This document shows positions 1-64,000 of a stretch of DNA of 64,000 nt, in pieces. The DNA is from Takakia lepidozioides (Eukaryota; Plantae; Bryophyta), in contig CM060731.1 of the NCBI GenBank assembly GCA_030704615.1, positions 54,126,001-54,190,000 of the forward strand, given 5' to 3'. How positions within the stretch are numbered: position 1 is the first letter of the stretch; every line of letters starts with the position of its first letter. The position numbers and the translations under genes were made by a program. The notes beneath the pieces are model-generated. The model saw nothing but the letters and a program-made list of their open reading frames with translations. It did not search any database and was not told where the DNA came from.

Positions 1-790
1 ATCGTGACCTGGTTGGGCACCACTCCTTCCGCCATTCATTTGTTCATAGGTCTACAAAGCCTCCATCCCAAACCCATGCTGGGCATATACTGCGATCATC
101 GCATTCCATGACCCTACATTTCGTTCAATCATATTATTAAACAACTTTTCTTTTGCCTCATCGATGCTCCCGCACTTGGCACACATCCACCAGGGTAGGG
201 TCCAAGATGATATTCACAACAATTCCAGCTTTCACAATGTCAGCATGGACAGCTTTGCCCTTCTCCAGGTCTGCCAGGCTGGCATGCAAACACTGACAAA
301 TGTGACCTGGTTGGGCTTCACCCCTTCCTGCATCATTTTGTGATGGCTCTCCAGAGCCTCCATACCACATCCACATTGGCCATATCCTACGATCATTGCA
401 TTCCACGACACCACATCTCGATCAGCCATACTATCAAACACTCCCTTTGTATCATTGATGCTTCCACAGTTGGCATACAAGTAGACAAGTGTAGTTCCCA
501 AGATCATATTTGGCACAGTTCCAGCTTTCATGATGTCAGCCTGGACCTCTCTGCCCTTCTCCAAAGCTGCCAAGCTGGCACAGGCATTGCAAACAGACAG
601 AAACGTGCCCTGGTTTGGCTTCACCCTTGTCGGCTCATAGGTCTCCAAAGCTTTTAACCCATACCCATGCTGGGCGGCAATCATCACATTCCATGACACC
701 ACATCTCGTTCAGCCATACTGTCAGACACCCCCTTTGCATCCTTTGATTTGCTGCCCCGCATTTGGCATACATGTCCATCAGGGTGGTCT
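1..790 (-). pseudogene. Degenerate PLS-class PPR gene fragment, continues left of the window
   Basis: ORFs 232..762 and 158..406 encode P/L/S motifs (VVSWNAMI, GVKPNQVTFV, TLVYLYANCGS) broken by frameshifts; the 5' side is cut by a LINE 3'-tail fragment at ~790. Confidence 0.85.
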
Positions 791-970
791 TGTGTGAAGG
801 GTCTTCTAGTGGATATCTGGAAAACCCAAACTTATTGACTTTATCAAGGTAAGTCACACTACCAGAGTGAGCCCCTCACAAAGGTGGTATCTGTTCCCTT
901 TTGTTCTGCCCCATCTGGGCACCTGGTCTATGGCCACAGGCTACAGCAAACACAATCTCATGAGTACATT
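790..970 (+). mobile_element. LINE family-1 3'-terminal fragment ending at a (TG)n microsatellite
   Basis: Matches the 3' end of the LINE at 48376-50539 (gaagggt.ttcta..ggatatctggaaaac...caaggtaagtcacactac...catgagtaca). Confidence 0.75.
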
Positions 971-1169
971 CTGTGTGTGTGTGTGTGTGTGTGTGTTGTG
1001 TGTGTGTCTGTCCACGGTCCAATATCTGGGGTGTTCTGTGTGAAGGGCTTTCTAGAGAAAATCTGGTCTAGAAAGCCATTCTAGACCGGATTTTCTAGAC
1101 CCTGTTGTTCCACCCAAACTGGGGTGCAGCAAACAACGTCTCAGGAGTAAATTCTCTGTTTTTGGACTG

Positions 1170-1370
1170 CTACACACAGCAGATTGATGCTTGTATGAAG
1201 GGCTTTCTAGAGGGTATGTGGAAACTCCGAACTAATCGTTTATATCAAGGTAAGTCACACTACTGGAGTGAGCCCCTCACCAAGGTAGTGCCTATTCCCT
1301 AGAATTCCGTCCAAACTGGGTGCGGGGTCTATTGCCACAAGCTATGCCAAACAAGCTCTTATGAGTACAT
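1170..1370 (+). mobile_element. LINE family-1 3'-terminal fragment
   Basis: cagcagattgatgcttgt...ttatgagtacatc; translates QQIDACMKGFLE, like ORF 48382..48759. Confidence 0.75.
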
Positions 1371-1538
1371 CCTCCGAGTTTCCATCCTATAGGCATTTCA
1401 AGACCCCACAATTGACTCTTGGACGGTTGATGTGCCATAGAGGTAATACCCAAAACAGGGTGTCATGGCCAACATGTCCAAGGAACAGTGGTTGAACCAA
1501 AAATGAAGCAAGACACTCCTTGCAATAACAATGTCATT

Positions 1539-4500
1539 TCACCAGTACTCTCCACAAGAACAAACCCCATCTTGAAAGTGGTGAAAGCGGTTTGCATCCC
1601 GTACAACAATTACTCGTCCAACAATCTTTGACATGAACTTGGTGGCTGTGTGGCAGTCACCACAAATCCGAAGGTTCTTAATGACACGGAGAGGTGTCCC
1701 AGGGGCTGTGCTGATCAGCCCAAATGCAATGGCCAGCTTCTCACTGTGGTGGCAAAGAGAAAATTCCTTTCGCTCCTCCTCCACATCATGCAATATGAAG
1801 CGCGTGTCAGGCACATAACCTGCCTTCTTCATCTGTTCAGACAAACTTCTCAGCTCAGCATGGATTTCCTCAGTTTGTGGATGCACTTGGTCATCCACCA
1901 TGAATCTGTGGACCCTGTCGCCAACCTCAATGCAGCAGCGGCCTGGCTCTTTTATAACACCTCTGACCTTCATCATCTTTCTCACCTTTGCAATATTGTC
2001 CCACCTTCCAGCTGCTTTGCAATATTGTCCCACCTTCCAGCTGCTGCATAGATGTTTGACAGTACCACATAAGTTGCAGCATCCTGTTGATCCCACTTGA
2101 GAATCCATTTTGCCGCACGTTCTGCCACCTCCAGATTGCCATGAATTCTACAGGCTCCAAGCAAGGCTTTCCACACCACGGCAGGAGGTTCGATTAGCAT
2201 GTTATTAATGAAGTCCTCTGCTTCATCCAGTCGCCCAGCACGACCAAGAAGGTCCACCATGCAACCAAAGTGTTCCACTGTAGGAGTAAGGCCGTGATCT
2301 CGACTCAGCGAATAAAAAATGTGTCTGCCTTCATCCACTAGGCCCCCATGGCTACATGCGGAGAGAACGGATAAAAAGGTGACACTGTTGGGCTTTAAGC
2401 CTTCCTTTTGCATGCCCTCAAATAGTTGCAGGACCTCCCTATGACAGCCATGCTGGGCATATCCTGCAATCATCGCACTCCATGACACCACATTTCGTTC
2501 AACCATACTGTCAAACAGTCCCTTTGCATCCTCGATGCTCCCACATTTGGCATACATATCCACAAGGGTATTGTACAGAATAATATCGGGTACAATACCA
2601 GCTTTCATGATATTAGCATGGACCTCTTTGCCCTTTTCCAGGGCTGCCAGGCTGGCACACGCATTGCAGACACAAACAAATGTGACCTGGTTGGGCTTCA
2701 CCCCTTCCCGCATCATTTGTTCATAGGTCTCCAAAGCCTCCATGGCACACCCATTCTGAGCATATCCTGTGATCATCGCACCCCATGACACCACATTTCG
2801 TTCACGCATATTGTCGAACACTCTCTTTGCATCCTCGATGCTCCCACATTTCATATACATGTCCACCAGGGTAGTATCCAAGATGATATTTGGCACAATT
2901 CCAGCCTTCATGATGTCAGCATGAACGTCTTTGGCTTTTTCCAGGGCTGCAAGGCTTGAACAAGAATTGCAAATGCTAACAAATATTACCTGGTTGGGCT
3001 TCACCCCTTCCCACACCATTTGGTCATATGTCTCTAAAGCCACCATCCCACACCCATGCCAGGCATATCCTGCGATCATCGCACCCCACGACACGACATC
3101 TCGTTCAGCCATATTATCAAACAATTCCTTTGCATCCTCAATGCTCCCACATTTTGCATACATGTCCACCAGGGCAGTGGCCAAGATGATGTTTGGCACA
3201 ATTCCAGCTTTCACAATGTCAACATGGACCTCTCTGCCCTTTTCCAGGGCTGCCAGGCTGGCACATGCATTGCAAACAGAAACGAACGTGACTTGGTTGG
3301 GCATCACCCCTTTCTGCATCATTTGATCATAGGTCTCCAAAGCCTCCATCCCATGCCCATGCTGGGCATATGCTGCAATCATCGCACCGTGACCCTACTA
3401 TTCATCCGTTTAGGCATTTGCAAACACTGCCTTTGCATCTCTTACCTCACTCCCACATTTGGCATACATGTCCACGAGGGTAGTGTCCAAGACAATACTT
3501 GGCACAATTCCAGCTCTCACAATATCAGTATGGACAGCTTGGCCCGTTTCCAGGTCTGCACCGCTGGCACATGCCTTGAGAACGCAAAGGAACGTGACCT
3601 GGTTCGGTGTCACCCCTTCCTGCATCATTTGCTCATAGGTCTCGAAGGTCTCCCCACAATATCCATGCTTGGCATATCCTGCCACCATTGTATTCCCTGT
3701 AATCAAATCTCGTTCAGGCATTTTGTCAAAAACTTGGAGTGCATCCACAATGCTCCCACACTTGGCATACATATTGACGAGTACGTTGTGTAGAAACATG
3801 TCTGGCTTGAACCCACTTTGGATAATGTGGGCATGCACCCACTTTCCCTCTGCTAAGCCTCTCATCTTGATGCACTCCTGCAACAGATAGACATAAGTTT
3901 TGGAGTTTCCCCCACTCCCTCCTTCATGCAAAAGCTGCAGTGCCTCTCTCAATTGTCCTGCCTTAGACAGTGCCCTCATATCCCCACATCTTTCAAAAGA
4001 GGTTGTCATGGTGGGGGTGCCTGACTTTTCTGATGCTGCTTTGAATTGGACATACATCCAGAGAGGTCTCTTGATCCATTGCCCCAGGTGGTTGCTCTTG
4101 TGCTTGAAATCTACTCCTCTAGGATGTATGTTTCTGCCTCGATTGTCCCACCACTCACTGGGGTTTGAAAAATATTCCTTCCAGAGCTTCTCCTCCTTTA
4201 TATTTTTAATGTTTGGAAATTTGGCCTTATCCAGCTCCTCAAATTCGCCATCCACCCTTACAGACTTCTTGTATCTATCAATCCATAGGCCCTCCTTCAT
4301 ACTCTTCTGCTTGGAATCTGGTCTGCTAAGATGGATCTTTCTGGCTGGATTCTCCAAACACGTTACTAGGGATTGGAAAAAAATTCCTCCAAAACATCTC
4401 CTTGTCTGTATTTTCAATTTTCGAGATTTTTGCCTTTAGCTCCATCCAGCTTCTCCACTTCACCATCCGCCCACGCAGATCCCTTGCAGCAATCGATCAA

Positions 4501-5562
4501 CACTCCGTAGTTGTTATCTGTGCGGTTGAAATCTGGATGAATCTTTTTGCCTCGATGGCACCAACATCGGCTGGGGTCTGCTAAAAAACAATTCCACAGG
4601 TTCCCCATGGATGTACTTGGCCTTTTTCCATTACGGCGGATGTAGCCTCCTTGCTGGAGCCCCTGTCCATGAGAGTTTTGGCTTCCCCTACTGGTCTGCG
4701 GTAATCCGCAGTCGACTTGAATCTGTTTGGAAATCTCAATGGAATGGAATTCTGAAGATGCACAGTGGTGTCGTACGGCGTGTACAGCCGATTATTTGGA
4801 TGGAAGTTTTTGCCGCGATTGTCCCACCATTGCCAGACGTTTGAATAATATTCCTCCTCTATATTTTCGATTTTTGGATGCTTGGCCCCAGCTGCATCCA
4901 GATTCCCCAATTCAATCCGCAGATCCTGGTTTGTACTCTTGTCGTTGAAATATGATCCTCTGGGATGAATCTTTCTGCCTTGATTGTCACACCGTGACTA
5001 GGGTTCGAAAAATGTTCCTTCCAAATCTTCTTTCCTCTGCTGCATTTGCAATTTTAGGATATTTTGCCCTAGCTGCATGTAGTCCTTCCAATTCACCGTT
5101 CAGCCACAAAGCCGTTGTGTAGATATCAATTCCCAGTCCCTCAATGGTAGTCTTGTCCTTGAAATCTAGTCCTCTAAGGTGGATCCTCCTGCCTCGACTG
5201 TCCCGCCATTGACAGGGGCCTGCAGAACATTCGTTCCAATACTTCTCCACGTCTGTTCCTGGATATTTCCTTATGTGGCGTCCTTGCTCGTCGCCCCGTC
5301 CATCCACTTGGTCCTCCTCGATTTCTCTCCACTGGCCCGCGATCGCCTTGGAACGATTTGAAGCCAATATCAATGCAATGCAGTTCCGGAAATGCGAAGG
5401 GGTCCCGTACACACAGTACAGCCCCCACTTTTTGGCAGCTCTCAGAACAGTGCAGGTCTTGCAAGCAGCGTAGCCTCGGGGAGGCTTCTAAGGGCACCCC
5501 GAGGTGCCACGGGAACATGCGGAGGATGTCAGGCGTGCAATGCGTATAGTACCAGCTGCCAT
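1539..5562 (-). pseudogene. Gene A: disrupted PDF-repeat + PLS-PPR + E + DYW editing factor (ends EYW)
   Basis: ATG 5562 aligns with the gene B start; in-frame TAG at codon 25; ~6 degenerate PDF motifs at 5260-4050 with frameshifts; PPR array in ORFs 3410..4417 and 1982..3382; 29-nt duplication in the E domain; DYW domain HHSEKLA..CGDCH..CSCGEYW in 1539..2108. Confidence 0.85.
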
Positions 5563-7339
5563 GCCTGCTCTTTCCCGAACTCTTGCAACCTGCACTAGCG
5601 TGAAGGTTTGAAACCGCATTCCTTGAACCTGGTGTGCTCATATCTGCGTGCAATGAAACGACCCTAGCTCGCTGGACTGCCTCTCCACAGCGCCCTCGCT
5701 TACCCGACTCTCTCTCTCTCTCTCTCTGTCTCGCATGGATGATTGCATTATACAAAATTTCGTTTATTAATGGGTGGATAGTCTGATATGCTTCAAAGTT
5801 CTAATGAGGAGAGGGTGACAAAGTGATATTCTAGAAGAGAATTGACTGTTTAGTTCACATGAAAGCATATAGCCTATGAAGCCTGAGTGGTGCGAGGACA
5901 ACAGACCCTCAGAGACGATGAGGAAGTTTTCTTTGCGCTCGATTTGCATTTGCGGATGTTTTTGTGAAGCATGCCATACTTACTAGTATGGCATTCACCC
6001 CTCAGCGTTGGATAACAGATCGTAGCGCAGGCGGCCGGATTGTGTCATGTGATTAGTCTTTCCCTGTTAAGCTTTGCTTGTCTTGTACCTCTGTTCTGCT
6101 AGGCAAGCAGCTGCCGAAAGGTGTGGATCTACCAGCGGATTGTGCATTGGCGCTTGAAAAGTCTATCAAAGATGGCCTTCCACAAACAGTAGAGTGCCCG
6201 GTACCTACTTACATTCACATCTAGCTGCCGATGGTCCTACAATTTTATTGGTGGAACGTTCTAGTTGTCGATGTAGGTCTAGAAAGATGCTAGTCCATGT
6301 TAATAGGCAGCCTCATTAATACCATTGGATGCTCACACAGCAGGCACAATGGGGACCTGTTGGACCTCCAACTTCCAAGGTTGCCAAACTGGTCCGGCTG
6401 CAAGCTGGTCGATCACCCTATCTGTATGTTGGAACACTACGGTCTGGTCCAACAGCCTCCTAAGGGTTACTTTCCACGTAGACCCGTTCCGTTACACGAC
6501 GTCATCCAAAAATGGGTTTGACCACGGGGCACATCCATTGACCACGGGGCACATCCACTCATCCACTCACACCCCTTTCCATGCCGCACCGACCCTTTTC
6601 CATGCAACCCCGGAAGGGACCCGTCCGGTGGTTTCCACCGACACTTTTGCTCGTGTGGTGGGTGACCAAGTGTGACCAAAAAAGAAACGTGTCCAGGAAG
6701 GTGACCTACTTAGTAGGTCATGGGAAGAAAAATACTGGTTACTGTGAGTCAACCATGGAGAAGGACCCTGCGCCCAACGACTCACTTTGGGTGAGGCCGT
6801 GACATCCATGGAAGTGCATGGAGCTGGGTGCTTGGACCCATTCTCCCTTCATGTGACATCAGCAGAGGGGATCAGGTCTACATGGAAACATGCTCTTAGG
6901 GTTACTTTCCATGTGACCAATTCTCCCATTCTCCTCCAATGATGTCATTGTTGGACTGGGTTTGACCAATGGTCCGATCGTTGACTTGGCGAGGGGTCCG
7001 TCCATGTAGCCACTGGATGATGGATCTTCAAATACGAGCTGGTTGCGTTGCCGGTCTTCTTCTTCCACGTGTGCTTCACACAAATTCTCTATACATTACT
7101 TCGCATAGCCGATTCAGAGAATAGTCATAAATTCACGAAACAGATCATTGGTAGGCGCTTCTATAGCTGTGGCTACGACTTTGCATCTTATTTCACAACA
7201 AGGATTGGGCATGGTTATGACATCAAGTAATTGATTTGATGTTAATTTACTTCCGGCTATCACAACACTCTAAGAAGATGAAGAGGCAATTGTTGCATTC
7301 ACATTTGAAGGATTGCTCACAAAATCAACATTATTGGGA

Positions 7340-7915
7340 ATAAATTAGGGACCATGGTATGTAAAACCTCACTCAATCCAATAATGGTGGGATCAATTTG
7401 TGACATGTCATGAGAGATGACGAGGAGCACTTCCAAAGATTGTTTAGGGTATCTGTTTCAACTTTTCAATATCTTTGTGATCTACTCACTCCTGATTTGT
7501 TGAGAAAACCCCCTCCTGGACTTTGAGAGATTAAAGACAAATATTTGAGTGTAGCCAAGCATGTGACTCTAGGGCTTCGGAGACTGCCAACTGGAGATTC
7601 ACTACTGAGTGTGGATATGATGTTTGAGGTGAGTGACTCTATCGCCTCCAAAATCATGTGGTAATTTTTGAAGGCGTTGATACGTCGAGGTCATCACTAT
7701 TTAAAGTGGCATGGCAATGAGGGACTTCAATTGGTAGCAAGGTGTTGAAAGTGTTTAACTTATGGCATACCGCAAAGTTGTGGAGCAATTGGTTGCATCC
7801 ACATATGGCTTGATTTGTCTGCCAACCAAAGAGGTACAGACTGGTTTGACCGAGATCACAACTATTCTATGATTTTACAAGCCATATGTGATTCAAACAT
7901 GCGATTGTTCTCTTG
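7340..7915 (+). mobile_element. PIF/Harbinger (HARBI1/ALP1-like DDE) transposase relic
   Basis: Broken frames give WYVKP..WW, FQYLCDLL, LSVAKHVTLGLRRLPTGDSLLSV, GIPQSCGAIGCIHI, WFDRDHNYSMILQAICDSNMR; contains stops. Confidence 0.75.
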
Positions 7916-10106
7916 AATTCGAACATCCATCATGGCTACGACCATTTTCTCTTGGTTAGCTTGGAGAACTGTGGTCAAACCTTATGCTGATTTAGGAGAG
8001 AGTCGTTGCCGTTTTGCAATGGATGGCAAAGTCTCAGTCAACTCCTCAAAGGATGAACCAGATGCACTACCTATTGAACACGACATTGTTTACAAATTCG
8101 TCATTAGCCAAAATTCCTTCGTATACTATGCGTACTGATATGCACTTACATGAATTCCCAAAATAGGGGTAATGTTACCTCTTGGTCTAGCCATGGCAGA
8201 AGTGTCGATTGGAAGATCATCTGGTTTTAGAGTCTTGGAGGTCTTCACAAACAATTGTGATAACACTAGCAATATCACCGGTAGACAACTAGGAAACAGT
8301 TGTTCACTACTCCACAGTTATATTACACATGCTCCAAATTTTGGGCTCGAACTTTAGGCAATTGTGCTCTGAAGTGGGTGGAGTTGGTGACTCTGTCCCC
8401 CACCTTGAACTCCAACACACACAAACCAATTTTATGAGGGAGTTACATGAATCCAATTCATGCAACATCAATCAATAACAAAGTACCCAAACACAATTAT
8501 GCAAATCTGCCCCATGATTATATCTTTGGTTGGTCAAGGCTTCATGCAAGTTAGTCGAGGGCTCTATTTGAAGTAGTGCCAGGAAAAACAAACAAACACA
8601 AACATTTACCAATTCAAGATGCTGAACAAGCATTGATTTCCTTCGACTTCCAGACTTTTTGGTCAATGTTGGTGATTTACTGGGTACAGTGTTTATGATA
8701 GTGCAAGTGAGTTCAGCTCTTAGTTTAGTTCTTGAGAACACAATTTCAATGCATGTGAAGTGATTTCTGTTTTACCAGTTGTTTTTCTTGGGGTCCTTGA
8801 CAAGGTGGAGGGCTGGATAATTCTCACAACAGGCACTCGTGAGATGATCAGGACAGGAAGATGGTACACACCAGAGCTCTTCGGAAATGAGACATCGATT
8901 TCAATCTTGATAGCAGAACCAAGTTCGCCAAGGTCCACATTAGTGATTACGTAAAGCATTTTCTGTATATTTTCTGTTTGTATCATTTGTTACCATGATT
9001 TTAACTGGAGCTGTCATATATCAGGCTATTTAATTTTTAGGTGATGTGTACTATCTATTCCATCCACAGCTGGTTGTCTGTATAGGGTTGTGCGTTAATT
9101 GAATATGAGAAGGAGGCACATGAAGCAATTGATAAGCTGAACTGGAAGTAGCTGCTCAGACAAAGTGACTGTCAACCTGGCCTTCAGCAGTGGCCCTCAC
9201 CACCAGATTGTCGCAGAAAGGTGAAGCTCTAGCAGTTTTAACCCAGTTGGTAGGTACCTCAGGATGAATGTAGCGCTTTTTGGGGGTCCGCTTTCCCACT
9301 AATGGAAGTGCCGGAGTACACTGACAACGCACTAAGAAGTTTGCATCATAGCTGAACACAAACTTTGTAGGTGTCACTTGCCAGGGCCAAGAAGCTGAAG
9401 CCTCACCATTTGATGGTGTTGCTCATAAAATCCCAAGTCTTTTCTGTCAACATAAACGAGAGCCTATTCCCTTCCCTGGGTGCAGTATGTTGAATTTAGA
9501 GATTGGGGGCTCTAGGGCCAGGAATCTATCGAGTCCTCATGTAGATTGTACATACCCAAATCCAACTTTTGGTTTGGGTCTAAGGGATTGGGCTTCTGCG
9601 ATCTCAGGTACCTTCCAAAAGATTAATTGGATCAGCGAACAAGCAATAGGGGATAGCTGTACATACCTGTCTTACTGAGGTTGTAGAACATGCCAAGACC
9701 AGCCCCTGCACAGAACAATCGGCCAGTACCATTATCAGTGCAGTAACTGTAAGAACTTTCTCTGTATCTCTCTGTCTCACAACTGTGCTATCCTACAACA
9801 TCGAGATGGCACATCTGTGGCCACATTAGGAGCTCAAGCTGCAGCGCAAACATCCACACTCCATCCACATTCCTAGCATGATTTGACCATCCTGTACATC
9901 TTGCAGGAGCATGTCGCAATTTCAGGCAGAGTTTCCACCTGCTGACTAGACCCCACAATCCGCTCTTGGGGCCTTGATATGCCAAAATGGAAATGCACTC
10001 AACAGTGCATCATAGTCGAAATCTCCACAGAATGGTGGATGAACCAAGCAGAATCACAGATGTAATGAATGTAGCAAGACACCCAGACCTTACAAGAACA
10101 ACATTT

Positions 10107-13100
10107 TCACCAGTACCCCCCACAAGAACAAACCCCAGCTTGAAAGTGGTGAAAACGGTTCGCATCCCGTACAACAATTGCTCGCCCAACAATCTTTGAG
10201 ATGAACTTGGTGGCCGTGTGGCAGTCACCACACACCCGAAGGTTCTTGATGACAAGGAGAGGTGTCCCAGGGGTTGTGCTGATCAACCCCAAAGCAATGG
10301 CCAGCTTCTCACTGTGGTGGCAAAGAGAAAATTCCTTTTGTTCCTCCTCCACGTCATGCAATACAAAACGTGTGTCAGGCACATACCCCGCCTCCTTCAT
10401 TTGCTCAGACAAATCTCTCAGCGTAGCATGGATCTCCTCAATTTGAGGATGCAATTTGTCATCTACCACAAAGCTGTGCACTCTGTTGCCAACTTCAATG
10501 CAGGAGCAACCTGGCTCCTTTCTGACACCTCTGACATTCATCATTCTTCTAACCTTAGCACTATCGTCCCACCTGCCTGCTGCAGCATAGATGTTGGATA
10601 GCAACACGTAAGTTCCAGCATCCTGTTGAGCTGACTTGAGAATAGATTTCGCCGCACGTTCTGCCACTGCCACATTGCCATACACTCTGCAGGCACCAAG
10701 CAAGGCTTTCCAAACCACAGCATCTGGTTTGATTGGCATTTTGTTAATGAAATCCTCAGCCTCGTGAAATCGCCCCGCACGGCCAAGAAGGTCCACCACG
10801 CAGCCAAAGTGCTCCACTGTGGGAGTGAGACCATGATCTTGACTCATGGCATCAAAGAAGTGTCTGCCTTCATTCACTAGGCCCCCATGGCTACATGCAG
10901 ACAGAATACATAAAAAGGTGATGCTGTTGGGCTTTAAGCCTTCCTTTTGCATTCCTTCAAATAGTTGCAGGGCCTCCGTACGACAACCATGCTGGGCATA
11001 TCCTGCAATCATCACACTCCACGACACCACATTTCGTTCAGCCATACTATCAAATACTCCCTTTGCATTCGCAATACTTCCACATTTCGCATACATGTCC
11101 AAGAGGTTATTGTTGAGAATTATATCTGGTGCAATCCCAGCCTTCGTGATGTCAGCATGGACCTCTTTACCCTTCTCCAAGGCTGCCAGGCTGGCACACA
11201 CATTGCAAACGCAAACGAACGTGGCCTGGTCGGGCTTTATGCCTTCCCGCATCATTTGCTCATAGGTCTCCAGAGCCTCCATACCCCACTGATGCTGCGC
11301 ATATCCTGCAATCATTGCATTCCATGACACCACATTTCGTTCAGCCATATTGCTGAATACTCCCTTTGCATCCTCAATGCTGCCGCACTTGGCATACATG
11401 TCAACAAGAGTAGTGCCCAAGATGATATTTGGCACAATGCCAGCTTTCATGATGTCAGCATGGACAGCTTTGCCCTTTTCCAGGGCCCCAAGGCAGGCAC
11501 ACGCATTGCAAATGGAAACAAATGTGACCTGGTCAGGCTTCACCCCTTCCCACATCATTTGCTCATAGGTCTCCAAAGCCTCCCTCCCACACCCATGCTG
11601 GGCATATCCTGCTATCATTGCACCCCATGACACCACATCTCGTTCAGCCATATTGTCAAACACTCCCTTTGCATCATTGATGCTTTCGCATTTGCAATAC
11701 ATGTCCACCAGGGCAGTGTCCAAGATGATATTCGGCACAATTCCAGCTTTCATGATGTCAGCATGGACCTCTTTCCCCTTTTCCAAGGCTCCCAGGCTGG
11801 CACAAGCCTTGCAAACAGAAGCCAACGTTACCTGGTTGGGCTTCAGCCCTTCACGCATCATGTGGTCATAGGTCTCCAAAGCCTCCATCCCACACCCCTG
11901 CTGAGCATACCCGGTGATCATTGCACCCCATGACACAACGTTTCGTTCAGCCATATTTTTGAACACTCCTCTTGCATCGTTGATGCTTCCACATTTGGCA
12001 TACATGTCAACAAGGGTAGTGTCCAACATGATATTTGGCACAATTCCAGATCTCATGATGTCAGCATGGATGGCTCTACCCTTTTTCAGGTCTGCCAGGC
12101 TGGCACAAGCCTTGAGAACGCAAATGAATGTCACCTGATTGGGTGTCAACCCTTCCCCAATCATTTGCTCATAGGTCTCCAAGGTCCCCTTACAATATCC
12201 CTGCTTGGCATACCCTGCGAGCATTGTATTCCACGCAACCAAACCCCGTTCAGGCATTTTGTCAAACACAAGGCGTGCATCCACAACACTCCCACACTTG
12301 GCATACATATTGACGAGGTTGTTGTAAAGAAAGAGATCTGGTCTGAATCCACTTTGGATAATGTGGGCATGCACCTGCCTTCCCTCTGCCAGGCCTTTAG
12401 TCTTGATGCACTCCTGCAGGAGACAGACATAAGTTTTCGAGTCTGCAGCAATGCGTCCTAACTTCAAAATCTGCAGCGCCTTTTGCAGCCGTCCTCCCTT
12501 ACATAGTTCCCTCACATCCCCACATCTTACAGAGGAGGTCGTCATGGTGAGGGTGCCTGACTGAGACAGCTGTGCTCCCGCCGCATTCAATCGACCATCT
12601 ACGCACGCAGGTCTCGTGCACCTATCATCGATCCATAGCCTCTCGTTGGTGCTCTTGTAGTTGAAACCTGGTCTTTTACGACTGATCTTTCTGCCTTGAT
12701 TGTCCAAATCACCAACCACCCAAGCAGGTTTCTCGTGCTTACGAATGCATAGCCCCTCGTTGTGCTTAAAGTCTGCTTCTCTAAGATGGATCTTTCGGCC
12801 TCGATAGTCCCACAATCGACTGGGGCCTGAAAAACATTTGCTCCAAAGCTTCTCCACGTCTGTGTTTTGGCTTTTTGAATATTTGCATGTGTAGCCTCGT
12901 TGCTCGCCACCAGGCTGGCCATGAGCTTGATCCTCTTCTACCGGTCTCCTCTGCAACTCAATTGGGATCAAACTGCTCGAAAAATGCGCAGCGAATCCGT
13001 ACATTCCGGACAGACCACACTTTTCTGAAGTTCTACGAAGAGTGCCGATTTCGCAAGCAGCGCAGCCCAAAGGCTCATGAGGGCACCCCCAGGATGTCAT

Positions 13101-13130
13101 GCGTGCCATGCGTATTATACGCGCTTCCAT
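10107..13130 (-). CDS. Gene B: intronless PLS-class PPR-DYW organellar C-to-U RNA editing factor (1007 aa) with N-terminal degenerate PDF motifs; ends GYW
   Basis: Single ORF: transit-peptide-like N-terminus, about 1.5 PDF-like motifs, 17 PPR motifs (L-S, 4x P-L-S, P2-L2-S2), E1/E2, PG box, HHSEKLA...CGDCH...HHF..G.CSC. Confidence 0.93.
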   Translation of the reverse strand: MEARIIRMARMTSWGCPHEPLGCAACEIGTLRRTSEKCGLSGMYGFAAHFSSSLIPIELQRRPVEEDQAHGQPGGEQRGYTCKYSKSQNTDVEKLWSKCFSGPSRLWDYRGRKIHLREADFKHNEGLCIRKHEKPAWVVGDLDNQGRKISRKRPGFNYKSTNERLWIDDRCTRPACVDGRLNAAGAQLSQSGTLTMTTSSVRCGDVRELCKGGRLQKALQILKLGRIAADSKTYVCLLQECIKTKGLAEGRQVHAHIIQSGFRPDLFLYNNLVNMYAKCGSVVDARLVFDKMPERGLVAWNTMLAGYAKQGYCKGTLETYEQMIGEGLTPNQVTFICVLKACASLADLKKGRAIHADIMRSGIVPNIMLDTTLVDMYAKCGSINDARGVFKNMAERNVVSWGAMITGYAQQGCGMEALETYDHMMREGLKPNQVTLASVCKACASLGALEKGKEVHADIMKAGIVPNIILDTALVDMYCKCESINDAKGVFDNMAERDVVSWGAMIAGYAQHGCGREALETYEQMMWEGVKPDQVTFVSICNACACLGALEKGKAVHADIMKAGIVPNIILGTTLVDMYAKCGSIEDAKGVFSNMAERNVVSWNAMIAGYAQHQWGMEALETYEQMMREGIKPDQATFVCVCNVCASLAALEKGKEVHADITKAGIAPDIILNNNLLDMYAKCGSIANAKGVFDSMAERNVVSWSVMIAGYAQHGCRTEALQLFEGMQKEGLKPNSITFLCILSACSHGGLVNEGRHFFDAMSQDHGLTPTVEHFGCVVDLLGRAGRFHEAEDFINKMPIKPDAVVWKALLGACRVYGNVAVAERAAKSILKSAQQDAGTYVLLSNIYAAAGRWDDSAKVRRMMNVRGVRKEPGCSCIEVGNRVHSFVVDDKLHPQIEEIHATLRDLSEQMKEAGYVPDTRFVLHDVEEEQKEFSLCHHSEKLAIALGLISTTPGTPLLVIKNLRVCGDCHTATKFISKIVGRAIVVRDANRFHHFQAGVCSCGGYW

Positions 13131-14304
13131 GGCTGGTTAGGTCAGATCTTCCTGCAATGACCAGCTGACTGCTGTCCACCGCAGCTCGCACTCTGGACTG
13201 GCCCTTACTCAGCTCCCGTAATCACCCAAACCCCATCTCTCTCTCGTCTTCACATCGCACATGTCAGACGACTTCCAGTGAAGTGAACGGGAATGGAAGG
13301 GCCTTCCCTTCGCCAAGCCATCGAGGAACGAAAACAACTCTGTAAAGATTTATGAAGGACCCAAAGGTGATTGCGAGAGGAAGCTGCCCCAGCCATCTCT
13401 GCCCTATGGCAAAATAGACATACTTGTGCCCTTTGTTACGCATTAGAAACTAGCTACCTAAAGACGGTCACAAGAACAGAGGCATCGGGACTTCCAATTC
13501 CTCTGTTTTCTGTTGTACGATGATCACTGATGATGCAGACATCCTAAAATGTGGACTACTAAGTTCGCGGGAGGAATAAATGTATCCCAGAACTCTCTTC
13601 CAAACTTCTGTATACAAAACTCTACTCTGCCGTAGCAAGTTGTATCCACACGTTGGATTGCTAAAACAAATTGTCTGACAACCTCATTCTGAGGCTCACC
13701 TTCAGCCGAATCATCTGCACACTGTTGCAATTAGGAAGAATCTGAACAACAAACCATTAAGTATGAAGCTTACAGTTTTTTCTTCGCCTCTTCTCTTCCA
13801 CTGTTATCCAACAAACACGAAGGGGATTGAAGGCCAGTACCTGGCCGTTGCACTCTCCTTTAGGTCAGAGAGGAGATGCCGTCCATGCAGGTCCGACATG
13901 ATCGCACGAGCATTGTGAGAATGACGACCGCACCCTGAGGAGATGCATGCGCTGCCAAGTGCAGTGGGAAGGAAGCAGCCAGCCTGTCCTGTTGGGGACG
14001 TTCGGGGGAGGGGAGGAGAGGGAGATGACGTGTCCTTGGAAAGAACACAAGGAAAGAGACGTAGCAAATGCAGCAGCACATGATGGTTCACACCCCTGCT
14101 TCATCCTTGAAGCTGGATTTCGATTGTTCGTGCATCGGGGTTGGAATTGCGCGGACCAAAATATATCTTCCTGCCTCTTTCTCTCTCACCGGCAGGGATG
14201 GCAGCGTCTTCCCTCGTTCTCCTGCACTCGCATGTCCACTCCATACCCAAGGCCATACCCAAGGCCCTGTCCTCTCGCTTCGATCATGGAAGAGGCCTCG
14301 CGTC

Positions 14305-17300
14305 ATGCTGCGGGTTAACTGTGGAGCTGAAATCGGAACCCCCTTGGCAATGCGCAGCGGACGGAGTCCCTTGCATGTGGTTGCTAGGGCGCCTCGCCAA
14401 CCTTCAGGGGTGCAATTGAAGTTAGGTAATAAGACGAAACACTTTGAGGTTTCCTTTCTTGGGGTCGCTGTGGTGTGTGCGCATTAGGATCCAGGCCTGG
14501 AATTGTCTTGTGGGCAATTCAGCAGAAACGAATGTACTCTGGGGCAAAGAAGCAAGAGAGCACACGGGATAATTAGACAAGGCCGATAACTGGAATCTGT
14601 GGAATGTAGGTCAACGCTGGAGCATAGAACAGCGCTGGCAGGAGTTCTTTAGAGATCCTTCACAATGGTGGGACTGCAGCGTTGAGAAGGTGAGCTTCCT
14701 TCATTTAGGATGTGACGGAGTCTTAGGGAGTTTTGACTGAAGTCTGGTATAGTATTGAGTGGACTGGGTTGTACCCGTAGACGTTGAGTCAGAATCTCGC
14801 TTTGTCTGCAAAAACTGCTTTTACTGTCAGTATCGTGGGTTGTTCTTCCTAAGCAGGCATTAAAGTAGGATGCACAATGTCCTTTCCCTGGAGTTTGCAA
14901 GTTACTTGGGAGGGATGATACTCTGGCTGCTTGGCTGCTCCCTGGTGGGTTTCACAGACTACTCCAAAATCTCCAGACTACAGACATAAGCTGTGCACGC
15001 AAGAAGGCTTGTGGATAGAGGGATGGTTCAATCCTCCTTGGGTGAAAGAAGCACTAATTGCCATGCCACAAGATCAAGAACAGGCTGGTGATGGCGGAAA
15101 GATATCAGAGTGTTCTGATTCTGGTGTAGATGGTGGAGCTCCTTCAAAGCTAGCAGATGAAAGTGAGTATGAGTAGCAGTGACATGATTAGAGGGGGAGC
15201 CTTGTCATGCACAAGCTTGTTTAGCATGTGTGGACATTTTTGAATGTTCCCCATTGTTTCTAGTGCAAAGGAGCTCACAATGACTTGCATTGCTGCTGTT
15301 GAAAGCTACACTAGCACTTGTCCATAAAGAAACCTGTCAAAAGTGTTGATGCTGTCAGAGTTTCGGGCATGAAGGTGTACCGTGGAGCATGGAGCAGCGC
15401 TGGCATGAGTTTTTAAATGACTCTTCACAATGGTGGGACAACCGCAATGGCAAGGTGTGCTATCTTGATGTACAATGTGGAGAAGTTTGTCTGTTCTGCA
15501 AAAGTGGGCTCTTCCTGTCCGTATCATGATTTGTTCTTTTTCCAGGTGTTTGAGGGTCAGGTTGGTCTTAGGAGGCCGTGTTTGAATCTATGGCTGCTCA
15601 GCTGCATCGTGGTGGTTATCACAGACCAATCTGAGATCACCCAACTACAGACACAAGCAGTGCACACAACAGGTCCTTTGGGTTGATGGTTGGTCAAATC
15701 CTCCTTGGGTGAAAGAAAAGCTAGCTGCTTTCATGACACAAGGTCAAGGAGGATGGGGTGAGGGCACCTTCTTTTTCAACGTGTTTCGGCCTGTTTTGTC
15801 CTCTTATCTTAATTGTTCCTAATGCTGAATTCTGCAAGTTAGCTTGTCGGGTGTGGTTTGGAGTGATTTTGACATGCTACTGCCAATGTGGCAACAGGCA
15901 AATATCCAAAAACAAAAAACAGAGATGAGGAGAATCTTTGGAAAGAATATTTTCTGGACCCCAGTCCATGGTGGGACAATCGATGCAAAAAGGTGAATGC
16001 CTTTTAAAAGCAGACAAGATTCAACAAGATTCATCGCAAAGCTGTCTCTCCCCCTAGCACATTTTTGAAGTGTAGGAACTTTAGGTGTGATAAGTACAGT
16101 TGGGGTGTCTGCTAGGAAAAATTAGCTGTTGTTGTTAGCTGCTAGCAGCAAGGGAAGGATCTATGCACTATTGGTGCTGAGGGAGGGATAGCTGAAGGAG
16201 CAGGGATGGAGTGTGCTCCAGATTCATCCGAGAGGGCCGGATTTCAAGCACAAGAGTACCTACGATTCACTGTGGATTGACAGCTACAAGAAACCTACAT
16301 GGGTTGATGGTCAACTGGAAGCAGCAGCAGCAGCAGCACAGTTGATAAAAATAGGCACCTCTACCATGACCACAGCTTCTGAAAAAGGACCCAGAGAGGG
16401 AGTCCACAATACCTCTTATGGCACTTCTGGGCATGTGAGGACATTATGTGAGGCAGGGCACCTGAAAGAGGCTCTACAGATTTTGAACCAAGGAGGCACT
16501 TCAGCCGATTCAGATACTTATGTCTGTCTCTTGCGTAAGTGCATCAAGACGAAAGGCCTGGAAGCTGGAAAGCAGGTGCATGCTCACATAATCCGAAATA
16601 GATTCAAGCCAAATGTTTTTCTACACAACACCCTTGTCAACATGTATGTTAAGTGCGGGAGTATTGTGGATGCACACCAAGTGTTCAACAAAATGCCTGA
16701 ACGAGGTTTGATCACATGGAATATAATGATTGCAGGGTTTACCAAGCATAGGTGTGGGGAGAATGCCTTGGAGACATATAAGAAAATGATTCGGGACGGG
16801 GTGAGGCCCAACCACGTCACGTTTGTTTGTGTTTGCAAGGCATGTGCAAGCCTGGCAGACCTGGAAAAGGGCAAAGATGTCCATGTTGACATCATCAAAG
16901 CCGGAATTGTACCAGATGTCATTCTGAACACAGTCCTTGTGGACATGTACGCCAAATGTGGCAGCATCAAAGATGCGAAGGGAGTGTTTGACAATATGGC
17001 TGAACGAAATGTGGTTTCCTGGAGTGCTATGATTGCAGGATATGCTCAGCATGGATGTGGGATGGAGGCTTTGGAGACCTATGAGCAAATGATGCGGGAA
17101 GGGGTGAAGCCGGACCAGGTCACGTTCGTTTGTGTTTGCAATGCGTGTGCGAGCCTGGGAGCACTGGAAATGGGCAAAGAGATCCATAGTGACATAATCA
17201 AAGCTGGAATTGTACCAGATGTCATTCTGAACAATACCCTCGTGGACATGTATGCAAAAGGCAGGAGCATTGAAAATGCAAAGGGAGTGTTCGACAAAAT

Positions 17301-20300
17301 GGCTGAACGAAATGTGGTATCCTGGAGTGCTATGATTGCAGGATATGCGCAGCATGGGTTTGGGGTGGAGGCTTTGGAGACCTATGAGCAAATGATCCGG
17401 GAAGGGGTGAAGCCCAACCACATCACATTTGTTTGTGTTTGCAGTGCGTGTGCGAGCCTGGCAGTCCTTGAAAAGGGCAAAGAGGTCCATGGTGACATGA
17501 TCAAAGCTGGAATTGTACCAGATGTCATTCTGAACACTGCCCTTGTGGACATGTATGTCAAATGTGGCAGCATCGAGGATGCAAAGGGAGTGTTTGACAA
17601 TATGGCTTATCGAGATGTGGTGTCGTGGAACATAATGATCACAGGATATGTGCAGCATGAGTGTGGGATGGAGGCTTTGGAGACCTATGAGCAAATGATG
17701 TTGGAAGGGGTAAAGCCGGACCAGGTCACGTTTGTATGTGTTTGCAATGCCTGTGCAAGCCTGGCAATGCTGGAAAAGGGCAAAGAGGTCCATGGTGACA
17801 TCATCAAAGCTGGAATTGTACCAGATGTCACTCTGAACAATAAGCTGGTGGACATGTATGCAAAAGGTGGGAGCATCGGAGATGCAATCGGAGTGTTCAA
17901 CAATATGGTGGAACGGGATGTGGTGTCGTGGAACACGATGATTGCAGGATATGCACAGCATGGGTGGGGGATGGAGGCTTTGGAGACCTATGAGCAAATG
18001 ATGCAGGAAGGGGTGAAACCGGACCACATCACATTTGTTTGCGTTTGCAGTGTGTGTGCAAGCTTGGCTGCCCTGGAAAAGGGCAAAGAGGTCCGTGGTG
18101 ACATGATCAAAGCTGGAATTGTTCCAGATGTCATTCTGAACACTGCCCTTGTGGACATGTATGCCAAATGTGGCAGTATTAAGAGTGCAAAGGGAGTGTT
18201 TGACACTATGGCAGAACGAGATGTGGTGACGTGGAACGCGATGATCGCAGGATATGCACAGCATAGGTGTGGGATGGAGGCCTTGGAGACCTATGAGCAA
18301 ATGATGTGGGAAGGGGTGAAGCCAGACCGGGTCACGTTCATTTGCATTTGCAATGTGTGTACGAGCCTTGCAGCACTGGAAAAGAGCAAAGAGGTCCATG
18401 GTGACATGATGAAAGCTGGAATTGTACCAGATGTCATTCTGAACACTGCTCTCGTGGACATGTATGCCAAATGCGGGAGCATTGAAGATGCAAAGGGAGT
18501 GTTCAACAATATGTCGAAACGTAATGTGATGTCATGGAACGCTATGATTGCAGGATATGCGCAGCATGGGTGCAGGATGGAGGTTTTGAAGACCTATGAG
18601 CAGATGATGCGAGAAGGGGTGAAACCAGACCAGGTCACTTTTGTTTGTGTTTGCAAAGTGTGTGCAAGCTTGGCAGCCCTGGAAACAGGCAAAGAGATCC
18701 ATGGTGACATCATCCAAGCTGGAATCGTTCCAGATGTCATTCTGAACACTTCTCTTGTGGACATGTATGCCAAATGCGGGAGCATCGAGGATGCAAAGGG
18801 AGTGTTCGACTATATGGCTGAACGAGATGTGGTGTCCTGGAATGGAATGATTGCAGGATATGCCCAGCATGGGTGTGGGATGGAGGCTTTGGAGATCTAT
18901 GAGCAAATGATGCAGGAAGGGGTGAAGCCGGACAGGGTAACATTTGTTTGCATTTGCAATGCGTGTGCAAGCCTGGGAGCACTGGAAAAGAGCAAAGAGG
19001 TCCATGGTGACATGATCAAAGCTGGGATTATACCAGATGTCATTCTGAACAATGCCCTCGTGGACATGTATGCGAAAGGCGGAAGTATTGAAGATGCAAG
19101 GGGAGTGTTTGACAAGATGGCTGAACGAAATGTGGTGTCCTGGAGTGCTATGATTGCAGGATATGCGCAGCATGGGCGTGGGATGGAGGCTTTGGAAACC
19201 TATGAGCAAATGATGCGGGAAGGGGTGAAGCCCAACCACATCACATTTGTTTGCGTTTGCAATGCGTGTGCGAACCTGGCAGCACTGGAAAAGAGCAAAG
19301 AGGTCCATGGTGACATGATCAAAGCTGGAATTATACCAGATGTCATTCTGAACACTGCCCTCGTGGACATGTATGCCAAATGCGGCAGCATCGAGGATGC
19401 AAAGGGAGTATTTGACAATATGGCAGAACGAGATGTGGTGTCATGGAACACGATGATTGCAGGATATGCCCAGCATGGTTGTGATATGGAGGCCCTGCAA
19501 CTATTGGAAAAAATGCAAAAGGAAGGCTTGAAGCTGGACAGTATCACTTTTATATGTGTTCTCTCTGCATGTAGCCATGCTGGCCTAGTGGATGAAGGCA
19601 GACATTACTTCGACTCTCTGAGTCAAGATCATGACATCACTCCAGCAGTGGAGCACTATGGCTGCATGGTGGACCTTCTTGGCCGTGCGGGGCGATTGGA
19701 TGAGGCAGAGGACTTCATTAACAAAATGCCAATGAAACCAAATGCTGCAGTGTGGAGGGCCTTGCTTGGTGCCTGCAAAATTCATTGCAATGTGGAGATG
19801 GCTGAACGTGCGGCAACATCTATTCTCAAGTGGGATGAACAGGACGCCACAACTTATGTGTTGCTATCAAACATCTATGCCGCAGCTAGCAGGTGGGACG
19901 ATACTGCAAAGGTGAGAAAATTGATGGAGGTCAGAGGGGTTAGAAAGCAGCCAGGCCACTGCTGCATTGAGGTCGGCGACAGGGTGCACACCTTCGTTGT
20001 GGATGACAAATTGCATCCTAAAATTGAGGAAATCCTTGCTAAGCTGAGAAGATTATCTGGGCAGATGAAGGAGGCAGGTTATGTGCCTGACACACGTTTT
20101 GTACTGCATGATGTGGACAAGGAGCAAAAGGAATGCTCTCTTGGCCACCACAGTGAGAAGTTGGCTATTGCTTTTGGGCTGATCAGCACGGCCCCTGGGA
20201 CGACTCTCCGAATCATCAAGAATCTTCGGGTGTGTGGTGACTGCCACACCGCCACCAAGTTCATCTCAAAGATTGTTGGGCGAGCAATTGTTGTACGGGA

Positions 20301-20358
20301 TGCTAACCGCTTTCACCACTTCGAAGATGGCGTTTGTTCTTGTGGGGATTACTGGTGA
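14305..20358 (+). CDS. Gene C: 7-exon PPR-DYW editing factor (~1590-1620 aa) with three N-terminal PDF motifs and ~32 PPR motifs
   Basis: Phase-consistent exons 14305-14425, 14610-14689, 14958-15087 (or -15162), 15375-15454, 15625-15757, 15898-15992, 16222-20358. The last exon is the 1381-aa ORF (9 P-L-S triplets, P2-L2-S2, E, DYW ending CSCGDYW). The 5' exon boundaries are inferred. Confidence 0.85.
16730..19480 (+). repeat. Tandem 303-bp (101-codon) P-L-S repeat array in gene C
   Basis: Near-identical units recur every 303 nt (e.g. ggagacctatgagcaaatgatg; aaagctggaattgtaccagatgtcattctgaac). Confidence 0.9.
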
Positions 20359-22009
20359 GACACTGTTTTTCTGGAAAGGTGCGAGTACCTTAGTCATTCA
20401 TTGATCTGTGTAGCTAGTTAGTTCATCCACCATTTCCTGAGAATGCTCTCTCTAGCCAGCAGCTCGAGCATCTTTTCACACAAGATCTGCATCTTGCACA
20501 TTGGAACACCCCTATCACCACTCTCTGGTGTTTACAGTCATCTGCAGGCTTTTACCAGGCGAGAGCAACCACCCTCCCACTGAAACCTTTTTGAGCTCAT
20601 GATTGCACTGCTGCACTTTGTGAGCACTGTTGTGTACCCTAAACTGTTTTTCCCAGTGTTAACTGCGACTACATTCCCTTTGGCTTGCGCGAGTGATGAT
20701 TGCTGAGTTTTCTTGTAGGCGGGTGGTCATTGCCTCTCAGGCTCAGCATGAGAGTGATCCTCTCCCTCCAGGAGACTTCACTTCTTTGAAATGAGGACTG
20801 TTCATTGAAATCAGGACATCATGCATCGTTGGCTTTATTGTGGCTTTTGGTATAAGTTTTAGTGCTTTAATTTAAACATCTACTGATTGTCGTGGATTTC
20901 TTAGCCTCCTCTTATCAATATTTAGAGGCTAACAGGAAATCTGCTTATCCACTGCAATCGAAAGAGTTAAAGCACTGAAAGCTCAGCATCCCAAATGGGT
21001 GTGAAGAAAGGCTTAGAAAAGGTGATGGGCTCTGGAACCATTTGGAAGAGGGTTGTGGGAGACAGCTGGACTAGTAGTCGGTTTCTCAGTTGGGCTTTGG
21101 ATACTTCAGACATTAGCCAAATTGGGTTTTCATTTTTACCCATGTGACATCTTTGAAAAACTGAAGCACCAGGAGGCTTGTTGGGCTCTCGTTGGAGAAT
21201 CCATGTGTAAAAATGGAAGCCAATTTGAAGAAAGTGCGAAATTTTGATGGGGCTTCAACCATCTAGTTGCGGACGTACTACCGACAAATGAAAACAATAA
21301 AACATGACATTTTCAGCTGGATTGCTTTAACCAACTCTACCCTCCCGCCTTCCTTTTGTATAGGCTGCAGTGAAGAAGAAACAGAGTTCTTATAAACCAT
21401 GGTCCACTGTTGAGAAAGTTCCAACAGGGTTGAGAATGATTATTGTTCAGAAGCAGTGCCCGTATATGCACACTGTTGGCACTTCCAATCAAACCCTCTA
21501 GGAATCTATTGCGGCAGAAATATGTCCACAATCAAAATTGAGCACAATGGACTTCATGAGGAATTGACCAACCACTGGAATTCGGCTCTCCTCAATTTCT
21601 CATGAGCGAGCAGATATACTTACATGCCATGCACCAAACCAGCAAGGCTCCTCTGAGCTGCATCAAATGCGATCCTTTGCACTGCCATGGTTTAGTACAG
21701 CCCAGCTTGGCAAGCGAAATGCAAGCAATACCTGCTGCATTAATGGGGTAAGACCTGCCTGATATTAGGACTGCAAATTGGTCATTGCACCTCAAGTCTA
21801 GGTCAATGTGCAATACTTGGTGGCAACAGCTTTCACTAGCTACAAGACCATCAAGTGGTTGCTATATTCTCGCTTGTCGCAGCCAGGTAGTTGATTTGCT
21901 CACTGTTCAGCAGTTCCGAAGAAAGTCTTTCCTTCTCAAGGCCTTCTTTGCTCCTCTTAGCCACACTGCATTGACCACTCTGGTACTGAGAGATACCACA
22001 GAGAAATAT

Positions 22010-23803
22010 CTAGTTGAAAAAGTAAGGGGCATGAAGCACCTCTCTCAAGTCAAGGTCACCGCGATCGGGAACTGCTGGGAATATCATTTGGGGAAACTGT
22101 TCTTGAAAACCCTTTAGTAACTGCACACCCGACACCACAGCTTTGGTAAGTTCCAATTTCAATTATGTAAGGCAGTTGCACAGCAAAAGAAGAGGATAAG
22201 GATGAGTCAAAGGGCCTGTTGGAGCACACAAAAGCACCATGATAAAGAGAGAGGAAGAAGAAAGGAAGAGAGGCCTTGGCAGGTGAGAAGCCTGCACTGT
22301 ATCTGGAAACCATGCCTTTGGCCTCTTTTGTTGTCTTTGTTGCCTACTTCCTTAAAAACGTTTTTTGGCTTTGCTGACATGTTCAGAAAAGAGTTTTGTA
22401 TTTGGAGGGAGAGAAAGAGAAATCCACCACCACCTCTGAAGGAAGGAAGGATCTCACAAGTAACGCGACCATAGAAAGCCTGAAGAGCTTCTGGGATCAT
22501 GGAAGTACAAACAGAGCACAAACACATCACGACGAGGATAAATAGGTAATAGAATACTCATCTGCAACCAGCATCAATAAGAGCCACTTCCCCTAGCGGG
22601 TACTTAAAAAAATTATTCAACTGATGAATGCAAAGTATGTAAAAGTACACATGATGGAGCATCGCCAACTCTCAGGAAAGCACTCACATTTTCAAGGATG
22701 GGTAGGCTGTAAAGGTCCACAAAGTTCTTTCGGAGCAAGAAGTTCATTTCCTCCACATCCCCAGCATGTGTCCAATATGAGTCGTGCACCCCTGAAATAA
22801 AATCCAGCACAAGAATACAGATGTTACACAGCTATATGCTTTCCTCTACATTGGCTAGAGTTTGGATGAATTTATCACCTGCACCTGCTCTAACAAGCCT
22901 TCCCAAAGTTATTGCAGCTTGCGGTTGAGCCTTCATTGGTTCACATTCATGATCTCCCCTGAAAATGTACGTTATTCACATCTCAGATCCAATGAAAGAT
23001 TGTGTGCATCAAAGAGGGTGTGGTAAAGAAACGAAAAGGGTGATGAACAACAGATTGATACATGTTGGGCTCCACTGATTGAACATGTTGGACGAGACTG
23101 CTTCTGGCTTATGAACAACATCTGTATTTACACTCTGATTACTGACATACTGAGTTGAGAGCCACAGTAGGCCCTGCACCTTGGTACATTCCTGTGGCTA
23201 ACCAGTTACGATATGTCCAACAAGGAGAATGAAACAGAAGATGGCCCGGAACATTAGTGTTCTGGGTCAGCCCTTCCCTGCTCGGTGACCAGGTTTTGGA
23301 CATATTTGAACAACTTGGGTTTGGCAATGAGGAAAACATAGGCAATGGCAATGGGAATGTGGACCAGACAGACTTTCAGTCAATGACACATCAAGGCTGC
23401 TAGAAAGACTTTCACAGAAGGCCTGAAATATACCAGCAAATGAAAACCCTGCATTTTTGCAAGCAAGAGCGGTCATCATCATATGTGTGCTATCAAGTGA
23501 ATGAACAAAATTGGGGGGGAAGGCACTACGCTGCCTTGCGGCCAACACCTGCAAATACCATCACCAGTGTTACCAGACCACAAGTCATCTAGGAAAACTG
23601 AAGCTGAAATTGATTATTTAACAGAGGAAAATACTGTGTGGGGAGAGGGAGGAGATTTTTTCTCAAGACAAGACTAGATCAGGCAATTGGAAGTGGCTCT
23701 GCATGCTTGGCCAAAAGGAAGACGTTTCCTTACATCCACGTGCGTGTGCGTGTGTGTGTGTGTGAGAGAGAGATGTACTCATAAGACGTTGTTTGCCGTA
23801 GCC

Positions 23804-23859
<56 letters not shown>

Positions 23860-26800
23860 CGGTCGGCTGGGGTCCAAGTTCCTCAATGCCAAGACCTGCA
23901 ATGATGTTTTCACCTGCACAGGTTCATTGCAATCCCCTTATATATGTAAGGATGATTAATAGATACAAATATTTCTCTGTAAACAAGTCCATAACCTATT
24001 GATGGAAAGATTTGTAGATGTGACTCAGGCGTGGCCTCCACATCGTATCTTAAATGACCGTGACCAATGCTGACGCATAGCTAGTGAAAAAGGAAGAAAC
24101 AAAACTGTGGCTGCCTACCAGATGTCTGCTTGGCTTTCGATATGGCTGAACCACTGGAAGACCCAATGGGGTCGTCCATTTCACAGTCTCCCCACCTGAA
24201 GCGATAATCTGTATGACGAAATCACAAACAATTTATCAACTGTCTTGATTCAAAGTCTACAGTCTCTGAACTCTGTTGGAAACATCCATGCTGAGCAGAA
24301 TTAAGAGGGATGAAGAAAAAGGAAGGGATGCTGAGGGCATGAACCCAACAGCATGGCTCCATTCAGGCTGGCCTACAGGTAATTTTGTCTTTAATAGTTT
24401 TCAAGACTCAAGACCTTCAAATAGGGAAGGGTTCCACCTTAGCACAATCTCCCAGCCAGCTCATGATGCAACGTGCCTCTTTGAACATTGCACTCAATGC
24501 CTCCAGTGTTACCTTCACATTCAAACCACCAGTCATCTGTCCATTTTCAAACAATCCCCAAACCCAAAGTGTTCCTTGGGCTAATAAATTGACCTGGTCC
24601 TAAGCTTGTGGTATGACACACACTAGAAAGCTACCAGAAGAAATACTGCATGAGGGTCTTTGTAAGCATTTCTCAGCATGCTCTCAAGAACCAATACCTC
24701 ACAGAACACAAAAGAAATTAGCAAGGCAAAGATGTGTAAGGTGTGACTACCTTGGCAGCATAACAAGCTGCACGGTACATGTCTAATTGGTTAGTTATGG
24801 TGCCCCTCTCCTTCAATCTAGTTAAGATTTGCATGCGAGCGCCCACATATGTTACTCCATACACTGATGTCATGACTGTCTGCTTCACAAGTTTTCGATC
24901 AATCTGCACATGGCGCATAATTTGGTGGATGTTGGGAATTCAAAAGCCCTAAGAGGCACAATGCTGATCTTCTTCATATTTGTCCAAACTCCTACGATTG
25001 GATTCCGCCAGACTTGCACCTATGGTATTAGCGTCATCATGGAGACACAACATTATCACATCAACAGGTCATAACTGCATGCTGATTGTACCTTGTAGTC
25101 AGCAAGTTGTCAGGATCTTGAAAACTGATATACCTGCCCAAGCAGAAGCCTGGCATTAGCCGCATTTCGATTCGTCGAAGGGTCTTTGAGTGCATCCTTC
25201 TCCATTACTTTTCGCACCCTGTTTGACCGGCTGTGGATCATTAGCTACAAAACTGCCACTCTCTGAGTCATCTCATGCAAGCAATCAGCAAGCCATGTCT
25301 GTCCACACTTTGATGCATACGTAACTAACACTTTCCTCCCTGCGGATATTATGAGGTTCTCTGTCACAATCTACTGTTTCCATCAGTGCTCTGAGATTCC
25401 ATGGACATCATTTCCTTCTTCTGTATTTTTCCTTTCCCTCTCTCTGCTTATGGCCAAGTTGTGCAGCAGGCCTGCTTCGACATGGTGTTTGCAAGCATTG
25501 GGTCTCATATACCCTGGTGACCTAACATTCTACAACCCACTCCAGCAGGCTTCATATCCTGCAGGCAGCATTCATCTGTAGCCAACATTCACAGGGAATG
25601 GTCAATTACCGCATCTCCTCTCTTTCTCCCTCTCAAGTGATTTGTTGTTGTTCTATGTCCTGACTTCATGACGTTACTTCATTCTCTCCCCCTTTGAGCA
25701 GATAATGTTAACAACAGCCTTGGCATGCCAAAAGACAACTGGAAACGTAAGTCTCTCCTGTCTTTTAGTGATGCAATGATTTCTTTTCTCTCTCTCTGGT
25801 GTCCTGTTGCTGTATATTTCTTGTTCTTTCAGGGACTCAAGGACTACCTTGAGGACCTTGCCATACCAGGCGCTCCACTTTAAGGGTGGGCGTCAAAGAC
25901 CACAAGGTACTACAAGGATGATCCGCTGAGTGATTCATATTCCCTCCCAAGCTCATTCCAAACCCCACCACCTCCCCCTCCCTCCCTTCGATTTATTCAG
26001 GAACTGACTGCTATGGGCACATACATAGCCTGCTAATGTATCTTTTCCATTTTGATTGAGAGAACTTGTCCTGTATATTTTCACAAAGTCTTTAGTATAT
26101 GCAGTTGTGAATCGCAACAGGCTTATACCTGGCAGCAATACCCGAGTACACATCTGCGGGCCGGTCTCCTGCAATCAGGTTAACTGACTCAGCTCCAACC
26201 TGGATGGCATACATACTGCACTGGTCAGATTGTGGCCTCCTACCGGACTCTTGTTACTTCATATCGTCCAGGAGTGGGGGAGGGACTGAACAAGAAAGGC
26301 AGCAGAGAAGAACATAAAAGCTGTCCTTTCTGCCAAATGAAGCATCTTATGGGGTTCATATGAGCATCTACAAGAAAATTAGAACTTCTAGTTAGTTGAA
26401 TACAGTGATACCATTGAAAAGAATGAAGCTGAACTACCACATGGGATGTGCCCGCAGAGAACCATCTGACTTAACGGGCAGAAACAGGCAGCATAGAGAT
26501 CAAGAGGCCCTAGTAAGGTTGCTCACTCGATCTCGCCCCAAAGCTGCATAATGCTGCAAGCCATTGCAGGAACCATCCTGTTTAAAATGAAGAGGCAATG
26601 CCCGGCTAGTCATGCTCATATAATATGTTAACATTCTTAATTGTCCAGAATAGCATCAACATACGTAAAATACCAGAATCCAGACCCGTACTTATTCAAC
26701 TGGACCTCTGCGAATACCACCCACCTGAAGAAGGATCAGGCACATCAGACAACATCCTACATAGAAACAAATCATTAGAAGTTGCATTGATACCCTCAGT

Positions 26801-29800
26801 GCTATCACATAACTTGACTAGAAACTGAAAGTCAACTTCACCTTCCACGCTATGCTGGCAAGTATAAGATTTTAATGGAGTCTGCCTTCCAGGTTATCAG
26901 GCCACGCACTGCAGATATCTTACACTGTCCATGAAAGTAGTCTCATTGGACATGGTACACAGGGAACATGATCGCTATAAATCCAATCTCAGTCAACCAT
27001 GAAAAGAAAATGTAATGGATTGAAGCGATATAAAAAGTTTGCGATCGAGATGTCATGTGTGGAAGTTGCAATATTATAATTACCTGGTGCACTGGTAAAT
27101 AAGATATAAAAGTTTCAGGGTTGCCTGACGCAATTGCATCTTGTAACTCCCTACATGTCGCCAAGCATTGGAAAGGGTCCTCAGCCTCCAGCCACCACCG
27201 CTGCCCGTCCAAGGGTCTTTCAACAGAATCAAAAATGCTGTCCATGTGGCTGTCCACATGGGCTATGCGACCCTCAAAAGAAAGTTTCCCCACTGTCCCA
27301 CCATACAGGTTTGCCAGGTGTATCTTCAACCAGCGCAGCCCATTGGGACCCAGTGGCCGGCCTTCAGAAAACAGAAGGATACCGCGACACACGTCAGACC
27401 CCAAGTGGTTGAGATGGGGGTGCATTGGATATGCCCGCCCCCGAAAATCTAGATTGTGAGGATAATAGAAGGCTGCTTCGTCCCGTAACCTTCTCGCCAC
27501 CTGCACTCACAGTTTCCAGTATAAAATGAGAAAACTACCTGGTTCGGAGAACACTTCCTTTCCTTGATCCATGGACATAATACTCCAACATTGTATCATG
27601 AGACCAGCGCGATTCCTAGTAATGAAAGCCCTAATGAAGCCAGGGTGTTTCAATTTCAAAGGTTGAACAAACTAGTGACATTTTGTAAAAGTCCAACAAA
27701 TTGCATGTCCACCCAAAGAGTCATGGAGAACAACACCTATCTCCATGATGCCCACAATTGTTAACAGACAGACTTGAGCCAGAATCATTTCGTGGACCTT
27801 GGGCTGACATAAACTTCAGCTCACATAACATGCCAACAAAAGCCTATCATATAGAACAAAAAACACCCTATGGTGTTAATATACATTAGATAACACTGTG
27901 GCATCAGGAATCATAGGGGAAATGGCCAAAAACTATACCTCAAGCTTCAGTTCCATGTCACAGCGTAGGGAGTGGCGCTCACTGTTTGTGCGCTTCGCTA
28001 TGGCGTTGTCCCTTCTCCAGCTCTTCAATTCATCCTCACTCTCTGTCTGGGGTTTTTCTGGCAGCGGAACCTGTAATTAAAACACAACCAGAACACCATG
28101 CATCTCAGCTAAGCATTTTCTATCTTACATCCCCGCACCAGGTTTGAGCGGAACAGAAAATACCTTTGTCAGGGGCTGAAACCGGTAGTATGACTTACAT
28201 TGAAACAAACAATGATCCGAGTTTTCCAGATATCCTCTAGAAATCCCTTCACACAAACATCAATCTGCTGTATGTGATTTGCCCAATAACTAGACCCCAA
28301 AAGGACCTGGGCTTTTGGCTCAGCCTCGAGATTTTCGAAGTTGGTAAACAGAGGTACAGGAACAATTCCCTGGATGGATAGAGCGTGTCTCTCTGGTGAG
28401 AGTACGCAGGACAAAGCATCAGAAAGTGGATATTGTCTTCAGGTTGCCCACACAACTGGCAGTTGCAATCCCCCTTTCCTCTCTGAGTCTGTTTGCTGTT
28501 CAAAACTAGGCTTCCTGCCCTGAGTTTATAATTCAGTCTAGTGCTGAGAGTGGGTAGAGCCTTGAGGTCATCCATGATGGCCTCACCCATGTCACAGACT
28601 GGAAACAAGTTCAGGAAGTTTTCTGCCTAACTTCATTTAAGCAGTCTGAGCGAATCTGTGAAGAAACAGACACAATCACATCAAGAGCTTTGCCATATGT
28701 TGCAGTCTTTCTTCAGACTGAACCAAAGTATATCAATGTGAGACCCTAGAAAACTCTGAACTTACATTTGAGAGGTAAGCAAAGATAGTCACATCCAAGG
28801 GTATAAAGAGCATAAGGAGATTAAGTATGAACACGGGAAGACTCAGCCAAGACATACTTTTAGCATTCAAATCATAAGCCATAAAAAATACAAAAATAGA
28901 GACACTAACTAACGTAAGTGGGCTGAAAAAGCTCCCCAATTAAAGACTTAAGAAGTCTGTTCTGATCATTCTTCAGACTGAACCAAAGTAGCACATTGAA
29001 AAATCATTTAGGCCACTTAATGAATGAACTTACAAGAGAGATGAAGGGTCCCAGTGCTTAGAAAATCAACAATGTAGTCACAATGGAACACTCACATCCA
29101 TTGCATCAACCAGGTCTGCCAAGCGTCCACCCTCTTTCCAAATTTCCTCCACCACGTCCAGGACACCTCTATTGATTTTCCACCCTGTCTCACCCAAAGT
29201 ATCAAGTGCCTGCATAACTCCAATGTGGCATCCCAGACTCATTGCCGATTGTAACAGATGTTTTGAATTGTATATAAGTCAGTCTAAAACGATTTGCTCC
29301 TACTTGCTGCTGGCAACTCTAGAGTTGCACGTGTCAATCCTTCTCGAAAACAGAGGGTGGTAAGCAAAATTTCTGAGGTGTTTCCAATCCAAAAATGCTC
29401 AGCAAAAATTGTCTGCTATATGATATTGGGAGGGGTAAGAGTAGAGGTTGAATAGAGCAAACTTTACCTACCTAGAGACTTTGGCCATTGTATTCCTGAC
29501 ATGACAGAGCATGCATACCTTTGCAACCTTCTTCATGTTTTTCCGAGGGGTGTTGTTGATGGTCTCACGTTGCTCTCGGGCCCCATGTGTCCGCATGATG
29601 GAGGACGTCAGATACAAATAACCCCCGTCGCTGAACCTACCAATTCAGAGTCACAAAGTCAACATAACCCTGCAACTCATGATAAGTCCAAAACACTCAG
29701 ATAAAGATCAAACATGATATGGAAAAGCCATGCAAAAGCGTACAGGTCAAACTAGTACTGTACACATGCCATCACTGCCCATATTGACTTCCGTCTCCTT

Positions 29801-32800
29801 AACAGCTCCCTAGAAATCCCCAGCCTGCGCTAAACTGGCAGCATCCTTGTAAGTGTATCTTTCCTTTTCTCTGCGTGACTCTCTTTCTTCTGTTATCTTC
29901 TACTCAGTCCCATGGGCCCTCTTGGCCGTGACCAATATAGATCTATTCTTCTTTTCTTCTGTATATTTCTTTATTAGAGGAAACTGATGGCTTACCCCAT
30001 CCATTGCCGAGGCTTCACCAACATGGGCATGTATGGCATCACCATGTGCTTTACCTGCCATTGCATACCTTCAGAACTCTACGAGATAATTGAAGATATG
30101 AGCAAGAATAAACTGATGTGACTGTGGTAAAGTGACAATAAGACAGAGAGATACTCACCGCTTTGTCAATCTCTTTCATTACCAGGGGATCACATTCTAT
30201 AACGCCATACAAACGGTTCACACTGCAGATAGAAACAAGCACCCTCTTATCAGTCGTTGCAAAAAAAGCATGGCAAATGGGACAACTGAAGGGTCTTGCC
30301 CAGGATTCTTTACTTGGTTCTTTCCCTCTGGTAGAACTCATTGCATAGCCAAGGGTGGAAATCACCTGCAGCTGGACAATCATATCCAACCCGCTAAATA
30401 GCTGAGTGACGTGCATGGGCATGAAGCCCTCCCTCAGCCATGACTTGCAGAGACAATGACTGACCTATGATAATGGAAAGCTCTGCATGACTACATTACG
30501 TAGCACCAGTAGTAACATTACCTGCTGCGCACAGGGTAGTTCTTTATCGTGTGCTTGAATGCTGGTCGCAAATCGGTCATGTCATCACCAGCTTGATTGG
30601 CAGGTGCTGGGACTACTGCAGTATCTAACATCAGCTCTAGCAACCTGCTCCCAACCTGCACAGATATTGATTGACCATCTGACGTCAGAATTTTTTTTGC
30701 CAGGTGATCCTTCATCCCTGAGAAGACCTCTCCAATGCATAATGGACTTTGAAGCAGCAAATGAAATTACATGATTAGTGTACGGAGCTGGGTAGGTAGA
30801 TCTCCCGAATTTTCAACAAGAAAACATAATATCATGAAGGTAAATGAGAGAATACATATTAGAGTGCAGCCTTATATCTTAGAGAATCGATTACAAGACT
30901 TAAGGAATTGTTCAGTTCTAGAGCGCATGAGAAAAAATACTGAACTTCTAGGGCACCGGGAAGACTCAGCTAAGAAACAGATTTAGCAATCAAATGAGAC
31001 CATTGCAAAAGCATGGGGACAAGAAAATCACCTTACAAAGCAAAAAGCAGAAACTTTGAAGAAATCACAAAGTATGAAGAGAAAAGGGGAAAACCTGAAC
31101 CAGAAAGATGAAGATGAAGATAAGATTATAATACAGGACTCAGTCATTGGAGCATTGTTGTCACAGTGTTGCTAAGAATATAAGCCAGCTTGTTTGCTTA
31201 CCTTGACCTGAATTGCAGAGCCCCAGGGCTCCTCACCACTGCTCTGTTTCAAGATTCTCGCAACTGCACGTAGCTTTTGGGCTTTCACCAGTCTCTTCAC
31301 TTTTTCTTTCAGCGTTTTAGATTGAAGTTCAGCCAGCTTATTGGCCTCCAGTTCAATGTCGGTAAGTGCTACCTCACCCTGATCAATAAAAGCTTCGCCT
31401 CCAGGCGTCGCTCGCTTTTTCTTCCTTTTCTTCTTTTTACTGTTCATCAGCTTGAATATCCTCACCTGGACAAAAGGCAAAACCATAGTCTTTTTAAGGT
31501 CCTATGTTCACCATCAAATTTCTCATCTGATTCAGGGGAATTTGATATCTCTGAGGACCAGACCTGCATCAATGTCTCCAAGTGACATTTGGGGTCTTTC
31601 GACATGATTTTGTTGGGTTCTGTTGTAGTTCTAGTTGTCGCCTGGCTCTCTGGACCCCTCCTGGAGATACTAGATCACCTTTTTCCTCTCTCCCATCTGT
31701 CGACTACCATATATTCTTAACAGAGTTGACAGCAGTGCAACTACAGCACCATGTGTCAAATCTGCCATAGGCTAGATGGCTAGGCAAGCAGTGCTGAATC
31801 AATGTCATACTTTCCATTGTGAAAGCCCATAAGAAGAAAAACTTTATAATGTCCACAAGGGCCCTGACGGCCCATGGAGAAGAGAAAGGAAGGACAAAAG
31901 AAACAAACTTTATAACGTCCACCATGGGTCCTCAGTGCAAAAAATCATCACCAGACGACGAAGTGCCTCTGAAAAAGACACATAACTTTACACCATTCAG
32001 ACAAGGAACAGAAAGACGTGGGACCATGCTTGCCGCAGCCTTGTGACTCTGACAAACTTCCCAGTTTGCCGTTTCCCAAAGCCAGGGGACACAACACTCA
32101 CACAACAAACACACAAGGTATGCTTGTGATGGCCTCGTGCAGTACCTCCTGTTCAACAGCTTCACCAATTTGCATAGCTGCATGTACCACCTTGACACAG
32201 CCACCTTCCTGATCCTTCATGAGCAGCCCCATCATCCGGTGCATAGTTATTACAGTTAGCATTTCAGCTGGCAACTGGCAAAGAAATGGGCCAAAAATTG
32301 ACCGGTGTTCCCGAAACTCCTTTCTTTCATAGGCTTTTTGCTCCGCTGCAATTGCATCCCTGCAAAAATGGAAACCTTGTATCTCAGACTTACAAGGCCT
32401 CTTTAAACTGCAGTTGCACTCGCCCTTAAGCCTTGCAGCCCATGCCACTTTGGATGGAGGAGGAAATGGTTTAAGAGGCTGAAAGGTTTAAAGAGACATG
32501 AGACATGAAGAAGGGGTCCAGCTACTAGCTCTGTTGAGGACAACCACCATCCAAGGGTTACAACAGCTCTAGGAAAAGGACAGACATGCTAACTTATAGC
32601 TTTGCGGCGGAAAACTCTGGAGTTAAAAGGATTTGTTATCGAGTTGGTCTGGTACAAGCTACTGAAAGTAAGTAAACCTGCACCAATCCACAAGTGATCC
32701 TTTGCAACACAGGTATTCAAGAAAATCTGTGAAGTTCGTCAACACCAAATGACTGTACCTGAGGGGCTCAAACCAACCCAGCAGCAAGGATTGGGCAAAT

Positions 32801-33480
32801 GGTAAATTGGGGGCCAGATTCTTGCGACACATTGCCACCATGAGCTCCTTGTAATCTGCTGCTGCTTGCTGCCATGCCTCTGTCTCTATCTTTAACTGCC
32901 TTTTATATAATTTATCCTGCTGCTTCTTAATCTTCTTCTTTTCTTTGTCTGATTGTGTCTTGAAGCCTTCCTTGCTGGGTCCATTATGAACCCCAGATTC
33001 AGAGTTCTCATGTTCCTCGATGTGAGAATCTTCTACTGCTTCAGCGGCGCTGGCAAATGTTCGATTGTATTCTACAGTAGCCCTGCCCCTAAACTTGAAC
33101 CTTGGATCCCTGCTAGGATGGCTTACATCCACTGAGCCAGTCTGCCAGAACTGTGGCAGCCATGGCAGCTCCAAAACACTCAAAAGTGCTGCATCAAGCG
33201 TCTCTTCCAATGGTGTATGAAGCTGAGACAAGGAGGTCGCTGGGGGGGTACCAAAGGGTACAACACAGCTGTCATGCGATGGCTGGAGTCGCCACCCTGC
33301 CTCTATGACACACTCCAACTCAGGGACCCTCTGTAATAATTGCCCTGCAGCAGCCACTGAACTAGCTGACCTCTGATGACCGGAATTCAGTGGAACTAAC
33401 AAATATTTGGGTCCAATCCGAGCTCTACCCGCTCGCTCCAGTCTTTGTCTTGAAAGCTGCCACACTGCTGCCCTCCACAT
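22010..33480 (-). CDS. RpoT: Phage-type (T3/T7-like) single-subunit organellar RNA polymerase, 20 exons, ~1048 aa
   Basis: Exons 33480-32759, 32359-32146, 31465-31202, 30655-30522, 30222-30159, 30054-29996, 29636-29519, 29209-29096, 28070-27939, 27500-27084, 26577-26527, 26199-26129, 25218-25134, 24903-24751, 24512-24438, 24208-24119, 23913-23860, 23548-23434, 22791-22688, 22120-22010; all GT-AG and in frame. Motifs [54 protein letters not shown]-terminal YFFN. Confidence 0.96.
23738..23858. repeat. (TG)n/(GA)n microsatellite with an embedded ~30-nt LINE 3' tail
   Basis: gtgtgt..gagagagatgtactcataagacgttgtttgccgtagcctagagaga... Confidence 0.85.
28130..28640 (-). mobile_element. LINE family-1 3' remnant in an RpoT intron
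   Basis: ORFs 28249..28608 and 28169..28414 ([20 protein letters not shown]) are homologous to 48382..48759. Confidence 0.8.
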
Positions 33481-35084
33481 ATCGCCCTTTGTTAACTACC
33501 TATACTGTGAGAGCAGTTCCTAGGTTCCTCCAAGCTGCAAACAGCAAGAATGTCACTACCGGAACAATAGCAACTTGTACACATTGAGACACGGGAAAAT
33601 TCTAGCATCCATGTATCTCCTGATGCCTACAACATAAACATGTCATATGGAATGTTCATGTTGGAGAACGTTTAAGAACCATCCCAACCCCCTTAAACCT
33701 CTCGATGAAACGTCGATCTCAATCACAACACTTTCCCTTCCTTTCAGTCAAACCCCAGCGTTAATTCCGCAAAGCAGGAGCAATGTGAAGTTCAAAAGCA
33801 GTCCAGCATTGATGATCATTACTGATTCCCTTCGAGGGCAGTACAAACGCCAATACTGGATTCCATGGCGACAATCTGTAACTACCTATCAGCACCCTGA
33901 CAATTTGTTGCAGTGTCACCACAATATGAGTAGTCATAGCACTTCATGCAAGCTATGGAAAGGACGAATGTAGAACGTTTCCACCCTTTACTACTACCTA
34001 CAGGAAAATTAATATGTCGTGCCCGATTTCTAAAAGGGGTTGTGCATGCTGGTTGAGAGAGCAATTTCCAGTTATGCTGGTCTTATCTAACTTCTTCTTC
34101 AATTTGAGCCTTCATATTGAGCAGAAGTTGAACCCCTCTCAAACCAACCCGAACTATACCTGTGTCCATGAAACCCACCGAGCTGCACCGAACCAGCATG
34201 TTCGATACGTCCTCTTTGATGGTTGCTCAAGCATCCCTGGACTCACATTGGTCCCGACAGCGGGAGGACCTGCAACGCAAGCGAGAACTCCACCGACAAA
34301 GTAACAGCCCTCAAAGAATTCAGAATACGCTAATCATCCTTGGCACTTTCAGATCAAACCCACAATTCCATTTTTCCGAGGATTTTGCGCAACGATGGGT
34401 TCGGTCGTAAGCCTGCGAGAATTTGGCTGCCACGTCAACCGGACGGGTGACCCGATTTCCCCCAATGTGCCCGCGTGTATGCAGTGCTCGAAGTTGAAGG
34501 ACAAGTCGAGACACCAGCAGCGTAGGTGGTAGCAGGTGCTGCACATCTTGAATCATCGAGCCATAGCTTTGATTATATGCTGCCAAGACAATGATGAGTA
34601 AAGCTTCCCGCTAAGGTCGGCCCTCTTCTTGCTTAGCAACCAGGCATTACATCTTGTTCAGCATTACTTCCTAGGTAAAGTCTGCTGAATTTGTTCTTTC
34701 TCTTAGTTTGCAGGAGACAAGGCTCGCTTGTAGTGATACTGAGGGATCGCCAGAATTTTTCTTCTGCATGATCATGTCATAATCATAATCAGTACTAGTA
34801 ACAGGTCTTTGCAAGCCGCTATGAGAGGTCCATATTATAGAATTACAAGAGGAATTGTCTTTCAACGAGGATGCACTCTACCCAATTCAACTGAAGGAAA
34901 ATCCCAACCTGGTCACCAATGCTACACTAATTGGGTCCTTGTGTTGTTCTTGCTGCCAGATCAAGTTCTTGGGCTTGCAGAGAGGAACTGTTAGGACTTG
35001 TGATGAGTATCACATCAAGAGGATTTAGGGGTGTTCGGAAGCTGCCCATGCCTTGGTGCCGCGTATCTTCATCAGATATTAACA

Positions 35085-36113
35085 ATGGCAGACAGGACAC
35101 AGTGGGGATTGCTAGCCCAGCAGGGTGCATTGCTGCCTTTGGATCCGGGCCCTGCGTCTGCCTTTCTCAGGTGTTACCCATTTGGTGCATACACAACCAC
35201 ACGTACTAGTGCCGGAGCATCTTGTTTACTGGTGTGGAAGAGGCACATGGTGCGACTTGTGCAATCCATGGACATCTTGTTCCAAACCTTTCCTCATGCT
35301 TACCCTTCTCCACCTCCTATGGAATCAGGCTGGGATTCCACCTTGCAGGGCTTTCTTCGACCATCCTTGCAAGCGGCGCTTCAGAGAGCATCTGAGTTAA
35401 AAAAAGAAGAAGAGGAACTGAGCTTGACAATCCTTGCTTATGCAGCAGAAAACTCTCAGTGGGATATGAGTGTGCATGTGTCAAATTATGTGGCAAAGCC
35501 TGCAGCTCAGGCAGCCCACTTGGCAGTCATGGGACCAGGGCGCAGCCTTCCACTAGCAAAGTACTCACTATGGGCTAGCACCCGACAGGCATTAGAGCGT
35601 TTGCAACCACCAGATACAACTGAAATACTTTTGTCCAATGATGGAGACTTGCTGCTGGAGGGGTCTGTCACCAACTTCTTTGTTGTTGTGAGACTTGAGG
35701 AGAGGAATGGGAAGCAGGGAGAGCTGCGATCTAGTGGAAAAGATTGGACAAACATTGAGGTGCAAACTGCTGCAGTGACAGATGGGGTGTTACCGGGTAT
35801 AATTAGGCAGCTCGTGCTTCAGGTATGCAGGGATGAAGGCATCCCTCTCCGTGAGGTGGTGCCATCTTGGACCAGTCGGCATGCCTGGAAAGAAGCATTT
35901 GTCACAAGCAGCTTACGCTTGGTCCAATCTGTGGGATCAATCCAAATGCCAACATCATGGCAGCTGGAATGTAACAGCCCTGGGGCATTGAAGGACCGTG
36001 GTTGGATAAGTCATAGTTTAGAGATCTGTGGCAGTGTCACTCAACACATTCATAACATGGTGTTGATACGTGCTACTCAAGAGAGTTTAGGTGTTGTTGA
36101 GATTCTTAGCTAG
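35085..36113 (+). CDS. Class IV PLP-dependent aminotransferase-like protein (D-amino-acid aminotransferase/ADC-lyase superfamily), intronless, 342 aa
   Basis: GAYTTTRT, AKYSLW (PLP lysine region), LLEGSVTNFFVV, GVLPGIIRQLV, WKEAFVTSSLR; first ATG at 35085. Confidence 0.85.
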   Translation: MADRTQWGLLAQQGALLPLDPGPASAFLRCYPFGAYTTTRTSAGASCLLVWKRHMVRLVQSMDILFQTFPHAYPSPPPMESGWDSTLQGFLRPSLQAALQRASELKKEEEELSLTILAYAAENSQWDMSVHVSNYVAKPAAQAAHLAVMGPGRSLPLAKYSLWASTRQALERLQPPDTTEILLSNDGDLLLEGSVTNFFVVVRLEERNGKQGELRSSGKDWTNIEVQTAAVTDGVLPGIIRQLVLQVCRDEGIPLREVVPSWTSRHAWKEAFVTSSLRLVQSVGSIQMPTSWQLECNSPGALKDRGWISHSLEICGSVTQHIHNMVLIRATQESLGVVEILS

Positions 36114-38538
36114 GCATGAAGTGATAAAAAGGTTTGATTCTGTTTCTCAATCAACTTACAGGGGACAAGTGGGCCGGGGGGAAGGGGGGAGGGGTTTATG
36201 GTCATCAACTACCTTCCTTTACACCATAATTGCACAACAGGAAACCAGAGGTAACGAGGAAATCAAAGGTAATGATAACCTTGTGAGGCCAATGCACTCT
36301 CATGTGTTAGTCTTCCCAAAGTTTGAGAATGCATTCTTCATGGAAGTGAAAAGAAGTTAGTCTTTTTTAGCAATTCTGTGCAATTCATGTACTACTAATC
36401 TCTCCATAGTACCCTAACGTGAATATGGTTCCTCCAGTTAGGGGCTGGGAAGTCCATCCCCCTTCTGAAAGCTGGAAGGAAAGGTACCGGAGCAACATTG
36501 AAGGGATGGCAGGTCAATTATTACATCCATCCCTACTCTTCACCATGAGATTGAACCGGATCAGGACAGTGAACCATCTTCCTCCTCCATCAGCCTATGG
36601 TCGGGAGAACTGAAGAGACGTTTTTCGCTTGACAGTTCAAAGTATATACAGAAACAGAAACCTTCAGCAGCAAACTTCATTCTAGATTTCCTATGTCCAA
36701 TTTTTGGTCTCTCATACTTCTGTAGCATGACTCGCTACAAGCACTGCAAAGGGTTTTGTGCTACACTTTGCGGCCTCCCCGCAACCTCATGATGCCGTTG
36801 AGGTTTGTGACAATTTGCACCACGTTCGTTCGTTGTATGGTAACAAGTCCTTGTTAGGTACGGACTTGGATTCCTACAGGTCCTCTCCGCCCCATGGGCC
36901 CACTGAGCCTCCCTTGGAGGTAATGAAATTCTTCTCTCCATAGATGCAAACACCTCTGGGGATCTTGACAAGAAGCTTTCCACATGAGATAATTTTATTC
37001 ATTTGGTGTGCTTCTTTTATGTACAGTGAGATTAGTAGCAGGAGTAAGTGTTTTTACATGGTACATTTGCTTATGGACTTCATGAAGGGACTTTAGCTTT
37101 GCACTGAAGCATAGTGCAAGAACATACATGCATTAAATTGTCATTTAAATTTGGAAGGTGCTGGAGGCTGTCTGATGTGCATCTGTATCCTCGGCGGATC
37201 ATCCGGTATCATACTCCCAAGCAGTCACTGGGGCTTACTGGTCTCTGTAGAAAGGTCCAATCCATTGCTGTTCCACGAAAATTGAATGAGGTTCTCGTTG
37301 TTTATCCAAGTTTTGGACTTTACCTCTAGAGTTCTGTTTCTGTGGGAAATGTCCTCGATCTACTTTAATGCAGCACAGGGGACTGAATGTGAGGTTGATA
37401 GCTCTTTATACAGAGAATTGAGGCCAAAAGGAGGTATAGTTTTTGGGTATGGTCACAACGGAAACAGCATCCCAAATGTAGACAATTCTCTGGAAATGTT
37501 ACTGTTTTGATCCCTTGTACCCCTGATCCCTTGTACCCCTGGTCTGCGGGCACTCACACACACACATATGGGCATGGTGGGTATTGGGGAAGAGTTCTAT
37601 GAGCAATGTGTTGGGGGTAGCAGTGAATGGCAATGACATGACAGACATTTACCCATTAAAAATCTATCTTTGAATGTTGAACCATGATGTACCCTTGTCG
37701 GACCACCTTGTCTCCACATGGTATAAAACTCAGCCAAAATCACCAGAGCTCTTCCCCTCAGCTGAGAACAATCCAATTTCAGGGATTCTGAGTGCTGATT
37801 TAAGGGATGACGCCAGAAACCTTATGGAAGGTTCCGAGCACTTGCAACAGTTGGGGGACATATGGCTCTGTCATTGCACTGTCAGTTTCACTTTAGTGTC
37901 TTGACAAAGAGAAAGGGGTGGATTCACTGTGAGGCCAGAGACATTGACATGAAGGTAAGAGGTGGCCCTCTGTAAACAAATGGTATTCATTAGATCTCTT
38001 ATTACAATTAGATTTAGTGAAGTAGACCTTGGGAAATAGCAAAGGATCGAGAGGTCCGAGAGTGGAACCTTGAATTAATTTCTGTTATGATGTACCCTCC
38101 CAATGGACACAGGACTGGAAGTTGACATGAAGATTTGATGACTCTGAAACACCCGAAACACACGTGCAATGAAAAGCACGTCATTAAAATGAGGTGGATT
38201 AGGAGGTGGGCGCCTCAAATCAGTAAACAATGGAATGTACACAAAGGGGGTGGGGGGTAGGACATTTCTCTTCGCGGTATGAATGGAAGCATTCCTTCCC
38301 CAAGCATTCCTTCCCCAAATAAGTCGACCAGTGATGCTAACAATGACCCAACATCTGCATCCTCCTTCCATGAGTCCGCCAGAAGCGTTGCTTTGGCCCT
38401 GTCAGTTCCAATTGCTTTGGACCACTCAGTTCTGCAAAACAATCTAAAGAGAGAGGCTCAGAAATTACTTGGACTTAGAAAGAGCACCTCCTGCTGCTCG
38501 CTGGCATGGCAGATTATCCACTGACATTAGAATGGACA

Positions 38539-38605
38539 CAGGCAGGCAATTCCACGATGTGGTGGGAAGTGCATATTACGTTGCTTCAGAGGTGTTGAAG
38601 AGAGG
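38539..38605 (+). pseudogene. Isolated calcium-dependent protein kinase activation-loop fragment
   Basis: Translates GRQFHDVVGSAYYVASEVLKR (CDPK consensus DVVGSAYYVAPEVL); no other kinase exons seen nearby. Confidence 0.6.
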
Positions 38606-39063
38606 CAACATGAGGTAACGAGAGATAGTGCGACTTAATGTGAGGGAATAAGATAAAGTTTCATTAACATCCAGTTAACATCCATTAACATCATTACAGA
38701 GCCTACTGATCAACACGCGAGAGAGGAAGAAAGACGAGCTTAAGAAAAGGGTAAATTAAGTGGTCAATGTTAGGCTTGTCTGCCCTAAAAGTGGGCAACA
38801 GCCACCAGCTGGGACAGTGTAGTTCTCTTGATCGTTACCATCCTTGTCAGTCCAACATAATCATCAGCAATTCCCCACATCCAATCTCCGCCTCTCAGTC
38901 CATGCACTATATTGAGCTCAACAAATCCGTCCATACAGACTCTTTAATTCCAGCTTGTCCACACCAAAAGGTGCACAATTTGACAAAAACTGCATTCACA
39001 GAAGACGTCTGCTGAGCATTGAACAAATAGGACAAAGATATTCGCAGGATTGCAGGTCGCCTC

Positions 39064-39998
39064 TCATTCCATTTCTTCAGCAGCATCAACTTCACTGTTG
39101 TCGCCGCCCACCCGATTATGTTTCTTGGCATATCTCTGATTCCTCAAGAATTTAGGGTCCATCTGCACCACCACACCAACAACTTCAGGAGATTTTAAAC
39201 ACAGCATTTGCCAACATATTTAACGACCAAATTTCGTGCAAACTCTTGTACGAGGCGCCAAACTAGACTTTAGTTCACTGACAGGGATTTCATGATCCAT
39301 TCATAGAAACCTGATGATTACATTCCTCTGACATTAATCCGCACAATGAACTCCACTTTACAGGAGCCACTGGTTAGGGTTGTTGTCCTGTGAAGGAGAT
39401 GGAACAGCTGGTTACAAGTTCATGCCCTGGGCGAGAGATTGAACATAACAGTGCTCCAAGGCAACCTCAGCAATGAAAATGATGTAAAAGCAAATATCAA
39501 ACTGGTTTCGCACTCGTGGTCGTGGAAACTCCTCGAGGGCAGGTACGTTACCCTATACAGGAAGCATAGACTCTCGTTGCAGAATTTCCTTCCATGCAAA
39601 TATACTTGCTCATCTATGCTGGTCTCCTATTTTCAATAGCCTCACAAACTTGAGCATAAAATGATTGAGACCATGATGAGTTAGAAAGCTAGTGTTTTCT
39701 CATACTCTTTAATCGGTGTGAAGTATTGAAAGCAGGGTAGGCAAGAACATGAACATCTCCACAAGCTCAGCACAGTTCATGGAGAGGAACCGAAATGACT
39801 TTCACGCCTCCAACTCCCCTTCTTCAACAATTACTGCTTCAGACAACAAATTACAAACTTCACGTCAAAGCTGAGGTTCTACAAAGAATAGCTTACCCCT
39901 TTTCTGGAGGTGTACTTCTGCTTCTTAGGCTTCTTGATCCCATTCCTGTGCGCCTTGTACGACTGGTTGTGCGCTGTGTGATTCTTCGACTTCGCCAT
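39064..39998 (-). CDS. RPL29: 60S ribosomal protein L29 (eL29), 2 exons, 66 aa
   Basis: Exon 39998-39897 [34 protein letters not shown]; GT..AG intron; exon 39162-39064 [16 protein letters not shown]...MEstop. Missed by the ORF track. Confidence 0.96.
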
Positions 39999-40101
39999 CA
40001 CAACAAGATTAACCCAAACAGTTCAGAGCATGAATCTGACCTTGGTGTTGGAGACCTGGCAGCGAGCCGGCTAGTGAAGAGTGAAAGAGCTCTGGACTCT
40101 G

Positions 40102-40114
40102 AACCCTAGGGTTT
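40102..40114 (-). promoter_or_regulatory. Telo-box (AAACCCTA) upstream of RPL29
   Basis: tagggttt at 40107-40114, within the palindrome aaccctagggtt, ~110 nt upstream of the ATG; typical of plant ribosomal-protein promoters. Confidence 0.7.
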
Positions 40115-40215
40115 GATGCTGCCATCATACATCATCCCATGCTTTTCATCCGGAAGTCATCCCAGTTCTATTAATTTTAATTTATTTATTTTTCTTTTTT
40201 CTTTTCTTTTCTTCT

Positions 40216-40636
40216 AAAAAAAAAGGGAAACACCTGGGAGCGAAAGCTCACAAATCAGGCCCCTTGATAGAGAGAGAGAGGAGAAAATAACCTCTCAGTA
40301 ACCTCGCCGTAAGGCTTTCCGATGCGCCACTGCGCAGAGAAGGGGGAGAAGAGCGCACCACACCCGTCAAGAAGCAGGATTTGACCCCAAGGTCATCCGG
40401 ATGGCACTCAGTGCATTTTACCAACTGAGCTACTGACTGTTGGTTGCTTTTGTTTTTAAGAAAAAAGGGAAACACCTGGGAGCGACAGCTCACAAATCAG
40501 GCCCCTTAGTAGTGAGAGGAGAAAATAACCTCTTTCATTTATGCGCCATGGAGGCCAATGAGTAGCAAGATTTGACCCCAGAATCATCTGGGTGGCACTC
40601 GGTGCACTTAACCAACTGAGCTACTGACTGTTGGTT
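40216..40636 (-). mobile_element. Two tandem tRNA-derived SINE-like copies (40216-40445, ~40461-40636)
   Basis: Minus-strand head CAGTAGCTCAGTTGG (A box)...GGGGTCAAATC (B-box-like); shared body; T-rich 3' end TTTCCCTTTTTT. Confidence 0.65.
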
Positions 40637-41392
40637 TTATTTATTTTTAAGAAAACAGGGGACAGTGGCCCTGTGTGGGCGGCAGTGGTAACTTTATTCA
40701 TAATTAATTTTGGGAAATTTTAATTTAGAAAAAGGGAATGGACGAATGGACATTGGACACCCCTAAAATTTATAAAGGGAAGTTGGACAAGTAGTCCCAG
40801 CAGTACATATGAGGAAAATATAACCTCAGCAGAGTGCCACACAGGCTAACATGTTCTGTTGCTCTTACAGAGGTAACATGGGAAGCAAGACGCGACTGGG
40901 CCTGCCAGTTGACATCAAAAAACCCCTTCCTACTTCCCGATAGGATTATGGAATCCAACAGTGGTGTTATGGTAAGCTTTGTTGTCATTCAGGCCCAACT
41001 TCCGGTCATTGACCTTCTGGGTTGTTGAGGTACTTATTGGAATGCTTCCCTGCTCCCCACCACTCGGCTACCTGACCAGTTTGACATTCAATATTCAAGA
41101 TACTTGAGTTCATAACCAAATGTTTGATCTTACTAAGTGGAGACTATTTCTGTACTACTGTCAATCTTTGACAAGAAGCCTAGTATTTTCTTCCAGCTAC
41201 ATTATTTTGCACAGGGCCGGGACCTGTATGACCAGCACTTGCAGACCAAGACTGACTCTACTCAATTGCAGGAACAAGTGAAAGGATCTGCTGCTGCTGT
41301 TGGTTGACATTATCATCCCAGGACTCCAAGAGGAAGAATATTGAAACAGACCAATCTAAAGGGGTTTTTTTGTCATCCACAAAATGCTTAGA

Positions 41393-44300
41393 CTATCCGC
41401 CAGTCTTCGGCAGTTTGTACTGCTTTTTGAGAAATTTGGAGGCATCACGCTCTGACCGGTGGCACAGAATACGAAGGAGAGTGTCGGCATCTGTAGCAAT
41501 CCGGGAAGACCCTGCTCTCTGGACACTTCCACCGCCTACCATCTGCTCACTTGCTCGCTTGAAATTATCTATAAGTACGGGTGTCTGCAAACAACAATAC
41601 CACCTCCTCTCCTTACTATTTTTGTGAGTTCTTTCACAAGAGATTGTTTGACATTTAGCATGCTCTCTTCCCTGCTTGGACCTGAGTGACGGAATGGAGA
41701 AACTTTCTGAATGACCAATGCCAGACAAAAGACCATTCTGGCGCAATCAATAACATCATCCACTGGTATAGACATGATTCCAATAAAACACAAAGCAATC
41801 CCAACACTGCTACTGTGCCCCATACTTTAGTCACAGATGTGACACTGCAAGTCAAATTTGTGGCTGGAAAAGTCTGACAAGAATGCGGGCAACAGTAGCC
41901 ACATTGCACATTGGGGGTGATAGCCCCACATGCACTTAAGACAACAAGAAAAAATAAGAGAGAAAGGAAGGAATTATCCACTGGAAGCTCAAGGCTCTTG
42001 TACCCCATGAAAAGTTCAAAAAGATCTGCAAAACAGAACCTCCACAATACTAAAACTCAGTGAAACTTCGAGAGAGAGAATGTACTCTTAAGAACTTGGT
42101 AGAAAGAGTGAGAGAGCACTCACATCAAGGGTGTACAGATTCAGTATCTCTTGGACATGGGCAGCAGCATTGTCCACCATCCCTGTGGGGAGGCCCTCCC
42201 CTTCTGCTGTGAAGAAATCCTGCCCAAACCAATTCCCCAATGCCTAAGTATAAAAGACATAATATCCTAGGTCTAGCCTGAGCACATTGGAGTCACATGT
42301 CCTAAGCATAACACGCCCTGACCTGTAGCCCCACTGGGAAGTACGCTGTAATAAATACTCTGGAGATGCTCTGTAGTTCACAACTCTTCAACCTGCTGAT
42401 AAACTTCCCAGACATGGAAAAGGGGAGCGAGAGTGCAAGATACAAGGTGGTTTCTTAGTGGGGCCTCCCTTCGGGGCTTTCCTTGGCTTGAAAGCCTTGG
42501 GATTGTCTTCCACCTTGTTTCAAAAAATCCAAATCAGGGTGTTGCCACTTTCACCTCCCCTCAAGAAAAACAGATGCAGAGGAAGAACAAGGAACCTTGA
42601 GCACATTGAGGTCTTCTTCCAGCATCTCGGAATCAGTCTGTGCAAAGGCTCTCGTTGGCCCTCCATCTAAAAGCACATGCAGTAGCCCATCCTTACAACA
42701 AGCCAACCATTGTTTTGTTAATACTCCAAACGAAACTAGAACTAGAACTAGAACTAGTATAGCCTCCTAAACAATCTGTGTCTTTCATACCAATTAGCTG
42801 AATGATTTTTTTCCTCAAGACCAAGCTCAGAACACTCAGAGAACAAACCAAAGTTATGTGGCTGTATATCACTGCCTGCTTCCTGACAGATTGTTCTGCA
42901 CCCTATAGACTCACAAAGCACAAGCCCACACCAAAGCCAGGGTCTAGAATTTGCTATATGACATTTGCAAGCTCCTACTGTGAGACTCAAATGTCAACTT
43001 CAAAGCAGGCATTCCATGGTGTGAAGAAGAAAGAGCATCCTCCAGGGATTCCTCCAACTACTCCCAAATCATCTACAAAAAGTCCTCAGGCTGCTCCCTG
43101 CGAACGTTGGCTTGCCATAGCCTTACGGCCATTGACCTAAAGAGCATCCTCCAGGGATTCCGTCAACTACTCTCAAAGCATCTAGAAAAGGTCATTATGC
43201 TGTTCCCTGCGAATGTTGGCTTGCCATAGCCTTACAGCCATTGACCCCAGGCAGCTAACCCTCCCGGAGCCTTTTGTGGGTTCGTGCCAACCAGGGTTTA
43301 GTTTATCCCCCAGGCTTCAGCTGCACATATAAAATTATTTTACCGCAACTGCAATTAAGGCCCTCACAGAGGCACTTGTCCGCATGCAAACTCGACAGCC
43401 CGCTTGCAGAGTTATTGATTTGAATTTTATAGCATCTAGAGAACAGGTTGGAAATTTGGGACACCGTTTACTAGCAAAGAGGATCAGACCCAGCATACAC
43501 ACCAGGGAGGCTTGCAAAAGTCCGAGTACAACACGGTCCCGAAGAGGCTCCACAATTACTTCACATAGTTGCCCCAAGACCTGTATGAACCCGCATCAAT
43601 GCAACTAGAGGAAAATGAGTAAACATGAACGGAAAAATAGTCAAAAAGTCACAGATGCTCATTTGAGAGTAAAGGGAAATTGTCTATACTTACCGGGTCA
43701 AGCACACTGATCACAATTTCCATGCGTGCTTGAGCCACACTCACTTTGTACAAGCCTTCAAGAAAGGTGTCTCTTATGTCCCAGAATATTATTTTTGTGC
43801 CTGCCCGTAAGTCACATTCATGTAATTAGTAGGTTCACTCAAAAACCCAAAGGACACACATCAAAGCCAACACCCCAAAGACAAGCACTCCGATCACAAC
43901 CAAACAAGCTTTTTGTACATAGATAGGATGACACCTGTAAATCTCAACACCCTAAACTTGCAAGCACAGTTTCCCCAAAACTGCCTATGTAACATCGACA
44001 AGACATGCTGCACATGTCAGTCACCAAATGTAACCACGGGCCCAAATGCAGAATTCATCAAATGACATTCTCACCTGTAAATTCGCAAATCTTGTCAATG
44101 GCAATATTTACCACCTTTCTTGACCCCTCCAGCGAAAGGTCATCCATTGGCCTTATCCCAGACATCCGCTTTGATCTCAAGTCTCCATCACCTGAACCTG
44201 ACCTGTGTCCTGTACCCAACAGTGAGTAATAATCTCCAATGAGGAGTATGTTGGAAAACCACTGGCGTGTGGTCGGGCTAGGGATTGAACCTAGGACCTC

Positions 44301-47300
44301 CCCCATTCCGGTGGGGTGCTCTACCACTGAGCTACCCATCCCGTTCTGTTCTCCAAGTGCCGTGCAAGGGCTATAACCTTGACACTCCAACACTCCCCCT
44401 CAAGGCATAGCCCTTATAGCTAATGCCCACCCATTCTGACCACCGCCCCAACCTTGGCTCTGATACCATGTTGGAAAACCACTGGCATGTGGTCGGGCTA
44501 GGGATTGAACCTAGGACCTCCCCCATTCCGGTGGGGTGCTCTACCACTGAGCTACCCGTCCCGTTCTGTTCTCAGTGCCGTGCAAGGGCTATAACCTTGA
44601 CACTCCAACAGAGTAGAACTCCCAAGACATTATAGTCCTATGACATTGACACTCACGTCCAGGGAACCCAATGAACCTTACTTGAACCTTCCACAAAACA
44701 AGCTACCAGCTACAACAGGATAAAACCAATTGAGCGTTGTTTAGCTTACACACTTGAAATAGACCCATTAGTGTAGCTGAGATCATCCTGTGGTCTTTTT
44801 ACAGCCCACCGCTCACGGATGTTGTCTTCCACTAGATCCACCTGCCTCAATATGTACTGCAGCCTCTTCCCCAAGCCACGGTCACACCTTTTCCCAACCC
44901 CAGCACACTAGTGCCTCTTCGATCTGTTGGTCACTACAATAACCCCTGCCCCCTTCCTGCCTGTTCTAACCCTCCATTCCTGTCCGTTGGAAAATTTTAT
45001 CATAAATGGTAGCTCTTGTGAGCAACATTTACACTTCCAATAGTCTGTTCTGAGACTTTTGAATGTGGGAATTGATGTGTGAGTCCTTTCCAATAATAAA
45101 TCCCTAAAAAATGCAGATGTGAGGGTACATCAGATTTATTATGGACTGAAATGTGCCATTCATGTTGCACAAAGCTACAGTTTCAAGAATCCAACCCAGT
45201 TGGAGAACTAGCTCATAAACTTGCGCAAATTGACTGGTGGTCGAGTCATGACAAGTTGATCAAATGTACCATTCTCAATCCATACTTCATTTCACCAGGT
45301 GGAAAGTTTCAGACAAATGATTTGATAACCCCAAGCCACCAGATGAGTTTGTATGAGGGAGAATGTAGTTCACTTACATGAAGTGTGTTAAGGCGGACAC
45401 AGAGCTTGGCAGTAGTGAGAATATTTATCTCGCTCGATCGTTTATCATCTGGGAGGCGAGGGTCAACAGCTTTCTTCTTGCTTTGTGCCTTCAAGGCAAC
45501 GTCTTTCTTGTAGCGGGTCAAACCAGGAGGGGGAGGAATGAGGTCTGCTTTATCACCTGCACAGAAGCAAACCATTTTGTAATGAGATGAGAAGCTAAGC
45601 TTATGGGTGCCTAAGTACTTGATATTCCTAAGATGAAAAAGTGTTGAAGGAAACGGCTCACCTAATTGAGTTGCAACTTTGTTCGCATACGACTGCAGTG
45701 CATTATCAAAGCCATTGGTGAGGCCTTTAAGCAGTGGTAATCTCATTGGAAGCTTCAGGTTGAAAAACTGATCTATGGTCTGGCCACCCACCCCAACCAG
45801 ACATCAAGAACTAAGTTGGTCTTGTGGAAGCTGCTCTGCAGGCACTGAGACACATTCCCAGCAATAATATCCTAGAAAGCATTGAGAAGTGGATCAGTGG
45901 CTATCCACACCCAAAACTGTTACACTTGAAGACAAGGTTTTAATGACCTTTGCACAGTTCAGTTCCATTAATGCATTGCAAGGGAAACCACGAGCTCACT
46001 CTCTCTTAAAGAGACGTTATAAAGCATGTATGTGGACGTTATAAAGCACCATTTCATTTCTCTTGGGTTAGCTTGACACCACCTTCCAAGACCAAAAAAA
46101 CCCTTCACTGGATAGTGCTCACTCCTCTTTAAGGGTTTACTCACCAACAAAACAACTGACATCAACTGTCCCTCATTCAAGCCTTGTTGGCTTAGGACTA
46201 CAGACCACTAAGCCACTAAGGTACTAGTGAATGCAAGGGAAGCACACCTAGACTGCTTCAAAACCTCCTGGGGTTCACAAATGACACAAGCACAATTCAG
46301 TTCCATAGTTAGAAACTGCTTCTGTTTTGGGTTGCATAGATCTACTATAATTCATCTGTGTGCAGTCTCTGATAGCTTCCAAGTTCAGGAACTTCAGATA
46401 AGCAGAATTCGAAGGACCTCTTCAATGATTCGGAAAACCTCCACAATTGATTCTCCATGTTGTTGCTGCGTTGAGAGGGGCTCCCATCTCTTCACATGAA
46501 CCACGTATCATTGTCACCACATGTCACTGTCACAGAAATTAGGGACGTGGGAATCTCACCCTTTGGATGAGTCCTTAAAACTCCAAACTGATAGTTATCT
46601 GATGTCTCTTCGAAAATACAGTTCGACTAAAGTCACTAACATATCCAACTGCCTGTGCAACCCAAAATTCTTGCAAGGTGAAGACACGTATACCTACTCC
46701 TGATTAAAACATGGAAGCAATGGTGTGATCACCGCAAACACCAGTTTCTGGAAGACAGACCACATGTACACATATGACTGCTTGATGAGAGTCAAGTAAT
46801 GAAGGAGAGGAGTGCCTACTTCTTGTTCAACTGTGCGTTCCACCCATTCTGACACCCGCGTTAGTTGCGCATTGACCCATCTCATAATCAATGTTCCTGA
46901 CACAAATTCCACCTGCCTCAACTCCATGAATGTGTGTCAGAGTGTACTACGGAACTCAAGAATCACATTAGAAACGCAGCTGACTAAAGGAGCTTGGTGT
47001 TGACCTTATGAGGGTCACTTGCTGAGATTCGTGTTGGGAGCTGATGAAGTCACTGTATAATTGTAGCTTATGACTGATACTCACTGATGAGTTTTGGTTA
47101 GCCAGAAATGATTTGAGAGTTTATGGTGCAATACACTTGATTGAGTCCATTTTTGGATGTGTACTTTGGTGTGGCTGATGGAGACTGCAGCTTGTTTATT
47201 TGCTTCTCGGGTAAGCGTGGTTAGGAGGTTACAGATGGGTCTGGGTGCAGGGGGGTCTGGGTGCAGGGGGGTATGGTATGGGGTGTATAAACCAGAAAGG

Positions 47301-50300
47301 GTGGGTGTGGGCGATGTGGATAGGGTCATCATTGGGTACAACTATGGGGTGGCCATGAACATGGGCACATGTTTATGTATACTGTTACAGATCCTGTTTG
47401 ATCAAAATGAGTCTCTCACCTGATAAGGCACCATTCGCTGCTCAAACACACGCCTGCCTTCATCATCATCAGTAACAGATGCGACAAGCTCCATCAAGAA
47501 CTGCTCTAAGAAATCAGCTGCCGGCAATACCAATGCCACGTCGTTTGTAAGGTGTGAAACTCCATCCAAAAAAGGTTTCTGGATTCAACAGAAAGCCAAT
47601 AAGCAACAGTGTTTGGTTGAATGCTGAGACTCTGCTTTGTAAGGAGAGTTTTTCAAAGCTGTGGAGTAGAATGGGGCATAAAAGAAGACCAAGGAGGAAG
47701 CTCACAAGGATAATGGACGCTACTAATGTTCTATAAAGCCATAAAATATTGAAATAGCCGGAACTGGAGGTTATTAATTTCGCAACCGGAACCGTAGGTT
47801 ATAAAATGAAATGGTGCTTTATAACGTCTGTGGAAAGCTCATAGAGCTTATGGGACAAAATGGAAAGAAAAACATGAGAGAAAACAGGAAACCAGACTCA
47901 AAGATAAGAATTATTGTTCGAGTGATTGTCTAAGGGTGAATGCCTCGTGCAGGTAGGCTGCCAAGCATTTCTGATCCTCATAGTGAAAGACCTCAGTGAG
48001 AGATTGGGTTCCACGGAATAGACAATGGAATCTCCCACGGATCTCATAGTATAGAGGGCAATAGAAGAAATCAAATAACTGCTCAACGCTGGAAAAATCC
48101 TTAAGAGAAAGAAATGAGATGAAATGGCACTTTATAACGTCTGCAGGAAGCTCAAAGAGCTTATGGGACAAGAGGAAATGAAATGAAATGAAATGAAACA
48201 AGAAAGAGAGAGAGGCCACAAGCAGCCCAAGAGCAACTATTGCTCAAGCGGTTGTCTAAGAGGTAACACGTCATGCAGGTAAGCTGCCAAGCATTTGTAA
48301 TCCTCATAATGGAAGGCCTTCGTGAGAGATAAATGAAATGAAATGAAATGGTACTTTATAAAGTCCACGGAGAGATTGTACTCATAAGACATTGTTTGCC
48401 GTAGCCTTGTGGCCATTGACCCCGCGCCCACTTTGAACGGAACATAAAGGGACAGAAACTACCTTTGTCAGGGGCTGACGCCGGTAGTATGATTTACCTT
48501 GGAATAAACAGTTGATCCGAGATTTCCATATATCCTCCAGAAACCCCTTCACACAATCCGCAATCTGATGTGTGTGATTTGCCCAATAGCTAGACCCCAG
48601 AAGGGCCTGGGCTTTTGGCTCAGCCTCAAGATTTTCAAAGTTGTTAAACAGAGGTACAGGCACAATTTCCTTGATGGAATGGAAGAGGGTGTCCCGTTGG
48701 TGAGAGTACCCAGGACAATGAATCAGGAAGTGAATATTGTCTTCAGGTTGCCCACACAACGGGCACTTACAATCAACTGTTTGTTGTTCAACAGTAGGCT
48801 ACCTGTTGGAGTGTCAAGGTTATAGCCCTTGCACGGCACTTTGAGAACAGAACGGGACGGGTAGCTCAGTGGTAGAGCACCCCACTGGAATGGGGGAGGT
48901 CCTAGGTTCAATCCCTAGCCCGACCACACACCAGTGGTTTTCCAACATGGTATCAGAGCCAAGGTTGGGGCGGTGGTCAGAATGGGTGGGCATTAGCTAT
49001 AAGGGCTATGCCTTGAGGGGGAGTGTTGGAGTGTCAAGGTTATAGCCCTTGCACGGCACTTTGAGAACAGAACGGGACGGGTAGCTCAGTGGTAGAGCAC
49101 CCCACCGGAATGGGGGAGGTCCTAGGTTCAATCCCTAGGCCGACCACACGCCAGTGGTTTTCCAACACTACCCGCCCTGAGTTTGAATTTCAGTCTAGTG
49201 CCGAGGGTGGGTAGACCCTTGAGGTCATCCATGATGGCCTCACCCATGTCACAGACTGGAAACAGGTTGAGGGAAGTTTTCTGCCTAACTTCATTTTCTT
49301 CAGACAATTTCCTGGCAATAGACCTGGCTTCGGAAACTTCAGCTTCTAAGCCAGATTTATCCAGCAGGGTCATGGCTAGTGGACTAAGATTCAAATCCTT
49401 GAAAATCTCTTCTACCCTTTTCCGCCAGGATTTAGCCTGTTTGACAGGGCGGTCCTGCTTCCAAGATATAGAGTCGATTAACTTAGGATATCTGGTATTA
49501 GCCATACGTTGCAGCTGACCCCACCATCTGATTTTGAATTCATCGCGTCGGGAGCTTAAGGGAGGAATGCCAAACCCACCCCGAACAGCCACATTAGCTG
49601 TTTTGGAGCATGCTGACATGCACTCCTTGAGCACCCCGACTTGGATGGATTCAAGAGACTTAGCCTGGTTGGAGTTATCAATCCATTCAGCAGATGCATA
49701 CTCCAAGGCCGGCCTGATAACGCGGCAAAGCATGGTTTTTTTGACTTCAGAGTTGATCCCTCTGCAGTGGAAAAATTTAGTGAGACCCAGCGCTTTGCGT
49801 TTGCCAGATTGAACCACTCTTTGAATATGTGCTTCCCAATTACAGTTGGAGGAAAACTCAACACCAAGATAGGTGTAGGAGGGGAGAACAGGGATCTCTT
49901 GGCTTCCCCATTGCCACTTGAGATCGCCTCCTCCTTCCCCCCGGTCGTTGAATGCCACCACTGTGCATTTACTGACATTGGCCTCTAGCCCCCAAAGATC
50001 AAAGTATCTCTTCGCGCAATCTATCAGCCCCTGGAGGTTGGAAGGAGTCTCCCCTATGCCTGCGAAGTCATCCGCAAACATAAGGGCTGGTATGGTGGGG
50101 AGAGGGTACATCCTTGAGCTACACCTTGGTCTATGTCAAAGAAATTAGACTTCTGTCCATTTACAGTGACACAGCTTTTAGTGTGAGCATACAAGTTATG
50201 GACCACTCTCCACATCTTTCCCTTGATCCCGGAAGACCAGAGTCGGAGCCATAGACCGTCTCTCCACACTGTCATAGGCCTTTTTGACATCCAAGAAAAA

Positions 50301-53300
50301 GACAAAAGTAGGTTTCCCTTCTTTTTTCCTTCCCTGGATAATCTGGCTGAGTTATGATCCACGCAGCCCCTGTTTCGCCGAAAGCCAGCTTGGCCTTCAT
50401 GGAAACAACCTCTGGACTTCAGATCAACCTCGAGACGAGTACTTATAACTCTGCAGAATATCTTGCCAACTGCATTAAGAAGCGTGATGCCCCGATAGTT
50501 ACCCGGCTCTTCTCTGTCACCTTTCTTATATAAATTGACGTCCACGGAGAGAAAAGGAGGCACACCAATATGTCAAGGGGAGGTCCAGAGGACCTACAAG
50601 AAAAAGAATGTACTCATAAGACGTTGTTTGCCATAGCGTTGTGGCCATTGACACTGTGCCCAGTTTGAGCGGAACACAAAGGGACCGAACCTACTTTGTC
50701 AGGGGCTGATGCCGGTAGTAAGACTTACCTTGGAATAAACAATTGATCCGGGTTTTCCAGATATCCTCTAGAAATCCCTTTACACAAGCATCAACCTGCT
50801 GTGTGTGGTTTGCCCAATAACTAGGCCCCAAAGGGCCTGGGCTTTTGGCTCAGCCTCGAGACTTTCAAAGTTGATAAACAGAGGTACAGGCACAATACCC
50901 TTGATAGATTTGAAAAGAGCGTCTCTCTGGTGAGAGAACCCCGGACAATGAATCAGAAAATGAATATTGTCTTCAGGTTGCCCACACAACGGGCAATTGC
51001 ACTCTCCCTTTCCTCTCTGCTTCTGTTTGCTGTTCAAAGGTAGGCTTCCCGCCCAGGGTGAAATTTCAGTCTAGTGCCAAGAGTGGGTAGACCCTTGAGG
51101 TCATCCATGATGTCCTCCCCGATGTCACAGACTGGAAACAAGTTCAGGGAAGTTTTCTGCCTAACTTCATTTTCATCGGACAATTTCCTGGCAACAGACA
51201 TGGCTTTGGACACTACAGCCTCTAAGTCAGATTTATCCAGCAGTTTATCCAGTAGTACAGGAAAAAGAGAAGGGTGAAAAAGTAGAGAGTCATTACAAGG
51301 AATAGTTACCAGCTCTTTCTGGTACAGAGAGTGCAAGAGACATGCAGTGATAGCAACCGCCTGTGGATGCCATCTTGAGAGAATGGGTGCAAAGAGACTT
51401 GCATCCCTCTGAGCCAGCATCTGCACTTCCTCTGCAAGAAGAGCCAATGGGTGCTCATGGTTGGCTTTTGATTTTGACTCCACTTCCTTAAGGGTCTGCC
51501 AAACCATCCAATTGAATTTTAGAATGTCATTCAATTTTGAGCAAGGAGCTTTATCAGGTTAATTGCATCCTGTGGTCTTTCAAGTTGTCAGCAAAGAAAA
51601 TATGTAAAAACTACAGATTCTGCTCTTAAGGCCTTGACCTTATTATGGATCGTCTGTCGGTCACTTCATGGTATGCCACTTCTCGAGTTATGGCTTGTCT
51701 GTTGGCCACTTCTAGATACCGCATCAGACATGACAGCCAACTTGAGATGTTCAAGGATCTTTTACCCTTTTGTATGCCGACTTGATTGAAGGCCAGATGT
51801 AGTACTCTGCCTGCTTAGCCACAGCTGCCATCTTTTTGTGACCTGCACAGAAGTTATCAAGAATGTCATTGTTGTGACATAACAAAGGTCCAATCAAACT
51901 CAGCTAGGTCATGCAATAGTCCTTCACACAAAAATACCGAGAACATTTCTTTGAGAACCTGGCACACTCTACTTATATACCTTTAGCCTTTGACCTTGAC
52001 TTGAAAATCTGAACCATGGTGAACTTCCTCTAAATCAACCTGGTTCAGAGGCAGGACACTTCACTTTCCCAACCACTGCCCAAAGACTAATCATCACATC
52101 TCAAGCTTATCAGACAAACATCCTTTTTAGATCATGCCACCGCCAATGTTTTAAGGCCTAGGTCCACAAGTCTCTCACTGCATCTTACAAACATTTGTAC
52201 CATACCCCAGATTGCTCATTCTCATCTGCTATAAGCCTGCCCGAGATCATCGCAACTGTTGTCAAAACTTCCATCTTGCTGGGAGCCTGATATCAAAGCA
52301 TTCAAGCAAGTGTGAATGAGCCAATGTCCACCTCAATTGAAGCAGCTTTCAGTTATGTCAACCACTTCCATCATGGGTATGTGATAAGAGACACATTGCC
52401 TCTTGGAATATACACAAGGCTAGCCAGTTCTATGTACAAAGGCAAGAACCAAGCCCTGCCTTCAGAGTTACATACTATCTGGTTGTACTGGAATTATCTA
52501 GTATAGCCCAATAAACTGGTTGGACTAAGATTTTCAGTCATGAATGCTGGGTTTTCCTTGCACTGAATCTTCAAGGGCTCTCGCTTCAATATTCAGACAT
52601 GTGTGCATGGCCCATTTTTTTCTGGAAGATTGGAGTGATCCCCAGCTCGACAGAGAGCATCATCATTGTAGCATCAAGTAGGCAGGTCTGGAAGACACTA
52701 TAGGCTGCCATGGAATCACACTGTTGATTGCCATAAGAATTTATCTCGCTGAGTGATAAACATCAGGCCTGTTAAGCATGCAAAAGGGACTGAGCACTGC
52801 ACAAAGGTCAAGAAGGATTAAGGCGTGCTGAAGGAAGTGTGCAAGATTGTTTAAACCTCAGCCAACCTGTTCAGCCACAAACAAAGGAGGAACCCAATGA
52901 GGTTCGCTGTACTATATGTCGGGCAATCCCTATTATACCAAACAGACTCTTCTCCGTCCAGAAACAAAAGAAAGAAAGGTCTAATGATTACATTCTCTCT
53001 CTGATGCTTACACATACATCTGCAAAATGCAAATGGTAGTCTCCAAGTTGCTTGTCAGCCCATTGCTTAACAGGCATAAGCACCGATTGTACATAAGAAA
53101 GCTCCTGGGGTTCTTCAGCACCTTCCATTGTGGACCTTAACCCCCTCATGTAGAATCTCTCTTGTATACCTCGTTGGCTGTCAGACACAATTCTCTTGAT
53201 TTGTTGCGTGGCATGTTGTAGCAGAGCTGACTCCCCTGTCAACACATACTGCAACCAGAACAAATCAGCATCACAGTGAAGGAAGGAACGTCTAATGTCC

Positions 53301-56300
53301 ACTGGGGCCCCTGAGGAGCTTGGGACAAAGTAGGGTAACAAGCAAACTACAGCAAAGGACTCCAAACGCTGCTCCGAGACAAATTGTATCATACAGGTAA
53401 GCTCCCTCGTTGTTTAAAAGAAAGTCACACCCATGGATACTGAAGGCTTTGTCTAAGAGGGGGAGAAGAATTCTTATGTCTGTGGGAGGCTGAAGGAGCC
53501 AGGGATAGAATGTACTCATAGGATGTTGTTTGCCGTAGCCTTCTGGCCATTGACCCCAGAGGGGAAGAAGAATTCTTATGTCTGTGGGAGGCTGAAGGGA
53601 TAGACTGTACTCATAGGATGTTGTTTGCCATAGCCTTCTGGCCATTGACCCCATGCTCAGTTTGAGCGGAACAGAAAGGGAAGGAGCCAGGCATAGAGTA
53701 TCAATTTAAGTACAGAGGAGCATCCAGGCTTACATGTTAATGGAAAACAATTGATAGGGCATAATGAGAAAATATAACAACAGAGTAGAAATGCAGAAAA
53801 CAGACACTAATGAAACCCCAAACTCGTGACCTCAAAATACTTATGGGTCTAGGAGTGTGTGACAAACCAAGACACAATACCCAATAGGACTAAGGGTTTT
53901 CATGTGTTTTGAAAAGGGGTCAATTGTATAGCTATTGAAATCTCACTTGCTATTTGGAGTTTACCTGACGAAAGAGAACCCAAGCATAACAAGTGTCATG
54001 CACAGTCTGTGTGATTCCTAAGACCCGCCATGTTGACTTTAAGAGCTCTAAAATCTCTTCAACCTCCTGCATCAAAACACATGTGAAATCCACACGTGGT
54101 CGAGCCATCTTCAACATGCTTCATAATTCTTATACCAGTTTAAGCATCCAAATGTACAGAGCTCTCCCTGGGTCTGTAACAAGGAAGCCAACTGACATGC
54201 TCCTGAAAGTCACCTGTCAAAATGTCTTTATAGCATATGACAGTCTGAAAAAAGCAGCCAAAGATCATGGGGACCCACTGATGAGACAACCAAGGCTGGC
54301 AGACAGATGTGGAACTCTAACTACCAGCCTACTTAGGATGTAAGAACCAGAATTGCACTCTCTACAATTTAGATAGCTACTGGGGAGTACTCCACAAGAG
54401 GTGGACACTGCAGAAACACCACTTAACCAGATGTGCATGCATGGAGCTTGTGTATGTCAGAGAGTCCTAGCAACAAGCAGAACGAAAGGGGTTGAGTCAA
54501 GTACCTCCACAAGCTGGCCTTCATCCAGAACATCAAATACACTCAGGAGCAGGTTTTCATACAGGTGCACATTGAGATGGTAGCCATCTGCCCAATGGCA
54601 GACCTCACCTGACTGGTCACCCCTCCCAGCCCTTTCGGCCAAGGCAAGAGTCACCCCTCTCATGGGTTTTAAGCTCTCTGCGTGCTGGGCAGGACCTGCA
54701 GGAGAGGGAAGAGTCTGCAACATGTTGCCCACATTTCCATGTTCAGATCAAAGGCAGTACAATCTATCACACTGTATAGTGTCACCCACTCGGCCCGAGG
54801 GTCCCCCAATGGAGATTATTAAGTTTCTAGGTTATTAAGTTATTAAGTACCATTTCATTTCTAACTGGTTTCATTTCTTTCTTTTCATCTCTTTTCATCT
54901 TTATTACAAGGAAATGAATGAAATGGTACTTTATAAAAGAAACAATCATACTTCGTAAAACAAACGCCTCAATCACAACTTTGGCAAGCCAAAGTTTGGC
55001 CCTTTCAGCCTCCCTGTATGGAGTATCTTTCTTTATAAAGTTCCTTCTTTTCCTTTCCTTTCTCTAGTTCCACTGTGTCGCATAAGCTCTTTGAGCTTTC
55101 CATGGACATGATAAAGTATGAGAGTTCTGGGCACCTAGTGTCCCAGTTTCCTGGTGGGAAAAAATTTGGAATTGCTGCAAATGTCTTCTAGGAATGGTTG
55201 GGAGCTAGAGCTCACAAATTCTATGAGCGGAATCTGCAGGCATACCACTTAATACTGAAGCCATCTTCAGGCTTACAATCTTTCTTACAAGGTTACCAGA
55301 CCTTCCACCCAAAGGGCTGAGAAAAGTCGGAAACTTTAACATGGCTTTAACATGGCTTTTGACACAAACCCCTCCAAGTCAGGTTCATCCAGTAATGTCA
55401 ATTCTTCTGGACTATTATTCAAATACATAACAATCTGTTCTACCCTTTTCCGCGACTTAGCCTGTTTAACAGGAGGGTCTTGCTTCCAAGAAATAGAGTC
55501 GATTATCTTAGGGTATCTAGTATTGGACATGCGACTTAACTGACCCCAACCATCTAACCTTGAATTCGTCTTGTCAAGAGCTTAAGAGAGGTATGCCAAA
55601 CTGGCCCTGAACAGCCACATTAGCTGTTCTTGAGCACCTGAATGGATTCTAGAGACTTACCATGGTTGGTATTGACGACCCACAGAGCAGACGCATACTA
55701 TGGTCCTCTTAACTTCAGTATACACCCTCTGCAGTGGAAAAATGACTTCTTGTACATGCAGTAGAGCTGGAGGACAACTCAATACCACAATATGCATAGG
55801 AAGGGAGTACATGGATCTCTTCATTACCTCATTACTCCACTTGAGATCCCCTCCTCCCTCCCCACGGTTGTGGAATGCCACCACTGCGCACTTACGAACA
55901 TTAACTTCTAGGTCCAACAGGTCAAAGAACCTCTTTGAACAGTAAATCAACTCCTGGAGATTGGATGGGGTATCCCCTGCCTGCGAAGTCATCCGCAAAT
56001 ATAAGAGCCGGTATGGTGGCTCAACCACCTTTAACCCAAACCCCTCACTTTCCACTTCTTCAAGAAGCTGATTGATGAAACATTGAAGAGCAGTGGGGAG
56101 AGGGTACAGCCTCGTGCTACACTTTCATCTATATCAAAGAAGTTAGACTTCTGGCCATTGCCCGTAACACAGCTTTTGGTGTTCACATACAGGTCGTGAA
56201 CCATCCTCCACATCATTTCCCTGACCCTAGAAGACCAAAGCCGAGCCACAGCCCATCACACCGTACTGTGTCTTTTGACATCCATGAAGAGGACAAAAGT

Positions 56301-59300
56301 GGGCTTTCCTTCTTTTCACCTTCCGTGGTTAGGGTGCAGATATGGTCAGTGGAGCCCCTATCTCACCGAAGCCAGCCTGGCCTTCATGAAAACCACCTCT
56401 AGACCCCAGATCAACCTCGAGACGGGTGCTTACTATCCTACAAAATAGCTTGCCAACAGCGCTAAGGAGAGTGATGCCACGATAGTTCCCAGGCTTACCT
56501 TTCTTCAACAGATTGACAATGATTCCTTCCTGAAAGGGAATCAATTCGGTCTGCCAAATAAGGTTAAAGAGACGGGCAAGAGCCTCTACCATAGGGTCAC
56601 CACCACACGTGATTAGCTCATTGACAATGCCATCAGGTCCATCTCTAGCCACTTGGATGTTTTACAGCTTCCACAACATAATGAGTGTGTTGAATTGTAT
56701 TCCTTTGAGATAGTCTGCAGATAGAGACTTGTAGGTGGGACAGCCTACAGAGCGAGGACCACCTGTCCCCTGCTTGCGCCAGGGATACCAGGAGGGAAAC
56801 CGAAAGTGGATAACATCTGTCCTTTCTACTATGAGATATGCGGGAGATGCTATTGTCTATTCTGAGGTAGCCAATCTCTCAAAGAGGTGTTCCATTATGA
56901 GGATCAGAAGTGCTTAGCAGCATATCTGAATGTGTTGACCCTTAGACAATCCCTTGATCAATAGTTATTTTCAGGCTGTTTGTGGAGGCCCCACACTATT
57001 TCTTGAATCTCTCTTCCACGGACGTTATAAAGCACCATTTCATTTCATTTCTCTTCCTCTTGTCCCATAAGCTTCCCATGGACATTATAAAGTACCATTT
57101 CATTTCTCTTTCTTTTGAGCTTCCCATTTTTTGGCAGAGGCGTTCAGCTTTGAAGAGCCAAACTGCCAACAGCCTACCTGCTTCAGGTGACACTTGACGT
57201 ATTCTGAAGTAGTTCTTGATGGGTTCTACCTTGTCCCATGCACCCTCATGACCATTTGTGGACGTTACTAAGTTCTTTGAGACGTTGTAAGGGTCCAATT
57301 TTTCTTTCTTATCCCCCCAAGGACGTCAGTCCTACTAGAACCACCAATTGGCATCAGGGCAATTTATTCACCACATTACATGCATGTCAGATCAGGGGAG
57401 AACTCTGCGCCTATATTTGAAAGCTAACTAATTGAAGGAAAGAATAGAGGACGTTATAAAGGTCCTATTTTTCTTTCTTAGCCCCCCAAGGACATCAGTC
57501 CTACTTGTTGGAGGTGTCAAGGCTATAGCCCTTGCACGGCACTCTGAGAACAGAGGTAGAGCACCCCACCGGAATGGGGGAGGTCCTAGGTTCAATCCCT
57601 AGCCCGACCACACGCCAGTGGTTTTCCAACACTACTCATCAATTGGCATCAGGGCAAAGAGCATCATAATGCCTTATCATTTATGTCAGACCAGGGGAGA
57701 ACTCTAGGCCTATATTTGAAAGCTAACTGCTTGAACGAAAGGATAGACCGTATCCAAGACAACAGCTAGTGCGGCATGCTTTCCAACCTCTCCGTTAAGT
57801 TCTCCACATCCCTGACAAGGGTGCACAGCTTCTGAGTCAGTTGCCAGATAGTAAAGCTAACATGAGATAAAGGAAAGAGGCTGGTGGCTGTTTAGGTCTG
57901 CTTTGTCCTTGGCAGAGGCCTTCAGCTGTGATCATCTACAGCTAACCTGCATGGCGCACCAAACTGAGCGACCTTAAGGGTTGTATGCATAGCCTTTGGA
58001 CATCCCATGGATGCAGTAAACTTGTTGCTTCTTCTGTCTTTTGTACTTCATACTACAGGGACACGAGGGTAAAAATGTCTTCTAGTCTTCCTTCTGTCTC
58101 CATCTTTGCATCGAATGCATCCACATTTACCGCGGCACGCCAAGCATGGTTCTCAACCTCCCTTACATGACCATCTACAATATAGGTTCAAATTGAGTCA
58201 ACAAAAAAACCTGAAACAGGGTGAATACCTCGGCTTCTTCAATTTTGGCAATCAGACCACGGAGTGCAGCTGCCATGCGATCCGAATGTTCAAGCCCAAG
58301 AGCAGGATGAACAAATAGCCCTTCAATCAGAAGATTGATCTGTGAACAGACCCAGACATCTTGTCACCATCATCAACTACACAAGTAAACCGAATTTTAA
58401 TGAACCAATTGTTGAGCCACTTGACACGATCCCGGCACGTACAAGTCAAGTACGATGATATTTGGGCTGGCTACAGGACAGGACCATTGCCTATACCAGC
58501 ATGTATTGTTCTATAGATTGCATGCACCAACTTGGAAATTGTCGAAAGTCTTGGTGAGGATGCAGAGAATATGGTCAACAAATAGTAAAACGTGACACTG
58601 AAATTCTTCATAGAACTGGAGCTTTGAGGTCCATGTCCATTCCTAAGATTCTGCCTTGATCAGTTAGTTCCTGTCCTGCCTTTCGAGGGATAATCCTTGG
58701 GTTATTCCCTTGGGACGGGCTAAAAGGTGCAAGAAAAGGTCTTTGGCCTGTGATAATTCTTTTCTTGGGTGGATATCTTATAAATACAAAACATATGGCG
58801 TTAAAAGAAATGAAACGAAAGAGATACATCATATGGCAAGAAATCTACCTAACTGACCCTCTATGATAGAGAAGAAAAAGAAAATGCATACCCGGCAGCA
58901 CCAACAGATGCAAGTAAAACTTCATAAGCTGTCTCACGGAGATCATCATCTGATAATCCTACAGAAACATGTAAACAAGAAAAAAACCTCAGATCGTTTG
59001 TTTGCATGTTGATGGCGTAAAACTGGCATGATAGCCTTAACCTTCAACTTAAAGAAGTAACATCTGACTTTGAGATGGATATCCACATGTGAGGCATCCT
59101 GCCATTCTAACATTTTAGAGGGCAGCAAGAGTTGGAGCCTTTAACTGCCACCATGCAACTCCTTGAGGGTTCAGAAGCTTCTGAAAAAGCTGTTCTGAGG
59201 ATGTTCTCAAAGACACTGTCATTTGCTTATGCCGCTTAAATCCATCCTAAGATCACCATGATTGGGTGTTGGACAGCTGGCAGATACCTTGCAGGTTCGA

Positions 59301-62179
59301 GCTGAAACAAGCCTTTGCACTGTTGATATAGAAGATGACCACATTTTTTATCATGGAGTCAGCTACAGCTGCCACCATAGACATAAGGTGTATTCTTTTA
59401 CCTGGGCTTAGATGAGCAACTTAAGTTGAAACTATGGTTTTAAATCCAGTGTCTCAAGTCTTTGCTCTAACAGTGGGGGAAGGACAGATTTGCATTGTAG
59501 AAATTTTTTCGCAGATTTACCAAGAGATATCATTGCGAGCACAGAAAAGACTCATACCAGTAGAAAAGGCGGGCAAGAGCAGCACAAAATCACTGATGTC
59601 ATTGAGTGTTCGCTGTGTGGTCTCTGTGGCAAGCTCATCTTCATCAGCACCATTTTCAAAATCATCAATCTCCGCATCCACGTCCACAGATTGTGAGGTC
59701 ACAGACCGCAGGGAGTAGGTTGTGGACTGAGTTAGGAAAAGAGATGGGAGAGTGGAGGCTGCCTTTGGAGGCGGCGGCCGGGTTGGGGCCGGCCCAGAGC
59801 AATCAGGATGTGTTACCAAGAAAAAGACCTCCCCTAAGCCTTTACCAGCCTGCATACAACAACATCGGTCTTTATTTAATGTACTCCAGATAGCTGTGGG
59901 CATTTCATCCTATAGACCATATATTGTCACCCAGCATAAAGGAAATGAAATGAAATGAAATGGTGCTTTATAACGTCCGCGGAAAGCTCATAGAGCTTAT
60001 GGGACAAAATGGAAGAGAACATGAGAGAGGAAAGAAAACCAAAGCCAAGAATAAGAACTATTGTTCTAGTGATTGTCTAAGGGCACTGAAGGCCTTGTGC
60101 AGGTAAGCTGCCAAGCATTTCTGATCCTCATAGTGGAAAGAAAGAATTAAAGGAATATAACGCCTGCAAAAGGCCCAAAGGACTCAAGGGAGAGAAATTG
60201 TATTCATGAGACATGTTTGCCATAGCCTTGTGGCCATAGACCCCACGCCCAGTTTGAGTGGAACAAAAGGGAACAGACACTACCTTTGTGAGGGGCTCAC
60301 TCCAGTAGTGGGACTTACCTTGACATAGACAATCAGTTCAGGCTTTCCAGATATCCTCTAGAAAGCCTTCACACCAGCGTCAACCTTCTGTGTTGAGCTG
60401 CCCAGCAATTAGACCCCAACAGGGCCAGGGCTTTAGGATCAGCCTCAAGATTTTCGAAGTTGGTGAACAGAGGTGCAGGAACAATGATCTGATGTTCCTG
60501 AAGAGGGTCACTATCTGTTCACAGGTAGGCTCCCTGCCCTAAGTTTAAATTTCAGTCTAGTACCGAGGGTAGGTAGGCCCTTCAGATTATCCTTAAGGTC
60601 CTCGCCATGTCACAGACTGGAAACAAATTCAGGAAAGTTTTTGGCCTAACTTCATTTTCATCGGACAGTCTTCAGGCATCCGACATGGCATTAGACACTG
60701 CAATCTGCAGGTCAGCTTCATCTAGCAAGGTCAATTCTTCAGGGCTAATATTCAGATACTTGAAAATCTCTTCTAGCCTTTTCCGCCAGGACTTCGCCTG
60801 TGTAACAGGATGGTCTTGCTTCCAAGAATAAGAGGTTGTTTGCCGTAGCCTGTGGCCATTGACCCGTTGCTCCCAAGAAATAGAGTCCATTGTTTTAGGG
60901 TAGCTAGTAATAGTCATACGATTGGCCCCACCATCTGACCCTGAATTCATCACATCGAGAGCTTCCGGGAGCTGTTCTAGAGCATGCTGACATGCTCTCT
61001 TTGAGCACCGCAACCTGAATGGATTCCTGAGATTGGCAGAGAAAGAGAAAGAGTGAAAGTGACTTGAAAGTGGATGGAATGGGGGGAAATAGAGAGAAGA
61101 TCAAGAAACCCTACACTAGGATCCAGCTGGGCTTGTATCCTGGAGGATCCTTATCCCACAAGGAAGTAATGGAGTTCAACTTCGCAAACCACTGTTCTAC
61201 ACATCTGACTCTGGGTAGTCCTATGGGCTGGTTCAATGTCACTTCACAGGTCAATTTCAAGTGGGTACTTGCCTTGTTCCTGAGAGCATGTTCTGACTCA
61301 GTATTCTACTGAAGATGCCACAGCTCATCATCATTTAAACCTCGAGTATCTTCTTGATATCTTGCCATTCAGAGCTAAGCTTTGTCCCTCAAGCTCATTC
61401 TGTTCACCTACATTTTACAAAGTTGTACACAGGTATGGTGGATCACTCTGCAAAGTTTCCGACTGGATGTGGGTTGACTCGCATTGAAGGCAGCGGTAAG
61501 TTTTGCATCTATGACGTAGTAGGTGATGGTCCGTTTCCCACGCAAAACACAGAGACAAGCAGATCCAATATTAGCTGTCACATACTTCATGAAACCATGA
61601 ACACACCATCGAATAATACCAACATTGATACAGCATTGTTGGCAAGATATCCTTTCAACTTGGAAAAGGAAATGTCCATTTACCGTCGGTGGCAAGTTGA
61701 GATCATCATGATATCGTTTGATTGCCTCTGAAAGCTCCAACACAGCATCTGAATGTGAACCAAATCAGATCAATCTCTATTGAAACCGATAGGCGGTGAT
61801 TAGAGGGGTATTGCCACTTGAAAAACATGGGCGTATACCCTCGACCTACTACATCATGATACTGACCGGAAGAGCCCACATTCTCAGACCAGACAAACTT
61901 CTGCACATCATACATCAAGAAAGATGCTGAGTTTGCAAGAAAGAAACACTTTCGAAGAACATCAATTCAGTCATCTGGGAGGCCTTATCTACTGAACTTA
62001 CTTTTTCGAGCACACTCCAGAATATAGTCAACGCTAACTTGGTCAAGGTCAATGTCATCAAATGAGACTGCCCCTGGGGGCATCACTACTTTCTTCACAA
62101 CACTAGCTGAGAGGAGGAAGTTGAGAAGCTCCCGTCTGTCACACCGAAAGCGCTGCAGTAGTAGCCCATGGCCGCTGAC
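41393..62179 (-). CDS. PATROL1: PATROL1 / Munc13-like (DUF810) protein gene with >20 exons, apparently lesioned
   Basis: Exons include 62179-62002 (LLQRFRCDRR..VVMPPGAV..DQVSVDY), 61748-61684, 59849-59558, 58958-58892, 58339-58229, 54714-54505 (CHWADGYHLN), 54066-53965, 53248-53018, 52286-52206, 51842-51766, 51495-51310, 47578-47420, 46912-46820, 46489-46418, 45779-45662, 45556-45378, 44856-~44754, 44209-44075, ~43799-43694, ~43580-43503, ~42690-42594, ~42219-42124, 41584-41393 (LCHRSERDASKFLKKQYKLPK). Start exon not found. Confidence 0.88.
43030..43250. repeat. ~110-bp tandem duplication ending in LINE-tail-like sequence
   Basis: aagagcatcctccagggattcc...ttgccatagccttac.gccattgacc occurs twice. 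Confidence 0.75.
44249..44610 (-). mobile_element. TRIM non-autonomous LTR retroelement with tRNA-like LTRs, copy 1
   Basis: LTRs 44249-44392 and 44469-44610, TGTTGGA..TCCAACA termini, 76-bp interior with tRNA-iMet PBS and PPT, 5-bp TSD GAGTA. Confidence 0.95.
47805..48362 (-). mobile_element. Cluster of LINE family-2 3' fragments with (CATTT)n tails
   Basis: ORF2 C-terminus FYCPLYYEIRGRFHCLF..QKCLAAYL followed by ..gacgttataaagcaccatttcatttc; further copies near 46015, 54850-55115, 56780-57120, 59940-60135 and 62720-62825. Confidence 0.75.
48804..49167 (+). mobile_element. TRIM with tRNA-like LTRs, copy 2 (364 bp), nested in the LINE
   Basis: 144-bp LTRs 48804-48947 and 49024-49167 (3 differences); PBS TGGTATCAGAGCCA at 48948; PPT GAGGGGGAG ending 49023; TSD CTACC. 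Confidence 0.96.
48855..48926 (+). ncRNA. tRNA-like 72-nt Pol III cassette inside the TRIM LTR (also 49075-49146 and both LTRs of copy 1)
   Basis: GGACGGG TA GCTC AGTGGTA GAGC A CCCCA CYGGAAT GGGGG AGGTC CTAGG TTCAATC CCTAG CCCGACC A; intact A and B boxes. Confidence 0.8.
50608..51245 (-). mobile_element. LINE family-1 3' remnant
   Basis: [20 protein letters not shown]; ends ..cttatgagtaca. Confidence 0.85.
53455..53700 (-). repeat. ~100-bp tandem duplication containing LINE family-1 tail fragments
   Basis: agaagaattcttatgtctgtgggaggctgaagg...tgtactcataggatgttgtttgcc.tagccttctggccattgacccc occurs twice. Confidence 0.75.
55330..56655 (-). mobile_element. Degenerate LINE family-1 RT remnant
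   Basis: GPDGIVNEL, KKGKPGNYRGITLLSAVGK, VARGCTLSPLLFN; many frameshifts. Confidence 0.85.
57280..57748. repeat. ~170-bp tandem duplication; the second unit carries the solo LTR
   Basis: gacgtt.taa.ggtcc.atttttctttctta...cagtcctact...aattggcatcagggcaa...cctatatttgaaagctaact occurs twice. Confidence 0.8.
57506..57631 (+). mobile_element. Solo LTR of the tRNA-TRIM family, A-box region deleted
   Basis: TGTTGGA..TCCAACA termini, TSD CTACT on both sides. Confidence 0.92.
60198..61025 (-). mobile_element. Degenerate LINE family-1 3' remnant
   Basis: SWKQDHPVTQAKSWRKRLEEIFK; 3' tail ..ctcatgaatacaa. Confidence 0.8.
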
Positions 62180-62255
62180 CTGTGAGCATATGCCGAAAGA
62201 CAGCTCTATCACCCGTTTCGAGCTATGGTTCCAAGAGCCCTTACAGAGCACCAAT

Positions 62256-62257
<2 letters not shown>

Positions 62258-62316
<59 letters not shown>
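62258..62316. repeat. (CT)n microsatellite
   Basis: About 29 CT units. Confidence 0.95.
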
Positions 62317-62318
<2 letters not shown>

Positions 62319-63299
62319 CCTCTGAATATGGCTAGCACCACTATTGGACTTAATCCTGTCATGGTGTTGAGAAATTGCTTTTTGAGCTTCTGGTACATTT
62401 CTGTTGGTAAGGAGAATGGTACCTCCACGAAGGTTCGTAGTGAACGAAATGGCGAACTAATCCATGATATCTTGTGCTAGGTCTGGTAGCAGCAGCATGG
62501 AGAATATTTCTACATCATCCAGTCAATGTACATTGCTCTCTTGGCTGGTCCACTGTAGCCAATGCCTTGTGTAAAAATTAGGAAACCTGAAGAGAGAGGC
62601 TTGAGGGTGTTTTTTTTCTCTCTCTCCCTCTCTCTGCCCAATAGGAAGCCTATTGCCATTGGGTGGACTGGACGTCAGAGTAGATAAATGTCTCTGTGAC
62701 TAAATGCCAACCTGGTGACCTCGTGCCTTTGTTTGTTTGTTCCTCTCTCATGTTTTCTTCCACTTTGTCCCATAAGCTCTATGAGCTTTCCGCGGACGTT
62801 TTAAAGCACCATTTCATTTCATTTGTTTTGACCTGAAGCACTCTACTTCAGGTAAGATAGTACATTGGATTTAGTTGGGGAGAACCCGGCCTCTCCCTCT
62901 TTAGAATACGTATCCCCTCCACTTGAAGTAGGCAGTTGCATGCTCTATCTTGCATGCTTAGCACCTGCTCTAGGGATTGCCCTTGTGTTTCAACATCTAG
63001 CCTGCAAAATATGAAATCCTCCGTGAAAAAGCTCTGGATACTGTCCGTACTCCCCAGGGTGATTCTGGGAACTGGTCACTTCTGCCAAAGCTTCATGAGT
63101 AGTTTTTGGGGATGGACGATGTGTCCTTTAAAAGTACTTGCTCAAATCTAGGCTTGAGGATGTCTTCAAAGGCTTTATCTGCTTCAACACAAAGTGTTCT
63201 CTCGGTAGACATGTAGACAACCCACAAAGGGCAGGAGACATGGGAAACTCCAGAGAAGCTACTTAGGGATATCAATGGCTATAAGATGGTTCGGTAAGC

Positions 63300-64000
63300 T
63301 GTGTGTCCTTAAGATGCTGGCTGAGACTGAAATTGAAGTGTGACGTGAGGGCTAAGGACCTCAGCGCAAATGTGAATGCCATTTGCTTGAAGAACTTGTC
63401 CCACTTCAAATCGTTTCCTTTGCTTAGCTAGCCCACAGAAGTTAAAGGTGGAGAGCCGCAGACCAGCTTCTTGCATACGAATTGTCTGACGTCTAGGTGG
63501 CTTTTCAATGCTCCTAGACATCCTGCAATTCTGCATTGGTGGGCCTGTTTCATTGCGTGTGGGCTTTGATCGTCGTTGTAGACTTTGAGGATTGGCATGG
63601 CATTGAGCATGCCATATCCTTCATTCACTAGTTGATCCATCCTTGCATGCGTAGGCATGTCTGACTCTTCTAGGGCAACCTCTTCCAGCGCTTCAAACAG
63701 ATTGGAAACTTTCAGTTTAAAGTCCCCATCTTTGACTGTCTTCCTCGAGTGCCTCATTGAGTCACCAATGTCTAGGATCACTCTCCAACCAGTCAAGAGT
63801 CGAACTTCTCTGAGATTAATTTGAAGTGAATCCCTACTTGCAGCATTCTTAGACATTGTCACCTTCAATGCACCTCTGATACCAAGTTTCCAGACGATGT
63901 CATCAGCCACAGGACTCTCAGCAAAGTTCCTCACCAAAGGCCATGTGGTCTTGTTAGGTGACTTCAATGCCCAGGTGGGCAAGGGTCTACAACAGGACCA
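63300..64000. mobile_element. LINE AP-endonuclease relics
   Basis: Minus strand LSTFNFCGLAK..IHICAE (endonuclease start); plus strand ~63938-63985 GHVVLLGDFNAQVGK. Confidence 0.55.

Follow-up and report, generated by a model that had tools for sequence, protein, structure and literature searches.

OSB-type PDF modules ahead of the PPR array in PPR-DYW genes of Takakia lepidozioides and in proteins of other seedless plants

PPR-DYW proteins are the RNA-editing enzymes of plant organelles, and work is under way to turn them into programmable RNA editors. To our knowledge, their N-termini have so far been regarded as mere targeting peptides, and we know of no counterpart in seedless land plants of the MORF helpers of seed plants. 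A conserved module of ssDNA-binding type on many moss, lycophyte and fern editors would be an overlooked functional part of these enzymes; it could explain affinity or localisation in hyper-editing lineages without MORF proteins, and would put a small portable single-strand-binding module on offer for synthetic editors.

Several groups of described proteins are close to the genes reported here. In characterised editing factors such as PPR56, nothing but a targeting peptide and a short stretch precedes the first PPR (PMC10482289). A survey of editing-factor fusions (PMC13386178) includes RRM-PPR, MORF-PPR and MORF-RRM proteins, which are comparable in that a nucleic-acid-binding or helper domain is carried by a PPR protein in a lineage-restricted manner; PDF and OSB are nowhere mentioned in it, and the PDF, being without a Pfam model, is overlooked by domain-based surveys. 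OSB proteins consist of an SSB-like OB fold followed by C-terminal PDFs. In PMC6963530 and PMC4166229 (citing Zaegel 2006), the PDF of OSB1 is described as sufficient for ssDNA binding, with ssDNA preferred over RNA, and high-affinity ssDNA binding via the PDF is given for AtOSB1 and AtOSB2.

The window (the whole stretch of 64 kb that was analysed) contains three genes, A, B and C, in which PDF modules precede a PLS-PPR array and a DYW deaminase, as follows (scores are from a PDF profile that contains no window sequence).

About 5253-1542, minus strand: gene A, a pseudogene built like genes B and C: six PDF copies or remnants (5253-4043), then a PLS array and a DYW that is out of frame
10107-13130, minus strand: gene B, an intronless ORF of 1007 codons with leader, PDF copy B1, half copy B2, linker, PLS-PPR, E/E+ and DYW
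13131-14304: intergenic region from which genes B and C diverge head to head, with no long ORF and no PDF match
14305-14425, plus strand: putative first coding exon of gene C, ATG at 14305 (open frame; AG/GTAATA donor in frame with the next exon)
14610-14689, plus strand: gene C exon, N-half of PDF unit 1 (30.3 bits; donor GT at 14690)
14958-15162, plus strand: gene C exon, C-half of PDF unit 1 and acidic spacer (41.4 bits; acceptor AG at 14956-57, phase 0)
15375-15454, plus strand: gene C exon, N-half of PDF unit 2 (29.0 bits; acceptor at 15375 from frame alone)
15625-15742, plus strand: gene C exon, C-half of PDF unit 2 (39.6 bits; phase-0 acceptor at 15623-24, inferred donor at 15743)
15898-15992, plus strand: gene C exon, N-half of PDF unit 3 (33.0 bits)
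16222-20358, plus strand: last exon of gene C, 1381 codons in one ORF: C-half of PDF unit 3 (16222-16326), linker, some 30 PLS PPR motifs, E, E+, DYW and stop

The motif was identified using a second profile, built from the window motifs alone and used for a protein search. This search returned 853 protein matches, including named OSB1/OSB3 proteins (Arabidopsis thaliana OSB1 at 49.6 bits, residues 188-238), and an SSB-type OB fold lay upstream of the motif in 69 of the 150 best; matches to named OSB and SSB-OB-fold proteins had E-values of 1e-17 to 1e-52. Since a profile derived from the window only finds named OSBs and proteins with an OB fold followed by PDFs, the assignment to the OSB PDF made in the initial annotation holds, and the similarity at profile level on which it depended is present. 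The independent profile gave 7-60 bits to the window pieces, versus a maximum of 10.6 bits among 700 shuffled pieces, and when all 64 kb were scanned in six frames the significant PDF matches were restricted to the 5' parts of genes A, B and C. With both halves summed, the gene C units reached 82.5 (C3), 71.7 (C1) and 68.6 bits (C2), and retained 17/17, 14/17 and 13/17 of the OSB-conserved positions, respectively; the C-half of unit 3 alone scored 49.5 bits and retained 11 of 11. Pfam yielded no model for the PDF pieces, and word-index protein searches with the N-terminal regions of genes A and B gave no match; the homologues were found by the exhaustive profile search.

As in OSB proteins, the module has about 50-55 residues, with conserved Trp, Pro, Trp-Asp, Arg, Lys, Pro-Asp-Phe-Lys-His-Lys, Leu-Trp and Pro-x-Trp, occurs in tandem, and carries an intron at the position seen in a liverwort OSB gene. 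Unlike in OSB proteins, the PDFs stand at the N-terminus, ahead of the PPR array and the deaminase. No SSB domain was detected by Pfam in any N-terminal piece or in the whole genes B and C; lacking the OB fold, the window proteins are not members of the OSB family and have the module alone in common with it.

The remainder of these proteins resembles PLS-class PPR-E-E+-DYW factors (Physcomitrium PPR56/PPR65, Arabidopsis DYW proteins) in its PLS array, E/E+ motifs, HSE and CxxCH signatures and intronless PPR-DYW block. Pfam PPR_2, PPR, PPR_1 and PPR_3 were found at E-values of 1e-44 to 1e-163 in genes B and C, and DYW_deaminase at 6.6e-42 in gene B, along with PPR families, and at 4.7e-44 in the last exon of gene C, along with PPR families, E_motif and Eplus_motif. 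HSEK, CGDCH and a terminal GYW/DYW occur in both genes, gene C ending in ...GDYW, and by these motifs the DYW domains of the window are classed as the ordinary C-to-U RNA type. The difference from characterised editing factors lies ahead of the array, where one to three PDF modules (six in the pseudogene) are placed, in gene C on separate small exons. The three genes also have in common the linker G-T-x-T-M-T-T ... L-x-x-A-L-Q-x-L, as had been noted initially.

In gene C (14305-20358, plus strand), three PDF-like units stand in tandem ahead of the PPRs, all at the places given in the initial annotation and each interrupted by a phase-0 GT-AG intron (halves at 14624-14689 / 14958-15065, 15389-15454 / 15625-15732 and 15924-15992 / 16222-16326). 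Exon 1 encodes a basic, Ser/Ala-rich putative leader of 40 residues. The exon structure was compared with contigs of two runs, X1 and X2, both taken, as a guess, to be RNA. The 15992/16222 junction (GT..AG, 229 nt) was present in three contigs of X1 and one of X2, and the 15454/15625 junction in contigs and loose ends of both runs, in which coverage was deep in exon bins and near zero in intron bins. Position ~14674 was joined to 14961 in a paralogue contig, and paralogue contigs broke off near 15750. The exact-match contig of X1 covering 14253-14422 extends upstream; no contig supports the exon-1 junction, the sole exact-match contig ceasing to match at 14422. A candidate 5' junction at 14420/14610 (GT..AG) is out of frame, the donor at 14425 of the initial annotation is in frame, and the donor at 15163 was placed from frame alone. 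Searches were run on single exons, and frame continuity over the junctions was checked by arithmetic. Joined contigs could also come from DNA of intronless paralogues such as genes A and B.

A gene-model artefact, in which the PDF exons upstream of 16213 would be a separate OSB-like gene or dead exons, is suggested by two points: in gene C, the start codon as well as three out of six junctions are based on frame logic and not on transcripts, and the runs are RNA by guess only. It is nevertheless very improbable: the C-half of PDF unit 3 lies within the same uninterrupted 4.1-kb ORF as the PLS-PPR array, the E/E+ motifs and the DYW deaminase, no SSB-type OB fold was found near the PDF exons, and the same layout occurs in annotated homologues from four other genera. 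For gene B this explanation is already refuted, as a whole PDF unit shares one ORF with PPR-DYW. The covalent joining of PDF to PLS-PPR-E-DYW claimed at the outset is thus borne out in both genes.

The copy numbers first proposed for genes A (about six) and B (about 1.5) were confirmed as counts, with the correction that gene A is a pseudogene and that the gene B copies have lost conserved residues. Gene A has in-frame stops at 3412, 3400 and 3397, several frameshifts across the PDF array, and a 29-nt tandem duplication near 2010-2070 that throws its DYW out of frame; its PDF copies scored 60.2 (A6), 41.3 (A1), 28.8 (A4), 22.9 (A5C), 15.9 (A3N) and 7.2 bits (A2C). It is a dead copy. Gene B has 1.5 decayed units, the full copy B1 (12860-12696; 45.2 bits against the independent profile, 13/16 conserved positions retained) followed by the C-terminal half B2 (12695-12579; B2C, 24.1 bits); its PPR-DYW frame is open and its PDF relaxed. 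Well-kept PDF units at the locus are those of gene C only, so that the locus looks like one intact gene with three good modules (C), one relaxed gene (B) and one dead gene (A), adjoining one another. The decay of the PDF in A and B while B keeps its PPR-DYW open indicates that at least some copies can do without the module.

PDF-PPR proteins were also found outside Takakia. Among the 150 best of the 853 matches, 12 combined PDF and PPR, with the PDF N-terminal every time; they come from Diphasiastrum, five Sphagnum species, Adiantum and Pteridium. Two of these matches (P0128 and P0109) have the complete E/E+/DYW set, and none of the 12 has an OB fold. Annotated proteins such as Diphasiastrum complanatum KAJ7558666 / KAJ7517632, Sphagnum KAH8950714 / CAM6033764 and Adiantum KAI5061374 have the layout of the window genes, i.e. 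one to three PDFs, linker, PLS PPR and E(/E+/DYW), and the phase-0 intron within their PDF sits where it does in gene C. They are only 41-59% identical to the window proteins, and the window adds a local cluster of intact, relaxed and dead copies. Each of the three gene C units has its phase-0 intron after W-[WF]-D-x-R-x-x-K, and so do PDF-PPR genes of Sphagnum and Diphasiastrum and an OSB gene of Riccia. In a tree of 235 PDF units, which is poorly resolved given the short domain, the PPR-linked label changes five times, and only one change is forced by well-supported branches, so that the tree is compatible with one origin or several. Considering the 17 OSB-conserved positions, 93% are kept in PPR-linked PDFs versus 96% in OSBs. 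The dN/dS ratio was 0.31 (C1-C2) and 0.21 (C3-A6), i.e. below 1 where measurable, as expected if the proposed module is maintained, and about 1.0 for A6-B1.

Given the matches in other seedless plants and the intron position common to these genes and a liverwort OSB gene, the fusion is, on comparative grounds, real, ancient, under constraint and not specific to this locus. By the same comparison, the combination of PDF with PPR-DYW is old and widespread in seedless plants, annotated but unnamed in mosses, a lycophyte and ferns; no paper describing a PDF-PPR architecture was found in the literature, an outcome in favour of the initial annotation. The initial proposal is partly supported: the fusion is real, but it is no new system confined to this place. 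Taken alone, the window has modest value as a further locus of a large family, yet intact, relaxed and dead copies adjoin in it.

The constraint on the module also bears on whether it has a role in the protein. The PDF could be a hitch-hiking leader, an OSB-derived 5' part that once gave retrocopies a promoter, a 5' exon and a transit peptide and is without any nucleic-acid role. PPR families do expand by retroposition (PMC13386178), genes A and B are intronless with decaying PDFs (conserved residues lost, A6-B1 ratio near neutrality), and the 3-kb PPR-DYW frame of gene B is still open. We consider this explanation rather unlikely, because the PPR-linked PDFs of mosses, a lycophyte and ferns remain close to OSBs at the conserved positions, the three units of gene C score like canonical OSB units with dN/dS of 0.2-0.3 in that lineage, and a mere leader would not preserve invariant Trp, Asp and Phe across such a span.

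Genes C and B are probably organelle-type C-to-U editing factors in which an acquired N-terminal PDF adds sequence-independent single-strand binding. As in editing factors that have been characterised, the PPR array would recognise RNA lying upstream of the target cytidine, which the DYW domain would then deaminate; the PDF units, which from their N-terminal location would be nearer the 5' side of the stretch covered by the PPRs, would add sequence-independent binding to flanking RNA or to nucleoid ssDNA, thereby raising affinity or holding the factor near nascent transcripts. As for origin, OSB-like PDF exons may have been joined to an intronless PPR gene, with the later copies B and A shedding the introns, probably through retroposition. 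Added single-strand binding is possible, and so is nucleoid tethering; as OSB PDFs are reported to favour ssDNA over RNA, a role as RNA-binding helper is not the obvious reading.

Tethering of the editor to organellar ssDNA (nucleoid, R-loops, transcription bubbles), resulting in co-transcriptional editing, would be a special case of added single-strand binding rather than an alternative to it. It would fit the conservation of PDF residues in the fusions and the ability of the OSB1 PDF by itself to bind ssDNA in preference to RNA (PMC6963530 and PMC4166229); canonical editing factors function without such a tether, and we regard this version as improbable. The same low probability is given to the broader proposal that a large class of seedless-plant editing enzymes uses the PDF on transcribed organellar ssDNA, with editing coupled to transcription or occasionally acting on DNA; if true, the organelle genome-maintenance and RNA-editing machineries would be linked. 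Deamination of cytidines in ssDNA by the chimera, guided by the PDF, had been raised as a further option and is highly unlikely: nothing speaks for it except that one protein has an ssDNA-binding module together with a cytidine deaminase, whereas the DYW is of the ordinary RNA-editor type with E and E+ motifs, a PLS array of 16 to 30 motifs (a sequence-specific RNA reader) is still intact, and the PDF is located at the protein end far from the deaminase.

A structure model of the PDF was compared with known structures using Foldseek against the PDB (E > 6) and VIA-align against 48,161 chains (best Z 3.5); no known fold could be named in either comparison, which does not imply novelty. In the model itself, which is confident (AF2, pLDDT 92.4), the predicted fold of the PDF is compact, with a helix, a beta-hairpin and a second helix.

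Within its first 20 kb, the window contains three paralogous PPR genes, designated A, B and C, and a fourth fragment:

16213-20358, plus strand: terminal single ORF of gene C, with a long PLS-type PPR array, E, E+ and DYW deaminase (Pfam, DYW 4.7e-44)
13130-10107, minus strand: gene B, a single ORF of 1007 codons whose domains match those of gene C (Pfam, DYW 6.6e-42)
~5253-1542, minus strand: gene A, laid out as B and C, dead
1-875, minus strand: PPR gene fragment interrupted by frameshifts and stops and truncated at the window edge; probably one more pseudogene in this cluster

Genes B and C lie head to head with a gap of ~1.2 kb, and the gene C deaminase has its HSEK, CGDCH and terminal DYW all intact. 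Gene A is a dead copy: stops interrupt its frame at three positions (3412, 3400 and 3397), a 29-nt tandem duplication puts the DYW domain out of frame, and the N-terminal repeat array has several frame changes. Two minus-strand antisense ORFs within the gene C PPR array (16621-18399, 592 codons; 18532-19308, 258 codons) repeat in step with the PLS triplets and seem to be by-products of repetitive codon structure rather than genes.

The tandem PDF motifs reported by the initial annotation before the PPR array of all three genes were recovered by motif coordinates and ORFs. In gene C they form three pairs of small open segments 5' of the large ORF, on the plus strand:

14624-14689 and 14958-15065: N-half and C-half of unit 1 (C1)
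15389-15454 and 15625-15732: N-half and C-half of unit 2 (C2)
15924-15992 and 16222-16326: N-half and C-half of unit 3 (C3)
14690-14957, 15455-15624 and 15993-16221: intra-unit introns, GT..AG, phase 0
14305-14425, 14610-14689, 14958-15162, 15375-15454, 15625-15742, 15898-15992 and 16222-20358: in-frame chain of gene C, with canonical sites at all junctions

This chain was checked through coordinates and per-exon frames only, all searches having used single exons. The C-half of unit 3 shares its ORF with the PPR-DYW block, so that at least this half-module is joined to the editor without any assumption about splicing. Gene B carries a full PDF unit (B1) and a further C-half contiguous with PPR-DYW in its single ORF, and gene A has six contiguous PDF copies or remnants (A1-A6). 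The linker said to be common to the three genes was found in each, where it leads into the first PPR-like helix pair. A 12-nt tandem repeat (unit AGGCCATACCCA, 14238-14262) directly upstream of the putative gene C start may be polymorphic in length, since an exact-match contig from run X1 has one additional unit.

No Pfam model exists for the PDF motif, and two word-index protein searches returned no matches. A profile built from 14 window pieces only, searched against 1.84 billion representatives, matched 853 proteins at E <= 0.001 (295 at E <= 1e-10). Pfam scans of ten short matches showed, in most of them, an SSB-type OB fold ahead of a C-terminal PDF motif, as in OSB proteins; with a local OB-fold profile, this layout was found in 69 of the 150 best matches. 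The matched protein P0014 shares 91% identity with a Raphanus protein named "protein OSB1, mitochondrial", and its own relatives include the matches P0058 ("organellar single-stranded DNA binding protein 3"), P0104 ("protein OSB1, mitochondrial-like"), P0066 and P0083. Residues 188-238 of A. thaliana OSB1 (P0231, 261 aa) scored 49.6 bits with the window-only profile. Since a window-only profile finds named OSBs and OB-fold proteins, the identification as the OSB PDF motif was correct.

Some proteins with neither OB fold nor PPR have long tandem arrays of 9-15 PDF-like units (P0002 cluster of Effrenium voratum, P0010, P0012, P0115); one set is dinoflagellate, and an ENA contig encodes one of 4336 residues. 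Descriptions of the PDF usually confine it to green plants. Merged gene models or OSB expansions probably account for three long angiosperm proteins with many PDF units or OSB parts plus unrelated domains: P0001 (Kingdonia uniflora, 1160 aa, 13 PDF units), P0038 (Coptis, "kinesin motor domain-containing") and P0053 (Striga, "ICR2").

Against an independent profile of 121 homologous units, window sequences left out, window pieces scored 7-60 bits, and the best of 700 shuffled pieces reached 10.6 bits. Summed halves gave 82.5 (C3), 71.7 (C1) and 68.6 bits (C2), and A6, B1 and A1 gave 60.2, 45.2 and 41.3 bits. A six-frame scan of all 64 kb gave no significant match outside the 5' parts of the three genes. 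An AlphaFold2 model of one Diphasiastrum unit (122 aligned units, two of them from the window; pLDDT 92.4, pTM 0.79) predicts two helices separated by a short beta-hairpin that bears the WWD and PDF segments; Foldseek and VIA-align searches with this model gave no convincing solved relative.

The fusion, for which a co-occurrence check had been proposed, is present elsewhere: 12 of the 150 best profile matches also match the gene B PPR region, all with an N-terminal PDF and none with an OB fold. They come from Diphasiastrum complanatum (several loci), Adiantum capillus-veneris, Pteridium aquilinum and Sphagnum (fallax, jensenii, tenellum, troendelagicum, compactum), are annotated as hypothetical or generic PPR, and are 41-59% identical to the window proteins. 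P0128 (Diphasiastrum) and P0109 (Sphagnum) have PDF, PPR, E, E+ and DYW; others end in E motifs, and P0008 has three PDFs and PPRs only. As for prior description, a full-text search of non-subscription literature turned up no paper that connects PDF or OSB to PPR or DYW; the words OSB and PDF are absent from a 2026 survey of domain fusions in editing factors across the kingdom, and PPR is not mentioned in a 2026 OSB family study. PPR-DYW editors with OSB PDF modules are apparently undescribed.

Protein-to-gene mapping showed that W-[WF]-D-x-R-x-x-K is immediately followed by a phase-0 intron in an OSB gene of the liverwort Riccia fluitans, a position common to all three gene C units and to the Sphagnum jensenii and Diphasiastrum PDF-PPR genes; A. 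thaliana OSB1 and genes A and B are without it. This distribution fits a scenario in which OSB-type PDF exons would have been joined onto an intronless PPR gene, genes A and B having later lost the introns as retrocopies. The resolution of a tree of 235 PDF units is too low to demonstrate a single origin. In the Diphasiastrum PDF-PPR gene (L004), an extra phase-2 intron (2724/2852) separates the last PDF exon from the PPR exon, whereas Sphagnum and gene C lack this intron and have the last PDF half within the PPR exon.

Splicing was examined by comparing 14250-16650 with two small contig sets bearing the same species label, whose RNA nature is only guessed. The family is large, as shown by hundreds of contigs that matched at 90-95% likeness. 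Coverage was deep in exon bins and zero or near zero in intron bins. Joining of the unit 3 N-half exon to the PPR exon was seen at 15992/16222 (GT..AG, 229 nt) in four contigs; 15454/15625 was covered by one joint and loose ends, and the unit 1 halves were joined in a paralogue contig. The gene C start and the three inter-unit junctions had no support in either set over this interval. Joined contigs could also derive from DNA of intronless paralogues such as A and B.

The genes place a conserved OSB-type module ahead of an ordinary editing-factor body, and the interpretation of the initial annotation is supported in part, for the OSB identity of the PDF and its fusion to PPR-DYW editors. PPR proteins lie on RNA with their N-terminal motif at the 5' end; PDF units might touch single-stranded nucleic acid in the nucleoid or on the 5' side of the PPR footprint, which would add affinity or localisation. 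According to two papers that cite Zaegel 2006, the OSB1 PDF suffices for ssDNA binding and prefers ssDNA over RNA (PMC6963530, PMC4166229). Deamination of ssDNA by the fusion is less likely, because the RNA-reading array is intact and the DYW domain ordinary.

Conservation was scored at 17 positions at least 85% conserved in 295 OSB PDFs. These are kept at 96% in the OSB PDFs themselves, 93% in 42 PPR-linked PDFs of database proteins, 17/17 in C3, 14/17 in C1, 13/17 in C2 and 13/16 in both A6 and B1, and far fewer are kept in the other gene A remnants. With dN/dS (Nei-Gojobori, exon halves counted separately then summed; ~58 codons, hence low power), the near-neutral value held in the initial annotation to speak against its reading was obtained for A6-B1 (1.0), the other pairs lying below 1 (C1-C2 0.31, C3-A6 0.21, C3-B1 0.50). 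By these comparisons, the PDF is constrained in the gene C lineage and the wider family and relaxed in genes B and A, where it may be a purely hitch-hiking leader.

What the first reader, a model, noticed from the sequence alone, without database searches (positions are those of the whole stretch)
48804..49167. Cassandra-like TRIM retrotransposon carrying a complete tRNA cloverleaf in its LTRs
Seen: a 364-bp element with 144-bp LTRs (TGTTGGA..TCCAACA), a PBS complementary to the initiator tRNA-Met 3' end, a PPT, 5-bp TSDs and no coding capacity. There are two full copies (44249-44610, 48804-49167) and a solo LTR (57506-57631) within 14 kb. Each full LTR embeds, in the element's sense direction, a 72-nt tRNA-shaped unit: 6/7-bp acceptor stem (5/7 in one LTR), perfect D stem, perfect T stem, canonical A/B boxes, followed by TTTT near the LTR end. 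Established: Cassandra TRIMs carry a 5S rRNA-derived Pol III promoter in their LTRs. Inference: this family independently captured a tRNA type-2 Pol III promoter instead, making an LTR/SINE-like hybrid mobilised in trans by an iMet-primed (copia-like) partner. I do not know of a described tRNA-LTR TRIM, but cannot search.
Basis: partly seen in the sequence, partly recalled or inferred. Interest (0 to 1): 0.9.

Follow-up and report, generated by a model that had tools for sequence, protein, structure and literature searches.

The report
tRNA-carrying miniature retrotransposon (Helenus type)
This is a real, recently inserted 364-bp parasite of LTR retrotransposons whose two end repeats each contain a tRNA look-alike, but this kind of element was published in 2024 as "Helenus", so the copy adds a new family and probably a new host (a moss), not a new kind.

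Summary
There are two full 362/364-bp elements and one solo LTR. Each has its own 5-bp target duplication, and two have unfilled paralogous sites in the window. They carry 144-bp LTRs, an initiator-tRNA-Met primer site, a purine tract and no ORF. Every full LTR holds a 72-nt cloverleaf that scores 47-61 bits on Rfam tRNA (cut-off 29) but has no usable anticodon loop.

The novelty claim fails. Kojima 2024 (PMC10886601) described tRNA-carrying TRIMs as "Helenus", with one plant family, Helenus-1_SMo of Selaginella.

Our element resembles that family. The A/B-box blocks match at 45 of 48 positions. The last 10 nt of the LTR are the same, the primer site differs at one base and the purine tracts are near-identical. 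U3 and most of the internal region are unalignable, so it is a different family. The host is not Selaginella and is probably the moss Takakia.

This scan had already noted about 50 such elements in this genome, and two follow-ups reached the same Helenus verdict.

Two things may be new: a TTTT that would leave a 6-nt U5, and a hairpin presenting the purine tract, both shared with the Selaginella family. Pol III transcription and the autonomous partner remain unshown.

The parts
48799..48803 (+). Left target-site duplication of copy B (CTACC)
   Evidence: The paralogous unfilled site at 50950-51130 has a single CTTCC.
48804..48947 (+). 5' LTR of copy B, 144 bp, TGTTGGA...TCCAACA. Inferred layout: U3 48804-~48854, R ~48855-48941, U5 48942-47.
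   Evidence: The U3/R/U5 split is inferred from the position of the tRNA unit and the TTTT.
48855..48926 (+). tRNA-like cloverleaf in the 5' LTR. Box A is TAGCTCAGTGG from 48862; box B is GGTTCAATCCC at 48905-48915.
   Evidence: Rfam RF00005, 61.4 bits. ARAGORN calls tRNA-???. The MFE fold is a cloverleaf.
48938..48941 (+). TTTT, candidate (leaky) Pol III terminator, 6 nt before the LTR end
   Evidence: The same TTTTCCAACA end is present in Helenus-1_SMo.
48948..48960 (+). Primer-binding site TGGTATCAGAGCC. I read it from memory as complementary to the 3' end of plant initiator tRNA-Met; no tool checked the complementarity.
   Evidence: There are only two exact matches in the window, and both are in these elements.
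48948..49023 (+). Internal region, 76 nt, non-coding, identical in copies A and B
49001..49050 (+). Hairpin whose 17-nt loop holds the PPT G-run and the first 10 nt of the 3' LTR. The stem pairs the end of the internal region with U3.
   Evidence: -24.4 kcal/mol, z -2.8; 1 of 200 shuffles fold as well. Helenus-1_SMo has the same design with unrelated stem letters (z -7.1).
49015..49023 (+). Polypurine tract GAGGGGGAG
49024..49167 (+). 3' LTR of copy B, with the tRNA-like unit at 49075-49146 and TTTT at 49158-49161
49168..49172 (+). Right target-site duplication of copy B (CTACC)
44249..44610 (-). Copy A, 362 bp. TSD is GAGTA on the + strand at 44244-44248 and 44611-44615. tRNA-like units lie at 44270-44341 and 44490-44561.
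57506..57631 (+). Solo LTR, 126 bp, TSD CTACT (57501-57505 and 57632-57636). A 19-nt deletion removes box A.
   Evidence: The unfilled paralogous site is at 57281-57378.

Best explanation
These are young copies of a non-autonomous miniature LTR retrotransposon of the published Helenus type (TRIMp3). They belong to a family distinct from Helenus-1_SMo of Selaginella but resembling it.

Shown: the LTR-PBS-PPT-LTR structure, the 5-bp duplications, the unfilled sites and the tRNA-like unit with intact A and B boxes.

Inferred mechanism:
1. TFIIIC and Pol III use the internal A/B boxes of the 5' LTR and start at about 48855.
2. The polymerase reads through the weak TTTT of the 5' LTR and stops at the TTTT of the 3' LTR. 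This gives an RNA of roughly 307 nt.
3. Its ends repeat about 87 nt (R, essentially the tRNA look-alike). U3 is about 51 nt and U5 is only 6 nt.
4. Initiator tRNA-Met primes minus-strand DNA at the PBS. R mediates the first strand transfer.
5. The PPT, held in a hairpin loop, primes the plus strand.
6. Reverse transcriptase and integrase come from an unidentified autonomous element, probably Copia-like, which inserts the DNA with a 5-bp duplication.

The tRNA look-alike is not a working tRNA.
For: - Structure, TSDs and unfilled sites.
- tRNA likeness of 47-61 bits.
- No valid anticodon. The A.G and A.A mismatches are.
- The kind is described by Kojima 2024, with the same defining features and a plant member.
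- Comparison with Helenus-1_SMo: the two promoter blocks match at 45 of 48 positions, and the LTR end plus PBS match at 21 of 22.
- By hand alignment of the text, the 72-nt unit is 55/72 identical. The D arm, variable loop and T loop are 100% identical. Ten of the 17 differences lie in the anticodon arm. The other seven all lie in stems, including two compensatory pairs (5-67 G-C/A-T and 50-62 A-T/G-C).
- U3 is unalignable between the families, so constraint sits on the promoter and cloverleaf, on TTTTCCAACA, and on the PBS and PPT.
- TTTT occurs only once per LTR, 6 nt from its end. A related LTR in another organism also has TTTT 4 nt from its end, followed by TGGTAT (run X3).
- Copies A and B are 98% alike, and LTR pairs differ by 1.4-2.1%, so activity was recent.
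- About 50 notes on the same kind exist in this genome.
Against: - No transcript evidence. The only runs that hold the element are contigs of uncertain RNA or DNA origin, and contigs cannot show starts, ends or strand.
- A Pol III transcript meets the 5' LTR's TTTT about 84 nt after its start and before the PBS. Retrotransposition therefore needs read-through, which is assumed.
- Acceptor-stem and T-stem pairing is kept by compensatory change although the promoter does not need it. This hints at an RNA-level role that the promoter model does not explain.
- No autonomous partner was found.
- The features shared with Helenus-1_SMo could come from a common parent tRNA and generic Copia termini rather than common descent.
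Confidence: 0.6

Rival explanations
1. It is a Pol II-transcribed (or host read-through) TRIM. In this reading the tRNA look-alike acts as an RNA structure rather than a promoter, for example a tRNA mimic that helps packaging into the partner's particles, nuclear export or stability.
For: - The 5' LTR's TTTT would stop Pol III before the PBS.
- Acceptor and T stems are kept by compensatory changes between the two plant families (hand alignment), which a promoter does not require.
- Copy A lies 700 bp from an ORF with a PATROL1-like Pfam match (45309-45791) on the same strand, so it may sit in an intron of that gene and be co-transcribed.
Against: - The parts that are 100% conserved between families are exactly the A- and B-box arms. 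The anticodon arm, which tRNA-binding proteins often read, is free to vary.
- TTTT is kept just inside the LTR end in three related LTR types.
- Cassandra, the 5S analogue, is reported to be Pol III-transcribed (as summarised in PMC10886601).
Confidence: 0.25
2. The plant tRNA-LTR families arose separately. In this reading the family here and Helenus-1_SMo each formed when a similar tRNA-derived SINE or tRNA gene landed in the LTR of a Copia-type TRIM, so the resemblance is convergence and shared raw material. This rivals common descent, not the mechanism.
For: - Kojima argues for multiple births of Helenus.
- U3 and most of the internal region are unalignable.
- TGTT...AACA termini, the iMet PBS and a G-rich PPT are generic for plant Copia-type elements (from memory).
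- The promoter blocks also occur exactly in 60 unrelated microbial tRNA genes, 48 of them tRNA-Thr.
Against: - The spacing between blocks is the same 13 nt.
- The LTR end TTTTCCAACA is the same at 10 of 10 positions.
- Both have the PPT-in-a-hairpin-loop design.
- Both have lost a proper anticodon loop.
Confidence: 0.3
3. They are dispersed functional tRNA genes, or a one-off SINE insertion into one LTR, or a duplication or assembly artefact.
For: High Rfam tRNA scores.
Against: - ARAGORN finds no assignable anticodon.
- The anticodon stem has an A.G mismatch and the acceptor stem an A.A mismatch in all copies.
- All five LTRs carry the unit, as do the related LTR in another organism and the Selaginella family.
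- The three insertions have different TSDs, flanks and orientations, and two have unfilled sites.
Confidence: 0.02

Closest known systems
Helenus-1_SMo of Selaginella moellendorffii (Kojima 2024, Biology 13:119, PMC10886601)
   Same: - A TRIM with a 72-nt tRNA-like unit in each LTR and 5-bp TSDs.
- The LTR starts TGTT and ends TTTTCCAACA.
- The PBS is TGGTATC(A/G)GAGC, and the PPT ends GGGGGAG.
- The A/B-box blocks match at 45 of 48 positions with the same spacing.
- A hairpin encloses the PPT and the LTR start.
   Different: - The LTR is 144 bp against 120, the internal region 76 nt against 85, and the whole element 364 bp against 325.
- U3, the anticodon arm and most of the internal region are unalignable.
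- The host differs. The SMo-specific anticodon-arm pattern is absent from the window.
- Under the usual 80% rule, which I state from memory, this is a separate family.
Cassandra TRIMs (5S rRNA-derived Pol III promoter in the LTRs)
   Same: A miniature non-coding LTR element in plants with a small-RNA-gene-derived internal Pol III promoter and terminator in each LTR, and with no known autonomous partner.
   Different: The captured gene is a tRNA (type-2 promoter, A and B boxes), not 5S (type 1). No 5S match was found in the window. The element is about half the size of Cassandra (565-860 bp).
tRNA-derived SINEs (SINE2)
   Same: A tRNA-like head with A and B boxes, non-coding, and dependent on another element's reverse transcriptase.
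   Different: This element has LTRs, a PBS, a PPT and a fixed 5-bp TSD. It is therefore copied and integrated by LTR-retrotransposon machinery, not by target-primed reverse transcription from a LINE tail.

Membership tests
Helenus (TRIMp3; Kojima 2024) | TRIM architecture: two LTRs, short (published range 311-1263 bp), no coding capacity | tested here: met
   The elements are 362 and 364 bp with LTRs of 142-144 bp. No ORF of 60 aa or more lies inside.
Helenus (TRIMp3; Kojima 2024) | tRNA-derived sequence inside each LTR with box A (TRGCY...YGG) and box B (GGTTC) conserved | tested here: met
   RF00005 scores 47-61 bits in all four full LTRs. The boxes TAGCT..TGG and GGTTC are present.
Helenus (TRIMp3; Kojima 2024) | PBS directly after the 5' LTR and PPT directly before the 3' LTR | tested here: met
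   TGGTATCAGAGCC at 48948 and GAGGGGGAG at 49015-49023.
Helenus (TRIMp3; Kojima 2024) | 5-bp target-site duplication (plant and fungal members) | tested here: met
   The TSDs are CTACC, TACTC and CTACT. Two unfilled paralogous sites were found.
Helenus (TRIMp3; Kojima 2024) | Functional Pol III promoter. The paper proposes this but does not show it. | not testable with these tools
   Only contigs of uncertain RNA or DNA origin were available.
Helenus-1_SMo family itself | Sequence identity along the whole LTR and internal region (same family) | tested here: not met
   Only the promoter blocks, the LTR end, the PBS and the PPT match. The SMo anticodon-arm pattern has no match at 3 mismatches or fewer. 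U3 is unalignable by eye. A full tool alignment was left out because the consensus has no reference.
Cassandra | 5S rRNA-derived sequence in the LTR | tested here: not met
   Rfam scans of the whole window gave only tRNA matches and a sub-threshold plastid motif on the opposite strand.
Functional tRNA gene | Canonical 7-nt anticodon loop and an anticodon consistent with the body | tested here: not met
   ARAGORN gives tRNA-??? with a 2-nt '(gg)' anticodon. There is an A.G mismatch closing the anticodon stem and an A.A mismatch in the acceptor stem.

The most novel reading that the evidence does not exclude
The moss family here and the Selaginella family may be two branches of one ancient land-plant Helenus lineage, older than the bryophyte-tracheophyte split or moved between them. 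In that case the parts they share would be the working core of a Pol III-made retroelement RNA: the intact cloverleaf kept by compensatory changes, a TTTT that would leave a U5 of only 6 nt, and a hairpin that presents the polypurine tract in its loop. None of these three features turned up in a keyword search of the 2024 paper.
Probability: 0.3. Interest if true: 0.55.

Novelty: new member of a known kind. Interest (0 to 1): 0.3.

Why it matters
tRNA-carrying TRIMs inflate tRNA gene predictions. ARAGORN and Rfam call four 'tRNAs' in this window alone.

They also scatter potential Pol III promoters and TFIIIC sites through genes and repeats.

Only one plant family was on record, from Selaginella. 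A second, abundant and recently active family in a very distant plant, probably the moss Takakia, shows that the type is not a lycophyte oddity.

It also gives a second point of comparison. That comparison singles out what is constrained: the A/B boxes, the cloverleaf stems, the TTTT next to the LTR end, and a hairpin around the purine tract.

It is a useful system for asking how a Pol III transcript can serve as an LTR-retrotransposon genome. It is not a new class.

Tried and rejected
- **Metagenome scan for relatives, first pattern.** Box B, then the LTR end, then the PBS: 0 hits.
- **Metagenome scan, second pattern.** The two promoter blocks: 60 hits, all ordinary microbial tRNA genes (48 Thr, 10 Ile, 2 Met). 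There were no Helenus relatives. A tRNA-Thr-like parent is only a weak hint, because these are not plant tRNAs.
- **Expression.** The single search for sequencing runs returned five runs. Three hold part of the stretch, and all are contig sets of uncertain RNA or DNA origin. Laying them showed that the element is present, that a paralogous site lacks it, and that a roughly 92% similar LTR exists in another coded organism. Nothing could be learned about starts, ends or strand.
- **Autonomous partner.** There is no second exact iMet PBS and no other LTR pair in the window. The near-match at 63872-63884 is not preceded by an LTR end.
- **Rfam at E<=1.** Only sub-threshold 'Plastid-ycf2' matches on the opposite strand of the same units, taken as tRNA-shaped noise.
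- **Host identity.** The runs' organism names are coded. Best protein identities are about 50% to mosses (Sphagnum, Ceratodon) for an aminotransferase. For a PPR-DYW protein they are 53-57% to Diphasiastrum, with no Selaginella among the top 120. This excludes Selaginella but does not name the host. Takakia is an inference.
- I did not run a full tool alignment with the 120-nt and 85-nt Helenus-1_SMo consensus, because it has no reference. I aligned it by hand.
- **Within-window mutations.** These cannot test selection on the boxes, because the copies are dead ends. Only the between-family comparison is informative.

Full report
**Observation**

Copy B (48804-49167, + strand) has two 144-bp LTRs that differ at three positions. 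They start TGTTGGA and end TCCAACA. The 76-nt internal region begins with TGGTATCAGAGCC and ends with GAGGGGGAG. CTACC flanks the element on both sides.

Copy A (44249-44610, - strand) has an identical internal region, LTRs of 142 and 144 bp, and the duplication TACTC.

A solo LTR (57506-57631) is flanked by CTACT and has lost 19 nt, including box A.

The three insertions have different flanks and orientations, so they are independent events. For two of them the state before insertion survives in a paralogous repeat in the same window:
- 50950-51130 carries a single CTTCC where copy B sits.
- 57281-57378 carries a single CTACT where the solo LTR sits.

A contig from a public run also joins 48774 to 49168 without the element.

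Copy B sits in a dead LINE: RVT_1 fragments lie at 49128-50563 on the minus strand. Copy A lies 700 bp from an ORF with a PATROL1-like Pfam match, on the same strand.

**The tRNA look-alike**

All four full LTRs match the Rfam tRNA model end to end at 47-61 bits against a gathering score of 29. ARAGORN also calls them, but as tRNA-??? with no assignable anticodon.

The cloverleaf is the minimum-energy fold in two of the four units. All copies have an A.A mismatch in the acceptor stem and an A.G mismatch closing the anticodon stem.

They are therefore tRNA-derived and keep boxes A (TAGCTCAGTGG) and B (GGTTCAATCCC). They are not working tRNA genes.

The only run of four or more T in the element lies 6 nt before each LTR end.

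**It is a known kind**

A full-text search led to Kojima 2024 (PMC10886601). That paper defines Helenus as TRIMs with a tRNA-derived sequence in the LTRs and groups them with Cassandra and Ajax as TRIMp3. It reports them in fungi, animals and one plant, Selaginella moellendorffii. The plant family is Helenus-1_SMo, with a 120-bp LTR, an 85-nt internal region and a 5-bp TSD. Later papers in the library only cite it.

**Relation to Helenus-1_SMo**

Patterns taken from the published consensus hit our LTRs:
- The two promoter blocks, with the same 13-nt spacing, match at 45 of 48 positions.
- The LTR end plus PBS match at 21 of 22 positions.

I also aligned the text by hand. The 72-nt unit is 55/72 identical:
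- The D arm, variable loop and T loop are identical.
- Ten of the 17 differences fall in the 17-nt anticodon arm.
- The other seven are all stem positions. They include two compensatory pairs (5-67 G-C against A-T, and 50-62 A-T against G-C) and one change to a wobble pair.

Both LTRs start TGTT and end TTTTCCAACA. Both purine tracts end GGGGGAG.

By contrast, U3 and most of the internal region cannot be aligned, and the SMo anticodon-arm pattern is absent from the window. Ours is therefore a different family of the same type.

Common descent is not settled. It is favoured by the shared spacing, the shared LTR end and the shared hairpin design. Convergence is possible because the same kind of tRNA and generic Copia-type termini could give similar results. 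The promoter blocks occur exactly in 60 unrelated microbial tRNA genes, 48 of them tRNA-Thr.

**Two features that may be new**

A search of the 2024 paper for hairpin, terminator, TTTT and related words found nothing on either feature in Helenus. I did not read the whole paper, so I cannot rule out that they appear under other wording.

1. TTTT lies 6 nt from the LTR end in both plant families. A related LTR in another coded organism has it 4 nt from the end (run X3). On the Pol III model this would give U3 of about 51 nt, R of about 87 nt and U5 of 6 nt.
2. The end of the internal region pairs with U3 of the 3' LTR. This forms a 16-bp stem whose 17-nt loop is the G-run of the purine tract plus the first 10 nt of the LTR (-24.4 kcal/mol, z -2.8). 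Helenus-1_SMo forms the same design with unrelated stem letters (-30.6 kcal/mol, z -7.1). Two families are a thin basis, but a structure kept while its sequence is replaced suggests a function. The function could be presenting the plus-strand primer or acting as a packaging signal.

**Mechanism**

Shown: these are retrotransposed, non-coding LTR elements with an iMet-type primer site and a tRNA-derived unit under constraint at its promoter boxes.

Inferred:
- Pol III starts at the cloverleaf in the 5' LTR.
- It reads through that LTR's TTTT and stops at the 3' LTR's TTTT.
- The resulting RNA is copied and inserted by a partner's enzymes.

The weak point is the read-through. The first TTTT comes before the PBS.

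The conserved stems also suggest a role for the folded RNA that the promoter model alone does not need. The main rival is therefore a Pol II or read-through transcript in which the cloverleaf acts as an RNA structure.

My odds:
- about 0.95 that this is a Helenus-type TRIM;
- about 0.55-0.6 that Pol III makes its genomic RNA;
- about 0.25 for the rival.

No partner is in the window. 'Copia-like' rests on the termini, the PBS and the 5-bp TSD alone.

**Age and state**

LTR pairs differ by 1.4-2.1%, and copies A and B are about 98% alike, so the family was active recently. Four of the eight single-base substitutions private to one LTR are CpG transitions. This fits methylated, silenced copies.

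**Host**

An aminotransferase ORF is closest, at about 50% identity, to proteins of the mosses Sphagnum and Ceratodon. A PPR-DYW protein has no Selaginella hit among its top 120. The host is therefore not Selaginella.

The number of windows in the scan suggests a genome of about 325 Mb. One piece spans at least 45 Mb. The genome is also rich in PPR-DYW genes. From this I infer the moss Takakia. Several earlier follow-up notes say the same. This is an inference, not a tool result.

**Earlier notes of this scan**

About 50 notes describe the same kind of element elsewhere in this genome. Two follow-ups had already filed it under Helenus. One unchecked note reports a Copia fragment that shares a TSD with such a TRIM, which could be a lead to the partner.

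**Limits**

- There is no transcript evidence. The runs are contigs of uncertain RNA or DNA origin.
- No genome-wide set of copies was available.
- No tool alignment with the full published consensus was made, because it has no reference.

**Verdict**

This is a real feature and was read correctly. It is a new member, and probably a new host lineage, of a kind published in 2024. Interest is modest.

Noticed in passing
window 48996-49056 (and the equivalent in copy A, 44360-44420): A hairpin pairs the last part of the internal region with U3 of the 3' LTR, leaving the polypurine tract and the LTR start in the loop. Helenus-1_SMo has the same design with unrelated stem letters. A keyword search of the 2024 paper found no mention of it.
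   Followed up: partly
window 48799-48803, 44611-44615 (minus strand), 57501-57505: All three target-site duplications share a CTAC core in the element's orientation: GG-CTACC, TT-C|TACTC and TC-CTACT. This may be a target preference, but there are only three sites.
   Followed up: no
window 48886, 48930, 44286 (minus strand), 44338 (minus strand): Four of the eight single-base substitutions private to one LTR are CpG-to-TpG or CpG-to-CpA transitions. This fits cytosine methylation of the inserted copies.
   Followed up: no
window 47800-56500: A cluster of decayed LINE-like repeats: RVT_1 fragments at 49128-50563 on the minus strand, with paralogous blocks about 2.2 kb and 6 kb apart. In the laid runs these flanks reach word depths of thousands to about 93,000, against 40-530 for the TRIM. 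The LINE family therefore seems far more abundant than the TRIM, or more highly expressed.
   Followed up: partly
window 1-20400: Several long intronless PPR-DYW genes lie here: 10107-13130 on the minus strand (1007 aa), 16213-20358 on the plus strand (1381 aa), and fragments at 1982-4417. They contain 303-nt internal tandem units.
   Followed up: no
run X3 laid on window 48810-48931: Another coded organism holds a 159-nt contig about 92% like this LTR. It begins TGTTAGAA and ends ...CTTTTCACA followed by TGGTAT. This is a sister family whose TTTT lies 4 nt from the LTR end.
   Followed up: no
window 43030-43246 and 57281-57747: Short tandem repeats of 109 nt and about 169 nt. The solo LTR sits inside one unit of the 169-nt array.
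   Followed up: partly
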